A program made the position numbers and the translations under genes. The notes below the pieces were generated by a model. That model saw nothing but the letters and a program-made list of their open reading frames with translations, was not told the DNA's origin and did no database searches. From assembly GCA_964016885.1 (NCBI GenBank), contig OZ024747.1:46624001-46688000 (forward strand): a DNA stretch of 64,000 bases, given 5' to 3'. This DNA comes from Eledone cirrhosa (Eukaryota). Shown here one piece after another: positions 1-64,000 of this stretch. Within the stretch, counting starts at the first letter, position 1, and each line of letters begins with the position of its first letter.

Positions 1-494
1 GATTTTTAGCGAATACATTTGCTGTAAAATAAAAGAACGTTTAAAAAACAATTTATATAGCAGCAAATACCAAAATAACTCATCACGGCACTCGTAACAA
101 TAATCATATAATATACTTTCTTTCTTTTTTTTCACTGATCAGAAGACTAAAGATCGAAATTTAGTCGACAGCTCGGCAGCCATACACGAATAAATTTGGT
201 AATATTCCTTTGATCGGCATTTGAATACTGACGCTAGAACAAATTCCCAAGTGTTTAGCTTATTTTCAAAGCAGACAAATTTGTTCTTGTAACATACAAT
301 TGATTTTCTTTGTTGATTTGTTTTCTGTTATTTTTTTTGTTTCACATTTTCTTAAAATATTTCCATCAACATTCAAACATCTCATTTACCTAATTCAGGT
401 TCTCTTTCTCCCTATGTATTATTTCCTTTTACTTTATTATCAGGAATTTTGTTCTTAGTTTTTATCCTAGATTGTCGTATTTAACTTTAAATAT

Positions 495-815
<321 letters not shown>

Positions 816-1119
816 AATTGATAGAGTTGTTAGAGAAACGGAGACAATACCTCGTGGTTTTGGTTCCAGCTCTCTGCACACTGTGATCAAATCCTCTTAA
901 GAACCCCTTTACCTTTTATACATTCGAGTCCAAATATCGATGGTAGCCTGGAAGATAATTAACGGCATTTGTTAGGGCGATCGATCTTCGGCTACCTGCT
1001 CCAGGTTTTGACGTCCGTGAGTTTTGAGTCATGAGATATTGTAATGAAAATATGCCGTGAAAAAAATTGTATAATCCGAGAAGAAACTCAGGCTAAAATC
1101 CAAATTGGCGTCCAGTGTC

Positions 1120-1700
1120 AAAATAATGATGTATTGTAGATGAATGCGTTTAGCTTTAGGCGACATAAGAACGGTTCGAGCTCAGCTCGTGTTCGGAACT
1201 CATCGCATGTAGATGTGGTAGGTATGTCGAGCTCAGCTCGTGTTCGGAACTCATCGCATGTGGATGTGGTAGGTATGTCGAGCTCAGCTCGTGTTCGGAA
1301 CTCATCGCATGTGGATGTGGTATGTATGTCGAGCTCAGCTCGTGTTCGGAACTCATCGCATGTGGATGTGGTAGGTATGTCGAGCTCAGCTCGTGTTCGG
1401 AACTCATCGCATGTGGATGTGGTAGGTATGTCGAGCTCAGCTCGTGTTCGGAACTCATCGCATGTGGATGTGGTAGGTATGTCGAGCTCAGCTCGTGTTC
1501 GGAACTCATCGCATGTGGATGTGGTAGGTATGCCGAGCTCAGCTCGTGTTCGGAACTCATCGCATGTGGATGTGGTAGGTATGACATGCAAATACCTAGT
1601 GTGGAGAGAGCACTCAGCTTCGGATAGTGGAAGGTCAGAGGATATGATTACAAAGGTATGGGAGGTACGTGAGGGAGAGGAAATAGTGGTGACGGAGAAG
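1120..1700 (-). pseudogene. Decayed N-terminal region of a Penelope-like element ORF
   Basis: Minus strand reads VIISSDLPLSEAECSLHTRYLHVIPTTSTCDEFRTRAELEPFLCRLKLNAF once the repeat is collapsed. This resembles the PLE N-terminal pattern (LS..E.S.L.KGL.F.PT...F.RRLRL..F), recognised from memory. Confidence 0.55.
1176..1583. repeat. 51-bp tandem repeat, 8 near-identical copies
   Basis: Unit tcgagctcagctcgtgttcggaactcatcgcatgtggatgtggtaggtatg repeated head-to-tail with no spacers. Confidence 0.98.
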
Positions 1701-2355
1701 CCGTGGTAGGTTAGTTATGTGTGTAGTGTGCAGAGTCAGTGGTGGTGGTGGTGGAGGGGGGGGGGGGGGGGGAGTTAAGGTGGCAGCGACGAGAGAATGA
1801 AACGAAGGCAATGGGATGATAGGGTTACGACTGTAGGTGAGGTGGCTGCTTATGTTAACAGTAGACAAGGAGCGGAGTGTGTCACGTTTTTACAGGTGAG
1901 AAAATTGAAGTGCATACATATATAGATGTATATACACACACACACACACATAAACACATACTTACACAGAAACACATACTCTCACATACACACACACACA
2001 CACACACACATATATAGAGAGAGATAGATATATATACGCGCTTCTATTTTTATTCATACATACACACACACACACATATACATATATATCCTACAGTCCA
2101 CACACAAGTATGTATTCAAAAAAGCTAGAGTCTATGGAATATGGCAAATAATGCTATTTTCGAAGCCTATAAGGAGAAAAAAGTATATTAGAACTATTTT
2201 CCTTGATATAATATTGTAAATACAATCAGAAATTGATTATTATACATATTTTCTCTGGCTTGTAATAATAATGCATTGGTACTTTTCCTATCTTGAAACC
2301 ATCACTGACTAATAGAAACAATTTTGAAACAGTTGTAAACACATATTCACACACG

Positions 2356-2387
<32 letters not shown>

Positions 2388-2602
2388 AATGTATGTAAAT
2401 ATATTCATATGCACACATAAAAACGCACGCGTGCACACACGCACGAATATATATATATATATATATTTCGTTTCTGAATTTGTTTAGCAAGATTCATTAT
2501 CTGAAAACGTGTGTTGAAACCGATATTGTTATACTTTGGGAGGGTCATGTTGCCAAAATTTCCGGTTGGTTGGTTGGTTCCACAACCAGATGGTTGTTTC
2601 CA

Positions 2603-2759
2603 CAAAACAAAAAACAAAACAAAACAAAACAAAAACAAAACAAAACAAAACAAAACAAAACAAAACAAAACAAAACAAGACAAAACAAAACAAAACAAAA
2701 CAAAACAAAACAAAACAAAACAAAACAAAACAAAACAAAACAAAACAAAACAAAACAAA
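2603..2759. repeat. (AAAAC)n pentanucleotide microsatellite
   Basis: Directly visible. Confidence 0.97.
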
Positions 2760-2773
2760 GAAAAGAATCCCCA

Positions 2774-2816
2774 GTCACTGAAGAGGTCACAGAATGTGTG
2801 ACGAAAGAACTTTGAC
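2774..2816 (+). ncRNA. Type I minimal hammerhead ribozyme
   Basis: gtca-CTGAAGA-g-gtcaca(gaatg)tgtgac-GAAA-gaac-TT-tgac: stem I gtca/tgac, 6-bp stem II, minimal stem III. Flanked by inverted repeats 2523-2598 / 2825-2986. Confidence 0.85.
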
Positions 2817-3020
2817 AATATATAAACAACCATCTGGTTGTGGAACCAACCAACCAACCGGAAATTTATAAATTCCTAAATTTATAAATTTATATATTTA
2901 TAAATTTATTATAATAAATTGAAGTGAAAGCAACTGGTGCGTGTGTTTCTTATTGGCAACATGACCCTCCCAAAGTATAACAATATATATATATATATAT
3001 TTATTAAAATAACAGATTAA

Positions 3021-3071
3021 AGTTTAAGCAAAGAATCGCTGCTTTCACCCTTAACGGGATCTTCTGAAACT
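3021..3071 (-). ncRNA. Hammerhead ribozyme with one core substitution
   Basis: Minus: agttt-CAGAAGA-t-ccc(gttaa)ggg-t-GAAA-gca(gcgattctt)tgc-TT-aaact. All three stems pair; core U4 is A. An internally deleted relative lies at 18541-18630. Confidence 0.7.
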
Positions 3072-3199
3072 AACAAAGTCAATCTGTAAACGCAGAAGTG
3101 GATATTTCAAAAAACGTTGCTCTACGGTTCTTATATATTTGATATATATTTATCCTTATCGAGCCCTCTTTGAATTTTAGTCTTCATATTTATTATTAT

Positions 3200-3301
<102 letters not shown>

Positions 3302-3447
3302 AGTATATGTTGGTTGTTTACCGACAACTCTGTATGCAGATTGGAGCACTCGACGAAGTACGCAGGTTGGTTTGGTTACTCCGGAGTAATGTAAAATAAA
3401 ATAATTAAGTCAAATAATTAAAATTTGGCTTCGTTTATTAAAGATGT

Positions 3448-3505
3448 ACTGCTATATATATTTTTTCACTGACAGCCATCATTGGCTGTGATCTCTTCAG
3501 GCAGT
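3448..3505 (-). ncRNA. Type I hammerhead ribozyme in left arm of inverted repeat 3394-3535 / 3642-3783
   Basis: Minus: actgc-CTGAAGA-gatc-acagcca(atga)tggctgt-cagt-GAAA-aaatatata-TA-gcagt. Stem I actgc/gcagt is perfect. Confidence 0.75.
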
Positions 3506-3671
3506 CCGAATTGGTGTGGTAGAGACAGGTACACATGTTGTTAAAGTGTTTTACTCCGTCAATACTCCGATATGTCCAGCTCCTGGTTGGGTTGTTATTT
3601 CTTTGAGGAACTGGAATCATATGATTATATCATATCATACTTGTGTACCTGTCTCTACCACACCAATTCGG

Positions 3672-3730
3672 ACTGCATGAAGAGGTCACAGCCAATGATG
3701 GCTGTCACTGAAAAAAATATATATAGCAGT
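3672..3730 (+). ncRNA. Hammerhead ribozyme copy in right arm (C3 changed to A)
   Basis: actgc-ATGAAGA-ggtcacagccaatgatggctgtcact-GAAA-aaaatatata-TA-gcagt. Confidence 0.65.
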
Positions 3731-3781
3731 ACATCTTTAATAAACGAAGCCAAATTTTAATTATTTGACTTAATTATTTTA

Positions 3782-3847
<66 letters not shown>

Positions 3848-3850
<3 letters not shown>

Positions 3851-4216
3851 CGGAAAAAATGAAACGAAATTTCATTTCCCACTCTTAGTACGGCTGTTAC
3901 TTAAATATAAGTATGTACACGTACATACATATATGTATACAGACGTACAGTAGTATGTAAATATATATACATACATGACGATAGCTAATAAGCTTGAAAC
4001 TAGTACAGCGTTCCTTTGTCAGTGTTGAACAAACGAGCAACGATGGTTGCTAGACACTACGGCTTAATACGGGATGTTTGTTTACAAACACACCGAGCAT
4101 TATAATAAATGTTCGGTGAATCCATACGTACATATATATATGTGTGCATGTATGTATATATATATACATACTACTGTACGTCTGTATACATATATGTGTG
4201 TACGTGTACATACTTA
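3848..4216. mobile_element. Dispersed partial copy of the 420-nt HHR repeat family, with inverted 5' segment
   Basis: 3848-3975 and 3976-4216 match the 31436-32312 unit in opposite orientations. Contains truncated HHR tgacgatagctaataagcttGAAActagTAcagcg. Flanked by (TA)n. Confidence 0.9.
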
Positions 4217-4991
4217 TATATATATATATATATATACATATATATATTGTAAATTTCTTTCTTTATATAAATCTTTAGCAGTATGCTCTATGAACATGAA
4301 TATATTGAGGTTTACAATGATAATAGAATAATTATTAGGCATGTACTGAGTGAGGAAGTGTTTGTAGGTTAACACGATTTCCTTGTATCAAAATTAATAC
4401 ACACACACGCTCGCCCCGTCAATGTTGAGAGAGAAAGTAGTGAACGCATTAATTGGTGAACATTTGAGCCCGCATGTTTTAATAAATATCGTAATTAACT
4501 TTCATCTTCAGTACTAATAATATATATGAGCATATAGAGAAAAATACGCATAGAGATATGTGTTCAATCATCGGGGATCAAAAACCACCAGAGTGATGAA
4601 CATTTTGTCTATGAAAGGAAAGGTGAATACAATTATATTAAAAGAATAAATTAAAGTATACTAACCATCATGTTAGTCTATAACTCCGTTCTTTAATTTA
4701 GTACTAATAATATACACATTACACATCTACTTCAGGACTCTAATATGAGTGATAAGGTATATAAGCCCTTCGATTACTTATTTCCTTATGGTTGTTGAGA
4801 TTATATACGTGGTTTCTGAAGAAAACCCAACTAGTCATGAAAACTGGTTAAATTTGTTTATCAATTTTCAATTACACTTGGTATGTTTATATGACTATAT
4901 GCTAAAGATGTATATATTTATATACATATATTTCTATTCTGTATATATACAAATATATCATTATCATATATTTCGGATGCTTATTGGGCAA

Positions 4992-5031
<40 letters not shown>

Positions 5032-5229
5032 TTTACAACAATAAACTTTACAACACCACCTGCCTCTTTGAGGTCAAATACCAACCCACTAGCATCTACA
5101 AACTGACCAATGAGAATTAAGACTATTCCTGCTGACAACATTAAATTATTCCTAACAAGCTCATATGTCCCAAGGCTCTGATACCATCAACACTATAAAC
5201 ACAGACCTGGCATATCTAAGAACTGACTA

Positions 5230-5285
5230 ACTGCCTGATGAGGTCATAGCCATTCAATGGCTATCATCGAAATATATATAACAGT
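5230..5285 (+). ncRNA. Type I hammerhead ribozyme, same family as 3448/3672
   Basis: actgc-CTGATGA-ggtc-atagccat(tca)atggctat-catc-GAAA-tatata-TA-acagt, followed by aataaa. Palindromic stem III. Confidence 0.8.
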
Positions 5286-5360
5286 AAATAAATATATAAT
5301 TATGAGTTCATGCAATTGACTTGTGTTTCGTCACTATATCTATATATATATATATATATT

Positions 5361-5820
<460 letters not shown>

Positions 5821-6425
5821 TAGGGCTGTGGAGACATCTCTGAATTGGTAGGGTCAAAATTGGACAATTTAGTGATAACTAGTGATAAGTTTAGCTCTTT
5901 GTAGTCTAAAATGGTCAGAAAACTTCGATATGACTTAAACATAACATGTACATAAATTATAGCGCATATCCAAATAGATGTGTTTTGTGGAGAGAAAATA
6001 CAATTATTGACGGTGAGCATGCCCCCTTCCCCCCACCAGTTCCACCACTGGATGTAAATAATTAACAAAAATTATGCTCTCTGCACTTTGCAAAGGGGTT
6101 AATATACCTAGCGTCTTCGCATCTGGTAAGAACTTGGAATTATACCCAATTTATTCATCTCCTATTTATAGGAAAAGAGTCAGGACCCCGACGCTGAGCA
6201 CCGGCCGTTTCAACAGCTAGATCCGAACTCATATATATATATATATATATATTATCGCTATTGGGGAATTTTGTTACTCCAAAGTGTCACCTGCGCACTC
6301 ACAGGATCTTGTCTGGTGAGTGCGCATGTAAGACCCCAGAGTAACAAGGCTTTGCCATAATGAAATGAATATTTAACTCTACTTCGTTATTGAGTTTTCA
6401 TTCTTACGTCCGTCAATAATTCACG

Positions 6426-6751
6426 TACTCTCAGGTCTTGAATAATCATCCCCACCCACCGATTATTAATTTGTCAGATTTCCCCACCCCGGGTTTTATT
6501 TCACCCCCACCGCCACCCGCTTATTAAATTTGCTAATCTATCTCGGCGAAATTTTATTGTAATTGATTAATATTGATTCAGCAGCTGGAGAATCTAATAA
6601 TAATTTTATTTTACATTAAAAACATCATATATGACAAAAGAAGAACATTACAAGAAATCCCATAATTACGAACGTACATAATGCAATTACTGATTATCCC
6701 TCCCACCCCACCCATTATTTCCACCCTTCCTATTATTTGTGACCCGAGAGT
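6426..6751. mobile_element. MITE-like element with imperfect terminal inverted repeats
   Basis: actctcaggtcttgaataat at the left end and attatttgtgacccgagagt at the right end. Confidence 0.5.
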
Positions 6752-6754
6752 GAC

Positions 6755-7072
6755 ATCAAACTCTCCTTATCTCAATGTCTATCATACAAAACTATCTTTT
6801 AACCCCCCTCTCTATCTACTTCAACCAAACTCTACCGCTCTCTATATCTACCATGACACTGCCTCTCTATAGCTAAGACTAATACACTCTCTCACTATAT
6901 AAATATCTACTCTGTATATCAATCACCCCTAAACTCTCACCCTCTCTATATTTGCTACACAACACTCACCCATTATCCCACTCTCTATATCTACAACCAC
7001 CAAATTCTCCCCCTCACTATATCTACTACACGGTACTCTCTTCCGATCCCCTCTCTATATCAATTACCACTT
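6755..7072. repeat. Degenerate ~39-bp minisatellite (ctctctatatctac...aaactctc), resuming at 12798-12925
   Basis: The same motif recurs on both sides of the LINE, indicating the LINE split the array. Confidence 0.75.
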
Positions 7073-7271
7073 GATATAGACGTGAATTACTTCGCTCCGG
7101 ATTTTTACGGATTACTGTCATAAAAACTGTGAGTTCATTGCTCAATTTAATAGCATTGTTTAGTTAACCCCTTTCCTGGGCCTTGCAGACGTTGAGTCAA
7201 CTAATTTTCGCCCCTTTCTGGGGCGAAATTTTCATTTTCATCTCAAAACTGTGTAGACTTGGTAGTCAGCA

Positions 7272-8308
7272 ATGGATGCCATTTCCACCTCGCACACTGT
7301 CGTGAGTGCCACGCCCACTAAGAAAAGTGGTGGAGGGAAGGTAGGAGTACAAAGCTTGCAGCCTTCCCCCCTCGCATTATCGAAAAACGCTGAAAATATT
7401 GAGACCTCGAAACCAAACCCGGTAGATAATACCAGCACCAACAACAAGAACAATGACAATAACACTACAACCAACAACTGCAACAATAGCAACACCAAGG
7501 AAAACATGAACAATATTACCAACAGTGACAGCAACAAAAAAGATAACAACACCAAAACAACATTCGCACAGACTGTAAAAAAAAACGAACTATACACGCC
7601 AATAGACATAACAAATGCTAAACAACTATTACAAGACGCAAAATAATTTGTGACTTTTGGCGAAAACGGTGCTTTTAGCATCAATTCTCCACAGTAATTA
7701 CGTAGAGAGGTTGTCCTGAAAACTGTGGTTTTCAGGACAATATCGAACGAAACAAGAAAACCAGCTCAATTATCACAAAATGAAATTGAGCTGGTTCTAA
7801 AAGATGCAATGAAGGACTTAACCTTCATACAAAAAGGTAAACTGTTTGGTAGCATTTCGGTGCTGATGAACAACCAGTCAACAGCTAAAAAGTACTCGGT
7901 ATCACCCATTGTGTCCCCCCGCTTCACCTTTTTCCCCACATACAGGGGAAAAAGGACACAAAGAATAAAAATAATGAGTATCACACCAAATGTAAATATT
8001 TGGTGGATACTATGTGGAATCATTGACTTTGACGAAGACAAGATAATTTCAATAGGAAAGTCCTCCGGAGGTGTATTTGGTGGGACCAGCGTAGAAGTTC
8101 TGGAGCAAATGAGCCCAGAACGAATAGCGAATATCCCGCAACGCGTGCCTCTAGACGGGCTAACTTATATAAACATTTCAGTGGAGAGAAGGCGGTCGTC
8201 ATGTTACCACTGCTTAAGCAGGGGTCACCTGAGGGCTTCCTGTCCTCAATTAACGAGTAAAAAAAAAAGGCTCTTCTACCAACCCCGAACACAACCACCA
8301 CCACCACC

Positions 8309-8348
<40 letters not shown>

Positions 8349-9086
8349 CCACAACAACACGGAAAAATAACAACACAAAACACTGTTCCACCCAACCCCT
8401 CCCCACCTAAAACAAATACAAAAGCAACCACAACAAAACCCCAAAATATACCCCTCCCCAACAACACGGAAGAGGACTCCGTATCGACGTCACCCGGTGA
8501 CGACGAGGGAGAACACTTTCAACAGGTGAAAAGGAAAAAAAAAAGGCACCACATTAACAAAAATGCCACAAACACACAACCACCAGCACAAACAGAACAA
8601 ACATCACAAATAAAAAAACCCACCCCTCCCCAAAACATAACACGTACTACAAAACGCAAACACGCACAAGAACAACAAACAAAAACAAACACAACACAAC
8701 AAATACTCTATACATACATTAACAAGAACAATAAAACGTTGATGAAAGCGATAGAAAATAACCTTTCGGTGGAAACCGAAGGGATCACTTTCACTTACGC
8801 AGCGAATAAACCGCACCTAATGATGATTAGGGTCCCAACGGAAACCTATGTAACTTTGAAAAAGAACCATCCAATGCATATGGGGACCAACTGCACCAAA
8901 CCACATAACAGCGTCCTATTGAGATGTTTCCCAACCCCCACACCAGACACCCACACCCCACCAAACACCCTAATCCCACCACACACTGATGTCCTCACCC
9001 CACCACAAACCACGACCCCACCAAACAACCCTTCCAACACCCCCATGGAAATTGTGCAGCCTGGTCCCCAGGAGATGAAGAGGTAA
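7272..9086 (+). pseudogene. LINE ORF1 (gag-like, zinc knuckle) with two in-frame stops near 7644-7697
   Basis: ORFs 7272-7646 and 7725-9086 share a frame. Contains CYHCLSRGHLRASC, an Asn-rich N-terminus and a Pro/Thr/Gln-rich tail; homologous to 62448-63887. Confidence 0.88.
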
Positions 9087-9128
9087 GTAATTTCCTTTCC
9101 TCTTCCTTTTTAACTCTTCAGCACCAAC

Positions 9129-12100
9129 ATGGCCAATATAAGAGTTGGATGTGTGAATGCACGCGGCTTGGGGATGTCCTGGAAACAGGGCAAACTCTGA
9201 AATGACCTAAGGTCGCACAGAATAGATGTAATGGTTATTTGCGAGTCCAGGATCAGCAGCTAGCGCCAACTGGCTCCCATCTTCAACGACTTTGAGATCT
9301 ACGCATTTCTCTGTCAGCCGAGGGGTGGGGGTGGGGTTGTCGTTCTGCTGCGAAAATACCTGGGTCTTGCTACACAGAAGGTACACCTGGACCCGGAGGG
9401 TCGACTGGTGGTTTTAGACGTCGGCAGTGGTGAAGGCGGAGCTTTCAGGCTGGTGGCAGCGTATGCCCCATCTGGGACACCGCGACCGGACTTCTACCGA
9501 CGCGTGGAGAATTTCCTGGGAACGTCTCGCTTCTTGCTTTTAGTGGGGGATTGGAATGGTATCCTGGATGCCCGTTGGGACTATGTAGGGGCATGTCCCG
9601 ATAGAGGGGGGTGTAACAGCCTCAAACGATTAATCGGCCGATTTGATCTGGCCGATAGATATCGACTAGATTTTCCGACTGTGCCACGGTGGACGTGGAG
9701 TAATCGCAGCGGAACATCTAGGACGTACCTAGATAGGTTCCTAGTTAGAAATAAGGATAGGGACATATTAAGCTGTCCACGAATGTTCATGGTTGACTAT
9801 TCGGATCACAAGTTGGTGACCGGAGTGGCCAACCTTGATAGAACTCATAGACAGGGACCCGGGTACTGGAAGCTAAACTTGTCTTTACCGACAAACAAAG
9901 CTTACAGTAAGCGGATTAGAACACTAGTTAAGCAGCGTTTGACGGGGGCGATTGTCAACAGCAGGTGGTGGGGCTCTCTCAAGAGAGAAATTAGAATAGA
10001 ATCGATAGGTTTTAGTCGGGAATTAGCATCAGATAGGAATAGAACTGAAAGGGAATTAACAAATAGAGTAGAAGAGGCGATTAGGAGTGGCAACGTGGCC
10101 GGCGTCGAGAACGGCCCTAGACCAGTTCTTTGATGCGAAGCACGAGGGCGGCGTTGTCAGGAGTAAAAAAAGTGCTCGGAGTAACGAGGGAGCCAAAGCT
10201 GTTAGCTGGGCCCGAGTGACAGAAGCAAAAAGTGGAAACAAGTCAACGATTCGGTCTTTGAAGGACCAGGATGGACGCGTGATCCTTGAACGTTAGCGGA
10301 TGAGCGCGGCCTTTCAACGGCACTTTGCACGACTGTTCGGGAGGGGCGGCGGGACGGGTGGGGCCATGGATTTCGGTCCATACCTCGACGGTCTGGCGCG
10401 GCTCTCGGACGGGGAGGCGAAGTCCTGCGAGAGGCCGATTTCAGCCGCTGAAATAGGAGAAGCGCTGAGCCAATGCGGCAAACGCAAATCTCCGGGTCTC
10501 GATGGTCTACCATACGAACTTTATGTAGCGATGCCGGGCTTGTTCTCCGGTCTCCTCGAAGCGGTCTACTGCAACTGGCAAGAGAACGGCAGAATTCCCA
10601 GTTCTGTGACCAAGGGCGTAGTCACGCTGGTGAGGAAGGACGAGAACAAGGGGGATGACATAGATAACTTCAGGCCCATAACTCTGCTAAACACAGAGTT
10701 AAAGATTTTGACCAAGGTGTTAGCGAAGAGGTTGGCGCTTGTCGTCGGGAACTTGGTGGGAGAAGCGCAGACATGCGCAATCCCGTCCAGGTCCATACAC
10801 GACAACCTCCACCTCATGCGATACATCGTAGAGAGGGTAGGGAACGAACCCGGCTTTGGTGGGGCCCTGATCAACTTGGATCAATCTAAGGCGTTCGATA
10901 GGGTTGACCATCGGTACCTGGATGCGGTGCTCGCGGCGGCAGGATTCGGACCCGTTTTCAGGGGCTGGATTGCTGCAATGCACAGCAGCAACACCTGCTC
11001 GAGGGTCAAGTTGAACGGCTACCTCTCGGAGCCCTTCCAAATCACGCGATCCATCCGACAGGGATGCCCTCTCTCCTCCCTCCTGTATGTGCTGGCTCTC
11101 GAGCCACTACTGCGGAAGCTGGAGCTGTTGCAGGGCATCCCCTTGGAACCGGGATTGCGGAAAGCGGTGTCGGCCTACGCCGATGACGTGACAGTAATGG
11201 TGTCGTGCGCCTCAGAAATCGGGCAGATCGGCACCTTACTGGAGGAATATGAAAGGTTGACAGGAGCCAAGCTGAACCGGGACAAGTCCGTCGGTTTGCA
11301 ACTCGGGACGTGGAGGGGCAAAACGATGCCCTCCGACGGCATCATCGGACGCAGGACGGAGGGACCGGTGAAGCTGCGCGGGGTCTGGTTCTGACCGGAC
11401 TTCCAGGTGGAGAAAAACTGGGACGAGGTAACGGGCAAGGTGTTTGCACTCGCCCAGAAGTGGGCCGAGTGCAAACTATCCCTGAAAGGTCGAGCGGAGG
11501 TGGCGAACGCTTATATAGCGTCCGTCATCTACTACCGCTTGATCGTCGTGCCTTGCCCAGAGAAAACACTCGCCAAAATGGAGCGCGCGCTCTTCCGATT
11601 TCTTTGGAAGAAGCGGGCTCCTTTGGTGAGAAGATCCATCTGCTGTCAACACCCTTCGAACGGAGGGCTGGGGTTGCCGTGGCTGATGATGCGTAGACAC
11701 GCATTAAGGCTACGGCACCTCCAGGTATTCCTCACCGGTCAGCCGGTGTGGGCCCTGTTTGTGAGGCGAGCCTTTCCGAGACTCGTCTCACTCACCGAGC
11801 TGCAATCCTGAGTCAAGCAAAGACCGAGAAAAGTGGGCGACTGGCACATTGAATGTGCCCAGACGCTCACGGCCCTCTGGCAAGCGGATCCAGCAATCAG
11901 CGGAGACTCAACCTCAACATTCTATAGAGGGTTGGTGCGCAGTAAGTGCGACAACGCCCTCGGAGAGGCTCTGGGCATGGAGGAAGACGAGCTGGCCAGT
12001 CTGTTCGGTAGGACGTTTGGCCCGGGACCGATGGACAACTTCCAAAAGTCCCTGGCTTGGCAATGTTTCCGAGGAGCTCTACCCGTTCGGGACAAGCTTT

Positions 12101-12558
12101 ACAGACACGGGCGCCCGGGTAGGGACCCCTCGAAGAAGATCTGTCCAAGATGCGTGCGGGACGAGGAAACCGTCGCACACGCATTCGTACACTTCCCGGG
12201 CGTTGCTGACCTGTGGGGCTATGTGGAACGACTACTGTCGCGGGTGGGACCAATCCGGTTGTCCACCGAGAACATTGTCACAATCAAATCGCCTCTCCCT
12301 TTCAAAAACGAAGGAGAGGCAGTTTTCATCTGTGTGATAGCCATGGCGAAAGAAGTTGTATGGTGGACAAGGTTGAAAGGGCTGAGGTCAGACACCTTTC
12401 TCTCTGGCCAACAACTGGTCTTTTTTTCCAAGTACCACTTTAGAAGAAGGATCAGAATGGAGAGAGTGGTGCTCTACCCCAGCAAGTTTTATGAAAGATG
12501 GGTGAAAGTAGCGAGAATGGCCCGAGTGAATGGGCTTTCTCTCTATATCAGCCTGTAG
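9129..12558 (+). pseudogene. LINE ORF2 (APE endonuclease-reverse transcriptase) with stops and frameshifts
   Basis: Motifs MANIRVGCVNARGL, VGDWN, SDHK, GYWKLN, KSPGLDGLP, NFRPITLLN, DQSKAFDRVDH, RQGCPLS, AYADD, GGLGLP and CPRC..ETVAH. Confidence 0.95.
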
Positions 12559-13396
12559 GTGAGAGAGGAGAAGAATGAGAAGAGGAAGGAAGCACCCGCT
12601 CTTTGTGCTCCTGAAGAGGAGGGTTGCATATTTTTTCGGGGGTGTGTGCGACCCATGTCAACGCCCCTCCCTATTGAGGACATCGATTGTTAAATTTAAT
12701 TTGTTATATGTTTTTTACACGTCTTTTTAAATGTATGTAAACTCCCCCCTTTGTATTTGTCCCAATCTTTGATGCCCTGGTGGCAAATAAATAGAAATCT
12801 ATATCAATTAGTACTAAAATCTCCCACTCTCTATATCTACTACTCGGAACTCTCTTACAATATTCCTCTCTATATCAATTACCACCAAACTCTCCCTCTC
12901 TCTCTATCTATATCTATCTCTCCCACCTGTCTCAAAATAACATGTACAACATTGTAGCACATATACAAAGAGATGTGTGTTTTTGTATTTTGAGGAGAAA
13001 AATTAATCATTGGGGGGGAATGCAGCAACCCCCTTGTCCCCCAGTTCCAACGTTCAGTAATTGCTGTTGACTTTAATCTTTTCTCTCTCTTCGAGTTGCT
13101 CACACGCATGTGCTTCACGTTTCCCTCTTCGGTTTGTTGTTTCCCGTTTTATTTTTTCGATTTTTTTTTTTTTTTTTCCCTTTTCCCTTCTGTTACTCAC
13201 TTTTTTCTCTCTCTTCCCTTCTTTTGCCAATAACTTCCTTGAGTCATTGACGCACTGGAGTGAGACATATTGTCTTTAATGCGATGAAATATCCATGATC
13301 CCCAGCAGACAACTGATAAAGGAACATTTTCTCCCGTTCTTGCTTTCCTCTTATAAGTACACCTTATCCAGCAACTACACAGCTCCTGTTTCTTCT

Positions 13397-13428
<32 letters not shown>

Positions 13429-13543
13429 CAATATATACATGGACGGGAATTTAAAAGAAATTGAGGATCAATATAAACGCTTAAACACGCGCACACAAAC
13501 ACATACATACATACATACATACATACATACATACATACATACA

Positions 13544-13716
<173 letters not shown>

Positions 13717-13744
13717 ACACACAGATACATACGGACACATACAT

Positions 13745-13778
<34 letters not shown>

Positions 13779-13937
13779 TTAGTGGTGGAGTAGACAACAC
13801 GTCTATGTCTACTTCCGCTTTTGCTACGGACTGGTTCATGTACAGGTCAAATTTTGGCCTCATTCGATCCTGTGCTAGCTAGCAGATGGCAATATATTTT
13901 GCCGTTCCTGGGACTTTTTGTCCTAGGAAAGGAAAAT

Positions 13938-14019
13938 GCTCTCTGATGATCTTGACTTTTCCATTGGAGGTCCCCATGGATTTCTAATGTTTTGTGAAGT
14001 GAAACCGATCGGTAAAAGC
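13938..14019 (+). ncRNA. Type I hammerhead ribozyme with long stem II
   Basis: gctct-CTGATGA-t-ctt...tccat(tggaggtcccc)atgga...aag-t-GAAA-ccgatcgg-TA-aaagc. Palindromic stem III; one mismatch in stem I. Confidence 0.75.
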
Positions 14020-14207
14020 AATTGGAGTAGGTAAATATTTAAATTATATTTTTTAATTTATTTTAAAAAATTGTTTGAATTTTGCTTGTTCTGCTTATCT
14101 CAATATTATAGTTCTGGTATGTCAAATTAATACCATTGAACAACCCTGTATCATAGACAACCTATATATTTCCAGGGGTACTTAGTACCCGTGGGCATAT
14201 TAACTTC

Positions 14208-14294
<87 letters not shown>

Positions 14295-14745
14295 TGTATG
14301 TATGTATGTATGTATGTATGTATGTGTGTGTTTGTGTGCGCGTGTTTAAGCGTTTATATTGATCCTCAATTTCTTTTGAATTCCCGTCCATGCACCTGTT
14401 ACTGGTATATCGTACACGTAGCATAGATAATAGAATAGCTTTCCATTATACAATAACTTCTATCATATCAATGTGATTGCCTTATAAAATATTAATGGTA
14501 ACAGCAGCCATCAATTACGTAACTGCTGATTTGGGCAAATGGTAACACTTCTTGTGCATGAATCGCAGCAGCTTGAATAAACACCGTTTTTTAACTATAC
14601 TAAGTCTACACAAATAATTAAAAAAATTAACTAAATATTGTCTTTGTAAAGAATGGCATGACCAATATACTCGTACATACATACATACATACATACATAC
14701 ATACATACATACATACATACATACATACATACATACATACATACA

Positions 14746-16192
14746 TGGTGGCTGCCAACTCGTTTTCGAGTACGGTCACTACTTTATATCCATGTAGGAG
14801 TACCCCTACCGATGCGCTGAACGAGTGTGACCTTTTAATCCAGCCAGCGACTTGAAAACTCTGGTACAAACACTACACCTGTGATAATTATTGTGACATA
14901 GTGCTGGGCCCATGGTACCATGTGACGACAAGTGCAGAGAGATCTCCAGATATAAAGCAATGCCTGTGCCGTGAAGCTTTTATAGTGAGCAAAGACACTG
15001 CACAAAGCCAGTCCCACTCTTTTAACCAAGATGATATTTACCAAAAAGAAGAACACGTCAACATCATTGGATACCATCAGAGTTGCAGGTGTTATATCAG
15101 AGTTTACCTTCTAGAATTCTGCCTTGACAAAGGCTAAGGGTTCATCTCTCCCGGACATACATACATACATACATACATACATACATACATACATACATAC
15201 ATACATACATACATACATACATACATGGTGGCTGCCAACTCGTTTTCGAGTACGGCCACTACTTTATATCCATGTAGGAGAACCCTTACTGATGCGCTGA
15301 ACGAGTCTGACTTTTTAGTCCAGCCAGCGACTTGAAAACTCTGGTACAAACACTACACCTGTGACAATTATTGACACATAGTGCTGGGCCCATGGCACCA
15401 TGTGACGACAAGTGCAGAGAGATCTCCAGATATAAAGCAATGCCTGTGCCGTGAAGCTTTTATAGTGAGCAAAGGCACTGCACAAAGCCAGTCCCACTCT
15501 CTTAACCAAGATGATATTTACCAAAAAGAAGAACAAGTCAACATCATTGGATACCATCAGGGTTGCAGGTGTTATATCAGAGTTTTCCTTCTCCTAGAAT
15601 TCTGCCTTGACAAAGGCTAAGGGGTCATCTCTCCCGGTGATTTTGGATGGCCATTGACTCTTAAGAGCTCCTTTGCCCTTTGACAGGTTTTGTTTTTAGT
15701 CCTGCAGGATGTCCAAAGTCACCCTCCTCACCAAGAAACCTTGGTGGGGTTGCACATACATACATACCTACATACCTACATGGTGGCTGCCAACTCGTTT
15801 TCGAGTACGGCCACTACTGTATATCCATGTAGGAGAACCCTTACTGATGCGCTGAACGAGTGTGACTTTTCAGTCCGGTCAGCGACTTGAAAACTCTGGT
15901 ACAAACACTACACTTGTCACCATTATTGACACATAGTGCTGGGCCCATGGTACCATGTGACGACAAGTGCAGAGAGATATCCAGATATAAAGCAATGCCT
16001 GTGCTGTGAAGCTTTTATAGTGAGCAAAGGCACTGCACAAAGCCAGTCCCACTCTCTTAACCAAGATGATATTTACCAAAAAGAAGAACAAGTCAACATC
16101 ATTGGATATCATCAGGGTTGCAGGTGTTATATCAGAGTTTTCCTTCTCCTAGAATTCTGCCTTGACAAAGGCTAAGGGGTCATCTCTCCCGG
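14746..16192 (-). mobile_element. Three tandem copies (14746-15153, 15226-15754, 15781-16192) of a non-autonomous RTE-derived retroelement with (TGTA)n tails
   Basis: ~410-bp near-identical units separated by CATA tracts. Minus strand contains ctaggagaaggaaaactctga, a motif I recall from RTE 5' UTRs. Confidence 0.65.
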
Positions 16193-16534
16193 AGATACCT
16201 ACATACACACATACATACCTACATACACACATACATACCTACATATATACATACATACCTACATATATACATACATACACACATACATACCTACATATAT
16301 ACATACATACACACATACATACCTACATACATACACACATACATACCTACATATATACATACCTACACATACCTATATACATACATACACATAACTACAT
16401 ATATACATACATACCTACATACACACCTACATATATACATACCTACCTACACACATACATACATACACAGACAAAAAGGTGCAAACTGTTTAAATACATA
16501 CATACATACATACATACATACATACATACATACA

Positions 16535-17308
16535 AATGGCTGCGATATCTGGCACCTTCAAAATTTGCAAAACATTCTTGCGATTCAAGGGATGACAATT
16601 TCTTTTCTTTTACAACCTTGCCACCAGGAAGGTGGCCGGTCAAAAAAATATACTCAAAATTAAGAGAAAGAGAAAACATACATAATATGAAAGAGTACTG
16701 GTGGAATGTTCCAGTAAAATCCCCAATAGAATGCAGGCATAACAGACCAGATATTATGATATGGGACAGGGAGAAGAAAGCATGCACAGTAGTGGAAATT
16801 AGCTGCCCAGCAGATGCCAATATAATATCAAAGATTAGTGAAAAGGAGAACATTTATGCAGAACTGATGAGAAATCTGCAGACACTCCACCCTAATTACA
16901 CTTTCAGATTTATACCTGTGATTATTGGGGCACTGGGGTATGTTAGTAACTGCCTCAATACAAATATTGAGAAGCTGGGCTTCACAGGAACAGAAAGAAC
17001 ACAACTAATTAGGAAATTACAAGTACAATCCATTAATGGAACAGTAAAAAATATGTAAAACATTCCAAAAATTTTGCATCTAATAACTGCATATACACAT
17101 ATACAGATTCAAAGCATATACACATGCACACATACAACTCAAAACATACACATCCACACATACAATAACATCCATATCTACACATGCATGCATACATACA
17201 TATCTACCTAGTTGATGTGTAAATTCCAATGAGAGAGTCTTGTGTCTATGTTAGAAACCGACTCTCTCTCTATTGGTAAAACTTTGTGAAATTATAAAAC
17301 CAGAAGAA
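16535..17308 (+). mobile_element. 3' fragment of R4/Dong-like LINE (restriction-like endonuclease domain and 3' UTR)
   Basis: HNRPDIMIWD...VVEISCP...EKENIY...IPVIIGALG. 3' hairpin ccaatgagagagtc...gactctctctctattgg. Flanked by (CATA)n on both sides. Confidence 0.85.
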
Positions 17309-17366
17309 CATACATACATACATACATACATACATACATACATACATACATACATACATACCTACA

Positions 17367-17626
17367 TGGTGGTGGCTGCCAACTCGTTTTCGAGTACGGC
17401 CACTACTTTATATCTATGTAGGAGAACCCCTACCGATGCGCTGAATGGTGTGACTTTTTAGTCCAGCCAGCGACTTGAAAACTCTGGTACAAACACTACA
17501 CTTGTGACAATTATTGACACATAGTGCTGTGCCCATGGAACCATGTGATGACAAGTGCAGAGAGATCTCCAGATATAAAGCAATGCCTGTGCCGTGAAGC
17601 TTTTATAGTGAGCAAAGGCACTGCAC
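17367..17626 (-). mobile_element. Fourth, truncated copy of the RTE-derived unit
   Basis: Matches the start of the 14746 unit; CATA tracts on both sides. Confidence 0.8.
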
Positions 17627-17699
17627 ATACATACATACATACATACATACATACATACATACATACATACATACATACATACATGCATGCATGCATGCA

Positions 17700-18038
17700 T
17701 GTGAAGACCCCCGTCGGTCACAAATGACCATGGGATTTGCACCTAGAAAGTTCTCCTCCGAGGCACAAGTCCGGGCAATGTTGTTTGTGGAAAACTAGCA
17801 GTCGCCCATGCATACGAGTCTCCCAGCTCCACGCCACCGATGTTTTCCAAGGGAAGGGCTAAGGTCGATACAGCTTGATACCAGTGACGTCGGAACTCAT
17901 TTCTACAGCTGACTGAACTGCAGCAACGTGAAATAAAGAGTCTTGTTCAAGAACACAATGTAAAGCCCGATCTGATAATCGAACTCACAACCTCACGATT
18001 GTAAGCCTGACGCCCTAACCACAGCTCCATGCGCCCTC
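17700..18038 (-). mobile_element. tRNA-derived SINE (octopus OK/OR-like)
   Basis: Minus 5' end gagggcgcatggagctgtggttagggcgtc...gtgagttcgatt (A/B-box-like). Central gcaacgtgaaataaag..tcttg.tcaag.acacaa block shared with 52738-53020. Confidence 0.8.
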
Positions 18039-18099
18039 AATACATACATGTAATTCAAAACACGTTTTTCTGTGTTCCTTTCTATATATTCTATATATG

Positions 18100-18137
<38 letters not shown>

Positions 18138-18140
<3 letters not shown>

Positions 18141-18441
18141 ACGAAGGAGGTTTGGTAAGGAACCAGATGGACCATAACGCACCAGAGTACTCAATACTTA
18201 GGGTAGTAGAGTAGGGTATATATATATATATATATATGAAAAGAGTCAGGACCCCGACGTCTGAGCTCCGGCCGTTTCGACAGCTAGATCCGAACTAATC
18301 TACCTGTTCGGATCTACCTGTCGAAACGGCCGGAGCTCAGCCGTCGGGGTCCTAACTCTTTTCCTATTACCCACTCTACTACCCTAAGTATCGAGTACTC
18401 TGGCGCGTTATAGTCTACCTGATTTCTTACCACACTTTCTT

Positions 18442-18447
<6 letters not shown>
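18138..18447. mobile_element. Fold-back of a short dispersed TA-associated repeat family
   Basis: gttcggatctagctgtcGAAAcggc...ggggtcctgactcttttcc appears in both orientations. Other copies near 6171, 28268, 28345, 32565, 35105 and 47395. Confidence 0.8.
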
Positions 18448-18534
<87 letters not shown>

Positions 18535-18629
18535 AATAAATTTGAAGTCTAAAATCCAAAGAGGGCTCGAAAAGGATAAATATATATCAAATATATAAGA
18601 ACCTTAGAGCAAATCTGTTATTTTAATAA

Positions 18630-18670
<41 letters not shown>

Positions 18671-19074
18671 AAAATAGAATCCGGCCCTTGATAAAATTTC
18701 ATAATTCCTGATGCCATTCCTTAAACATATTAAGCATATATTCGTTTCTTTCCCTCACGCTATACCAATTTTCGAATATATGCTACATACCACGGATTTC
18801 GATAGATACAACCAGAATGCCGATAAATATTAATATTCTTAACATATCTATGCAACCAGTGGCTTACTTTATACAACCGATTATAGGATCAACGTTTCAA
18901 ACATGCCTCTGTTAAATGCTTGCTATCAATTTATCCAAACTTTCATTTGGTACCACACCAGTATAGAGAACATAAATATTAGAAGAAATTTTAAGAGAAA
19001 ACTCACATATATTCGAACGACTCACGGAATACATGAGAAAACTTATTTTAAAATATTTATTTTAAAATATTTGG

Positions 19075-19183
19075 AATCCCGCCGAGGTTAACTTTGCCTT
19101 TCATCCTTACGGGGTCGATAAAATAAAGTACTAGTAATACACTGAGATAATTGCTGGCCTTGTGCCAAAAGTAGAAACGATTA
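19075..19183 (+). mobile_element. 5'-truncated tRNA-derived SINE (Meta-like core)
   Basis: gccgaggttaactttgcctttcatccttacggggtcgataaaataaagtac core. Confidence 0.85.
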
Positions 19184-19231
19184 TATAGATATATAGATAT
19201 AAATATATATATATATATGTGTGTGTGTGTG

Positions 19232-19294
<63 letters not shown>

Positions 19295-19923
19295 TATGCA
19301 TCCACATGTCTACTTTGCATTAATTTTTTTCTTGCCCTAGATCATGCTTTCTTTTGCTTTTAAAGCCACTCAGCCTATTCAGGTATTTCGCCCATGTAAT
19401 TGTGTGATATATCAGAATCGGAAAAACGTCGTATAAATTGCCTTTAATGTTTAGCAAATATTTGATTGTTGCAATTCTCTGGTTACATTTTTCACTATAT
19501 TCAAATGATAAATTATAACTGAATAGCAAAATACAAAAGTTCCACACAAAACTAAGATTTTTCAAGATATTTCTCAGTGCAGAAGCTCCACTAGTCATGA
19601 AATATATAGTGTATTAATCATATTAGATAACTGCCTCGATTATCAAACAGAAACTATTAATATGTTGAACTTATCCTCACATTCACAACAGCGTGGACGC
19701 TCGAAAACAAGGGAAGGAGTAAGAGGGAGAAATGGAGAAATATAAAGTTGTCAAGGGACATAACTGTGCTGAGCAATGGAACTAAAAATATAAGCCAGAA
19801 TAAGGCTAGAATGAATCCCTTAGAATGTGAAGACATTTGTCATTGTTCAGTAGTAATTAACGTAGATATATGAACGAAGAAGGGAGAGGGAGAGAGAGAG
19901 AGAGAGGGAGAGAGAGAGAGAGA

Positions 19924-19989
<66 letters not shown>

Positions 19990-20283
19990 ATCTATTCGTG
20001 AACCTGTCCAGTGAATGTGTGACAATTCATTATATGTCAAAGTGTACCAGAAGATGTTATAATCTGTTTGAATATAGTTATATGTTTCGTTTTTGTTGCT
20101 AATAGATATACTTCATTTTATTGGCTCAAACATAAAGTTTTCAGCAGCTGAGTAATTAACATATATAGCAGTACACACCTCTTGTTATTGTCTCCAAGAC
20201 GCTAGCACGTTAAGATAAGTGCAATATATTACGTATAATAGCAACGTTGAACATAAATTAATTAATAACATTTTCCCAAGATT

Positions 20284-20472
20284 CGGTGGATTGGCAGTAT
20301 CGGTAGAGGGTCTGACGCTATGCTTTGCACCAAAGAGTTACGCCCCTTTATGGTTTGAGTTCAAATCCCGCCGAGGTTAACTTTGCCTTTCATCCTTACG
20401 GGGTCGATAAAATAAAGTACCAGTAATGCACTGGATAATTGCTGGCCTTGTGCCAAAAGTAGAAACAATTAT
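20284..20472 (+). mobile_element. tRNA-derived SINE (Meta-like core)
   Basis: tggcagtatcggtag A box, gagttcaaatcc B box, shared core and attatt tail. Confidence 0.88.
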
Positions 20473-20517
20473 TCTATGATTCCCCACCTAGTTTGTGTAT
20501 TTTTACGCCTCTTTCAG

Positions 20518-20572
<55 letters not shown>

Positions 20573-20901
20573 ACTCTGTCTCTCTCTCTTTATATATTAT
20601 ATATGTGTGTGTGCGTGTGTATGTATGTATATATATATAAATATATATATACATACATACACACGCACACACACATATATAATATATAAAGAGAGAGAGA
20701 GAGACAGAGTGAGATAGAGAGAGAGAGAGAGAGAGATTGCTCTGAAAGAGGCGTAAAAATACACAAACTAGGCGGGGAATCATAGAATAATCTTGGAAAA
20801 ATGTTATTAATTAATTTATGTATAAATATATATATATATATACATATGTGTATATATATACATATGTGTATATATACATATATATATACATATGTGTATA
20901 T

Positions 20902-20934
<33 letters not shown>

Positions 20935-20968
20935 AATATATATTTATATATATATATACATACATACT

Positions 20969-21002
<34 letters not shown>

Positions 21003-21273
21003 TGAATATTTGTTTCTCTAAATATAAGTACGTTAGTCAGGTTGTTATTAACAGAAGGTGAATAATAAATTTTGGTCTGTTATAATTGTTTTAATAGTAT
21101 TTTGGAGACGACATAAAGGTGTTTCGTTGGATGCTAAATCTACTAATGCAAGCTAAGATCTAATTTCCAAAACGTCAATTCAGTTAATTATTCACAGATA
21201 TGCTGCCTCTGCTATATCATCGATCACTTGTGTCCTTACAATTTCTTAGATCATAATCTATTATTTTTGTTGT

Positions 21274-21306
<33 letters not shown>

Positions 21307-22355
21307 CGTTTAATCAACAATTTTCACTTTGAAGAAACCTCTAGAGCCATTTTGAAAATTATTAATATCATCACCAAAACGTCCATAACACTCCACACAG
21401 ATTCATATATATATATATGTGTGTATGTATGTGTGCGTGTGTATGTATGTATGTATGTATACACACATACATACACCCCCCCACACACACACACATATAT
21501 ATATATATATTGGATTCTTTTATGATGTCAGTGCAATAATTTCTCGGTTAATTTGTGCGTCATCAGAAATAGAAATATTGATATACGGGGATACTAGTCT
21601 ATGACAGTCTTATGGCAAGGAAAACTTCACATTGTAGGAGTTCAGTACACGTCTTGTAATTTGTATCCGCTAACCTTTGTCGGTTTTTATCATGTTTACA
21701 TTATATATGTTCGATTGCCCCTAGCAAGTTGAAGAACTTTAATTCCTCACATATTTAACCATTAATAATTCCATGTGTTACACGTATGTAATAGAAAATT
21801 ACTTTTACACGAAGAGACATACAATTTAAACAGGTTCAAAATCGCTGTTTTCACCGCTGATAAACCTATAGATGAGCTGCTAACGAATTTTAGATATCTT
21901 CACACGTAAGATTCGACGGAATTACATTAGTACTTACTGTTTTACCCAGCACCAAACAGACACGCTTTCTCCAATTTTAATAAATAAGGTAAAAGCAGTG
22001 GTTGTCAATTGAGAGACTCGTTAGTGTTTGTTCTGTTTCTTTAGTTTCTGAGTTCACATCACGCCGAGATGTTCTCTACAGTACTCCCAGTGGTTGATGA
22101 AATAAGGAACCATGCGACCATACCATGAGTTGTTTTTTTCTCTCCATGCCTTTTCTAATGATATTCAGCGGAGAAATAACGAAATACAATGAAATGGTTG
22201 TTTTGTTTTTTCTGTGGTGCTCGAAATTAAATTGAGTCGGTGGAGTGACAGGATGCTGCGCTATATAGGCTTCACGTTTCTACTCTTCACCAGTAATATA
22301 ATAGGGTTTATCCAAATGAATATACAAAATGAGGCATGTAAAAAAATATCATTAT

Positions 22356-22520
22356 AGGGCGATGGATTGACACTATCGGTAGAGTTAGGCCCTTTTACGG
22401 TCTGAGTTCAAATCCTGCCGGGGTTAACTTTGTCTTTCATCCTTACGGGGTCGATAAAATAAAGTACCAGTAATGTACTGGGTAATTGCTGGCCTTGTGC
22501 CAAAAGTAGAAACAATTATT
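22356..22520 (+). mobile_element. tRNA-derived SINE (Meta-like core)
   Basis: Same family as 20284. Confidence 0.88.
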
Positions 22521-23081
22521 TTCTACGAATTCAACAAGGAGAAAGGTTGTGTTTGAAAGGCTGAGAGCCGTAATAATAGGAAAGGAAACTAAATTCCCGC
22601 ATGTGTTGGTCGTATCAGGAAGCTGTAAGTACACGATTACATTCAGTGCAGTAAACATGCTATTTACAAGACCATAACCAGCCCAATTCCTTCTACTCTA
22701 TCGATAAAGCTAACACCACGGGCTTCTGCAAGAAACCAATAACATATTTTAGTTACTCATCAAACATTGTGGAAATGAAGGCAAATAATAATTCGCTGGG
22801 CTTCTAAATCATTATTGTACCTTAAAATACATGAAATATGAAGTGATAGTTATATCCCTGCGAACGAGCAATATTTCTGATATTCACAATTATTTGTCAG
22901 TCACATTCTAGGCAGGCAAACGAACTAATTATACTAGCAGAAGGCAAACAAAACTTGAAGCGGTCTGTTTGTTTGCTTAAACGAGATATCGGCTGTGAAG
23001 GAAGATGCGCACGCACGATATCGATTCTGACGTGATTTCTTTCCCAAGGGCCAACTGATGTCAACGATGTGAATGACCATA

Positions 23082-23133
<52 letters not shown>

Positions 23134-25079
23134 TATATTAATATATATATGTATATATATATGTATATGTATATATATATGTATATATATATTAATATAT
23201 ATATATATATATATACATATTAATATATATTAATATGTATATATATATATATACATATTAATATACATATTAATATATATATATATATATATATATATTG
23301 TTATACTTTGGGAGGGTCAGATAAAGAATCTTGCGAAGTACTAGAAGTTCTAGAAACGAAATATATGATATATACATATTAATATATATAATATATATAT
23401 TAATATATTTATATTTATATATATATATATATATTATATATATAATATATATATGAGTATGTGTAAGTATATAGTACATATAGTAGTGATGTGTATAGTG
23501 TGTGGGGGGTGTAGTGTCATATATTTATATATAAATATATATATATATATATATACATATTAATATATATTAATATATATATATATATACATATTAATAT
23601 AATATATATATATATATATATATTCATTTATATATGTAATGTATGTATGTATATGATTATACATACATATATTTATATATAAATGAGCAGCGCACACTTT
23701 TCTTTCTCCAGATCTGGACTGGTAACGGTCTTACCCCCCCCCCCCCCCATCTACCCCCCCCCCACACACACACATCTACGCATTCACATGCTCTACCTCT
23801 CAACCACACAACCACATCCCCACACACCTCACAGTTATTCCTTACCCCATAACACCCTCATTACCGCACCCCAGCACCCACTAATCTACTACTAACAGAC
23901 CCCCCCCCTACCCACCACTATATCTATTAACCACCTTTCTGCCTCTCCACACCACCCCCATATACACACACACACTCACATAACCAACAGCATTCTACAA
24001 TCCCGACCTCACCACACACACACACACACACACAAACATACACACTCATATATATAAACATGAGAAAAGTCACACAGACACTAACAGATCACCTGTCGTA
24101 CTTCATATGACTCTCCTCTCTCCCCTTCTACGGCACTAACTCACCCACCAACTCCACTAACACCACTAAACCCTCCCTCCACCTCACCCCACCAGCCATC
24201 ATCCTTCGCTCCCTATCACCTTACCGACACACCTTGCCCTCTCCCATCATCACACCTCGTACCTACTAATACTAATACACATACACACACGCTACCACAA
24301 CACCCAATCCCGACTCACGTCCGTTCTGTATGCACCACCACCTACTCCTCCCCCCTCCACTTCCGTTCTGTGTTCACCACCGCCTCCCCCCTCCACTTTC
24401 GCTCTGACCAAATCTTCATTGGTTTCGCTGTAACGAGTGCTCAACCACTGCTGTCTACTGGATTATATATATGTGAATACTCCGAAACACACACACACAC
24501 ACACACACACATACACACACACACATACCCACATACACACACACGCACACACACACACAGACATACCTATACATAAACATACACATATGCACCCTCACAC
24601 ACATATGTACATAAAATCTTTCCCTTACTGACCAAAAACAACCAGAGCACTCGCGTGAATACAAACACATATACACGCAAACATCCGACACACACGTGGA
24701 AATACACACACACACATGGAAATACACACACACACACACACACACACCCCACCGCACACACTTCCTAAAGTACACACTCATATACGTAGAAACAACAGAA
24801 AAAAGTCCCACACGCAGACATACCCAAACATAAACACACAAACGTACACACTCACATACATAGAAACAATAAAAAATATCCCCCACAAACACGCGTGTAG
24901 ACACACTCACACACACTTACACACACTCATTCGATACACATGTCATAATACACACACTCACACAATCCTACACACTTACATATATAGAAACAACAGAAAA
25001 ACACCTCTACACACACACACAGGAACAAACCCCTAAAAGCTCACAGACACACACACATACCAGTGTGCACACAACTTTG

Positions 25080-25370
25080 TAAGATTCTGTGAGACACACG
25101 CATAGACTGAAGCCACGCACATCCACCAATTTCGTCCCTTCGGAACACACACAACCACACCCTTGGCAGCCCTATGTCCTCCACTTTGGCGCCCCCCCCC
25201 CCCCCCCCCAGGCTGAACCTTTCACCCAACTTACCCTATCTATCTTTTCCTCCCAACTCCCATTTTTTAACTTCCTTTTCTAATCTTCTCACACTACTCA
25301 TATGTCCATCTTTTCTCTCCTTATCCGAACTCTCCTGAAGAACGACTTCTAACCGAAAAGTTGAACTTTC
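25080..25370 (+). pseudogene. Possible decayed PLE endonuclease C-terminus followed by a degenerate hammerhead
   Basis: VLHFGA(P)n resembles the F.LGTL.P.GLN end of PLE ORFs. ctc-CTGAAGA...GAAA-ag-TT-gaa at 25332-25365. Confidence 0.3.
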
Positions 25371-25394
25371 ATCCACTTACTCCATGCTTTATTG

Positions 25395-25395
25395 C

Positions 25396-25460
<65 letters not shown>

Positions 25461-25495
25461 CTGTTACATGGTTATGCATGTGACTTCATCAGATG
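25395..25495 (-). ncRNA. Hammerhead motif whose stem III is a (TA)n tract
   Basis: Minus: cat-CTGATGA-a-gtcacatg(cataac)catgtaac-a-GAAA-(ta)n-TT-atg-caataaa. Confidence 0.55.
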
Positions 25496-25565
25496 TTTAT
25501 ACAATCATAGGTGTAGTTCAGCAATCGTGTGGATATGTCGCTCGTCATGTATTACCATCCAGCTT

Positions 25566-25703
<138 letters not shown>

Positions 25704-26028
25704 TATATATATCGATCTTCCAAAACCAATAACTTACATGCCCCGCAAGTGGATTTTGTTGATGTCGGATTTACAGAAACCTAGCGGAGATATTGTATAA
25801 TATCGACGCGTTGGTCCAGGTTTGTCATATTTTTTTCCTGAGTCAGTTTTCTCGTTGCTTTCTTCCTTGCGGCTGGCTTACCGGTCGCTGTCTTCAATTT
25901 GCAAAGCTGTCTAAACGTAATGTTATAAACTCTAAGGTAAAATACCTTATTGAGTGCTTAGCTGCACATCCCGATTGCATTCGTTAGCTTAGCTGCAGCC
26001 AGAGCTTCGATTATGGTGTAATTCCTTT

Positions 26029-26112
<84 letters not shown>

Positions 26113-26396
26113 CGTACATATATACTTAGTGTTCTGTCTGTGAATAGGCATTATATACCTTATAAATGTAAGAATATAGATAGGGCGGGAAATGGGGAAA
26201 GTATGGGAATTATTAGAGATCATCATAGGAATAGAGAATGGCAGAATGAGGATGATTGCGCCAATCATGAATATTCATATATATTCCTACATATGTATAT
26301 ATGTAGTACACCGGTATATATATATAAACATATTCATCTATCTGTGTGTACATATGTATATATATATATATATATACATTCAAATGTGTATGTATG

Positions 26397-26479
<83 letters not shown>

Positions 26480-26567
26480 ATATATATATATGGATGTATG
26501 AAAATACATGTGTATGCTAGCATTTATGAATACATAGACACACAGGCACATCAGTATGCATATATAA

Positions 26568-26692
<125 letters not shown>

Positions 26693-27523
26693 CATATACG
26701 TACATACATATATACAAATATGTACGTGTATGTATATACGCACGTAATTATGAATGTATGTGTATTGGATATGTGTATGTGTTTGCATATTCACACAGAC
26801 GTAAATACTCGTTATGGAAGACAGAATATTCTATTCGTAGTCTCATATTGATTTAGTGCGATAAATTAATATTGTATGTCAAAGAGACGTAAACATGTAC
26901 AACTACCATATGCTGCGATTCTTAGAAGCAGTCAATAAATTCTTTTTCAATTAAGGAATCTTCAATATAATTATTCTAAAGACTTTTGCTTGTGACGCAT
27001 TCAAAGTTAATATCAAGATTTTGATTAATCATCTAGTAGTATGGAAGACATTGGCAGAATTACTCTCAATATCTTGTTAACATATTTAGCTAGCCAAAGA
27101 CCATAAATATGTAAACAAGTGTGTAGCCAACGAAAGCAGTGGAAGTCCTCTATAGAAATTAACTACTGATACGTTTTATTACGCATTCAAAATCATTCAG
27201 CTTGTTTTAATCTGTACTGCAGGCGTAACTTATCGTAGAAGAGTGAATTGTTTATCGTTGAACTACGTATCTTTCCGTGATTATTACTAAATAACAACAC
27301 GAAAGTTGTTGATGAGGTGAAATAGTGAGAGCTAATAAAGTAATATACTCTTACGATGCAAAGGATTGTGAGTTCATATTCGCAATAATTATTCAATATG
27401 CACTTTATCATTTATTTAATTTACTGCATATATATATATATATGTCTAATGGTAGCTAAGATGCTTCCATAGGCGGTATGCCGGTTGAGCACATGAAAGA
27501 GGGTATGATCCAAAATCAATAGA

Positions 27524-27612
27524 CGTGACTGAGGAACCTGCGAATCTAGGATCAGGTAGATCCACACACAGATCGCACCTCGAGCTGTTCGCCGGGGAAA
27601 CAATTGTAACGT
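27524..27612 (+). ncRNA. Hammerhead ribozyme with long stem II, family shared with 59384-59472
   Basis: CTGAGGA-acctgcgaa...ttcgccggg-GAAA-caattg-TA. Stem I is imperfect here but perfect (gtgt/acac) in the 59384 copy. Confidence 0.6.
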
Positions 27613-27654
27613 ACAATAAATTGAGTTCCGATGCATCACTGATTTTTCGTTTTC

Positions 27655-27695
<41 letters not shown>

Positions 27696-27888
27696 GTGTG
27701 GGTGTGTGTATGTGTGTGTGTGCGTGCTTGCGTGCTAGTGTGTGTATGCATATATGTGTGTATGTATGTATCTCTCTCTCTCTATATATATATATATGTA
27801 TGTAAAAGGTAAACAAAAATAACAACACAATCGGTACAGTATAAGGAAGGTATATATTAGGTTAACGCTTGATATAGCAGGAAGAGGG

Positions 27889-27924
27889 TCTTAACGTTTC
27901 GGACACTAGTCTTTCATCAGAAGA
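27889..27924 (-). ncRNA. Minimal hammerhead ribozyme, family shared with 46628
   Basis: Minus: tctt-CTGATGA-a-agac(tagt)gtcc-GAAA-cg-TT-aaga. Confidence 0.75.
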
Positions 27925-28485
27925 AATATATCTATATATATATATATATATGTCAGTTAAGTGTGTAACTACAGTTTCATTTGGCGCGTCGTTTGAAGCA
28001 CTCAATGCTGTTACGAAGCCTGTCTTGTGTGGGTTGCATTCCAGAGTTAAGGCGGCTGTATTGTACAGATTGTAAATATTGAAAGTAGAATCGAAGTCAG
28101 TGTTGGAGCATATGTACAAACGTTATTGGTATATTACAATTGTTTCGATACAGATCAGCTCAGGGTACAAGCAAGATGACGAGGCGCGACGCTTCTTCGA
28201 CATTTCCTTTGATATGCGCTTTTACATATGTGCAATGACACATCTAATCTCATATATATATATATATAGGAAAAAGTATGACCTCGACGGCAGAGCTCAA
28301 GCCTTTTCGACGGCTATTTCTGGACTAAATTAGAATTTAATCTAATTTAGTTCAGAAATAGCCGTCGAAACGGCTTGAGCTCTGCCGTCGCGGTCATACT
28401 TTTTCCTATTACCCACTCTACTACCCTAAGTATTGAGTACTCTGGTGCGTTATGGTCCATCTGGTTCGTTACAGCACTTCCTTCG

Positions 28486-28529
<44 letters not shown>

Positions 28530-29038
28530 CAACTAGAAATTGATTAACATATAAATAAACATATGAAACAATCACGGGTGATATGGCGCATGCCTTTCTG
28601 GCATGACACCCATAATTTTGACTTAGATTAAATTCACTTTGATTTATCTTAATTTTATATATATATATATATATAAATATATGTAGGAGGTGAGTTTTAT
28701 TGTAGTACAATAAAGCAATGCAGATATCGGATAAGAAGCACTCTACAGTTTGTAGGACTGGAGTATACATAATATATAAGAACAAAAGATGGTTAAAAGA
28801 GTTCCATGTATTTTATTATGCGCATTTCAAAAACAAATATCATCATGCAATAATATTTGTGTTTTTAAAAGAGAAGAAAGGGAAGTGATAAATAGGAGCG
28901 ATATAGAATGAGTAACAAGTATTATAGAATGTATAATAACCTTTGAAATAAGGTAGAAAGATGGGTATATTTTTAAAGAAGTGTATATATATATATATGT
29001 GTGCCTTTGAGAAAAAGATTCTAAATTGATAAAGAATA

Positions 29039-29458
29039 TTAGCTGTATACTTTGTGGAATGTTTTGTGGAATTTATGCAAGCATATAGAAAACAAGTCAG
29101 TGCGTCTATTTATTATAGAATCTAAATTAGATATAATGGTAAATTTTTCATTTAGACAGAGATTGCAAATTTTGGATAGAGAACTGTTCAAGGATGAAGA
29201 CGCAGAAGAAACCTTCTTCCAAAAGATGCTATATTTAATATTTTTGTCTTTCAAGGACCATATGAGTTCTGAGAGAGCCGTGTTGGTTCTTTTAAGTTTG
29301 TATTTAAAAGACGAATGATGGTTATAAAGACGAGCTTTAAAAGAGGTGGAAGTGGAGCCAAAATAGGTGAAGGAATTGGTGTCAGTTATAACTTTACATT
29401 CGTAAATTAAGTTTTTATCAAGACAATGGTTGTTGAGAGGACATTTATTTTTAACATT
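29039..29458 (-). pseudogene. GIY-YIG endonuclease C-terminal fragment of a PLE
   Basis: Open frame KCPLNNHCLDKNLIYECKV...TYFGSTSTSFKARLYNHHSSF...LSELIWSLK...CNLCLNEKFTII...INRRTDLFSICLH. The track shows only the last 71 aa. Confidence 0.88.
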
Positions 29459-30300
29459 CTATAATACTTGTTACTCATTCTATATCGCTCCTATTTATCA
29501 CTTCCCTTTCTTCTCTTTTTCTTTTAATGTCTAACCCCTAATCTGTACCTTTTCTCACTGTTGCCTAACATTGAATCAATTATTACATAATACAATACAT
29601 TCTTACACTATATCACCTTGTAAAAATCCTTCGTAAACAAACATTTTTTTGACGTTAGATTATTCATCCTGAATTCATTTTTTTTTCTCCCTTTCATCTA
29701 ACTCATTCATGCTCATCTCACAATATATCCTTACTTAAATTACCTGTTGTTCTTTTTAATAATACATATCAACATTTTCTTTCCATCGCACATATTAGTA
29801 AACCCTTAAATATCATTCTTAATACATATTAACTTTTTCTTTTCCATCGCACATGTTATTAAACCCTTAAATATTATTCTTAATACATATTAACATTTTC
29901 TTTTCATCGCACATTTTATTAAACCCCTCAATATACAAACCTTAACTTTACATTATTTTTCTCTTCGTTAATTTTCAAATTCTTTTAATTTATACATTAT
30001 CTTCCAACGGTTTTCAACCTCTCTATGTAAAACAATATATCTTTCTCAGTTATAAAAGCTATCTCTCTCTCTCTATCACCCATCTCTCCTCCTATCTCAT
30101 CCTTCCTCATTATACTCCTCCCTCTCCACTTTTTACTCTCATCTCCTCCTCTCTTTCATCCTCCTCTCTTTCACCCCCCCCCCCCTCAAAATAAAATATT
30201 TTTCCCAATATCACACATCAATCTAAAACTACTTTTCATATGTTGATTTAAAACTGCACTATCCACAAGTGTTTTTTAACCTTCATATCATGTCTTCCTG

Positions 30301-30367
30301 TTTTATCTGATGAAAACACAAATATTATTGCATGATGATATTTGTTTTTGAAATGCGCATAATAAAA
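30301..30367 (+). ncRNA. Type I hammerhead ribozyme (PLE terminus)
   Basis: ttttat-CTGATGA-aaac-acaaatatta(ttgcatga)tgatatttgt-tttt-GAAA-tgcgca-TA-ataaaa. Confidence 0.9.
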
Positions 30368-30397
30368 TACATGGAACTCTTTTAACCATCTTTTGTT

Positions 30398-30491
<94 letters not shown>

Positions 30492-30788
30492 ACATATTAT
30501 AAAGTAAGAAGAAATATTAGCCATAAATAAATACCCATTTTTTCTTCAAAGTCCCAAGAAGATAAAATGGGTATTAATTTATGTCTACTATTTCTTCTTA
30601 CTTTATAATACGTTACATAGCTCTGATATCGAGTCAATTTAATTATTCCAATTATCTTGTCTCTCATAATCATAGAGCAACACCGGTTAAGGTCGATAAC
30701 ACAATCTCACATACTTGTGAAAAATAAATATATGTGTATATATGCATGTATATGTATGTATGCACATATTTTGTGTACCTCTCATTAT

Positions 30789-30878
<90 letters not shown>

Positions 30879-31089
30879 TATGTACACGTACATACATATA
30901 TGTATACAGACGTACAGTAGTATGTATATATATATATATATACATACATACACGCACACATATATATATGTACGTATGGATTCACCGAACATTTATTATA
31001 ATGCTCGGTGTGTTTGTAAACAAACATCCCGTATTAAGCCGTAGTGTCCAGCAACCATCGTTGCTCGTTTGTTCAACACTGACAAAGGA

Positions 31090-31132
31090 ACGCTGTACTA
31101 GTTTCAAGCTTATTAGCTATCGTCAGCAACGT
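31090..31132 (-). ncRNA. Hammerhead ribozyme, 420-nt family, intact stem I
   Basis: Minus: acgttg-CTGACGA-t-agct(aata)agct-t-GAAA-ctag-TA-cagcgt. Confidence 0.88.
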
Positions 31133-31579
31133 ATACCTTCCTGCCAGATTGTTGAACGTATATACTTACCTTATGCATATTAACGGCTGAGTAGCCCAAT
31201 TTGCATATCGAGTGGGTTAATCGGCCGGGTGCACCGAAAACGATAAACGGAAAAAATGAAACGAAATTTCATTTCCCACTCTTAGTACGGCTGTTACTTA
31301 AATATAAGTATGTACACGTACATACATATATGTATACAGACATACATTAGTATGTATATATATATACATACATGCACACATATATATATGTACGTATGGA
31401 TTCACCGAACATTTATTATAATGCTCGGTGTGTTTGGGAAATGAAATTTCGTTTCATTTTTCCGTTTATCGTTTTCGGTGCACCCGGCCGATTAACCCAC
31501 TCGATATGCAAATTGGGCTACTCAGCCGTTAATATGCATAAGGTAAGTATATACGTTCAACAATCTGACAGGAAGGTAT

Positions 31580-31622
31580 ACCTTGCTGACGATAGCTAAT
31601 AAGCTTGAAACTAGTACAGCGT
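31580..31622 (+). ncRNA. Hammerhead ribozyme, 420-nt family
   Basis: accttg-CTGACGA-tagctaataagctt-GAAA-ctag-TA-cagcgt; predicted cut after 31616. Confidence 0.85.
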
Positions 31623-31999
31623 TCCTTTGTCAGTGTTGAACAAACGAGCAACGATGGTTGCTGGACACTACGGCTTAATACGGGATGTTTGTTTACAAAC
31701 ACACCGAGCATTATAATAAATGTTCGGTGAATCCATACGTATATATATATATGTGCGTGTATGTATATATATATATACATACTACTGTATGTCTGTATAC
31801 ATATATGTATGTACGTGTACATACTTATATTTAAGTAACAGCCGTACTAAGAGTGGGAAATGAAATTTCCTTTCATTTTTTCCGTTTATCGTTTTCGGTG
31901 CACCCGGCCGATTAACCCACTCGATATGCAAATTGGGCTACTCAGCCGTTAATATGCATAAGGTAAGTATATACGTTCAACAATCTGACAGGAAGGTAT

Positions 32000-32042
32000 A
32001 CCTTGCTGACGATAGCTAATAAGCTTGAAACTAGTACAGCGT
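32000..32042 (+). ncRNA. Hammerhead ribozyme, 420-nt family
   Basis: Identical to the 31580 copy; predicted cut after 32036. Confidence 0.85.
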
Positions 32043-32307
32043 TCCTTTGTCAGTGTTGAACAAACGAGCAACGATGGTTGCTGGACACTACGGCTTAATA
32101 CGGGATGTTTGTTTACAAACACACCGAGCATTATAATAAATGTTCGGTGAATCCATACGTATATATATATATATGTGTGTGCATGTATATATATATATAT
32201 ACATACTACTGTATGTCTGTATACATATATGTATGTACGTGTACATACTTATATTTAAGTAACAGCCGTACTAAGAGTGGGAAATGAAATTTCGTTTCAT
32301 TTTTTCC

Positions 32308-32345
<38 letters not shown>

Positions 32346-32523
32346 TTAATATAGAAGAGATTCTACAGGACTAGAACTGTTTCATTCATTAGATTCCTGA
32401 TGATTTCTAATGAATGAAACAGTTCTAGTCCTGTAGAATCTCTTCTATATTAAAACTATTATACTCTGCTATGTATTGAGTACCTTACTTACTGTGGTTA
32501 CCTCCGATTCAACCCAGAATAAC

Positions 32524-32567
<44 letters not shown>

Positions 32568-35226
32568 AGTCAGGACCCCGACGGCTAGCTCCTGCCCTTA
32601 TGACAGTTAGATCCGAACTTTATATATATCTATACAAGAAGGAAGTACAGCACAATCGAAGATCTGGTTGCAGCCAAACTAACGAATGCAGTCGGGATAT
32701 ATATATATATATATATATTTATATAACTATGTCCGAATAAGCAACTAGAACGTAAACAAATAAAAACCAAACACATGTTATCCACAAACCTAAGGCAACA
32801 CAAACCATAACCTACACTAGGCCTTATCTACAAAACTGTACTGCATCAGATATAAATATGTTTCAAATATATCTTTCGAAATCCTAATCCAGCCTCGCAG
32901 CCATCTAGCAAGCACCCTTCTGCAATTAATAGTATGGGAGTCACGGAAATCATCAGATTTATTGTTTGTATTGTTTTTTTGTTGGGAGTTTAAACAGTAG
33001 TAGTGTAAGTTAAACTGTAATTGTGCGTGTATACATGCATTCATTTATGTTCTCTACGTCTATTACATTTAACAATCCAGTTCCCATACTATTTAATCTA
33101 TCGCACTTGTTTCTTTATAGCAAGTACTACATCGTAATGTATATTGCTGCATGTATACGAGTATATCCGTGTTGATTTATTAAAATTTGATATTAAAACT
33201 GTCATATCTTATTCGATTATTCTTTGCCCACAATTATAGAAAGTCCCGACTAAACTACGAAAGAAATAGTGTGTGTTTATAGATGAGTTGATATGTTGTG
33301 AGGAGCAAATAAACCTGACTTGGGAGCTGGTATGCTGTCTTTCATCTCAGAGACAAAACGAGATGCTATCAACTGCAGTTACAGACCTGAAATATGTTTC
33401 AACAGGTGAGCAGTACCTCATTGTGTCTACAACAGACCTGTCAACTCTCCCCGTCCAACGGGGAGATCTCCCACCGATTTTGGGGTGGGTGAGAGATGTC
33501 TTCTCTTGTGAAAATAAGTATACCTTTCATTATGTAAAATCTCCCAATTTTGCTTAATTTCTACTCGTTTTGGGGCACCTTTTTTCATGGTACTCCTAGT
33601 TCGTGTTTTTAGAGGTTGGTATATCTGCTACAGTATATGAATTAAACCACAATCATGCATTTCACTGTATAGGATTTGGTGAAGCAAACCATTACCAGTT
33701 GCCGTGGACTCAATCTTTTTACCTATAAAATCTTAGCTGTTGTAATGTAATCATTAGTAAGGCCTGACTCTCAATGTAACGTGTCCTTCTCTTTGCTGTA
33801 GCAATAAACAAATGTAGAAATAGAATACGTAAATAGTTCAGTATGCTATAAGATTTTTGTACATCTCCAATGAATATAGCAAACCTTTTTATTGGATTAA
33901 AAAACAAAATAAAACAACAAAACTATATGTAAGTGTGTTTTGAACCGGTGAACAACGATTAACGAACTTGATACAGCTTCAACGAGTTCTTGATTTCAAT
34001 TTACAAATAGAGGAAATGTTTCGATTGAGCACGTTCCGTTTCGACGATCCCCGCCGAACATATAGAGCTTTTGGCTAGCTCATAATGTAACTTCCATGTA
34101 GTGGTCTCTCATACTGCTAGAAATACTAGCCAAATTGGTGACAAATATTGTGGCTAATACTTATTAGAGATGACGGTTTAATGATGTTTTACTCTGGATT
34201 ATATTTATTGAAATAGGAAGAAAGATGAACAATAATTAATGCATTTTTTATCTTAACAAAATATCAACACATTGTTTTCAACAGTCAAAAAGGAAATAAT
34301 CTTTTCTATTTTGAACCGAATTCTCAGTTCATAACTTGAATATTACACAATTAAACAAGATTTTATAGGTTGTCTCCTTATTGGGTGTATTTTCCCTTTT
34401 TAAATGTAGTAGGTAAAGGATGATCTAAGTGTAAAATAATATTTACATTAATAAATACAATTGATTGGGCAATACACTAGTGACTAAAGAGCAAAGACTA
34501 ACAATACCATATATTTTATAATAATTCAACATTGAATCTTAAAACTAACTTCTAACATTCATTTTCGAAAACTAAAAACACAAAGAAACCGGCAGGGAAA
34601 CAGTAGTCAAAAATCTACTTTCTTGTCTTACCAATTGGGTAACAATAAAATGTTCTCATAAATGTATATATCTGGCAAAATCACACGAACATCTGAAGAA
34701 GATAAGATGCTCAATCGAAAAACTCTGAAAAAATCGGGAATAGATAAAATTATATGTAAGGTCTAGATTTCATCTGACTTCACAGACTAAATGCTCCTTA
34801 ACGGACCGAGAAATGCTCTATGAGAAAATTGATTCAGACAATTCATAACTACACATTTATCCATGACCACGTTTTATACACTTTCTACAAACACACACGC
34901 ACATACATACCCACACTCACAATGGCATGGACACACACACTGACACGCACAGATATATTCACACAAATATACATTCTCAGTTAGGCATACAAACACTTAT
35001 CGTGTACATGCGTTTGCTTACCTATGTGTAGTTTACATAAATATAAATAATTGTATTTTATATTACACACACATACACACACACCTATATATATATATAA
35101 CAAGTAGAATCCAGAAATAGCCGTCGAAACGGCTTGAGCTCTGCCGTCGGGGTCATAATTTTTCCATATATATATATATATATATATACATAGTAACCAC
35201 ACAGCTCCTTTCGTTTCATAACTTTT

Positions 35227-35262
<36 letters not shown>

Positions 35263-35793
35263 AATATACGTATAAATATATTCATACACACAGACATATT
35301 TATCTATATATGTGTCTGTATGTGTATTTATATTGTACATCTATATCCATCTTTCCCCCCTCCCCTCTCTCTCTATCTCTCTCTCCCTCTCTCTCTCCCT
35401 CTCTCTCACACTATATATATATATATATATTACCTGGCGATCTTGTCATGTGATTAGATAAGTTGAGATCAATGAGGAATAAAACAACACATTTGTTCTT
35501 ATTGAACATAAGCAAAGAAAGAAAACTTATTTGCTTTGCTTCTCAAAGACTGTCGTCTGGTTAAGAGGAATTATGTTACTTTATAATCAACTATGAAATC
35601 GCTTAAAAGTATATATTACCTTCATCAAAGCTGCAGCTCACTTTTATTTTATTTCATTTTTGCATTTTCGTCTGTCTTTTAAGTTTATGATACATAAATA
35701 TTGACCCGTACATGACCACAATGTGACTTCGATTTAATCGACTAGCAACATGGTATAGATTACTTCATAGAAGCCTGATATGTTGCTTGATTG

Positions 35794-35835
<42 letters not shown>

Positions 35836-35874
35836 GTGTGCGTTTGTGTGTGCGTGTGTGCGTGTGTGTGTGTG

Positions 35875-35931
<57 letters not shown>

Positions 35932-35984
35932 GTTTATATATATATGTATATATATATATGTATATATATATATAAATGTTTATA

Positions 35985-36023
<39 letters not shown>

Positions 36024-36072
36024 GTTTATATATATATGCATATATATATATATATATATAAATGTTTATATA

Positions 36073-36115
<43 letters not shown>

Positions 36116-36134
36116 ATATGTATATATATGTATA

Positions 36135-36218
<84 letters not shown>

Positions 36219-36489
36219 GCACAATACATTTCCCTTATCGTCACGTGAAATTCTATGTCTACTTGTCATAGCTTAATTGCTATAGATTATTGTTTTGTAT
36301 TGTTTTTCACTCCATTGGACACCGCGTTGACTTGTATCTGACGTTGTGACCCCGGGTGGACCAGCAGTACCGTATGTAGGGGTATATATACATTACGAAT
36401 TTTGAGGAGTCACATTGCAAAGGAAACAAAACGTAGACAAAAATGTAAACCTGTTCAGTTTAACTTCAGTTTTATCATTAGTGGATGCA

Positions 36490-36850
36490 GTGGAGAGGCA
36501 AGTGCTGTCTTCTAGTAAGTTTGTTGAAAGGTGGGTGAAAGTTGCGAGTCTGGTCCGAGTGAACGGGCCCGCTATGAGTATGCGCCTGTAGACTGAAGAG
36601 TGGAAGAACTGAGAGAGGGCGCTTGCCCTGGTGGTCAGATTGGTAGTCGTCTTTTGTGTGGTTTTCGCCACGACTGACCCTCGGAGGTTCCCCCCTATTA
36701 GGGACTTTTTGCTTGAATTTTTAAATTTATTTTTACACATTTATATTTTCTTATAACCTTTCTACATGGCCAAACCCCACTTTGTATCGTCCTGCACGGT
36801 TCTGTGCCGTCTGTAATGTTTTTCTTCTTGTTAGCCCTTGTGGCCAATAA
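36490..36850 (+). mobile_element. Tx1-like LINE 3' fragment
   Basis: ERQVLSSSKFVERWVKVASLVRVNG matches the ORF2 C-terminus at ~12460-12558; ends gtggccaataa. Confidence 0.8.
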
Positions 36851-36872
36851 CGGAAACATTATTAGTCCGGTA

Positions 36873-37095
36873 GAGGGCGATAGACTGGCAGTATCGGGAG
36901 CATGTTGGACAACATGCTTTGTGGCATTGAGTTACAGCCCTTTACCTTCTGAGTTCTAATCCCGCCAAGGTTAACTTTGCCTTTCATCCCTACTGGGTCG
37001 ATAAAATAAATTACCAGTAATACACTGGGGATGATTTAATCGAATTTCCCCCTCCCTTAACATTTCTGGCCTTATGCCTAAATCAGAATCCATTA
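36873..37095 (+). mobile_element. tRNA-derived SINE (Meta-like core)
   Basis: Same core as 20284. Confidence 0.85.
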
Positions 37096-38590
37096 TCAGT
37101 CCGGTAGTTATCCAATAACTTTTCTCCCCATTTCAATTCGGAGCCAATCAATGGTGGTGTTGATAGAGCGACTGAAGTAGTAAATACATTGTGAAGTTTT
37201 ACGCTATTTTGTTACATTGTGAAAAGATGAACTTGTTATTTCGAAGCCTCTGTTTCAAGGTCAGGCCACATAAAAAAAAAACATAACCAAAAGTATTGCA
37301 AATATCATCATCTTGTCTCTTTATTTAATCAGATAGAATAGTAGAAATGTTACAGCGCCAGATAATAGTGACTTGCAATATTTATTCCGTCTATTTGTTG
37401 TCTGAGTTCAAATCTCTTTACCTTTAATAATTTCGAGCGATTTGTTTAGATATGAGTCGCATATGAGTTCTACGATCTACTCGGTCCCCGAACGTTCGTT
37501 TTTTTCTCACTAGATATCATCCTACCTGAGGAAAGAGCCCGTAATATAGAGTGACTCATGCAGGTCACTCTTCTTCACGGTAATGCTTTCCTCATTTTGT
37601 CCACGTAGAAAACTGAGATATACCGTCTAGCTATGAGTGTAGATTCCAGTCTCCTCTTTCACCCTTCCCCCTTTCCTCTTTTTACATAATTTATTGTGAT
37701 TTACTTCTTGCCTTTGTTCTTGTTTATTATGTGAATTGTTTACATAAATGAAATGTTAATAGGAATTAATACAATTACTTATATGAATGTAACTAACGAC
37801 CCCTAGTGATACTACTTGACCATTAATTCTTTCTGCAATGCACACCCCAAAACAGTATATTTTAAAATTCCTCTGACTTTGACAAACTTACCACATTCTT
37901 CTTATGACCAGTCTGACAACATCATTTCTGAGAGTACCATTCTACATATATTTCTTCGTACCATATTCATGTCATCTCTCCGAATACAATTTCTCGGGAG
38001 TTTACCTGGAATTCGAGCCCCACTTCTTGCATCATACTCTTAGACGCTTGTCGTCCTACATGGTAGACACACGCACGCACACGCACACACACACGTATAT
38101 ATATATACACACATACTAACCGCTAGATCGTGACACATGTACACAGAGAGATATACCTGGAACAGAGATCTAATTATTCAATGCACCCCAACTGCAAAAG
38201 CATACCTTCACCATTGATAAATACGGACGCCTTGCCTCTAATATAGCAGGCTCACTCTCATTAAACAAAAAACCCTTTTTCTCTTTCACACTCTTCCCTC
38301 AACTAACTGCATTCTTATTTCTTTCCTGTTCCTGACGGAGGACTAAAGCCCGATACGTTGAAGACACTTCATTGTCCATTTCATACAAGCATAAACCTAA
38401 TAATAATTATTTGGAAGTTTTCTATGAAATTGTTTTTCATTCTTACCTCGCAATTTGTATACATATATCCACTTAAAATTTTTCTCATATATATACTGAG
38501 AAAGAAAAACAGTAAAACATGCGTAATCTTCACCTGAAACGCCAATAAAGCAATAGGTCCAATATAAGCTTATTGTTGCACTGAAATATA

Positions 38591-38707
<117 letters not shown>

Positions 38708-39060
38708 TAGAGAAGTGACACACGAGTTGATATATATATAACAGTAAAAAAGGAAAAACCAACAGAAAATGCTAAAGGGATTTTCTCTCAGAATAACAGC
38801 AAAACATTTATTTATAAAATAGGAATTTCCGGTTTCTGCTTGTATGCTTCTTCATACGATGGAAGTGTATAATGCAATTAAATTGCATATTAATAAGAAC
38901 AATAAGAATATGAGAAAAACATTTTTTCACATACATATATATATAGAGGAAAGTTCACATATTTGTCTGTAGTTTTCTTTCTTTCTCTCTTGATGTTGAC
39001 CTTAGCTGTGTCATCATTAATGGTGAAACAGCTAAAGTCAACACCAAGTTGTTCTTCCTA

Positions 39061-39127
39061 TTTTATCTGATGAAAACACAAATATTATTGCATGATGATA
39101 TTTGTTTTTGAAATGCGCATAATAAAA
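39061..39127 (+). ncRNA. Hammerhead ribozyme identical to 30301 (solo PLE terminus)
   Basis: 39061-39148 matches 30301-30388 and is followed by (TA)n. Confidence 0.9.
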
Positions 39128-39147
39128 TACATGGAACTCTTTTAACC

Positions 39148-39196
<49 letters not shown>

Positions 39197-39606
39197 CTAA
39201 TATATTCTTATTCATATGTATGTAATTTACAATACGATTTAGGTTTTATTTCATTTTATTATAGGATGTTATAACAATTTGTTCACATTTTTATGACAGA
39301 ACAATATTTCTGTTATTTAGAGTTTCGTTGCTTACTCTCTTTTAACGTTTTGGCTGAATTTTTTTTATTATTTTTCAACTTTAAATAATAATTAGACATT
39401 AATGTTTTTTTACCAACGCTCATCAAATGCTACTCTTTCAATAATTGTACTAAATATTTGAATGTCAAAATTTCCGCTAAATATATTTGTTTGCCTGTTA
39501 TTGTATACTGACATGTGGCATATGCTTCTCCTTCGATGGTATAGTCCTCTATTTCGTAATGGTTCTCGATTAATTTAGTTTCACTGAAACTGTTTTTCGG
39601 ATTTTT

Positions 39607-39748
<142 letters not shown>

Positions 39749-39754
39749 TAACAC

Positions 39755-39795
<41 letters not shown>

Positions 39796-40142
39796 TAATA
39801 ATAATGATATACCAAGCCATTATATTGACCATTTGGAAGGTATCGTTTGAAATATGAGATGTCTAGAAACACCTCTATTACATTCGCGTTATTGATTCAG
39901 TTGGTTTATGTAACAATATCTTTAGAACAATCGGCAGATATTTTGAAAGTCTGGAAGTTGTAGTACGAATGTAGTTATACATGAACACTTATCACCATTA
40001 GAGGTTATTCTAAATAAGTGAGGTTTGTTGTATATGTATGTATATGACTTTTATACATATTTTCCAGTTTCCGTATTTGGAAAACGATCGTAAAAAAAGT
40101 TACCGTTGCTTTTTAAGTGGCTTCGATAATTACATTAAATAT

Positions 40143-41690
40143 TTATTCTCTTGATTTCTTCGAATTCTGTTGTTCAGTTACTACTTTCACACCCTGTTGT
40201 TTCATCTTTTCCAGTTTTGGAGGAAATGCCATTATTTTGTTATCGCTGAGATCCAATAGTCTAAGATTGCTTAGCTTAGATATACTGTTTGGAACGTTCT
40301 CGATTAAGTTGTCTTTGAGTATGAGCTCTTGGAGACGGTGCATATTCCAAATATCTCTTGGTAGAGTTTTTATATTATTTCCAGTAAGATCTAGTCTTTT
40401 AACCCGATAAATTGATGTGAAACTAGGTGGAAATATACTGATATTGTTTGCAAACAAAATGAAGTCACAGACAGAGGCCATAACTTCCATTTTAGCGTCA
40501 GGAAACACTTTAATAGAATTACTTGACAGATCTACATAATTTAGTCCTATCATATCACCAAAATCTTCAGGTAATTCTAATATTTGATTAAAAGAAAGAT
40601 TCAACACGTTCAACAAATCCATATTTAGCATATTCTCTGGAATTTCTTTGATGCTATTACAAGATGCATTTAATTTGCGTAAATTTACGAATTTGTCAAT
40701 GGAATTTGGCAATGCTTTTAGTTCATTTTCACTAACGTCAAGTTCTATAAGCTTTCGAAGTTTACAAACATTATCTGGAATAACTTTGATGGAATTTCCG
40801 TTGAGATGCAGTACTTCCAGCAACTTACATCGACTAAGGGATGCCGGAACCTCTTCCAGACCAATATTACTCAGGTGTAAATGCGTTAGATATTTTGAAT
40901 TTTGCTTTTCACCAAGACTTCCCAAAATGGACGATTTTTGATCTATTGAAAGAGGATTTCCATTTAAAGTCAGTTGCGCTATGGACTTTGGTATTGAGAA
41001 ATGTGAAAGATTACAATTTGACACATTAATAATACGCAGAAATCTCATTTCTCCTAAATATTTAGGTAAGCTGTTCAGTTCGTTACCCGATACGTCGAAT
41101 TCCTCCATAAACATCAATCTACTCAGGTCAAGTTCATCCTTCAAGTTACTTCTAGCAAATTTAAAACTTCTAATAACTTGATTTGCACCAATATATGATG
41201 GGAAATATGCCATACAATTTCCACTAAAGTTGATATTTTTTAATGACTGAATTCTGCCGAGATCTGGGTGGAAAGAGTCAATTCTGTTGCCAGCGACGTC
41301 CAAAGTAATTAAATGATTTAGTTTATGTATGTCAATAGGAATATTTCTAAGTCTATTGTTCGCAAAAATCAGATGTTCCAAACTTATTAAGTTACCAACT
41401 GTGTAAAATTTTGATATCTTGTTGTTAGACAAATTTAAGTATTTAAGCGATTTTAGTTTAAGAAAACTATCTGGTAATTTCTCGATCAAATTAGTAGAGA
41501 TATTTATAGTTTCTATACGTTTTATGATTCCGAAATCTAGTGGTAACTCTGTAATTAGATTTGAATTCAAGAGAAGCGTGTTCATCCCGCACTCCCAGCC
41601 AGCGACAGTAGCAGGAAGCTGATAGATTTGATTGAAAGATGCATCGAAATGACGCAGATGCTTCAAAGCTCCAATACTTTCTGGCAATAC
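40143..41690 (-). CDS. Leucine-rich-repeat protein, terminal coding exon
   Basis: 515 uninterrupted codons of LxxLxLxxNxLxxLP repeats. Acceptor acacag|GTATTG at 41691/41690; stop at 40143. Confidence 0.93.
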   Translation of the reverse strand, partial: VLPESIGALKHLRHFDASFNQIYQLPATVAGWECGMNTLLLNSNLITELPLDFGIIKRIETINISTNLIEKLPDSFLKLKSLKYLNLSNNKISKFYTVGNLISLEHLIFANNRLRNIPIDIHKLNHLITLDVAGNRIDSFHPDLGRIQSLKNINFSGNCMAYFPSYIGANQVIRSFKFARSNLKDELDLSRLMFMEEFDVSGNELNSLPKYLGEMRFLRIINVSNCNLSHFSIPKSIAQLTLNGNPLSIDQKSSILGSLGEKQNSKYLTHLHLSNIGLEEVPASLSRCKLLEVLHLNGNSIKVIPDNVCKLRKLIELDVSENELKALPNSIDKFVNLRKLNASCNSIKEIPENMLNMDLLNVLNLSFNQILELPEDFGDMIGLNYVDLSSNSIKVFPDAKMEVMASVCDFILFANNISIFPPSFTSIYRVKRLDLTGNNIKTLPRDIWNMHRLQELILKDNLIENVPNSISKLSNLRLLDLSDNKIMAFPPKLEKMKQQGVKVVTEQQNSKKSRE

Positions 41691-41784
41691 CTGTGTATAT
41701 TGAAAAACCGTGTTAAATATATGAAATATAAGCAGCTACAAAAAATAACAATGCATAGACATAGCAATAAATATATTGCTTTGA

Positions 41785-41990
41785 AAAAAGGCCAGCAATT
41801 TGGGGTAAGGAGAAAGTCGATTATAATTTCTACTTCAGTACTTAACTGGTACCTTTTATTGATCCCGGAAGAATGGAAAAGAAAGTTTGCCTCGGTGGGA
41901 TTTGAACTCAGTACGTAAGAAGTCGTAACTAAATACGGCAAAGCATTTTGTAAGCAACTCAATTGATAATGTCAGTTCAAAACCGTTAAT
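41785..41990 (-). mobile_element. Older, diverged tRNA-derived SINE
   Basis: ctggtaccttttattgatccc...ctcggtgggatttgaactcag resembles the reverse complement of the SINE core. Confidence 0.65.
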
Positions 41991-42889
41991 AAAAATTCAT
42001 ATAATTGTCAATAAATATAATCACGATAAAAAGTGAGATGTTGATCATAATGACAGCTTCGACAATGATGATGATGATGAAGGCGATATTTATATAAATT
42101 TATGGAAAGGTTCAGTCGAGTGCCTGATAAAATGTCGATCTACACATATAACGTTTCCTCATCTACCACTAAATCGAACTATACGAAAATCATCGGATTC
42201 TTAGCATCAAACTTACAATCGTCCTGATAACCACCACCATGTTAAATTGAGCTTTTTTGAAACGTGTTAAATTGAACTGGAAGAAGTTACGAAATTATTC
42301 CAAGCGTGAACATTTTCTGTTTAAGGCGTCAAACACATTGTGTATTCCCAGATTGAAGGTCGCAATGACATCAATAAATACCCCGTTTTGTAACAGTTCT
42401 GGAATCTGTAGCAGAGGAGGGTATTGGGAATATAGGTATCCGCTCAGAAAACTGGGCTCAAATTTGAACGCATTATTGCAAATAAATTGTGCCTGTATAT
42501 GAAGTTAAAATTAAAAACAAGCAGGAATTCCACCGAAGGACAATAAATTCACGGCTGAACGATTCGTATGCAACTAGAATTTATCTTCTTGTAAATTTTA
42601 AAGGGGATGCTATCAGAAAGAGGTCTGGCATCCAGTTTATTTTTTCATTACGACTACAGCAGAATAATATTTTGCATTGTGCAAGCAACTACCAAGCATG
42701 CGTTTATATATAATTGGGGTGTGATCCTTGTACCAGGTTTTGATTGTTTTTCTTTATGTTATTTTTTTTATGCAACTTTAATTTAACGTTCAACATATAA
42801 AATTCCCAGAGACTTATGTAAAGTGTTCCGTCAAATACATTTCGTTTTACGGTGTCATCACCTTTCACAGATTCTCATTACAATCATGG

Positions 42890-43073
42890 AATAATTGTTT
42901 CTACTTTTGGCACAAGGCCTGCAATTATCCCAGTGCATTACTGGTACTTTATTTTATCGACCCCGTAAGGATTAAAGGCAAAGTTAACCTAGGGGGGATT
43001 TGAACTCAGAATGGCAAGGGCCGTAATTCTATGCATCAAAGCATGGCGTCCAACCCTCTACCGATACTGCCAA
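42890..43073 (-). mobile_element. tRNA-derived SINE (Meta-like core)
   Basis: Reverse complement of the 20284 family. Confidence 0.88.
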
Positions 43074-44087
43074 TAATGTTTCTGTTTTGCAATAGCCGAC
43101 GAAAATTTTGATTGCGTTAACAAAATGGAGACAAATATGTGTCTGAATTAACCTTGGAATATAATGACTACAGTATTCATCATCATGCATTTCGACTACT
43201 TTATAGATATCCTTGAAGTTATCTCTAACACAAACTTAGATGCACCAGTTTCACATTCAATATACCTCAGTTGCTTCTTCACCTGTCACCTTCACGAAGT
43301 TTTGGTATTCTATGTGCAAACTAACTTATAGAGAGGACAGTTGTTAATACGTTGACCATTAATATTTTAACTACAAACGCCGTGGGCATCAACCATGCCA
43401 TTCCAAGCATCATTACATTCCCAACTTTACCAACAAAAGTCACATACAGAATTAACAGTATATTGTTAGCTGGCATTTTGCCTAGTCAACACTAATCATT
43501 ATCATAATTTTATTTTATTGGTTTATGATTCAAGAAATAAAATATGATCTCATAAATTTTTTGAATTATATATAAATGGTCTCGTAAACTTGGCTGATAT
43601 TAATCATAATTAAAATTAATCACAACATATGTAAACATATTTAAATTACAACATTAAAGGAAATGCTCACGGTGTGTCAATAAACGCCGCGAGACAATAT
43701 GGTAATCTTCTTTCTCTGTCGTAACTGCAGCTTTATAATTTAATATTTACAAAATGTAAATAGGAATTAGTTGAATGAATAGATAAGTTCAAATCCACTT
43801 TAGCTGATCAGGTATTTTGCAGTAGAGCACTTTTAATTACATGTCTCTCTACCATTTATATAATAGATATACGATTTGTTTCGTAGTAGAAACTGATCAA
43901 GAATACTGCACTTTTATTGGTTTATAAGCAGTTCATATTACCAATGTCAATTCAGAATTAACATTTTTATCTAATTTCAAAATGAATTTGTTCCACTACC
44001 AATATCCAACATAAACCTAAAACTTGAAGCAAAATATAATCATGAGATACTCATAGTATTCGAGATAAGCGATGGGCAATTCATTGT

Positions 44088-44618
44088 GGTAAAAGCCAAA
44101 TTCGCTATCTTCAATTCGGTATTCGTGCCAACCCTTACCTATGGTCATGAATCGAGAGTGAATGACCGAATGAATGCGATTGCGAATAAAAGCGGCCGAA
44201 ATATGGTTTCTCCGAAGGGTATTTAGAGTAAGATTACTCGATAGAGTGTGTAGCTCAGAGATCCGAGCGTCACTCCAGGTAGAGCCGCTACTTCTCCGAA
44301 TTGAGAGATCGCAGCTCCGATACTATGGAGAGTTGTTTACAATGTCTCAGGAAAGAATCGCTGGACAGATTTTACGGGCAAAACCAATTGGCAGGAGACA
44401 CAGGGGTTGACTCTGAGCAAGATGGTTGGATAACATCCTCGAACTTGGCTGATCTCGCTTGGGGATCCAGCGGGATCAGCTGGAAACAGTTGCTTCTGAT
44501 AGGACCTTCTGAAAGGCATGTTTGTGGACTCTGTCCCCACAACCCTCTCAGGAATAAGTGAGCGAAGAAGAAGAAGAAGAAGAAGAAGAAGAAGAAGGAG
44601 AAGAAGAAGAAGAAGAAG
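44088..44618 (+). mobile_element. RTE-clade LINE 3' fragment with (GAA)n tail
   Basis: KAKFAIFNSVFVPTLTYGHES...AAEIWFLRR...VEPLLLRIERSQLR. Confidence 0.85.
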
Positions 44619-46627
44619 GTGATGATCTCGGTACACTTTTTCTGATCGTATTGGAACATTCTATTGATTATGTATTGTAGTTTTCTTTGCTCAAATCTTC
44701 TGTAGTTGGTTCATGATCATATACATATGATTCTTAAAAACGCTTGTCTAAGTCAGGTCGAGTTGGGAGAAATAACAATGAGAGATATATCTCTAGAGTT
44801 GACAGCTGAGGACGAAAATCATGAGTCTGGTGTCATTATGACAAAAAAGTTAGATGATCAGTGTCCTAGAGAAGAATGAAAGGAGTAAAAAGAATATGAA
44901 GATGTTTAATGAGATTATAGAGATCATGAACCAACTATAGGGACTGCAGGTGACGGATAAAATAACTCTCAATGAATGGAAAAAGTCTGTGGACGACGTC
45001 AATCATTGATAGGGTTCACTTTTGGGAAACCCTTTAAAAGACTTGATGTGGATTTTACATTCGGCGTTCCCACGTTCCGAGGAAATCTATTTCTAGTCTC
45101 TTTGTACGCTACAAGTGCCATACGTACCATCATCAGATCCTCTGTTATGTCAGTATTTATGTGCGGAGATTCGGGTGGCAATTGGTTATATTGACCCCCT
45201 GTACTTGATTGTTTACACTTTGCTTCTTGTATCTTAACACGCAAAGTAAAAATATATAATGTTGTGACCAGTCAATGATTGAGCCGCTATGATTGTTGTA
45301 GGTGCTTGATATATCAGAGCAATCTCCCTTCAATATGAATGACACATTGCCTAATGTAATCCTAAATGCCCCTCAAATGACGGAATGCTGCAGCTGGGAC
45401 ACGGTCTACATAATTAGATTTGAACTGAGGTTAACAGAAATAATAACAATATCGGTGCGTGATTTGTTTTTCCTCAAATTTTCTTTGAATTATACAGCAA
45501 TGAAATTGAAACAAATGTTTGCTTTTGGCATAGTTTTGTTGAAACTCATATATGCGTGATGTCCGTCAAATATTAGCTGGGTGGCTTGGGGGTTGCACCA
45601 CTGAACAGATATTGTAATTTACATTTTACCAGATGTTTGGCCTTTAAATAATCATAAATATGTCCTTGCCCTGTAAATGTTGTCAATCACAGTTGGTTTG
45701 TTAACAATTCAAATCAGAAATTATCTAGTTTAGAATACAAAGCGGAATTTTCTCCCTTCAATCAAGGTTAAAGGCGTTCTTTGTTGTAGTTGTTTAAATT
45801 CATCGCTTTCCCCTCTCATGGGAGGTTAATGTCTTCTGTACAGAGAATGCCACAAGCACTACCCACCTATATATTGTGCTGATGCCGTAGGAAAGATGGC
45901 CGTATGTTGCTTTATCGATAGATGGTTATATTTCCTTATTATTCATAGAATTTGCAATTAAATTAGCTATTCAGGACTTACTTATATTTCTTGAATCTTG
46001 CCCGATAACACAATTGTTTTTGAATAACATGATTGTATTGGTCCTTTTGTTGTCACCATCAACGTCGTTGTTCTTGTTTTAGTTATGGCGGTTGGGGTTA
46101 GAGGTGGTCGTATTATTACAAATGTCGGCATTCTCGTTACAGGTGGTAGACAGAATGGTGGCGGTGGTGATTTTGCTTCAGTTCTCTTGCTGTTGTTTTT
46201 GTTGTTTTTATAGGGACTTGTCTTCGCCTCTAAACCTCATGTTTCTGGCTGTGTTTCACGTGATGCATTAAATTCTGATTTTCAATAAAGTTAACTACAT
46301 AAACAGAAACTTTTCAGCGATTTAAAATAAATCGAAGAAGCACTCCTGGAGATCAAAATTTAGGAAATTACTGAAATAAAACTTTATCATTCAGCAAACC
46401 GGGTTTTAGCGGTTTCGATATAAAGTACATTCGATATAAAGTACATTCGACATAAAGTAGATTGTCAATATTAAAGTTATAAACATAAACACATGCATAC
46501 ACATATACGAGAAAATGTGTAAAAGCTTATCGTATGTCAACATGGATGGACCTGTTATTTTTATCTAAAGACATTTTTTCAAATTCCACCCGGTCCATCC
46601 CTTCCATCTATCTTATTTCTCATTCTT

Positions 46628-46663
46628 TCTTCTGATGAAGGACTAGCGTCTGAAACGTTAAGA
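46628..46663 (+). ncRNA. Minimal type I hammerhead ribozyme
   Basis: tctt-CTGATGA-a-ggac(tagc)gtct-GAAA-cg-TT-aaga; loopless palindromic stem III (AACGTT). A degenerate relative lies at ~38328-38365. Confidence 0.85.
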
Positions 46664-46767
46664 CCCTCTTCCTGCTATTTCAAGCGTTAAAATAATATAT
46701 TCCTACCATATACTGTACCGATTGTGTTGTTATTTCTGTTTACTTTTTACATACATACAAACATATA

Positions 46768-47380
46768 TCTAAACTATAATAAAGGGAGGAGAGCGGGACA
46801 GCGTCCAGAATATATTTTTTATCCCGTTTGTAAAATAAGATGGATTACTTTGAATAAATAATGAATGAATATTACATAATTTATCTAAATTTCGTTATTC
46901 TTGATTAAATATGAATAATTTTGTCACTTCCGGTTAGCGATCGCGTGAATAAACAGTCATATATTTCCGTCACTAATTTTCTCCTAATGCAGTTTACATA
47001 TAATATCGTCTTTTTTTAATGTATCATGGATTACGTTACTGATTACATAAGAGAGTGTAACGCAGTCTTCGTTCAATTTCTGTGTATATTGTCAATTACG
47101 ATTTTATTTGATGTATCATATCTACATGTATATATACTTGCGTATAATAGCAATGTGCACACTACACATGCTAGCAGAAAACCACATGAAGGGTGGTTTT
47201 TCTGCTAGTGTTAATAAATAACTAAATTTATGATAGTAATAACGGAATAAGAAATACATCACATATCTACGCGTATATATACTTGCGTATATATACATGT
47301 ATATATACTTGCGTATAATAGCAATGTGCACACTACACATGCTAGCAGAAAAACCACCTGAAGGGTGGTTTTTCTGCTAG
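46768..47380 (+). mobile_element. Non-autonomous Helitron with duplicated 3' end
   Basis: a|TCtaaactataataaag 5' end. Hairpin ...aaccac..gtggttttt.. followed by CTAG|t at 47208 and again at 47380. Confidence 0.7.
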
Positions 47381-47457
47381 TATATATAAAGATTCAGGAA
47401 CCCGGCGGTTGAGCTCAAGCCGCTTCGACAGCTAGATCCGTTCAGGCTTCTTGATTG

Positions 47458-47640
47458 TTAGACAAAAGCCTTACAGGAAAGCGAAAAGCGGCTCATTAAT
47501 CCCTGTGCCTCTTTGAGGTATGTTGCAACAAGTGCAGCATCAGCAAACAGTAAATCGCAAATGATACGTGTTCGTCTGAATGTTCTAGCGTTAAAGCGCC
47601 GATGTTTGAGTAGCCCACCCAGAGGTACGGAACTCAAATC
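47458..47640 (-). pseudogene. Short RTE RT fragment
   Basis: ICDLLFADAALVAT...AQGLMSRFSLSCKAF. Confidence 0.7.
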
Positions 47641-48153
47641 TGACATCAGTGTCCAAATCGCCAAATGCATGCTAGACCATGGTGGCCGGCATGTTAATCT
47701 GGTGAACTGATAAAACAGGCAGCTTACAATGACCAATGCCAGCAATAATACTATCCCCCACACATAATAGAACTACAACAAGAGAAATCTGGTATTATGT
47801 GTATTGGGCGGCGAGGTGAATAACACGCCCGACTGGTAACATATCAATGGAAAATTACATCTCGTTTGTATGTTAGCCTGGGAGTTATATAAAATACGTA
47901 TTACGAATAACATAGGGATGTACGAATAAAACCGTCTCTCTTATTTCTTGTAATAAAACCCCGGATGAACAAACCGTCGGGTGCTTTACGTCTGTTAAAT
48001 TATAAGTCCGAAGATTTTTAATCAACCAACTTTCTTCAATTGAATAATACATACATACATACATACATACATACATACATACATACATACATACATACAT
48101 ACACATACACTTACACATATATATATATATGTATATATATATACATATACAAA

Positions 48154-48185
<32 letters not shown>

Positions 48186-48236
48186 AATACATATATGTAT
48201 ATATATATTTATATAATAAACAACATAAGGCAATTA

Positions 48237-48295
48237 TTCCATTTACCAGTGGTTTCTTAAAAGTAAAAAATTTTGCTTTCGATCATCAGAATGAA
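48237..48295 (-). ncRNA. Hammerhead ribozyme, inverted copy of 50886
   Basis: Minus: ttcatt-CTGATGA-tcgaaagcaaa...tttacttttaa-GAAA-ccactgg-TA-aatgga. Confidence 0.8.
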
Positions 48296-48449
48296 AAAAT
48301 CCTGGTCTGTTTATTGAATTTGGATTTTAAAAAACAAAAATGCAATCTATATGAAAGTGAGGCTGGAGAAGGAAGAAGGAAAGGAAAAATAAAATAAAAG
48401 CACACATGCAAACACACACACACACATACACACACAAATATGCATGCAT

Positions 48450-48592
<143 letters not shown>

Positions 48593-49292
48593 CACTCATA
48601 CATACACACACACATATACACATATATACACACATACACATACATATACACATACATACACACAAATATCAACACAACCATACATACACATACATAGATA
48701 CAACCACACACACATACATATATACACACATATATATAGAAATAGAAATATATATATATATATATATATATATGCATGTACATACACATACATAGTCATA
48801 CACACATACATATACATACATACATACACACAATCATACCTATATACACACGTACATACATACACATACATAAATGCATACATATGCATGTACAAAATAA
48901 AAAAAAAACACACACACCTCTCCATATTCACACACGCAAATAAATATAAGAAAAAATATATATAAAAAATAAAATAATAAAAAAAATATAATAGAAACTA
49001 TTATACAGTTGACAGCGATACAGGCGACGAGTAAATGAATATTATTATATTTTTTTTGTTATTTTATTTTTTATATATATTTTTTCTTATATTTATTTGC
49101 GTGTGTGAATATGGAGAGGTGTGTGTATATATTTTTCTAATTTTGTACATGCATATGTATGCATTTATGTATGTGTATGTATGTACGTGTGTATATAGGT
49201 ATGATTGTATGTATGTATGTATGTATGTATGTATGTATGTATGTATATGTATGTGTGTATGGCTATGTATGTATATGTGTATGCATATATAT

Positions 49293-50451
49293 TGCTGATG
49301 ATTGAAATTCCAACCGTGACCATCTCCACTGAAAGTTTTCATGAAATAGTCTTTTAAGACTATACAGAGCATTTGATGTTATTCCAAATTGAAGGATAAG
49401 TGTTTCAAACTTTATTTTATCATGAGTTAAAGGTCTATAGATTTTCCCTGGATTTTACTAAATTCTGTGGATGAATTTATATCCTGATTCTCTTTTGAGA
49501 TGAGTTTGAGTTATTTTTCCTAAATCTTTCGTTAACTACTTTTCCCATCTTGACGTTATAGTCGCATATATGTTATAGAATGCCGTTAGCTTCTTGCTAA
49601 AACAATCTCTATACCTCTCATTTATATTTATACTCGGATTCTTTTCCTAGAGTGCTTAAACTATCTGTGACTAATCCCGGTTTTTTTCATAAAAACTGTG
49701 ATAATATTGCTATTTTGCTGAACTCCTTTGTAGAGTTTTTTTCAGAATGTATTTGACTGGTATTTCTTGTAAATAAACATTCACTTCCATCCTGACGTCA
49801 CTAGCCCCGTTTTTTCCTCATGTGCTTTTTCATAAATACACATGAAGGCGAACTAGCCAGTTTTAGAATTCCCTTTTTCGGATTATATTACTGTGAGAGC
49901 CCTGGTTTTCTGTTGAGCTCTGCTGATGATTGAAATTCCAACCGTGACCATCTCCATTGAAAGTTTTCATGAAATAGTCTTTTAAGACTATACAGAGCAT
50001 TTGATGTTATTCCAAATTGAAGGATAAGTGTTTCAAACTTTATTTTATCATGAGTTAAAGGTCTATAGATTTTCCCTGGATTTTACTAAATTCTGTGGAT
50101 GAATTTATATCCTGATTCTCTTTTGAGATGAGTTTGAGTTATTTTTCCTAAATCTTTCGTTAACTACTTTTCCCATCTTGACGTTATAGTCGCATATATG
50201 TTATAGAATGCCGTTAGCTTCTTGCTAAAACAATCTCTATACCTCTCATTTATATTTATACTCGGATTCTTTTCCTAGAGTGCTTAAACTATCTGTGACT
50301 AATCCCGGTTTTTTTCATAAAAACTGTGATGATATTGCTATTTTGCTGAACTCCTTTGTAGAGTTTTTTTCAGAATGTATTTGACTGGTATTTCTTGTAA
50401 ATAAACATTCACTTCCATCCTGACGTCACTAGCCCCGTTTTTCCTCATGTG

Positions 50452-50453
<2 letters not shown>
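49293..50453 (+). mobile_element. 628-nt HHR-containing tandem repeat (retrozyme-like), ~1.85 units
   Basis: CTGATGA at 49295 and 49923; near-identical units; inserted in a TA tract; non-coding. Confidence 0.85.
49917..49998 (+). ncRNA. Type I hammerhead ribozyme with stable stem III
   Basis: gctctg-CTGATGA-t-tgaaa...tttca-t-GAAA-tagtct(ttta)agacta-TA-cagagc; predicted cut after 49992. The first copy (49293-49370) lacks most of the stem I 5' arm. Confidence 0.9.
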
Positions 50454-50547
<94 letters not shown>

Positions 50548-50700
50548 ATATATGTGTGTATATATGTGTGTGTGGTTGTATATATGTATGTGTATGTATG
50601 GCTGTGTTGATATTTATGTGTGTATGTATGTATGTGTATATGTATGTGTGTATATATATACACATATATATGTGTATATGTGTGTGTGTATGTATGAGTG

Positions 50701-50741
<41 letters not shown>

Positions 50742-50885
50742 ATGCATGCATATTTGTGTGTATGTGTGTGTTTGCATGTGTGTTTTTATTTTATTTTCCT
50801 TTCCTTCTTCCTTCTCCAGCCTCACTTTCATATAGATTTCATTTTTGTTTTTTAAATCCAAATTCAATAAACAGACCAGGAGTTT

Positions 50886-50943
50886 TTCATTCTGATGATT
50901 GAAAGCAAAATTTTTTGCTTTTAAGAAACCACTGGTAAATGGA
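50886..50943 (+). ncRNA. Type I hammerhead ribozyme
   Basis: ttcatt-CTGATGA-ttgaaagcaaa(attt)tttgcttttaa-GAAA-cca-c-tgg-TA-aatgga. Confidence 0.85.
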
Positions 50944-51086
50944 ATAATTGCCTTATGTTGTTTATTACATAACTATTAAGCTCTGTTACCTACATAGAGC
51001 ACTCTTTTTTCCTGGACTTTTCCGACGGAATTACTTTATTTATATATATTTATATATATATATACATTTATATAAATACATATATG

Positions 51087-51214
<128 letters not shown>

Positions 51215-51286
51215 CATGTATATATATATATATTACATATATGCATATATATATACATATATACATATACATATATATGTGTGTGT

Positions 51287-51327
<41 letters not shown>

Positions 51328-51333
<6 letters not shown>

Positions 51334-51591
51334 AAGATTGAAGAATAACATGGGCGGCTGTACAAAAAGAGTTTTATTTCAAGTATTAACAATTGTTTCA
51401 TTGACCAGGTGAGTCTAAAGGCCGCAGGTGCGTCTAAAGGCCGCAGAGGAAAACATTGTATTTAAGGTCGAGTGACGCAGCTTCGGGTGATTAGCGGCCT
51501 TTAGACTCACCTGGTCAATGAAACAATTGTTAATACTTGAAATAAAACCCTTTTTGTACAGCCGCCCATTTTATTCTTCAATCTTTCACTA
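51328..51591. repeat. Inverted repeat with ~100-bp arms containing an HHR-like 3' half
   Basis: 51328-51426 / 51494-51591; GAAA-caattg-TT-aatac present, CTGANGA absent. Confidence 0.8.
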
Positions 51592-51897
51592 CTATTACTC
51601 CTAGGATAACCTGCATAGGAATTCTCGTGAACTCGCTACCTAACTATGGAAACCTCTTGTTGAATGAAACAAAGCCGTACGTTAAAACTATCCACAATAT
51701 AGAGTACTCACACAACCTCTAACTGGATTACCTAAAACGATAACTTGTTATCCCATATATATATATATATGTATATATTGGAATTTGGAAGTTATATATA
51801 TTAGCGTTATTTGACTAAAATAGTTGATACATCTAACTTTCAAAGTCCAAAAACTTCCTATTACTCAACGGTTCTAAAAATAAATTCGGTATATATA

Positions 51898-52372
51898 CGA
51901 GGGTGCTTCAAAAAGTTCCTGGAAAAACGACAGTTTAAAAAACTGTTTAAGTTATGATGTTTATTTTTCAACATATTGTCCCTCTAGGTCAATACACTTC
52001 TAGAAGCGTTGATACCAGCCTTTAAGCACCTCTGTGTAAAACTGAGGGTCATGCGATTTAAACCATATGAAAGCAGCTTTTTTTTTTACATCTTCCACTT
52101 CTAAACCGACTTATCCATTTGTACGTTGTTAATTTCTTTGGGGCAATGTCCCCATAAATTTGCTCCAGAGCAAATGATTTTTGATGTTTTGATGTTTTGA
52201 TGGAGGCCATGTTTGCTCGAGCGAGTGCTGACTTCCGACAGGCAGCGTCGCGTTGCAACATGCATTTAAGGGTTCATGTTAGTACGAGAACGTACAGTTG
52301 CATTGGGATCAAAATCCCTGCATATGACTTTTAGCTATATACTTTTTCCACGAACTGTTTGAAGCCTCTCCG
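51898..52372 (-). mobile_element. Internally deleted mariner DNA transposon
   Basis: TIRs cgagggtgcttcaaaaagttc / gaactgtttgaagcctctccg with TA flanks. Remnants ALEQIYGDIAP..TTYKWISRFRSG (HTH) and KCIDLEGQYVEK (C-terminus). Confidence 0.85.
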
Positions 52373-52406
52373 TATATATATATATATATATATGTGCATA
52401 TATATA

Positions 52407-52483
52407 CAGAGTGTCCCCCCAAAATGTATACACATATTTATTAGAATGCTGTTGAAGTGTGTATACATTTTGGGGACATCCTG
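52407..52483. mobile_element. Tiny Tc1/mariner-type MITE
   Basis: ta|cagagtgtcccc..aaaatgtatacac ... gtgtatacattttggggacatcctg|ta. Confidence 0.7.
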
Positions 52484-52737
52484 TATATATATACAAAAAG
52501 CAAAAAGAAATAACGAAACAAACGACACTGTACAATGAAAAAATATAGTAGTTTAACGCTTCATATAGTAGAAAAAAAGAATCTTAACGTATTGGAAATT
52601 TGTTCTTCAGCAGAAGATAGAATGAGAAATAAAAGATTAAATAGAAAGAGAGTGAAAAGAGGAAGAAACAGAACTTTTTTTTGTGTGTGATAAAAATACG
52701 TATGTTATCAGTCAGCCATTTCTGTATATGTGTGTAT

Positions 52738-53020
52738 TAGGAGGCACTCCGTTGGTAACGACAACGAGGGTTTCAATTGATCCGATCAACGGAACAACCT
52801 ACTCGTGAAATTAAGGTGCAGGTGGCTGAGCATTCCACAGACCGGCATATCCTTAATATAGTTTACTGGGAGATTCAACGTGACAACAAACGTGACAAGG
52901 CAGGCCCTTTGAACTACAGGTACAACTCATTTTTGCCAGCTGAGTGGACTGAAGCAACGTGAAATAAAGTGTCTTGCTCAAGGACACAAGGCATCGCCGG
53001 GAATCGAACTCACTACCTTA
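52738..53020 (-). mobile_element. tRNA-derived SINE (OK/OR-like), 5'-truncated
   Basis: B box gagttcgattcc on minus strand; central block shared with 17700-18038. Confidence 0.78.
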
Positions 53021-53112
53021 TTTAAACGCACGGGGTTTTGTTGTTAAGGTATGTATTAGGGATTGTTAAAGAGCCGGACGTGGTGCTTTGCAGTATCTGA
53101 CCCGACTCTATG

Positions 53113-53550
53113 AATTCTCAGTTTAAATCCTGTCTCCTTCTACCAGGAGTTGCGATAGACTGTTACTATTAGCAATAGAGAGACCAATTCTCAGTTTAAA
53201 TCTTGCCTTCTTCTACCAGGAGTTGCGATAGACTGTTACTATTAGCAATAGAGAGACCAATTCTCAGTTTAAATCCTGCCTCCTTCTACCAGGAGTTGCG
53301 ATAGACTGTTACTATTAGCAATAGAGAGACTAATTCTCAGTTTAAATCCTGCCTCCTTCTACCAGGAGTTGCGATAGTCTGTTACTATTAGCAATAGAGA
53401 GACCAATTCTCAGTTTAAATCCTGTCTCCTTCTACCAGGAGTTGCGATAGACTGTTACTATTAGCAATAGAGAGACCAATTCTCAGTTTAAATCCTGCCT
53501 CCTTCTACCAGAAGTTACGATCGTCTGTTACTATTAGCGATGGAGAGACC
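53113..53550. repeat. 73-bp tandem repeat, 6 copies
   Basis: Unit aattctcagtttaaatcctgcctccttctaccaggagttgcgatagactgttactattagcaatagagagacc starting at 53113, 53186, 53259, 53332, 53405 and 53478. Confidence 0.97.
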
Positions 53551-53684
53551 GATTGACACAGTGTTTCCAAGATCGATCCTCACAAAATCAATATAATTGA
53601 ATTAAACCCTTAAAGCTGGTGTCTTGTTATGGACAGTCTAATGCCTGACGCTTATTAAGAATATACCAATAAGAAATTACATAC

Positions 53685-54191
53685 CGTGAGTTCATTGTGG
53701 GAAAAATCAATGTAGCACAGAAGTTCCAATCTCTGAATATTATCAGGAGTTTTCACGATTGTGTTATGAGATACAAGAAGCGACTTCACCCTTGGTTTTT
53801 TTTTGCCACCAACTTCAGGAAGTTTTGTCAGTTTGTTGTAACTTAAATCGAATGTACCAAATGAATTGTATAAAGTCTTTCTTATTGACTTGATAGCATT
53901 ATGATTAACATCACAATATTCCAACCAATTTAACAAATGAATTTTCTTTGGAAGTGAACGAATACGATTCTGTGAAGCATATATGTGTTTCAATGAAATA
54001 CATTTATGGATTCCGGGAGGAAGGACCTTCATATTATTATTTGTGACATCTATCACGAGGAGATACGGCAGATTCGATACAGTCGGTGGGAGTTTATTTA
54101 GGAGATTATTTTTAAAATTTATTATTCGCAATTTTTCCATCATTCCAATGTCTTTATTGATACGCTTCAATCTGTTATTATTTGCAAAGAT
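53685..54191 (-). CDS. Leucine-rich-repeat protein, internal exon (169 codons, phase 0-0)
   Basis: Acceptor ttaacag|ATC and donor ACG|gtatgt. Splicing gives IDFSHNELT|VLPESIGAL, a complete LRR across the junction. Confidence 0.92.
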
Positions 54192-54307
54192 CTGTTAAGA
54201 ATATATTTAAGAAAGTAGACAAAATGTTAAATACGTCAATGAATACATCATAATTTTCTTTAACTAAAAACAAATCATCGACCTTAAAGAGAGAGAGGGA
54301 GAAAGAG

Positions 54308-54352
<45 letters not shown>

Positions 54353-54629
54353 TCGAAGTGATGTTAGTGAAATATATGAGGATAAATGTGTGCCTCTAAA
54401 GATGGAAACTAATTTTCTGCTTGGGAGGTATTTCGATGTTAAGATGGAGATAAACACAGTTTTGTTTTATATATTATGCTTGTATTTCTTAATACACATT
54501 CTTAGTGCAGTCATTATTAATATTAGGAGAACGTTTCCCATCAGATGAGGGTTAATGTTTTGAGCATGTTTGCTGCTGTAGGTATCAATAAGTAGATAAA
54601 TAAAAACCTATAAATTGCTTGATCCGATT

Positions 54630-55212
54630 CTATGTCAAACCGCTTCTATCGCATGTAGGACCAGCTGAGTCCATTGTGAAGATCGCTCCACCTCCTTCTT
54701 TTGGCCGGGAAGGGCAGGCAATTTTCCTCTGACTTGTGGGGGTAGCGAAAGAGGTTGTGTGGTGGATCAGGTTGAAACCACTGATGACAGATGCGTTTCT
54801 CTTCGGCCAATCCCTCTTTAACTTTCTCAAGTTTCATTTGGAAAAGATGGTGAGGGTGGAGAGAGAAGTGCTGCTCTCCAGTACATTTGCTAAAAGGTGG
54901 GTGAATGTGGCGAAAATGGCCTATGCGAATGGGCCTACGCTGAGCATGCACCTGTGGGCTGGTTAATTATAGGTGGCGAGGGGTACCCTTCCCAGGTGCC
55001 CTCTAAGCGTCGGGTGGTTCAGGATTAGTGGGGGTACATGTGTCGCCCCTGGGTGTTTCACCTCTCGCTCTTGGGGAATTTATTTTGTTATATTTTTATT
55101 GTTAATTGTTTTTGTTAATTTGTTGTTTTTTACTCGATATTATTGTAAACCCCCCACTGTCCCCGTCTATCGTATTGTCGCCTTTACGTCGGCCATTGTG
55201 GCCAATAAATGA
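54630..55212 (+). mobile_element. Tx1-like LINE 3' fragment
   Basis: VAKEVVWWIRLK...SGQ-like..RVEREVL..FAKRWVNVAKMA is homologous to the end of ORF2; ends gtggccaataaa. A further short 3' remnant lies at ~55255-55563. Confidence 0.85.
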
Positions 55213-55569
55213 AACAACAAATATTATTATTATTATTGTTGTGTTTATCATCTGATATGACACGGTGCATAGGCGCCGATGCTCCATTTATTAGATGGGG
55301 TGAGGCTGACCCTGTGCCTATCTTTTGAGTATGTGCCTGTAAATTGAAGGTGGAAAACTGGTAGAGGGCACTTGCCCTGGTGGTCAGGGTCACGATGGCT
55401 TTCTCCACGATGGCCCTCGGAAGTCTTACCCCTATTGGGGAATTTTTCATTGTTTCATTTTTGTTACATCCTCTGTTTTTGTTTACACGGAGAAATGCCC
55501 ATTTGTACCGTCCTGTATTGTTCCGTATTGTACTTGATGTCTTACTTTGTGTATGTTAATAAAGAAAGC

Positions 55570-55756
55570 ATGGATTGGCAGTATCGGTAGAGGGACGCCA
55601 TGCTTTCCAGCATAGTTACGTCCCTTTACGATCTGAGTTCAAATCCCGCCGAGGTTGACTTTGCCTTTCATCCTTACGGGGTCGATAAAATAAAGTACCA
55701 GTAAGGCACTGGGTAATTGCTGGCCTTGTGCCTAAAGTAGAAACAATTATTATTAT
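55570..55756 (+). mobile_element. tRNA-derived SINE (Meta-like core)
   Basis: Same family as 20284; (ATT)n tail. Confidence 0.88.
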
Positions 55757-56180
55757 TGTTCTTTGAGTCTCAGTCATTGATGTTATTTAACTGGAAAGTT
55801 TGTTGAAATGAATATCCAGCTGCTACCTGCAGCCTCAGATATTCAGGACGTTTCGGAGGGTTCTTGCTGTTCCCAGCAAGCATGCCTTTTGAAGTGTTCC
55901 AAAAAGCGGGGCTGGACTAATCTTCTTTAACCATCCTTGGAGACTCTTTGAGATAGTACCCAGTGCGCCTATGACAATCGGGACGACCTTGATGTCATGG
56001 CAGTTCCAAATCTTTTTTAACTCCCACTTTAAGTCCTGGTATCGGTTAATTTTCCCCCTCTCCTTTTCTTGTCCTCTCGTGTCAAATGGGCAGGCTACAT
56101 CTACAATCAGGCACGATCTTTTTTCCTTGTCCCAAAACCACCAGGTCAGGCCTATTGTGTTTGATTTTTTATGTTTTTGA
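55757..56180 (-). mobile_element. R4/Dong-like LINE 3' fragment (restriction-like endonuclease), absent from the ORF track
   Basis: Minus: HNRPDLVV / LIVDVACPFD..EKERGKINRYQDLKWELKKIW..VVPIVIGALG..LQKACLLGTARTLRNVL; ends in (AAT)n. Confidence 0.88.
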
Positions 56181-56329
56181 AACTTTTATACAGAATATTA
56201 TACATAGTTGTGTAGCTAAAAAAAACCTCTTTCAAAGAACAGCTGGTTGTTCAGAAAGGGGAACAGCCAATTTCCTCCAATCGCAAGGCAGTAGAAACAA
56301 CAACAAAAGCAGCAGCAGCCACAATGGCA

Positions 56330-57388
56330 GTAGCAGTTACAACAACAACTGTAATAGCAGCAGGTAGAACTGGCAACCGAGTAGCAGGTCCAAAGGGCTA
56401 TGGGTGCCGTCTGGGCACAGAAAACCTACATAGGCCGAGGATCGAAGTATGGCACACTGGATGTTCTTTTTCTACACCCGAAGAAGCCAACGCCACTCCG
56501 CAGTGACGAAATCATAATGATGCGCACATACTGCGGCCATAGAGTCATGAGGGTCTGAGTGACCCAGGTTCCGTCCTCAGTGGAGATCGTGTGGCTGATG
56601 GCGGCCGTCTTCGCTGACGTCGTAGAGTCTACAATTATCCTAGAGGTCATGCGGATAAGACAGGAAACCTGGACAGGCTCGAGGATGGAGCTAATCATCC
56701 AAGCAGACCACGAGAGCATAGAGGCCATCTCCGATGTGATCGACCTGAACGACGGCAGCCATCTTCCCGTCACTCTCGAATGTAGGCGCCCAAGGTGTCA
56801 TGGATGCGGTGACAAGACACACCGTAAGGCCTTCTGCTTCAAACTCACCAAGACAGGCACGCGTCACCCCTTCTCTCTACGCCGTGCCCCGCGACTGGAG
56901 TGGACAAACCAACCAAGGCCGCAATGACAGAAGAAAAATTACCAGCACCAACAACAAAAACACCATCTCCTCCACCACCAACAAGACCAATGGAGAGCAT
57001 GCCCTTTCCCGATATTGCTAAATCGGACAAGGAGTGTGATGACGCCGAAGAGGGGGGGGGGGTATCCCAGCAAAAAAAAGGAAGGACTACCTACCTTCGC
57101 CCCCCCCCCCAAAAAAAAAGAGGAAGAAAGAAACCCAAAACAGAAAATGAAAAAGTCAACGACCCCACCATCAACAACCATACCCCACAACCACCTACAC
57201 CGTCACCATCACCATCACCACGAGCATCTACCCCATCGTCACCTCCAACAACACCACAGCAAACACAGAAAGCACCAACATCACGACAGCAGACACAATA
57301 CACAGCTATAGAAACAGACAACACAAGGCTAAATTACATTCAACACCACACCAACATCACAGAAACAAACTACATACAGACCACCAAA

Positions 57389-57460
<72 letters not shown>

Positions 57461-57950
57461 ACACTCACAAAAACAATTGAAATCATCCCCCAAAATTACA
57501 TAACATTAAAAAAACTGTTTCCCGCATCAATTGGAGACTACCGAGGGAACATCACTAAAAGAATATTCTCAGACATTCTCGTTGAAAATCTCGCCACTGG
57601 TCGGAGGGATGGATCACCCACCCTCTTCCTAAAAGAGAGCCACAGGTAAAGTTTGTTTACTTTTCCCCTCTCACTTGTTTCCCTCCTATCTTAGCCAACA
57701 TGGCTTCTCTCAGGATAGGCAACATAAATGGATGTGGCCTGGGGTCGTCTTGAAAGCAGTCTCACCTGCTCAACGATCTCAGGTCGCTAAACATAGATGT
57801 GGTGGCCATCACCGAGACCAGAATTTCCGAGGCACGGGCATTCGCACCCATTTTCGACGGCTACGAGACGTACATATCTCCAAGCCGTCCTGGATCTGGT
57901 GCGGGTTGGGAGTGGCTGTGTTGTTCCGGAGAAGTCTGGATCTCGAAATA
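56330..57950 (+). mobile_element. Second Tx1-like family: decayed ORF1 and start of ORF2
   Basis: RRPRCHGCGDKTHRKAFC knuckle and Pro/Thr-rich tail. ORF2 ATG at 57700 (MASLRIGNINGCGLG...VVAITETR), truncated. Confidence 0.82.
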
Positions 57951-57954
57951 CGGA

Positions 57955-59240
57955 CCAGTGGTCAACCACTGGTCAGCCACTGGTCTCAATTTATGACTGC
58001 GAAGATGACTTTTGAATCCAGCTTTGCTGAGGCAGAGTCTCGCACAGACGCTGCATGTCAGCGCCATAGGAGGACCTTCGCTGTCTGGAAATGTAACAGA
58101 AATGCCTTTCCTCACATCCCTTTTTACTTTCTCGTATGCGATTCGAGATGCTTCAAAAGCAACTTTCCCCTCATGTACAGTCTTCCTTCATTTATTACGA
58201 TCAGCAGCTACGCTTTCCCATGTCTCAGCAGAGAGGTTAGCGTCTCTCAAAGAGGCTTTCAACGTATCCTTATATCTCTTTTGGGGTTTATGTGGAGGTT
58301 GTTTTCCTTTAACTGACTCTCCATAAAAGAGTTGTTTCAGTATTCTAGAATCCTTCATCCTGGCAAGGTGACCACTCCAACAGAGTCTTTGCATAAGCAC
58401 AAGAGCTTCTATACTTTCACACAGAGAGCTTTCCAAAATCTCGATATCACTGATGTGGTCCCTCCAGTGAACGCCATGGATCCGCCTGAGACACATCTGA
58501 TGGAAACGCTCCAGTCGTTTAAGGTAGTGTCAATATGTGACCCAGGTCTCTCAGGCATAAAGAAGAGAAGAGAGCACACATGCCTTGTACACCTTTACCT
58601 TTTTCTTCTTGCATATGTCTCGCCAACCTGAGAGTTGCCTTTCTAGCTTTCCGAAAGCATCACTTGCTTTCCTAATCCTAAGTGGAATTTCATTATCAAG
58701 ATTGCTGTAGAAAAACTGTAGACAAACTGATCAACCACTCCAAGTCGTTTACCATACACATAGATATTTGGTTCACTGTACTGCTTACCAGGGGCAGGTT
58801 GATACATGACAATGGTTTTCTTGAGACAAACGGTCAATCCTAGGGCAGTGCAAGCATCAGAAAATGCATTCAAAATGTGCTGCATATCAATCTCTGTGTG
58901 CGCTACAAGATCGCAATCATCTGCATACAAGAGGTATATTATGATTGATGGAAATACTTTTCTTTTTGCAGCAAAGCGCCTGATGTTAACTATGCTACCA
59001 GAGGTTCGATAGTAGATGCTTGCAATTCCTTAATCGGTCGGTGCTGTAATATCCCCCTGTTTCACTCCATTTTTCACTGAGATGGGCTCCGACATGTTAC
59101 CTCTGACATTAACCTAAGCCTTCATGTCGTCATGGAAAGACCTAACCAAAGCAAGGAACTTATCAGGGCCACCAAGTTTCTGGAGAACCTTCCACAATGC
59201 ATTTCTGTTAAAAGTATCGAAAGCTTTTGTTAAATCGACA
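57955..59240 (-). mobile_element. RTE-clade LINE, 5'-truncated and degenerate
   Basis: VDLTKAFD, GVKQG, YADDC, WSGHLARM..SRILKQLFYGE and terminal CSVCARLCLSKAGFKSHLRSH. Confidence 0.9.
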
Positions 59241-59264
59241 ATATATATATATATATATATAATT

Positions 59265-59515
59265 GAAAACGAAAAATGAGTGATGCATCTGAACTCAATT
59301 TATTGTGTGTTACAATAGTTTCGCCGGTGGACAGCTCGAAACGCGCTCATTGTGTGGATCTGTCTGATTCTGAAATCATTAGACGTGTCCGTCGAACCTG
59401 CGGGTCCAGAATCAGACAGATCCACACAATGATCGCGTCTCGAGCTGTCCGCCGGTGAAACAATTGTAACACACAATAAATTGAGTTCAGAGGCATCACT
59501 GATTTTTCGTTTTCT
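59265..59515. repeat. Fold-back of the HHR family seen at 27524 (core mutated to CCGTCGA)
   Basis: Arms ~59265-59372 / 59407-59515; gtgt-CCGTCGA-acctgcgg...ccgccggt-GAAA-caattg-TA-acac. Confidence 0.75.
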
Positions 59516-59591
59516 ATTATATCATATTCTGGTCTGAAAGAGCATAGAGTGCTCAACTGGCATACCACCTATGGAAGCATCTTAGCTACCA

Positions 59592-59699
<108 letters not shown>

Positions 59700-59929
59700 A
59701 CGCACACGCACACGCACACAGACACACACACACACATATGTATATATGTGTGTGTATATATATATATATGTATGTATGTATGTGTATATATATATGTATA
59801 TACATATGTATATATATATATTAATAAAAGGAATTCAAACTTTGTCTGATTTACTCGTTTTATTTACAATCCTTTAAAATTTATAATGGTGTTAGAATGA
59901 AATAGTATGGTAGAATATTAAATGTTAAG

Positions 59930-59967
59930 TGAACAAGTACTTTCATGCTTTCGCAATCTTCAGGTTC
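59930..59967 (-). ncRNA. Minimal hammerhead ribozyme (inverted PLE terminus)
   Basis: Minus: gaac-CTGAAGA-t-tgc(gaaa)gca-t-GAAA-gtac-TT-gttc. Confidence 0.88.
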
Positions 59968-60002
59968 TTAATGTGTGGTGACAATCATTACTCCTAGATA
60001 TA

Positions 60003-60911
60003 ATGATAATCAAAAACGACACCACCATTACCACCGATATATATTATAAACACACAGACACCCATCAATATCTGAATTTTAAGTCGTGCCATCCACGTCA
60101 TACAAAACGCAACATCCCATACTGTCTAGCCAGAAGAATTTGTTCCATTGTAGAAGATACGAATACCAGGTACAAACGCCTAACAGAACTAAGAGAATTT
60201 TTGCTCAAACAAAAATACCCATCTCTACTTATAGAAAATGGCATACAGCGGACTATAAACATACCTATACAACAACTTAAGACAACCCAAGGAAGAAGAA
60301 ACCAAGAACTGGTCATACCATTTATAATGACACACAACCCATTTCCCCAGAATATCTTCAACACTGCCAAAGCAAACCTACCGATCATTGCTCAAAGTAA
60401 TGAATTAAAAGGCTTAATCACAGATCGATCTTTGACTCCTAGTAAAATACAGCCGAAAAATTTGAAGCAATTACTAACAAAAGCAAAGTTTGACCTTAAC
60501 AACAAAGACCAATCATTCACTGTATCTAAATGCAATGATAGTCGATGTGGCACATGTCAATCCATACACGCCGGTCAATATATGAAAACAAAAACTGGAA
60601 AAATATTCCCTAATGCAAATATGAACTGCAAAAGCAGAAATCTAATTTACTGCATTAAATGCCCGAATTATGAAGAACTATATGTCGATCAAACTGGAAA
60701 TGCACCATCGGAACGTGCACGGGTACACCGACAGCAAATCAGAGACCCAGATATCCGTCAGATACCCCTAAGTAACCATCTAGCAACATGTGGTCAGGGA
60801 ATTTTTATAATATTCCCATTCTACAAATTACACAGCCCAAGTGAAATCAAGAGAAAAATCAAAGAAAAGAATTTTATTGATAAATTCAAACCCAAGCTAA
60901 ATGAACAATAA
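60003..60911 (+). pseudogene. PLE ORF C-terminal fragment (RT thumb, Cys linker, GIY-YIG), Neptune-like
   Basis: TDIYYKHTDTHQYL..SCHP, CNDSRCGTC, NLIYCIKC..LYVDQTG..R..H and E..FI....P.LN. Confidence 0.9.
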
Positions 60912-60915
60912 TAAT

Positions 60916-61098
60916 TGTTTCTACTTTTGGCACAAGGCCAGCAAATACCCAGTACATTACTGGTACTTTATTTTATCGACCCCGTATGGATGAAAGGCAA
61001 AGTTAACCTCGGCGGGATTTGAAATCAGATCATAACGGGACATAACTATGCTAGAAAGCATATCCGACCATCTACCGATACTGCCAATTCACCGCCCT
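60916..61098 (-). mobile_element. SINE inserted at the PLE stop codon, with target-site duplication
   Basis: taaatgaacaataataat at 60898-60915 and 61099-61116. Confidence 0.9.
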
Positions 61099-61475
61099 TA
61101 AATGAACAATAATAATGGGGTGTCCTACTATGACTATGACTACGACCACTAACAACAACAACAACAACAATAATAATAATATAAAAGTGATGTTGATGGT
61201 GATGATTACTAGAAAATGCTATTTTCATCATTTCTAAAAATAGCAGAACAATTGATGCTTTAGATAGGGTCAATTAGTAGTCGTTAGACATGCTCAACCA
61301 ACCGTGACGCCTAAACCAATCAGCTTTAGTAATCCAGCGAAACTACACACCGATTGGTCGAAATACATTTTGCAAGATTTAGCATTCTGGAGCCACTTTT
61401 CACTGTATATAAGGCACAAAATTTACCCATCTCATTACAGTTGAAAATTGCAAACTTGACTGTCAGCACATATTA

Positions 61476-61514
61476 TGAACCTGAAGATTGCAAAAGCATG
61501 AAAGTACTTGTTCA
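61476..61514 (+). ncRNA. Minimal hammerhead ribozyme (PLE 3' terminus)
   Basis: tgaac-CTGAAGA-t-tgc(aaaa)gca-t-GAAA-gtac-TT-gttca. Confidence 0.9.
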
Positions 61515-61666
61515 ATTAACACTTAACATTTAATATTCTACCATACTATTTCATTCTAATACCATTATACATTTTAAAGGATTGTAAATAAAACGAGTAA
61601 ATCAGACAAAGTTGGAATTCCTTTTATTAATATAATCTTCTATACACAATCATACACACCCGTGTA

Positions 61667-61751
<85 letters not shown>

Positions 61752-61754
61752 ATC

Positions 61755-64000
61755 AGACGTGTGTAACTTCGCGGAGAAGTTTCCGTTAATTTATGTATGA
61801 AAAAAACGTGAGTTTTAGTTAAATTTTATATCATTGTGTAACTTGACCACCCGTCTGGACCTTCAGGTAGTGGGTCAACTCATTTTCGCCACTACAGGGG
61901 CGGAATATCCATTTAAAAAATTTTTCTCCATCGAATCTTGGAAAAAATATTGTAAAATTTTGATTACGTTATGAACGCTGCGTCCAACGATAATGGTGGT
62001 GGAGAGGCGGTAAGACTACAAAGCTCGCAGTCAACAACGTCTTCTTCACTAGATACTATAGAGATGGAAAAACGAAATGAAAACGTAAAAACGAATTCAT
62101 ATTCAAACAACACAAATGACACCAAACAATTCAATGACAACAAAAATAACAGCAACACCAATAATGATGATAAAAGTAACACTGATAACAACAACAAAGA
62201 AAAAAATAAAGACAACACCAACAACACCAGCATCAAAGACAACAACAACACCAAGGAAAATACGGATGATACCAACATCGGTGACAACAAGAATAACAAC
62301 AACAATAACAACAATAATGACAACACCACCAATACGGATTCCACAAAGAAACCAAAATCTCCTTTGCAGAGAAAGTTCAAAAGAAGGAAGAATTGATATA
62401 TCTCGACATAACAAATGCTGAACAACTTTTAAAGGACGCTAAGAGATATGTCACTTTCGAAAAAAAATGGTGCTTTCAGCATCAATTCTCCGGTAGAAAT
62501 TCGCAAGGAAACTGCTCTCAAAACGATAGTTTTTAGGACTGTTTCCAATTCTACCCGAAAACCAGTCCAACTGTCACAGAAAGAAATTGAACTGGTTTTC
62601 AAAAATTCAATGAATGATATTGCATTCATTCAAAGAAGCAAACTTTTTGGGAGTTTTTCGGTACTCATGAAGGATCAATTGACGGCCCAAAATTACTCTG
62701 TGTCGCCAATTGTATCCAACCTGTACACCTTTTTCCCTACATACATGGGAAAAAGGACACAAAAGATCAGAATCACGAGTGTCACACCAAAGGTGAACAT
62801 ATGGTGGACACTGTGCGGCTTCATCAATTTTGATGAAGACAGAATACTGTCAGTAGGAAAGTCCCCCAGAGATGTATTCAATGGGACTAGCATTGAAGTT
62901 CTGGTGCAAATGAGCCCAGAGCGAATAGCTATGATCCCACAGCGTGTACTCCTGGACGGACTCACCTACATAAACTTTTCGGTTGAGGGTAGGCGGCCTT
63001 CATGTTACCATTGCTTTAGCAGGGGTCACCTGAGGGCTTCCTGTCCTAAATTAATGAACCAAAAAAAGGCTCTTCTGCCGACACCCATCAAAACAACACA
63101 ACCACCAACACCACCACAACAACAACAACACCAACACACAAAAATAACCACAACAAACACAGTCCCACCCAACCCCACTCCACCTAAAACCACTGCAAAA
63201 TCACATACAGACACCACAGCTCCCCAAGACATACCTCTCCCCAATCACACAGACGATATAACAGATGAGGCTATCTCGCCATCACCCAGTGAAGACGAGG
63301 GAGAACCCCATCGCTCGAAAAGAAAGAAAAGACATCACAAAAGCAAAAAACCAGCAAACACTACCACAAACATACAACCACCAACACAAACAACAAAAAC
63401 ATCACAAACCAAACTCCCACCTCCTGAAAACAAAATACCTACAACAAAACGAAAGCACACACAAGAACTACAGACAAAAACAAACACAACACAAGAAAAT
63501 TACACTTACACTTACATAAACACTGAAAACAAAACACTAATGGAGACTATTACGAACGACCCTTCGGTGAAAACCGAAGGGAAAACTTTCGCCCACTCTA
63601 TTAAAAATAGCAAAAAACTGAACCTAAAACTGATTCGGGTCCCTATACAAACTTATAGGTCCCTAAAAGAAACATTTGAGAAGGATGTGGGGAATTCCTG
63701 CGTGAAACCACTCAACCGCGTCCTTCTCAAATGCCTCCCCACCCCAGACACCCCCATCCCACCAGACACCACCCCACCAAACATCTGCGTCCCCACCCCG
63801 CCGGAAACCACCACCCTTCCAGACAACCCCTCCAACACCCCCATGGAAATCGTGCGGCCTGGTCCCCATGAGGCGAAGGGTGAGTGATCTCTTTTCCTCT
63901 TTTAACTTTTCAACACCAACATGGCCGATATAAGAGTTGGATGTGTGAACGTACGCGGCCTGGGGGTGCCTTGGAAACAGGGCAAACTCTTAAACGACCT
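61755..64000 (+). mobile_element. Tx1-like LINE 5' part related to 7078-12797: 5' UTR, frameshifted ORF1 (61971-63887) and ORF2 start at 63921; runs off window
   Basis: Shared agacgtg start, CYHCFSRGHLRASC and MADIRVGCVNVRGLG; preceded by (TCTA)n. Confidence 0.92.

What the first reader, a model, noticed from the sequence alone, without database searches (positions are those of the whole stretch)
30875..32312. 420-nt tandem HHR repeat with an inverted 5' block: second retrozyme-like family
Seen: ~2.1 forward units (cores at 31586 and 32006) preceded by ~1.3 inverted units, one HHR per unit with palindromic stem III (ACTAGT), (TA)n flanks and no real ORF. Known: minimal HHRs with palindromic stem III self-cleave as dimers in tandem transcripts. 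Inference: the two forward HHRs could pair and release monomer 31617-32036. The tandem-plus-inversion layout mirrors PLE insertions.
Basis: partly seen in the sequence, partly recalled or inferred. Interest (0 to 1): 0.82.

Follow-up and report, generated by a model that had tools for sequence, protein, structure and literature searches.

The report
Penelope-mobilised hammerhead retrozyme with tail signature
A 420-base non-coding repeat with a hammerhead self-cutting RNA motif in each unit sits in TA microsatellites in the tandem, inverted and 'tailed' layout typical of Penelope-like retrotransposons, so it is likely a parasite of those elements of a kind already known from animals, although the two forward ribozymes at this site carry a rare mutation predicted to cripple them.

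Summary
In detail: 2.08 forward units (31435-32313) follow 1.34 inverted units (30875-31436) of a 420-nt repeat in (TA)n. Each unit has a type I hammerhead with palindromic stem III (0 of 5,000 shuffles).

It is a non-LTR retrozyme, a non-autonomous Penelope-like (PLE) derivative. A second copy at 3849-4220 ends at the same two unit positions, 56-59 nt apart, with the roles swapped. This matches the PLE 'tail' and two-site internal initiation of reverse transcription. No end lies at the ribozyme cut.

The family is high-copy and tandem in public contigs (7,431 contigs in one run).

Both forward ribozymes carry a stem I allele seen in 1.3% of family depth. It puts the active dimer 16 kcal/mol above the minimum, against 7 for the inverted copy's unit. 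Read-through RNA would also bury the second ribozyme in a long duplex.

One extra lead: a 91-nt GT-AG intron-like triad encloses the whole ribozyme. Cleavage, circles and splicing are untested.

The scan has noted similar elements on other DNA (e1-6787993, e1-7810660). Verdict: new member of a known kind.

The parts
30793..30876 (.). (TA)42 target microsatellite, left flank
30875..31436 (-). Inverted 5'-truncated block, 562 nt (1.34 units); its 3' end is terminus A (no tail), running into (TA)n
31096..31126 (-). Type I hammerhead core of the inverted block; 6-bp stem I intact (family-majority allele); the only ribozyme on this strand
31435..31436 (.). Head-to-head inversion junction with 2-nt TG microhomology; 23 nt of unit are missing between the inverted block's 3' end and the forward block's start
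   Evidence: sequence
31435..32313 (+). Forward tandem block, 879 nt (2.08 units); its 3' end is terminus B (with tail)
31543..31633 (+). Candidate 91-nt spliceosomal intron (AG|GTAAGT donor, CTAAT in loop II, pyrimidine tract + CAG) enclosing the whole first ribozyme; repeated at 31963-32053; untested
31565..31633 (+). Hammerhead 1 with extended stem I (core 31586-31616, predicted cut after 31616); rare alleles A31568 and C31582 weaken stem I
31617..32036 (+).
31735..31830 (+). TA/CA-rich hairpin, the most variable part of the unit, ending at terminus A
31831..31889 (+). Internal copy of the 56-59-nt tail between termini A and B
   Evidence: loose end into (AT)n at 31889
31985..32053 (+). Hammerhead 2 (core 32006-32036), identical to hammerhead 1 including both rare alleles
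32255..32313 (+). Terminal tail, present at this end only
32311..32342 (.). (TA)16 target microsatellite, right flank
3849..3977 (-). Second insertion, inverted piece (129 nt) ending at terminus B (with tail), next to (TA)30 at 3790-3849
3976..4220 (+). Second insertion, forward piece (245 nt); starts inside the ribozyme core after a TG microhomology and ends at terminus A (no tail) in (TA)11

Best explanation
This 420-nt non-coding, hammerhead-bearing unit lies in (TA)n as tandem and inverted copies with two fixed 3' ends, and was likely copied in trans by a Penelope-like reverse transcriptase-endonuclease that would nick both strands of the microsatellite and would start cDNA at two internal sites of a more-than-unit-length, probably uncleaved RNA. 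SHOWN: the unit and ribozyme motif; the (TA)n targets; head-to-head junctions with 2-nt TG microhomology in both insertions; all 4 element ends at two unit positions 56-59 nt apart, one of each per insertion with roles swapped; no end at the ribozyme cut (214 and 273 nt away); tandem joints and many copies in public contigs; no ORF between tail and ribozyme. INFERRED: each nicked strand primes one cDNA, one at terminus A and one at terminus B, and the two 5'-truncated cDNAs join by microhomology, giving the inversion and the one-sided tail. The family ribozyme, with intact stem I, can probably cleave as a dimer and may give circles, but cleavage is probably not needed for insertion. This locus is likely a dead end, because both forward ribozymes are weakened and read-through RNA would form a duplex of about 560 bp.
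For: Termini, tail and junctions. The same terminus B runs into (AT)n in 31 contigs of run X1 and into AT-rich sequence in 2 contigs of X5. The rough chance that a second insertion reuses the same 2 of 18 TA-compatible sites is 0.006. Head-to-tail 'go back 420' joints occur in 3 of 4 runs laid (X1 11 contigs, X5 2, X6 1), and 7,431 X1 contigs were laid. PMC8557442 section 6 describes partial tandems, an inverted 5'-truncated copy, a 30-40-bp tail often at only one end, and (TA)n targets for PLEs. PMC11167929 shows that a PLE protein cleaves and extends both strands, starts at two adjacent internal sites that bound the tail, and does not need ribozyme cleavage. Across the family the 31-nt ribozyme core varies only at N7 and loop II, and the stem I pair 31583/31619 has variants on both sides. 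EN+ PLE remnants with the same inverted layout lie in the window.
Against: No autonomous partner was found: the unit has no real similarity to the PLE remnants in the window, and no genome is held. The tail is longer than the 30-40 bp reported. Only two insertions were read end to end. Terminus A could not be checked in the contigs because 31728-31820 was skipped. The two forward units share three alleles absent from the inverted unit, two of them rare in the family (6.9% and 1.3%). That fits copying twice round one circle as well as a homogenised linear source. The stem I variants were not phased, so compensation is not proven.
Confidence: 0.75

Rival explanations
1. Classical retrozyme cycle: tandem RNA self-cleaves as a double hammerhead, the 420-nt monomer is circularised, and the circle is reverse-transcribed round and round. 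I put about 0.4 on circles existing somewhere in the family and about 0.1 on this locus releasing them. This changes only the template in the best explanation.
For: The palindromic stem III duplex is -4.8 kcal/mol. The monomer is strongly folded. The two forward units share three alleles and differ by 1 substitution in 300 nt outside the TA tract, as expected from one circle. Mussel, coral and axolotl retrozymes give circles (PMC7229834).
Against: The four units of this insertion are mosaic: sites 31568/31582, 31757 and 31790 group them in three incompatible ways, so one monomer circle cannot be the only template. The shared C31582 allele is predicted to block the cleavage needed to make such a circle. 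Only 1 of 9 Xenopus retrozyme dimers cleaved in vitro (10.64898/2026.07.22.740005). PLE ribozyme mutants insert normally (PMC11167929).
Confidence: 0.3
2. The unit is only the pseudo-LTR and 3' end of an autonomous PLE, and the array is a pile of truncated ends.
For: PLE hammerheads sit in pseudo-LTRs, including dual motifs on opposite strands (PMC4209133). A related sequence sharing only 31553-31644 occurs in X1, X4 and X5 with different flanks and could be a parent element.
Against: In an autonomous PLE the tail continues into the element body or ORF (PMC11167929). Here, in all 3 places where the tail is internal (from 31435, from 31831, and in the inverted block), it runs straight on into the next ribozyme-bearing unit with only about 95 nt between. 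The 420-nt joint recurs in three runs.
Confidence: 0.1
3. A DNA-level satellite or fold-back rearrangement (slippage, break repair in long TA tracts) with an inert ribozyme relic.
For: Long (TA)n tracts and several short perfect hairpins lie nearby. Unit mosaicism suggests later conversion.
Against: Two separate insertions 27 kb apart use the same two ends with swapped roles. The tail is one-sided. Terminus B recurs in public contigs. The family keeps the ribozyme core and stem I.
Confidence: 0.04

Closest known systems
Metazoan non-LTR retrozymes (Cervera & de la Pena 2020, PMC7229834: passages and sections 14, 17 read; Li, Clavereau & Pollet 2026, 10.64898/2026.07.22.740005: parts 1-3 of 5 read)
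   Same: Short non-coding tandem units, one type I hammerhead each, GC under 45% (37.4%), strongly self-paired monomer, co-occurring with PLEs, proposed to be non-autonomous PLE derivatives.
   Different: The unit is slightly above the 170-400 nt given for invertebrates but inside the 51-972 bp range of Li et al. The parts I read argue the PLE link from shared ribozymes, co-occurrence and pLTR trees, and do not describe inversions or a one-sided tail ('inverted' occurs 0 times in PMC7229834). Circles are shown there and untested here.
EN+ Penelope-like elements: insertion structure (Craig et al. 2021, PMC8557442: passages and sections 6, 15 read) and PAc mechanism (Frangieh et al. 2024, PMC11167929: parts 1-2 of 4 read)
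   Same: Partial tandems, adjacent inverted 5'-truncated copy, tail at one end only, (TA)n targets, two internal start sites downstream of the ribozyme cut, and an intron in the pseudo-LTR/5'-UTR region of Penelope and Chlamys-3.
   Different: No RT or GIY-YIG ORF. The tail is 56-59 nt rather than 30-40. The start sites lie 214 and 273 nt past the cut, against about 85-92 in PAc (my arithmetic from the paper's coordinates).
PLE hammerheads with short palindromic helix III (Cervera & de la Pena 2014, PMC4209133: parts 1-2 of 4 read)
   Same: Palindromic helix III, one unpaired base before stem II, predicted dimeric cleavage, low activity expected in vitro.
   Different: In D. virilis Penelope the intron ends at the 5' side of helix I. 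Here the candidate intron would enclose the whole ribozyme and end at the last base of extended stem I.
Non-autonomous Chlamys elements such as MRC1 (passage in PMC8557442)
   Same: Non-autonomous PLE derivatives forming multicopy head-to-tail insertions.
   Different: Green-algal, and most Chlamys elements lack canonical hammerheads.

Membership tests
Non-LTR retrozyme | Type I hammerhead motif in each tandem unit | tested here: met
   3 complete cores in the 3 units that span the site; 0 of 5,000 shuffles. Stem I is weakened in 2 of the 3.
Non-LTR retrozyme | Short head-to-tail units of low GC | tested here: met
   420-424 nt, GC 37.4%; tandem joint in 3 of 4 runs laid
Non-LTR retrozyme | No protein-coding capacity | tested here: met
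   No ORF of 120 aa or more; longest stop-free stretch 105 aa; these short frames were not searched against protein libraries
Non-LTR retrozyme | Dispersed, high-copy family | tested here: met
   2 insertions in 64 kb; 7,431 contigs laid in X1, 68 in X5, 4 in X6, 1 partial in X4; summed depth is not a copy number
Non-LTR retrozyme | Highly self-paired monomer | tested here: met
   -140 kcal/mol, z -7.6, 0 of 100 shuffles; part of this comes from the TA/CA hairpin
Non-LTR retrozyme | Self-cleavage of tandem RNA | not testable with these tools
   Folding predicts poor activity at this locus and better activity for the family-majority allele
Non-LTR retrozyme | Accumulation as circular RNA | not testable with these tools
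   Only contig runs were available to lay; contigs cannot show RNA ends or circles
PLE-type insertion (works like) | Partial tandem plus adjacent inverted 5'-truncated copy | tested here: met
   Both features at this locus; inversion in 2 of 2 insertions
PLE-type insertion (works like) | Tail at one end only, bounded by two start sites | tested here: met
   2 of 2 insertions, on opposite ends; 56-59 nt, longer than the 30-40 bp reported
PLE-type insertion (works like) | Microsatellite / AT-rich target | tested here: met
   4 of 4 ends in (TA)n; target-site duplication cannot be discerned
Autonomous EN+ PLE | ORF with RT and GIY-YIG endonuclease after the tail | tested here: not met
   The tail runs into the next unit; no ORF
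Autonomous EN+ PLE | Sequence shared with an identified autonomous partner | tested here: inconclusive
   No match beyond chance to 7 other ribozyme-bearing regions of the window; the genome is not held
Intron-containing PLE pseudo-LTR | Functional spliceosomal intron near the ribozyme | tested here: inconclusive
   Triad in 0 (strict) and 2 (loose) of 10,000 shuffles, but two intervening AGs at usable distance, donor lost in 43.6% of X1 depth, and no intron-less joint listed

The most novel reading that the evidence does not exclude
The retrozyme keeps its ribozyme inside a real 91-nt spliceosomal intron whose 3' splice site is the last strand of extended stem I. Splicing and ribozyme folding would then exclude each other: splice and lose the ribozyme, or fold and self-cleave. 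Loss of the donor in about 44% of family depth would mark lineages that have committed to the ribozyme route. Together with the swapped tail, the family would show directly that retrozymes are inserted by PLE two-site internal initiation rather than from the ribozyme-cut end.
Probability: 0.2. Interest if true: 0.72.

Novelty: new member of a known kind. Interest (0 to 1): 0.42.

Why it matters
Which enzyme moves animal retrozymes, and from what RNA, is stated as open in the papers read (PMC7229834 discussion; 10.64898/2026.07.22.740005 discussion). This family carries the biochemically explained PLE fingerprint (PMC11167929) on an ORF-less retrozyme, with ends far from the ribozyme cut. That is sequence-level support for PLE mobilisation by internal initiation, and it gives a 420-nt substrate for testing it. 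It also shows that a tandem of motif-perfect cores need not be an active dimer. The intron lead, if real, would add a splicing-versus-cleavage switch.

Tried and rejected
Own genome: none is held, so copy number, permutation and ORF linkage could not be counted genome-wide.

Rfam: 0 matches at gathering score in the window. The 107 matches at E<=10 in 28000-34000 are almost all miRNA-type hairpin models below threshold, and no hammerhead family is among them; rejected as uninformative.

Expression: no RNA holder listed (6 runs, 3 studies, none on record as RNA); no conclusion drawn. I laid 4 of the 6 runs (X1, X4, X5, X6), leaving out X2 and X3 as the same sample as X1. The stretch 31728-31820 was skipped by the tool. 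X4 gave one partial contig only.

Linkage to the GIY-YIG-like ORF 1.4 kb away (29039-29458, minus strand): it resembles an RT-bearing protein P0001 (34% identity over 131 aa; Pfam scan blank). It belongs to a separate insertion with its own ribozyme and ends and shares no sequence with this unit; rejected as the parent. The same holds for the PLE remnant at 59.8-61.6 kb.

Pattern scans: the exact 31-nt core gave 0 metagenome hits. A degenerate 20-mer gave 6 metagenome loci, all without a GAAA core or further homology (chance), and 0 viral hits.

Host taxon: a search with the LRR exon gave only generic hits of 37% identity or less. My impression of an octopus-like genome is recall, not a result. 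The O. vulgaris repeat paper (PMC13282606, passages and its one supplement) mentions no ribozyme and holds no sequence library to compare.

A single monomer circle as the sole template of the whole insertion: rejected by incongruent unit alleles.

A short intron ending at 31571 (about 28 nt): rejected as too short.

One search crashed without output and was redone.

Earlier-findings look-ups by sequence and place gave nothing relevant.

Full report
OBSERVATION. The sequence and repeat search confirm the layout. A forward block at 31435-32313 (879 nt, 2.08 units of 420-424 nt) follows an inverted block at 30875-31436 (562 nt, 1.34 units). Both outer ends run into (TA)n: 42 repeats on the left and 16 on the right. 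Hammerhead cores lie at +31586, +32006 and -31126, each with CUGACGA, a 4-bp stem II, GAAA, the palindrome ACUAGU and a GUA cut triplet. Under rules demanding stems I, II and III, 0 of 5,000 dinucleotide shuffles of the unit contained such a motif. The window had 11 hits against 0.07 expected from 100 shuffles. Rfam did not detect it. There is no ORF of 120 aa or more, the longest stop-free stretch is 105 aa, and GC is 37.4%. The cut-to-cut monomer folds at -140 kcal/mol, z -7.6.

A SECOND INSERTION FIXES THE MECHANISM. A blast of the unit against the window found another copy at 3849-4220. It has the same build: (TA)n, inverted piece, head-to-head junction, forward piece, (TA)n. Both junctions share a 2-nt TG microhomology. 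All 4 element ends fall on two unit positions: terminus A (31830 in unit coordinates) and terminus B (31886-31889). In the main insertion the inverted block ends at A and the forward block at B; in the second it is the reverse. The 56-59 nt between A and B is therefore a tail present at one end only. With 18 TA-compatible positions in the unit, reuse of the same two has a rough chance of 0.006. Neither end is near the ribozyme cut, which lies 214 and 273 nt upstream. In unit coordinates, 23 nt are missing between the inverted block's 3' end and the forward block's start, and about 120 nt in the second copy. This fits two cDNAs primed from the two target strands and joined at their truncated 5' ends (inference; the analogy to L1 twin priming is recalled).

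WHAT THE PAPERS SAY. PMC8557442 (passages, sections 6 and 15) describes PLE insertions as partial tandems, often with an adjacent inverted 5'-truncated copy, a 30-40-bp tail often at only one end, and (TA)n targets. It calls the tail something not seen in non-LTR elements. PMC11167929 (parts 1-2 of 4) shows that a purified PLE protein cleaves and extends both strands of AT-rich DNA and starts cDNA at two adjacent internal RNA sites that bound the tail. It inserts equally well when the ribozyme is mutated, so uncleaved RNA is the main substrate. PMC7229834 (passages, sections 14 and 17) defines non-LTR retrozymes, shows circles in coral, mussel and axolotl, and names PLEs as candidate mobilisers. 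The preprint 10.64898/2026.07.22.740005 (parts 1-3 of 5; its bioRxiv supplements are closed and could hold relevant consensus sequences) argues a PLE origin and found cleavage in only 1 of 9 dimers. PMC4209133 (parts 1-2 of 4) explains dimer cleavage through a short palindromic helix III. By its terms this ribozyme is the canonical metazoan type I rather than the minimal form.

THE FAMILY. Six public runs from three studies hold the unit, all as contigs. I laid four on 31500-31919 at 85% likeness. X1 gave 7,431 contigs, X5 68, X6 4 and X4 1 partial. The head-to-tail joint 'goes back 420' appears in X1 (11 contigs), X5 (2) and X6 (1). Loose ends at 31889 continue as (AT)n in 31 X1 contigs, confirming terminus B elsewhere. 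Terminus A lies next to a stretch the tool skipped and could not be checked. Within the 31-nt core only N7 (8.3% of depth) and loop II (28.1%) vary. The stem I wobble pair 31583/31619 has variants on both sides (A 23.9%, G 13.2%; T 51.9%) that would give A-U or G-U, but they are unphased. X1 may be the window's own sample, and summed depth is no copy number. A related sequence shares only 31553-31644 and diverges on both sides (X1, X4, X5).

Both forward ribozymes have C at 31582/32002, where the inverted copy and 98.7% of X1 depth have G, and A at 31568/31988, where 93.1% have G. The first change makes a C-C mismatch. The stem I duplex goes from -5.2 to +0.7 kcal/mol, and pairing probabilities fall from 0.45-0.94 to 0-0.15. 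In the forward tandem RNA the active double hammerhead lies 16.2 kcal/mol above the minimum, against 7.1 for a control made by doubling the inverted copy's unit. A transcript reading through from the left would fold into a duplex of about 560 bp that pairs 42 of 43 nt of ribozyme 2. The minus strand has one ribozyme only. So this locus is predicted to be a poor source of the 420-nt monomer, while intact family members could be good ones. These are folding predictions without tertiary contacts or protein help, and the PAc ribozyme needed protein to cleave.

CIRCLE OR LINEAR MULTIMER? The two forward units share three alleles absent from the inverted unit and differ by 1 substitution in 300 nt outside the TA tract, against 2-3 to the inverted unit. 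That fits two passes round one circle, a homogenised source array, or later conversion. Other sites (31757, 31790) group the four units differently, so one monomer circle cannot have templated the whole insertion. I favour uncleaved multimeric RNA but cannot exclude circles.

PSEUDO-LTR RIVAL. In an autonomous PLE the tail leads into the ORF. Here it leads, in all three internal instances, into the next ribozyme after about 95 nt. The window holds PLE remnants: a GIY-YIG-like frame at 29039-29458 related to RT-bearing P0001, and a frame at 59982-60911 with a weak GIY-YIG match (E 0.008, below cut-off). Each has its own ribozyme and inverted piece, and none shares sequence with this unit beyond chance. 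The partner is unidentified.

INTRON LEAD. The unit has AG|GTAAGT at 31541-31548, CTAAT in loop II and a pyrimidine tract plus CAG ending at 31633. This would be a 91-nt intron that encloses the ribozyme and ends on the last base of extended stem I. The triad occurred in 0 (strict) and 2 (loose) of 10,000 shuffles and in 0 and 1 of 286 background tiles. Taking the ribozyme as given, a donor at a usable distance occurred in 4 (strict) and 211 (loose) of 20,000 shuffles. The loop II variant makes the branch-like site CTAAC. PLEs are known to keep introns in this region. Against: I set the rules after seeing the sequence; the acceptor-like tract is also explained by stem I pairing; AGs at 31613 and 31618 lie between branch-like site and acceptor; 43.6% of X1 depth has lost the GT; no intron-less joint was listed; and 0 of 7 other ribozyme loci in the window show the triad. 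Two searches listed five papers. I saw no enclosed-ribozyme intron in the parts read of three; PMC11722881 and PMC10226581 I saw as listings only.

NOVELTY AND VERDICT. The kind is known. A search for 'non-LTR retrozyme' with 'cephalopod' gave 0 papers, and one for non-autonomous PLE phrases listed 3 (listings only). The library lacks most subscription journals, and the host taxon was not established ('octopus-like' is my recall). Earlier notes of this scan describe a sea-squirt retrozyme (e1-6787993) and a ribozyme-less repeat inserted into TA microsatellites in the PLE pattern (e1-7810660). I saw them after forming my reading and did not test them. Verdict: a new member of a known kind, with an unusually clear PLE fingerprint, a probably crippled forward dimer, and one speculative lead. 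Interest 0.42.

Noticed in passing
window 28764-30415: Separate PLE remnant: GIY-YIG-like frame 29039-29458 (minus strand), partial tandem, inverted piece and its own palindromic-stem-III hammerhead at +30307. The same ribozyme recurs at +39067 with an end 12 nt shorter.
   Followed up: partly
window 59817-61634: PLE 3' remnant (309-aa frame 59982-60911, weak GIY-YIG match) with hammerheads at +61481 and, inverted, -59963; again in TA-rich flanks.
   Followed up: partly
   Followed up: no
window 2778-2812 and 46632-46659: Two further hammerhead motifs passing the stem tests, each of a different family. The window holds 11 hits against 0.07 expected.
   Followed up: no
window 28277-28399, 30492-30616, 32340-32460: Three ~120-nt near-perfect hairpins next to TA tracts. 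The last has a CTGATGA...GAAAC hammerhead-like core starting at its loop, perhaps a very short inverted PLE-type insertion.
   Followed up: no
window 14675-17620: Several copies of a ~410-480-nt repeat separated by (ACAT)n. By eye, a loose end in run X6 at the unit's start resembles the reverse complement of 14940-14975, suggesting a chimera of the two families.
   Followed up: no
window 40143-41735 and 53655-54194 (minus strand): Leucine-rich-repeat coding exons with only generic relatives of 37% identity or less; the element lies about 8 kb beyond the end of the larger frame.
   Followed up: partly
window 7698-12558 and 62433-63887: L1/Tx1-like LINE copies (RVT_1 at 10297-11394, E 5e-27; the subfamily label is recalled).
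   Followed up: no
positions 31553-31644: A related sequence in runs X1, X4 and X5 shares only the ribozyme region and diverges on both sides; a candidate sister family or the autonomous parent's pseudo-LTR.
   Followed up: no
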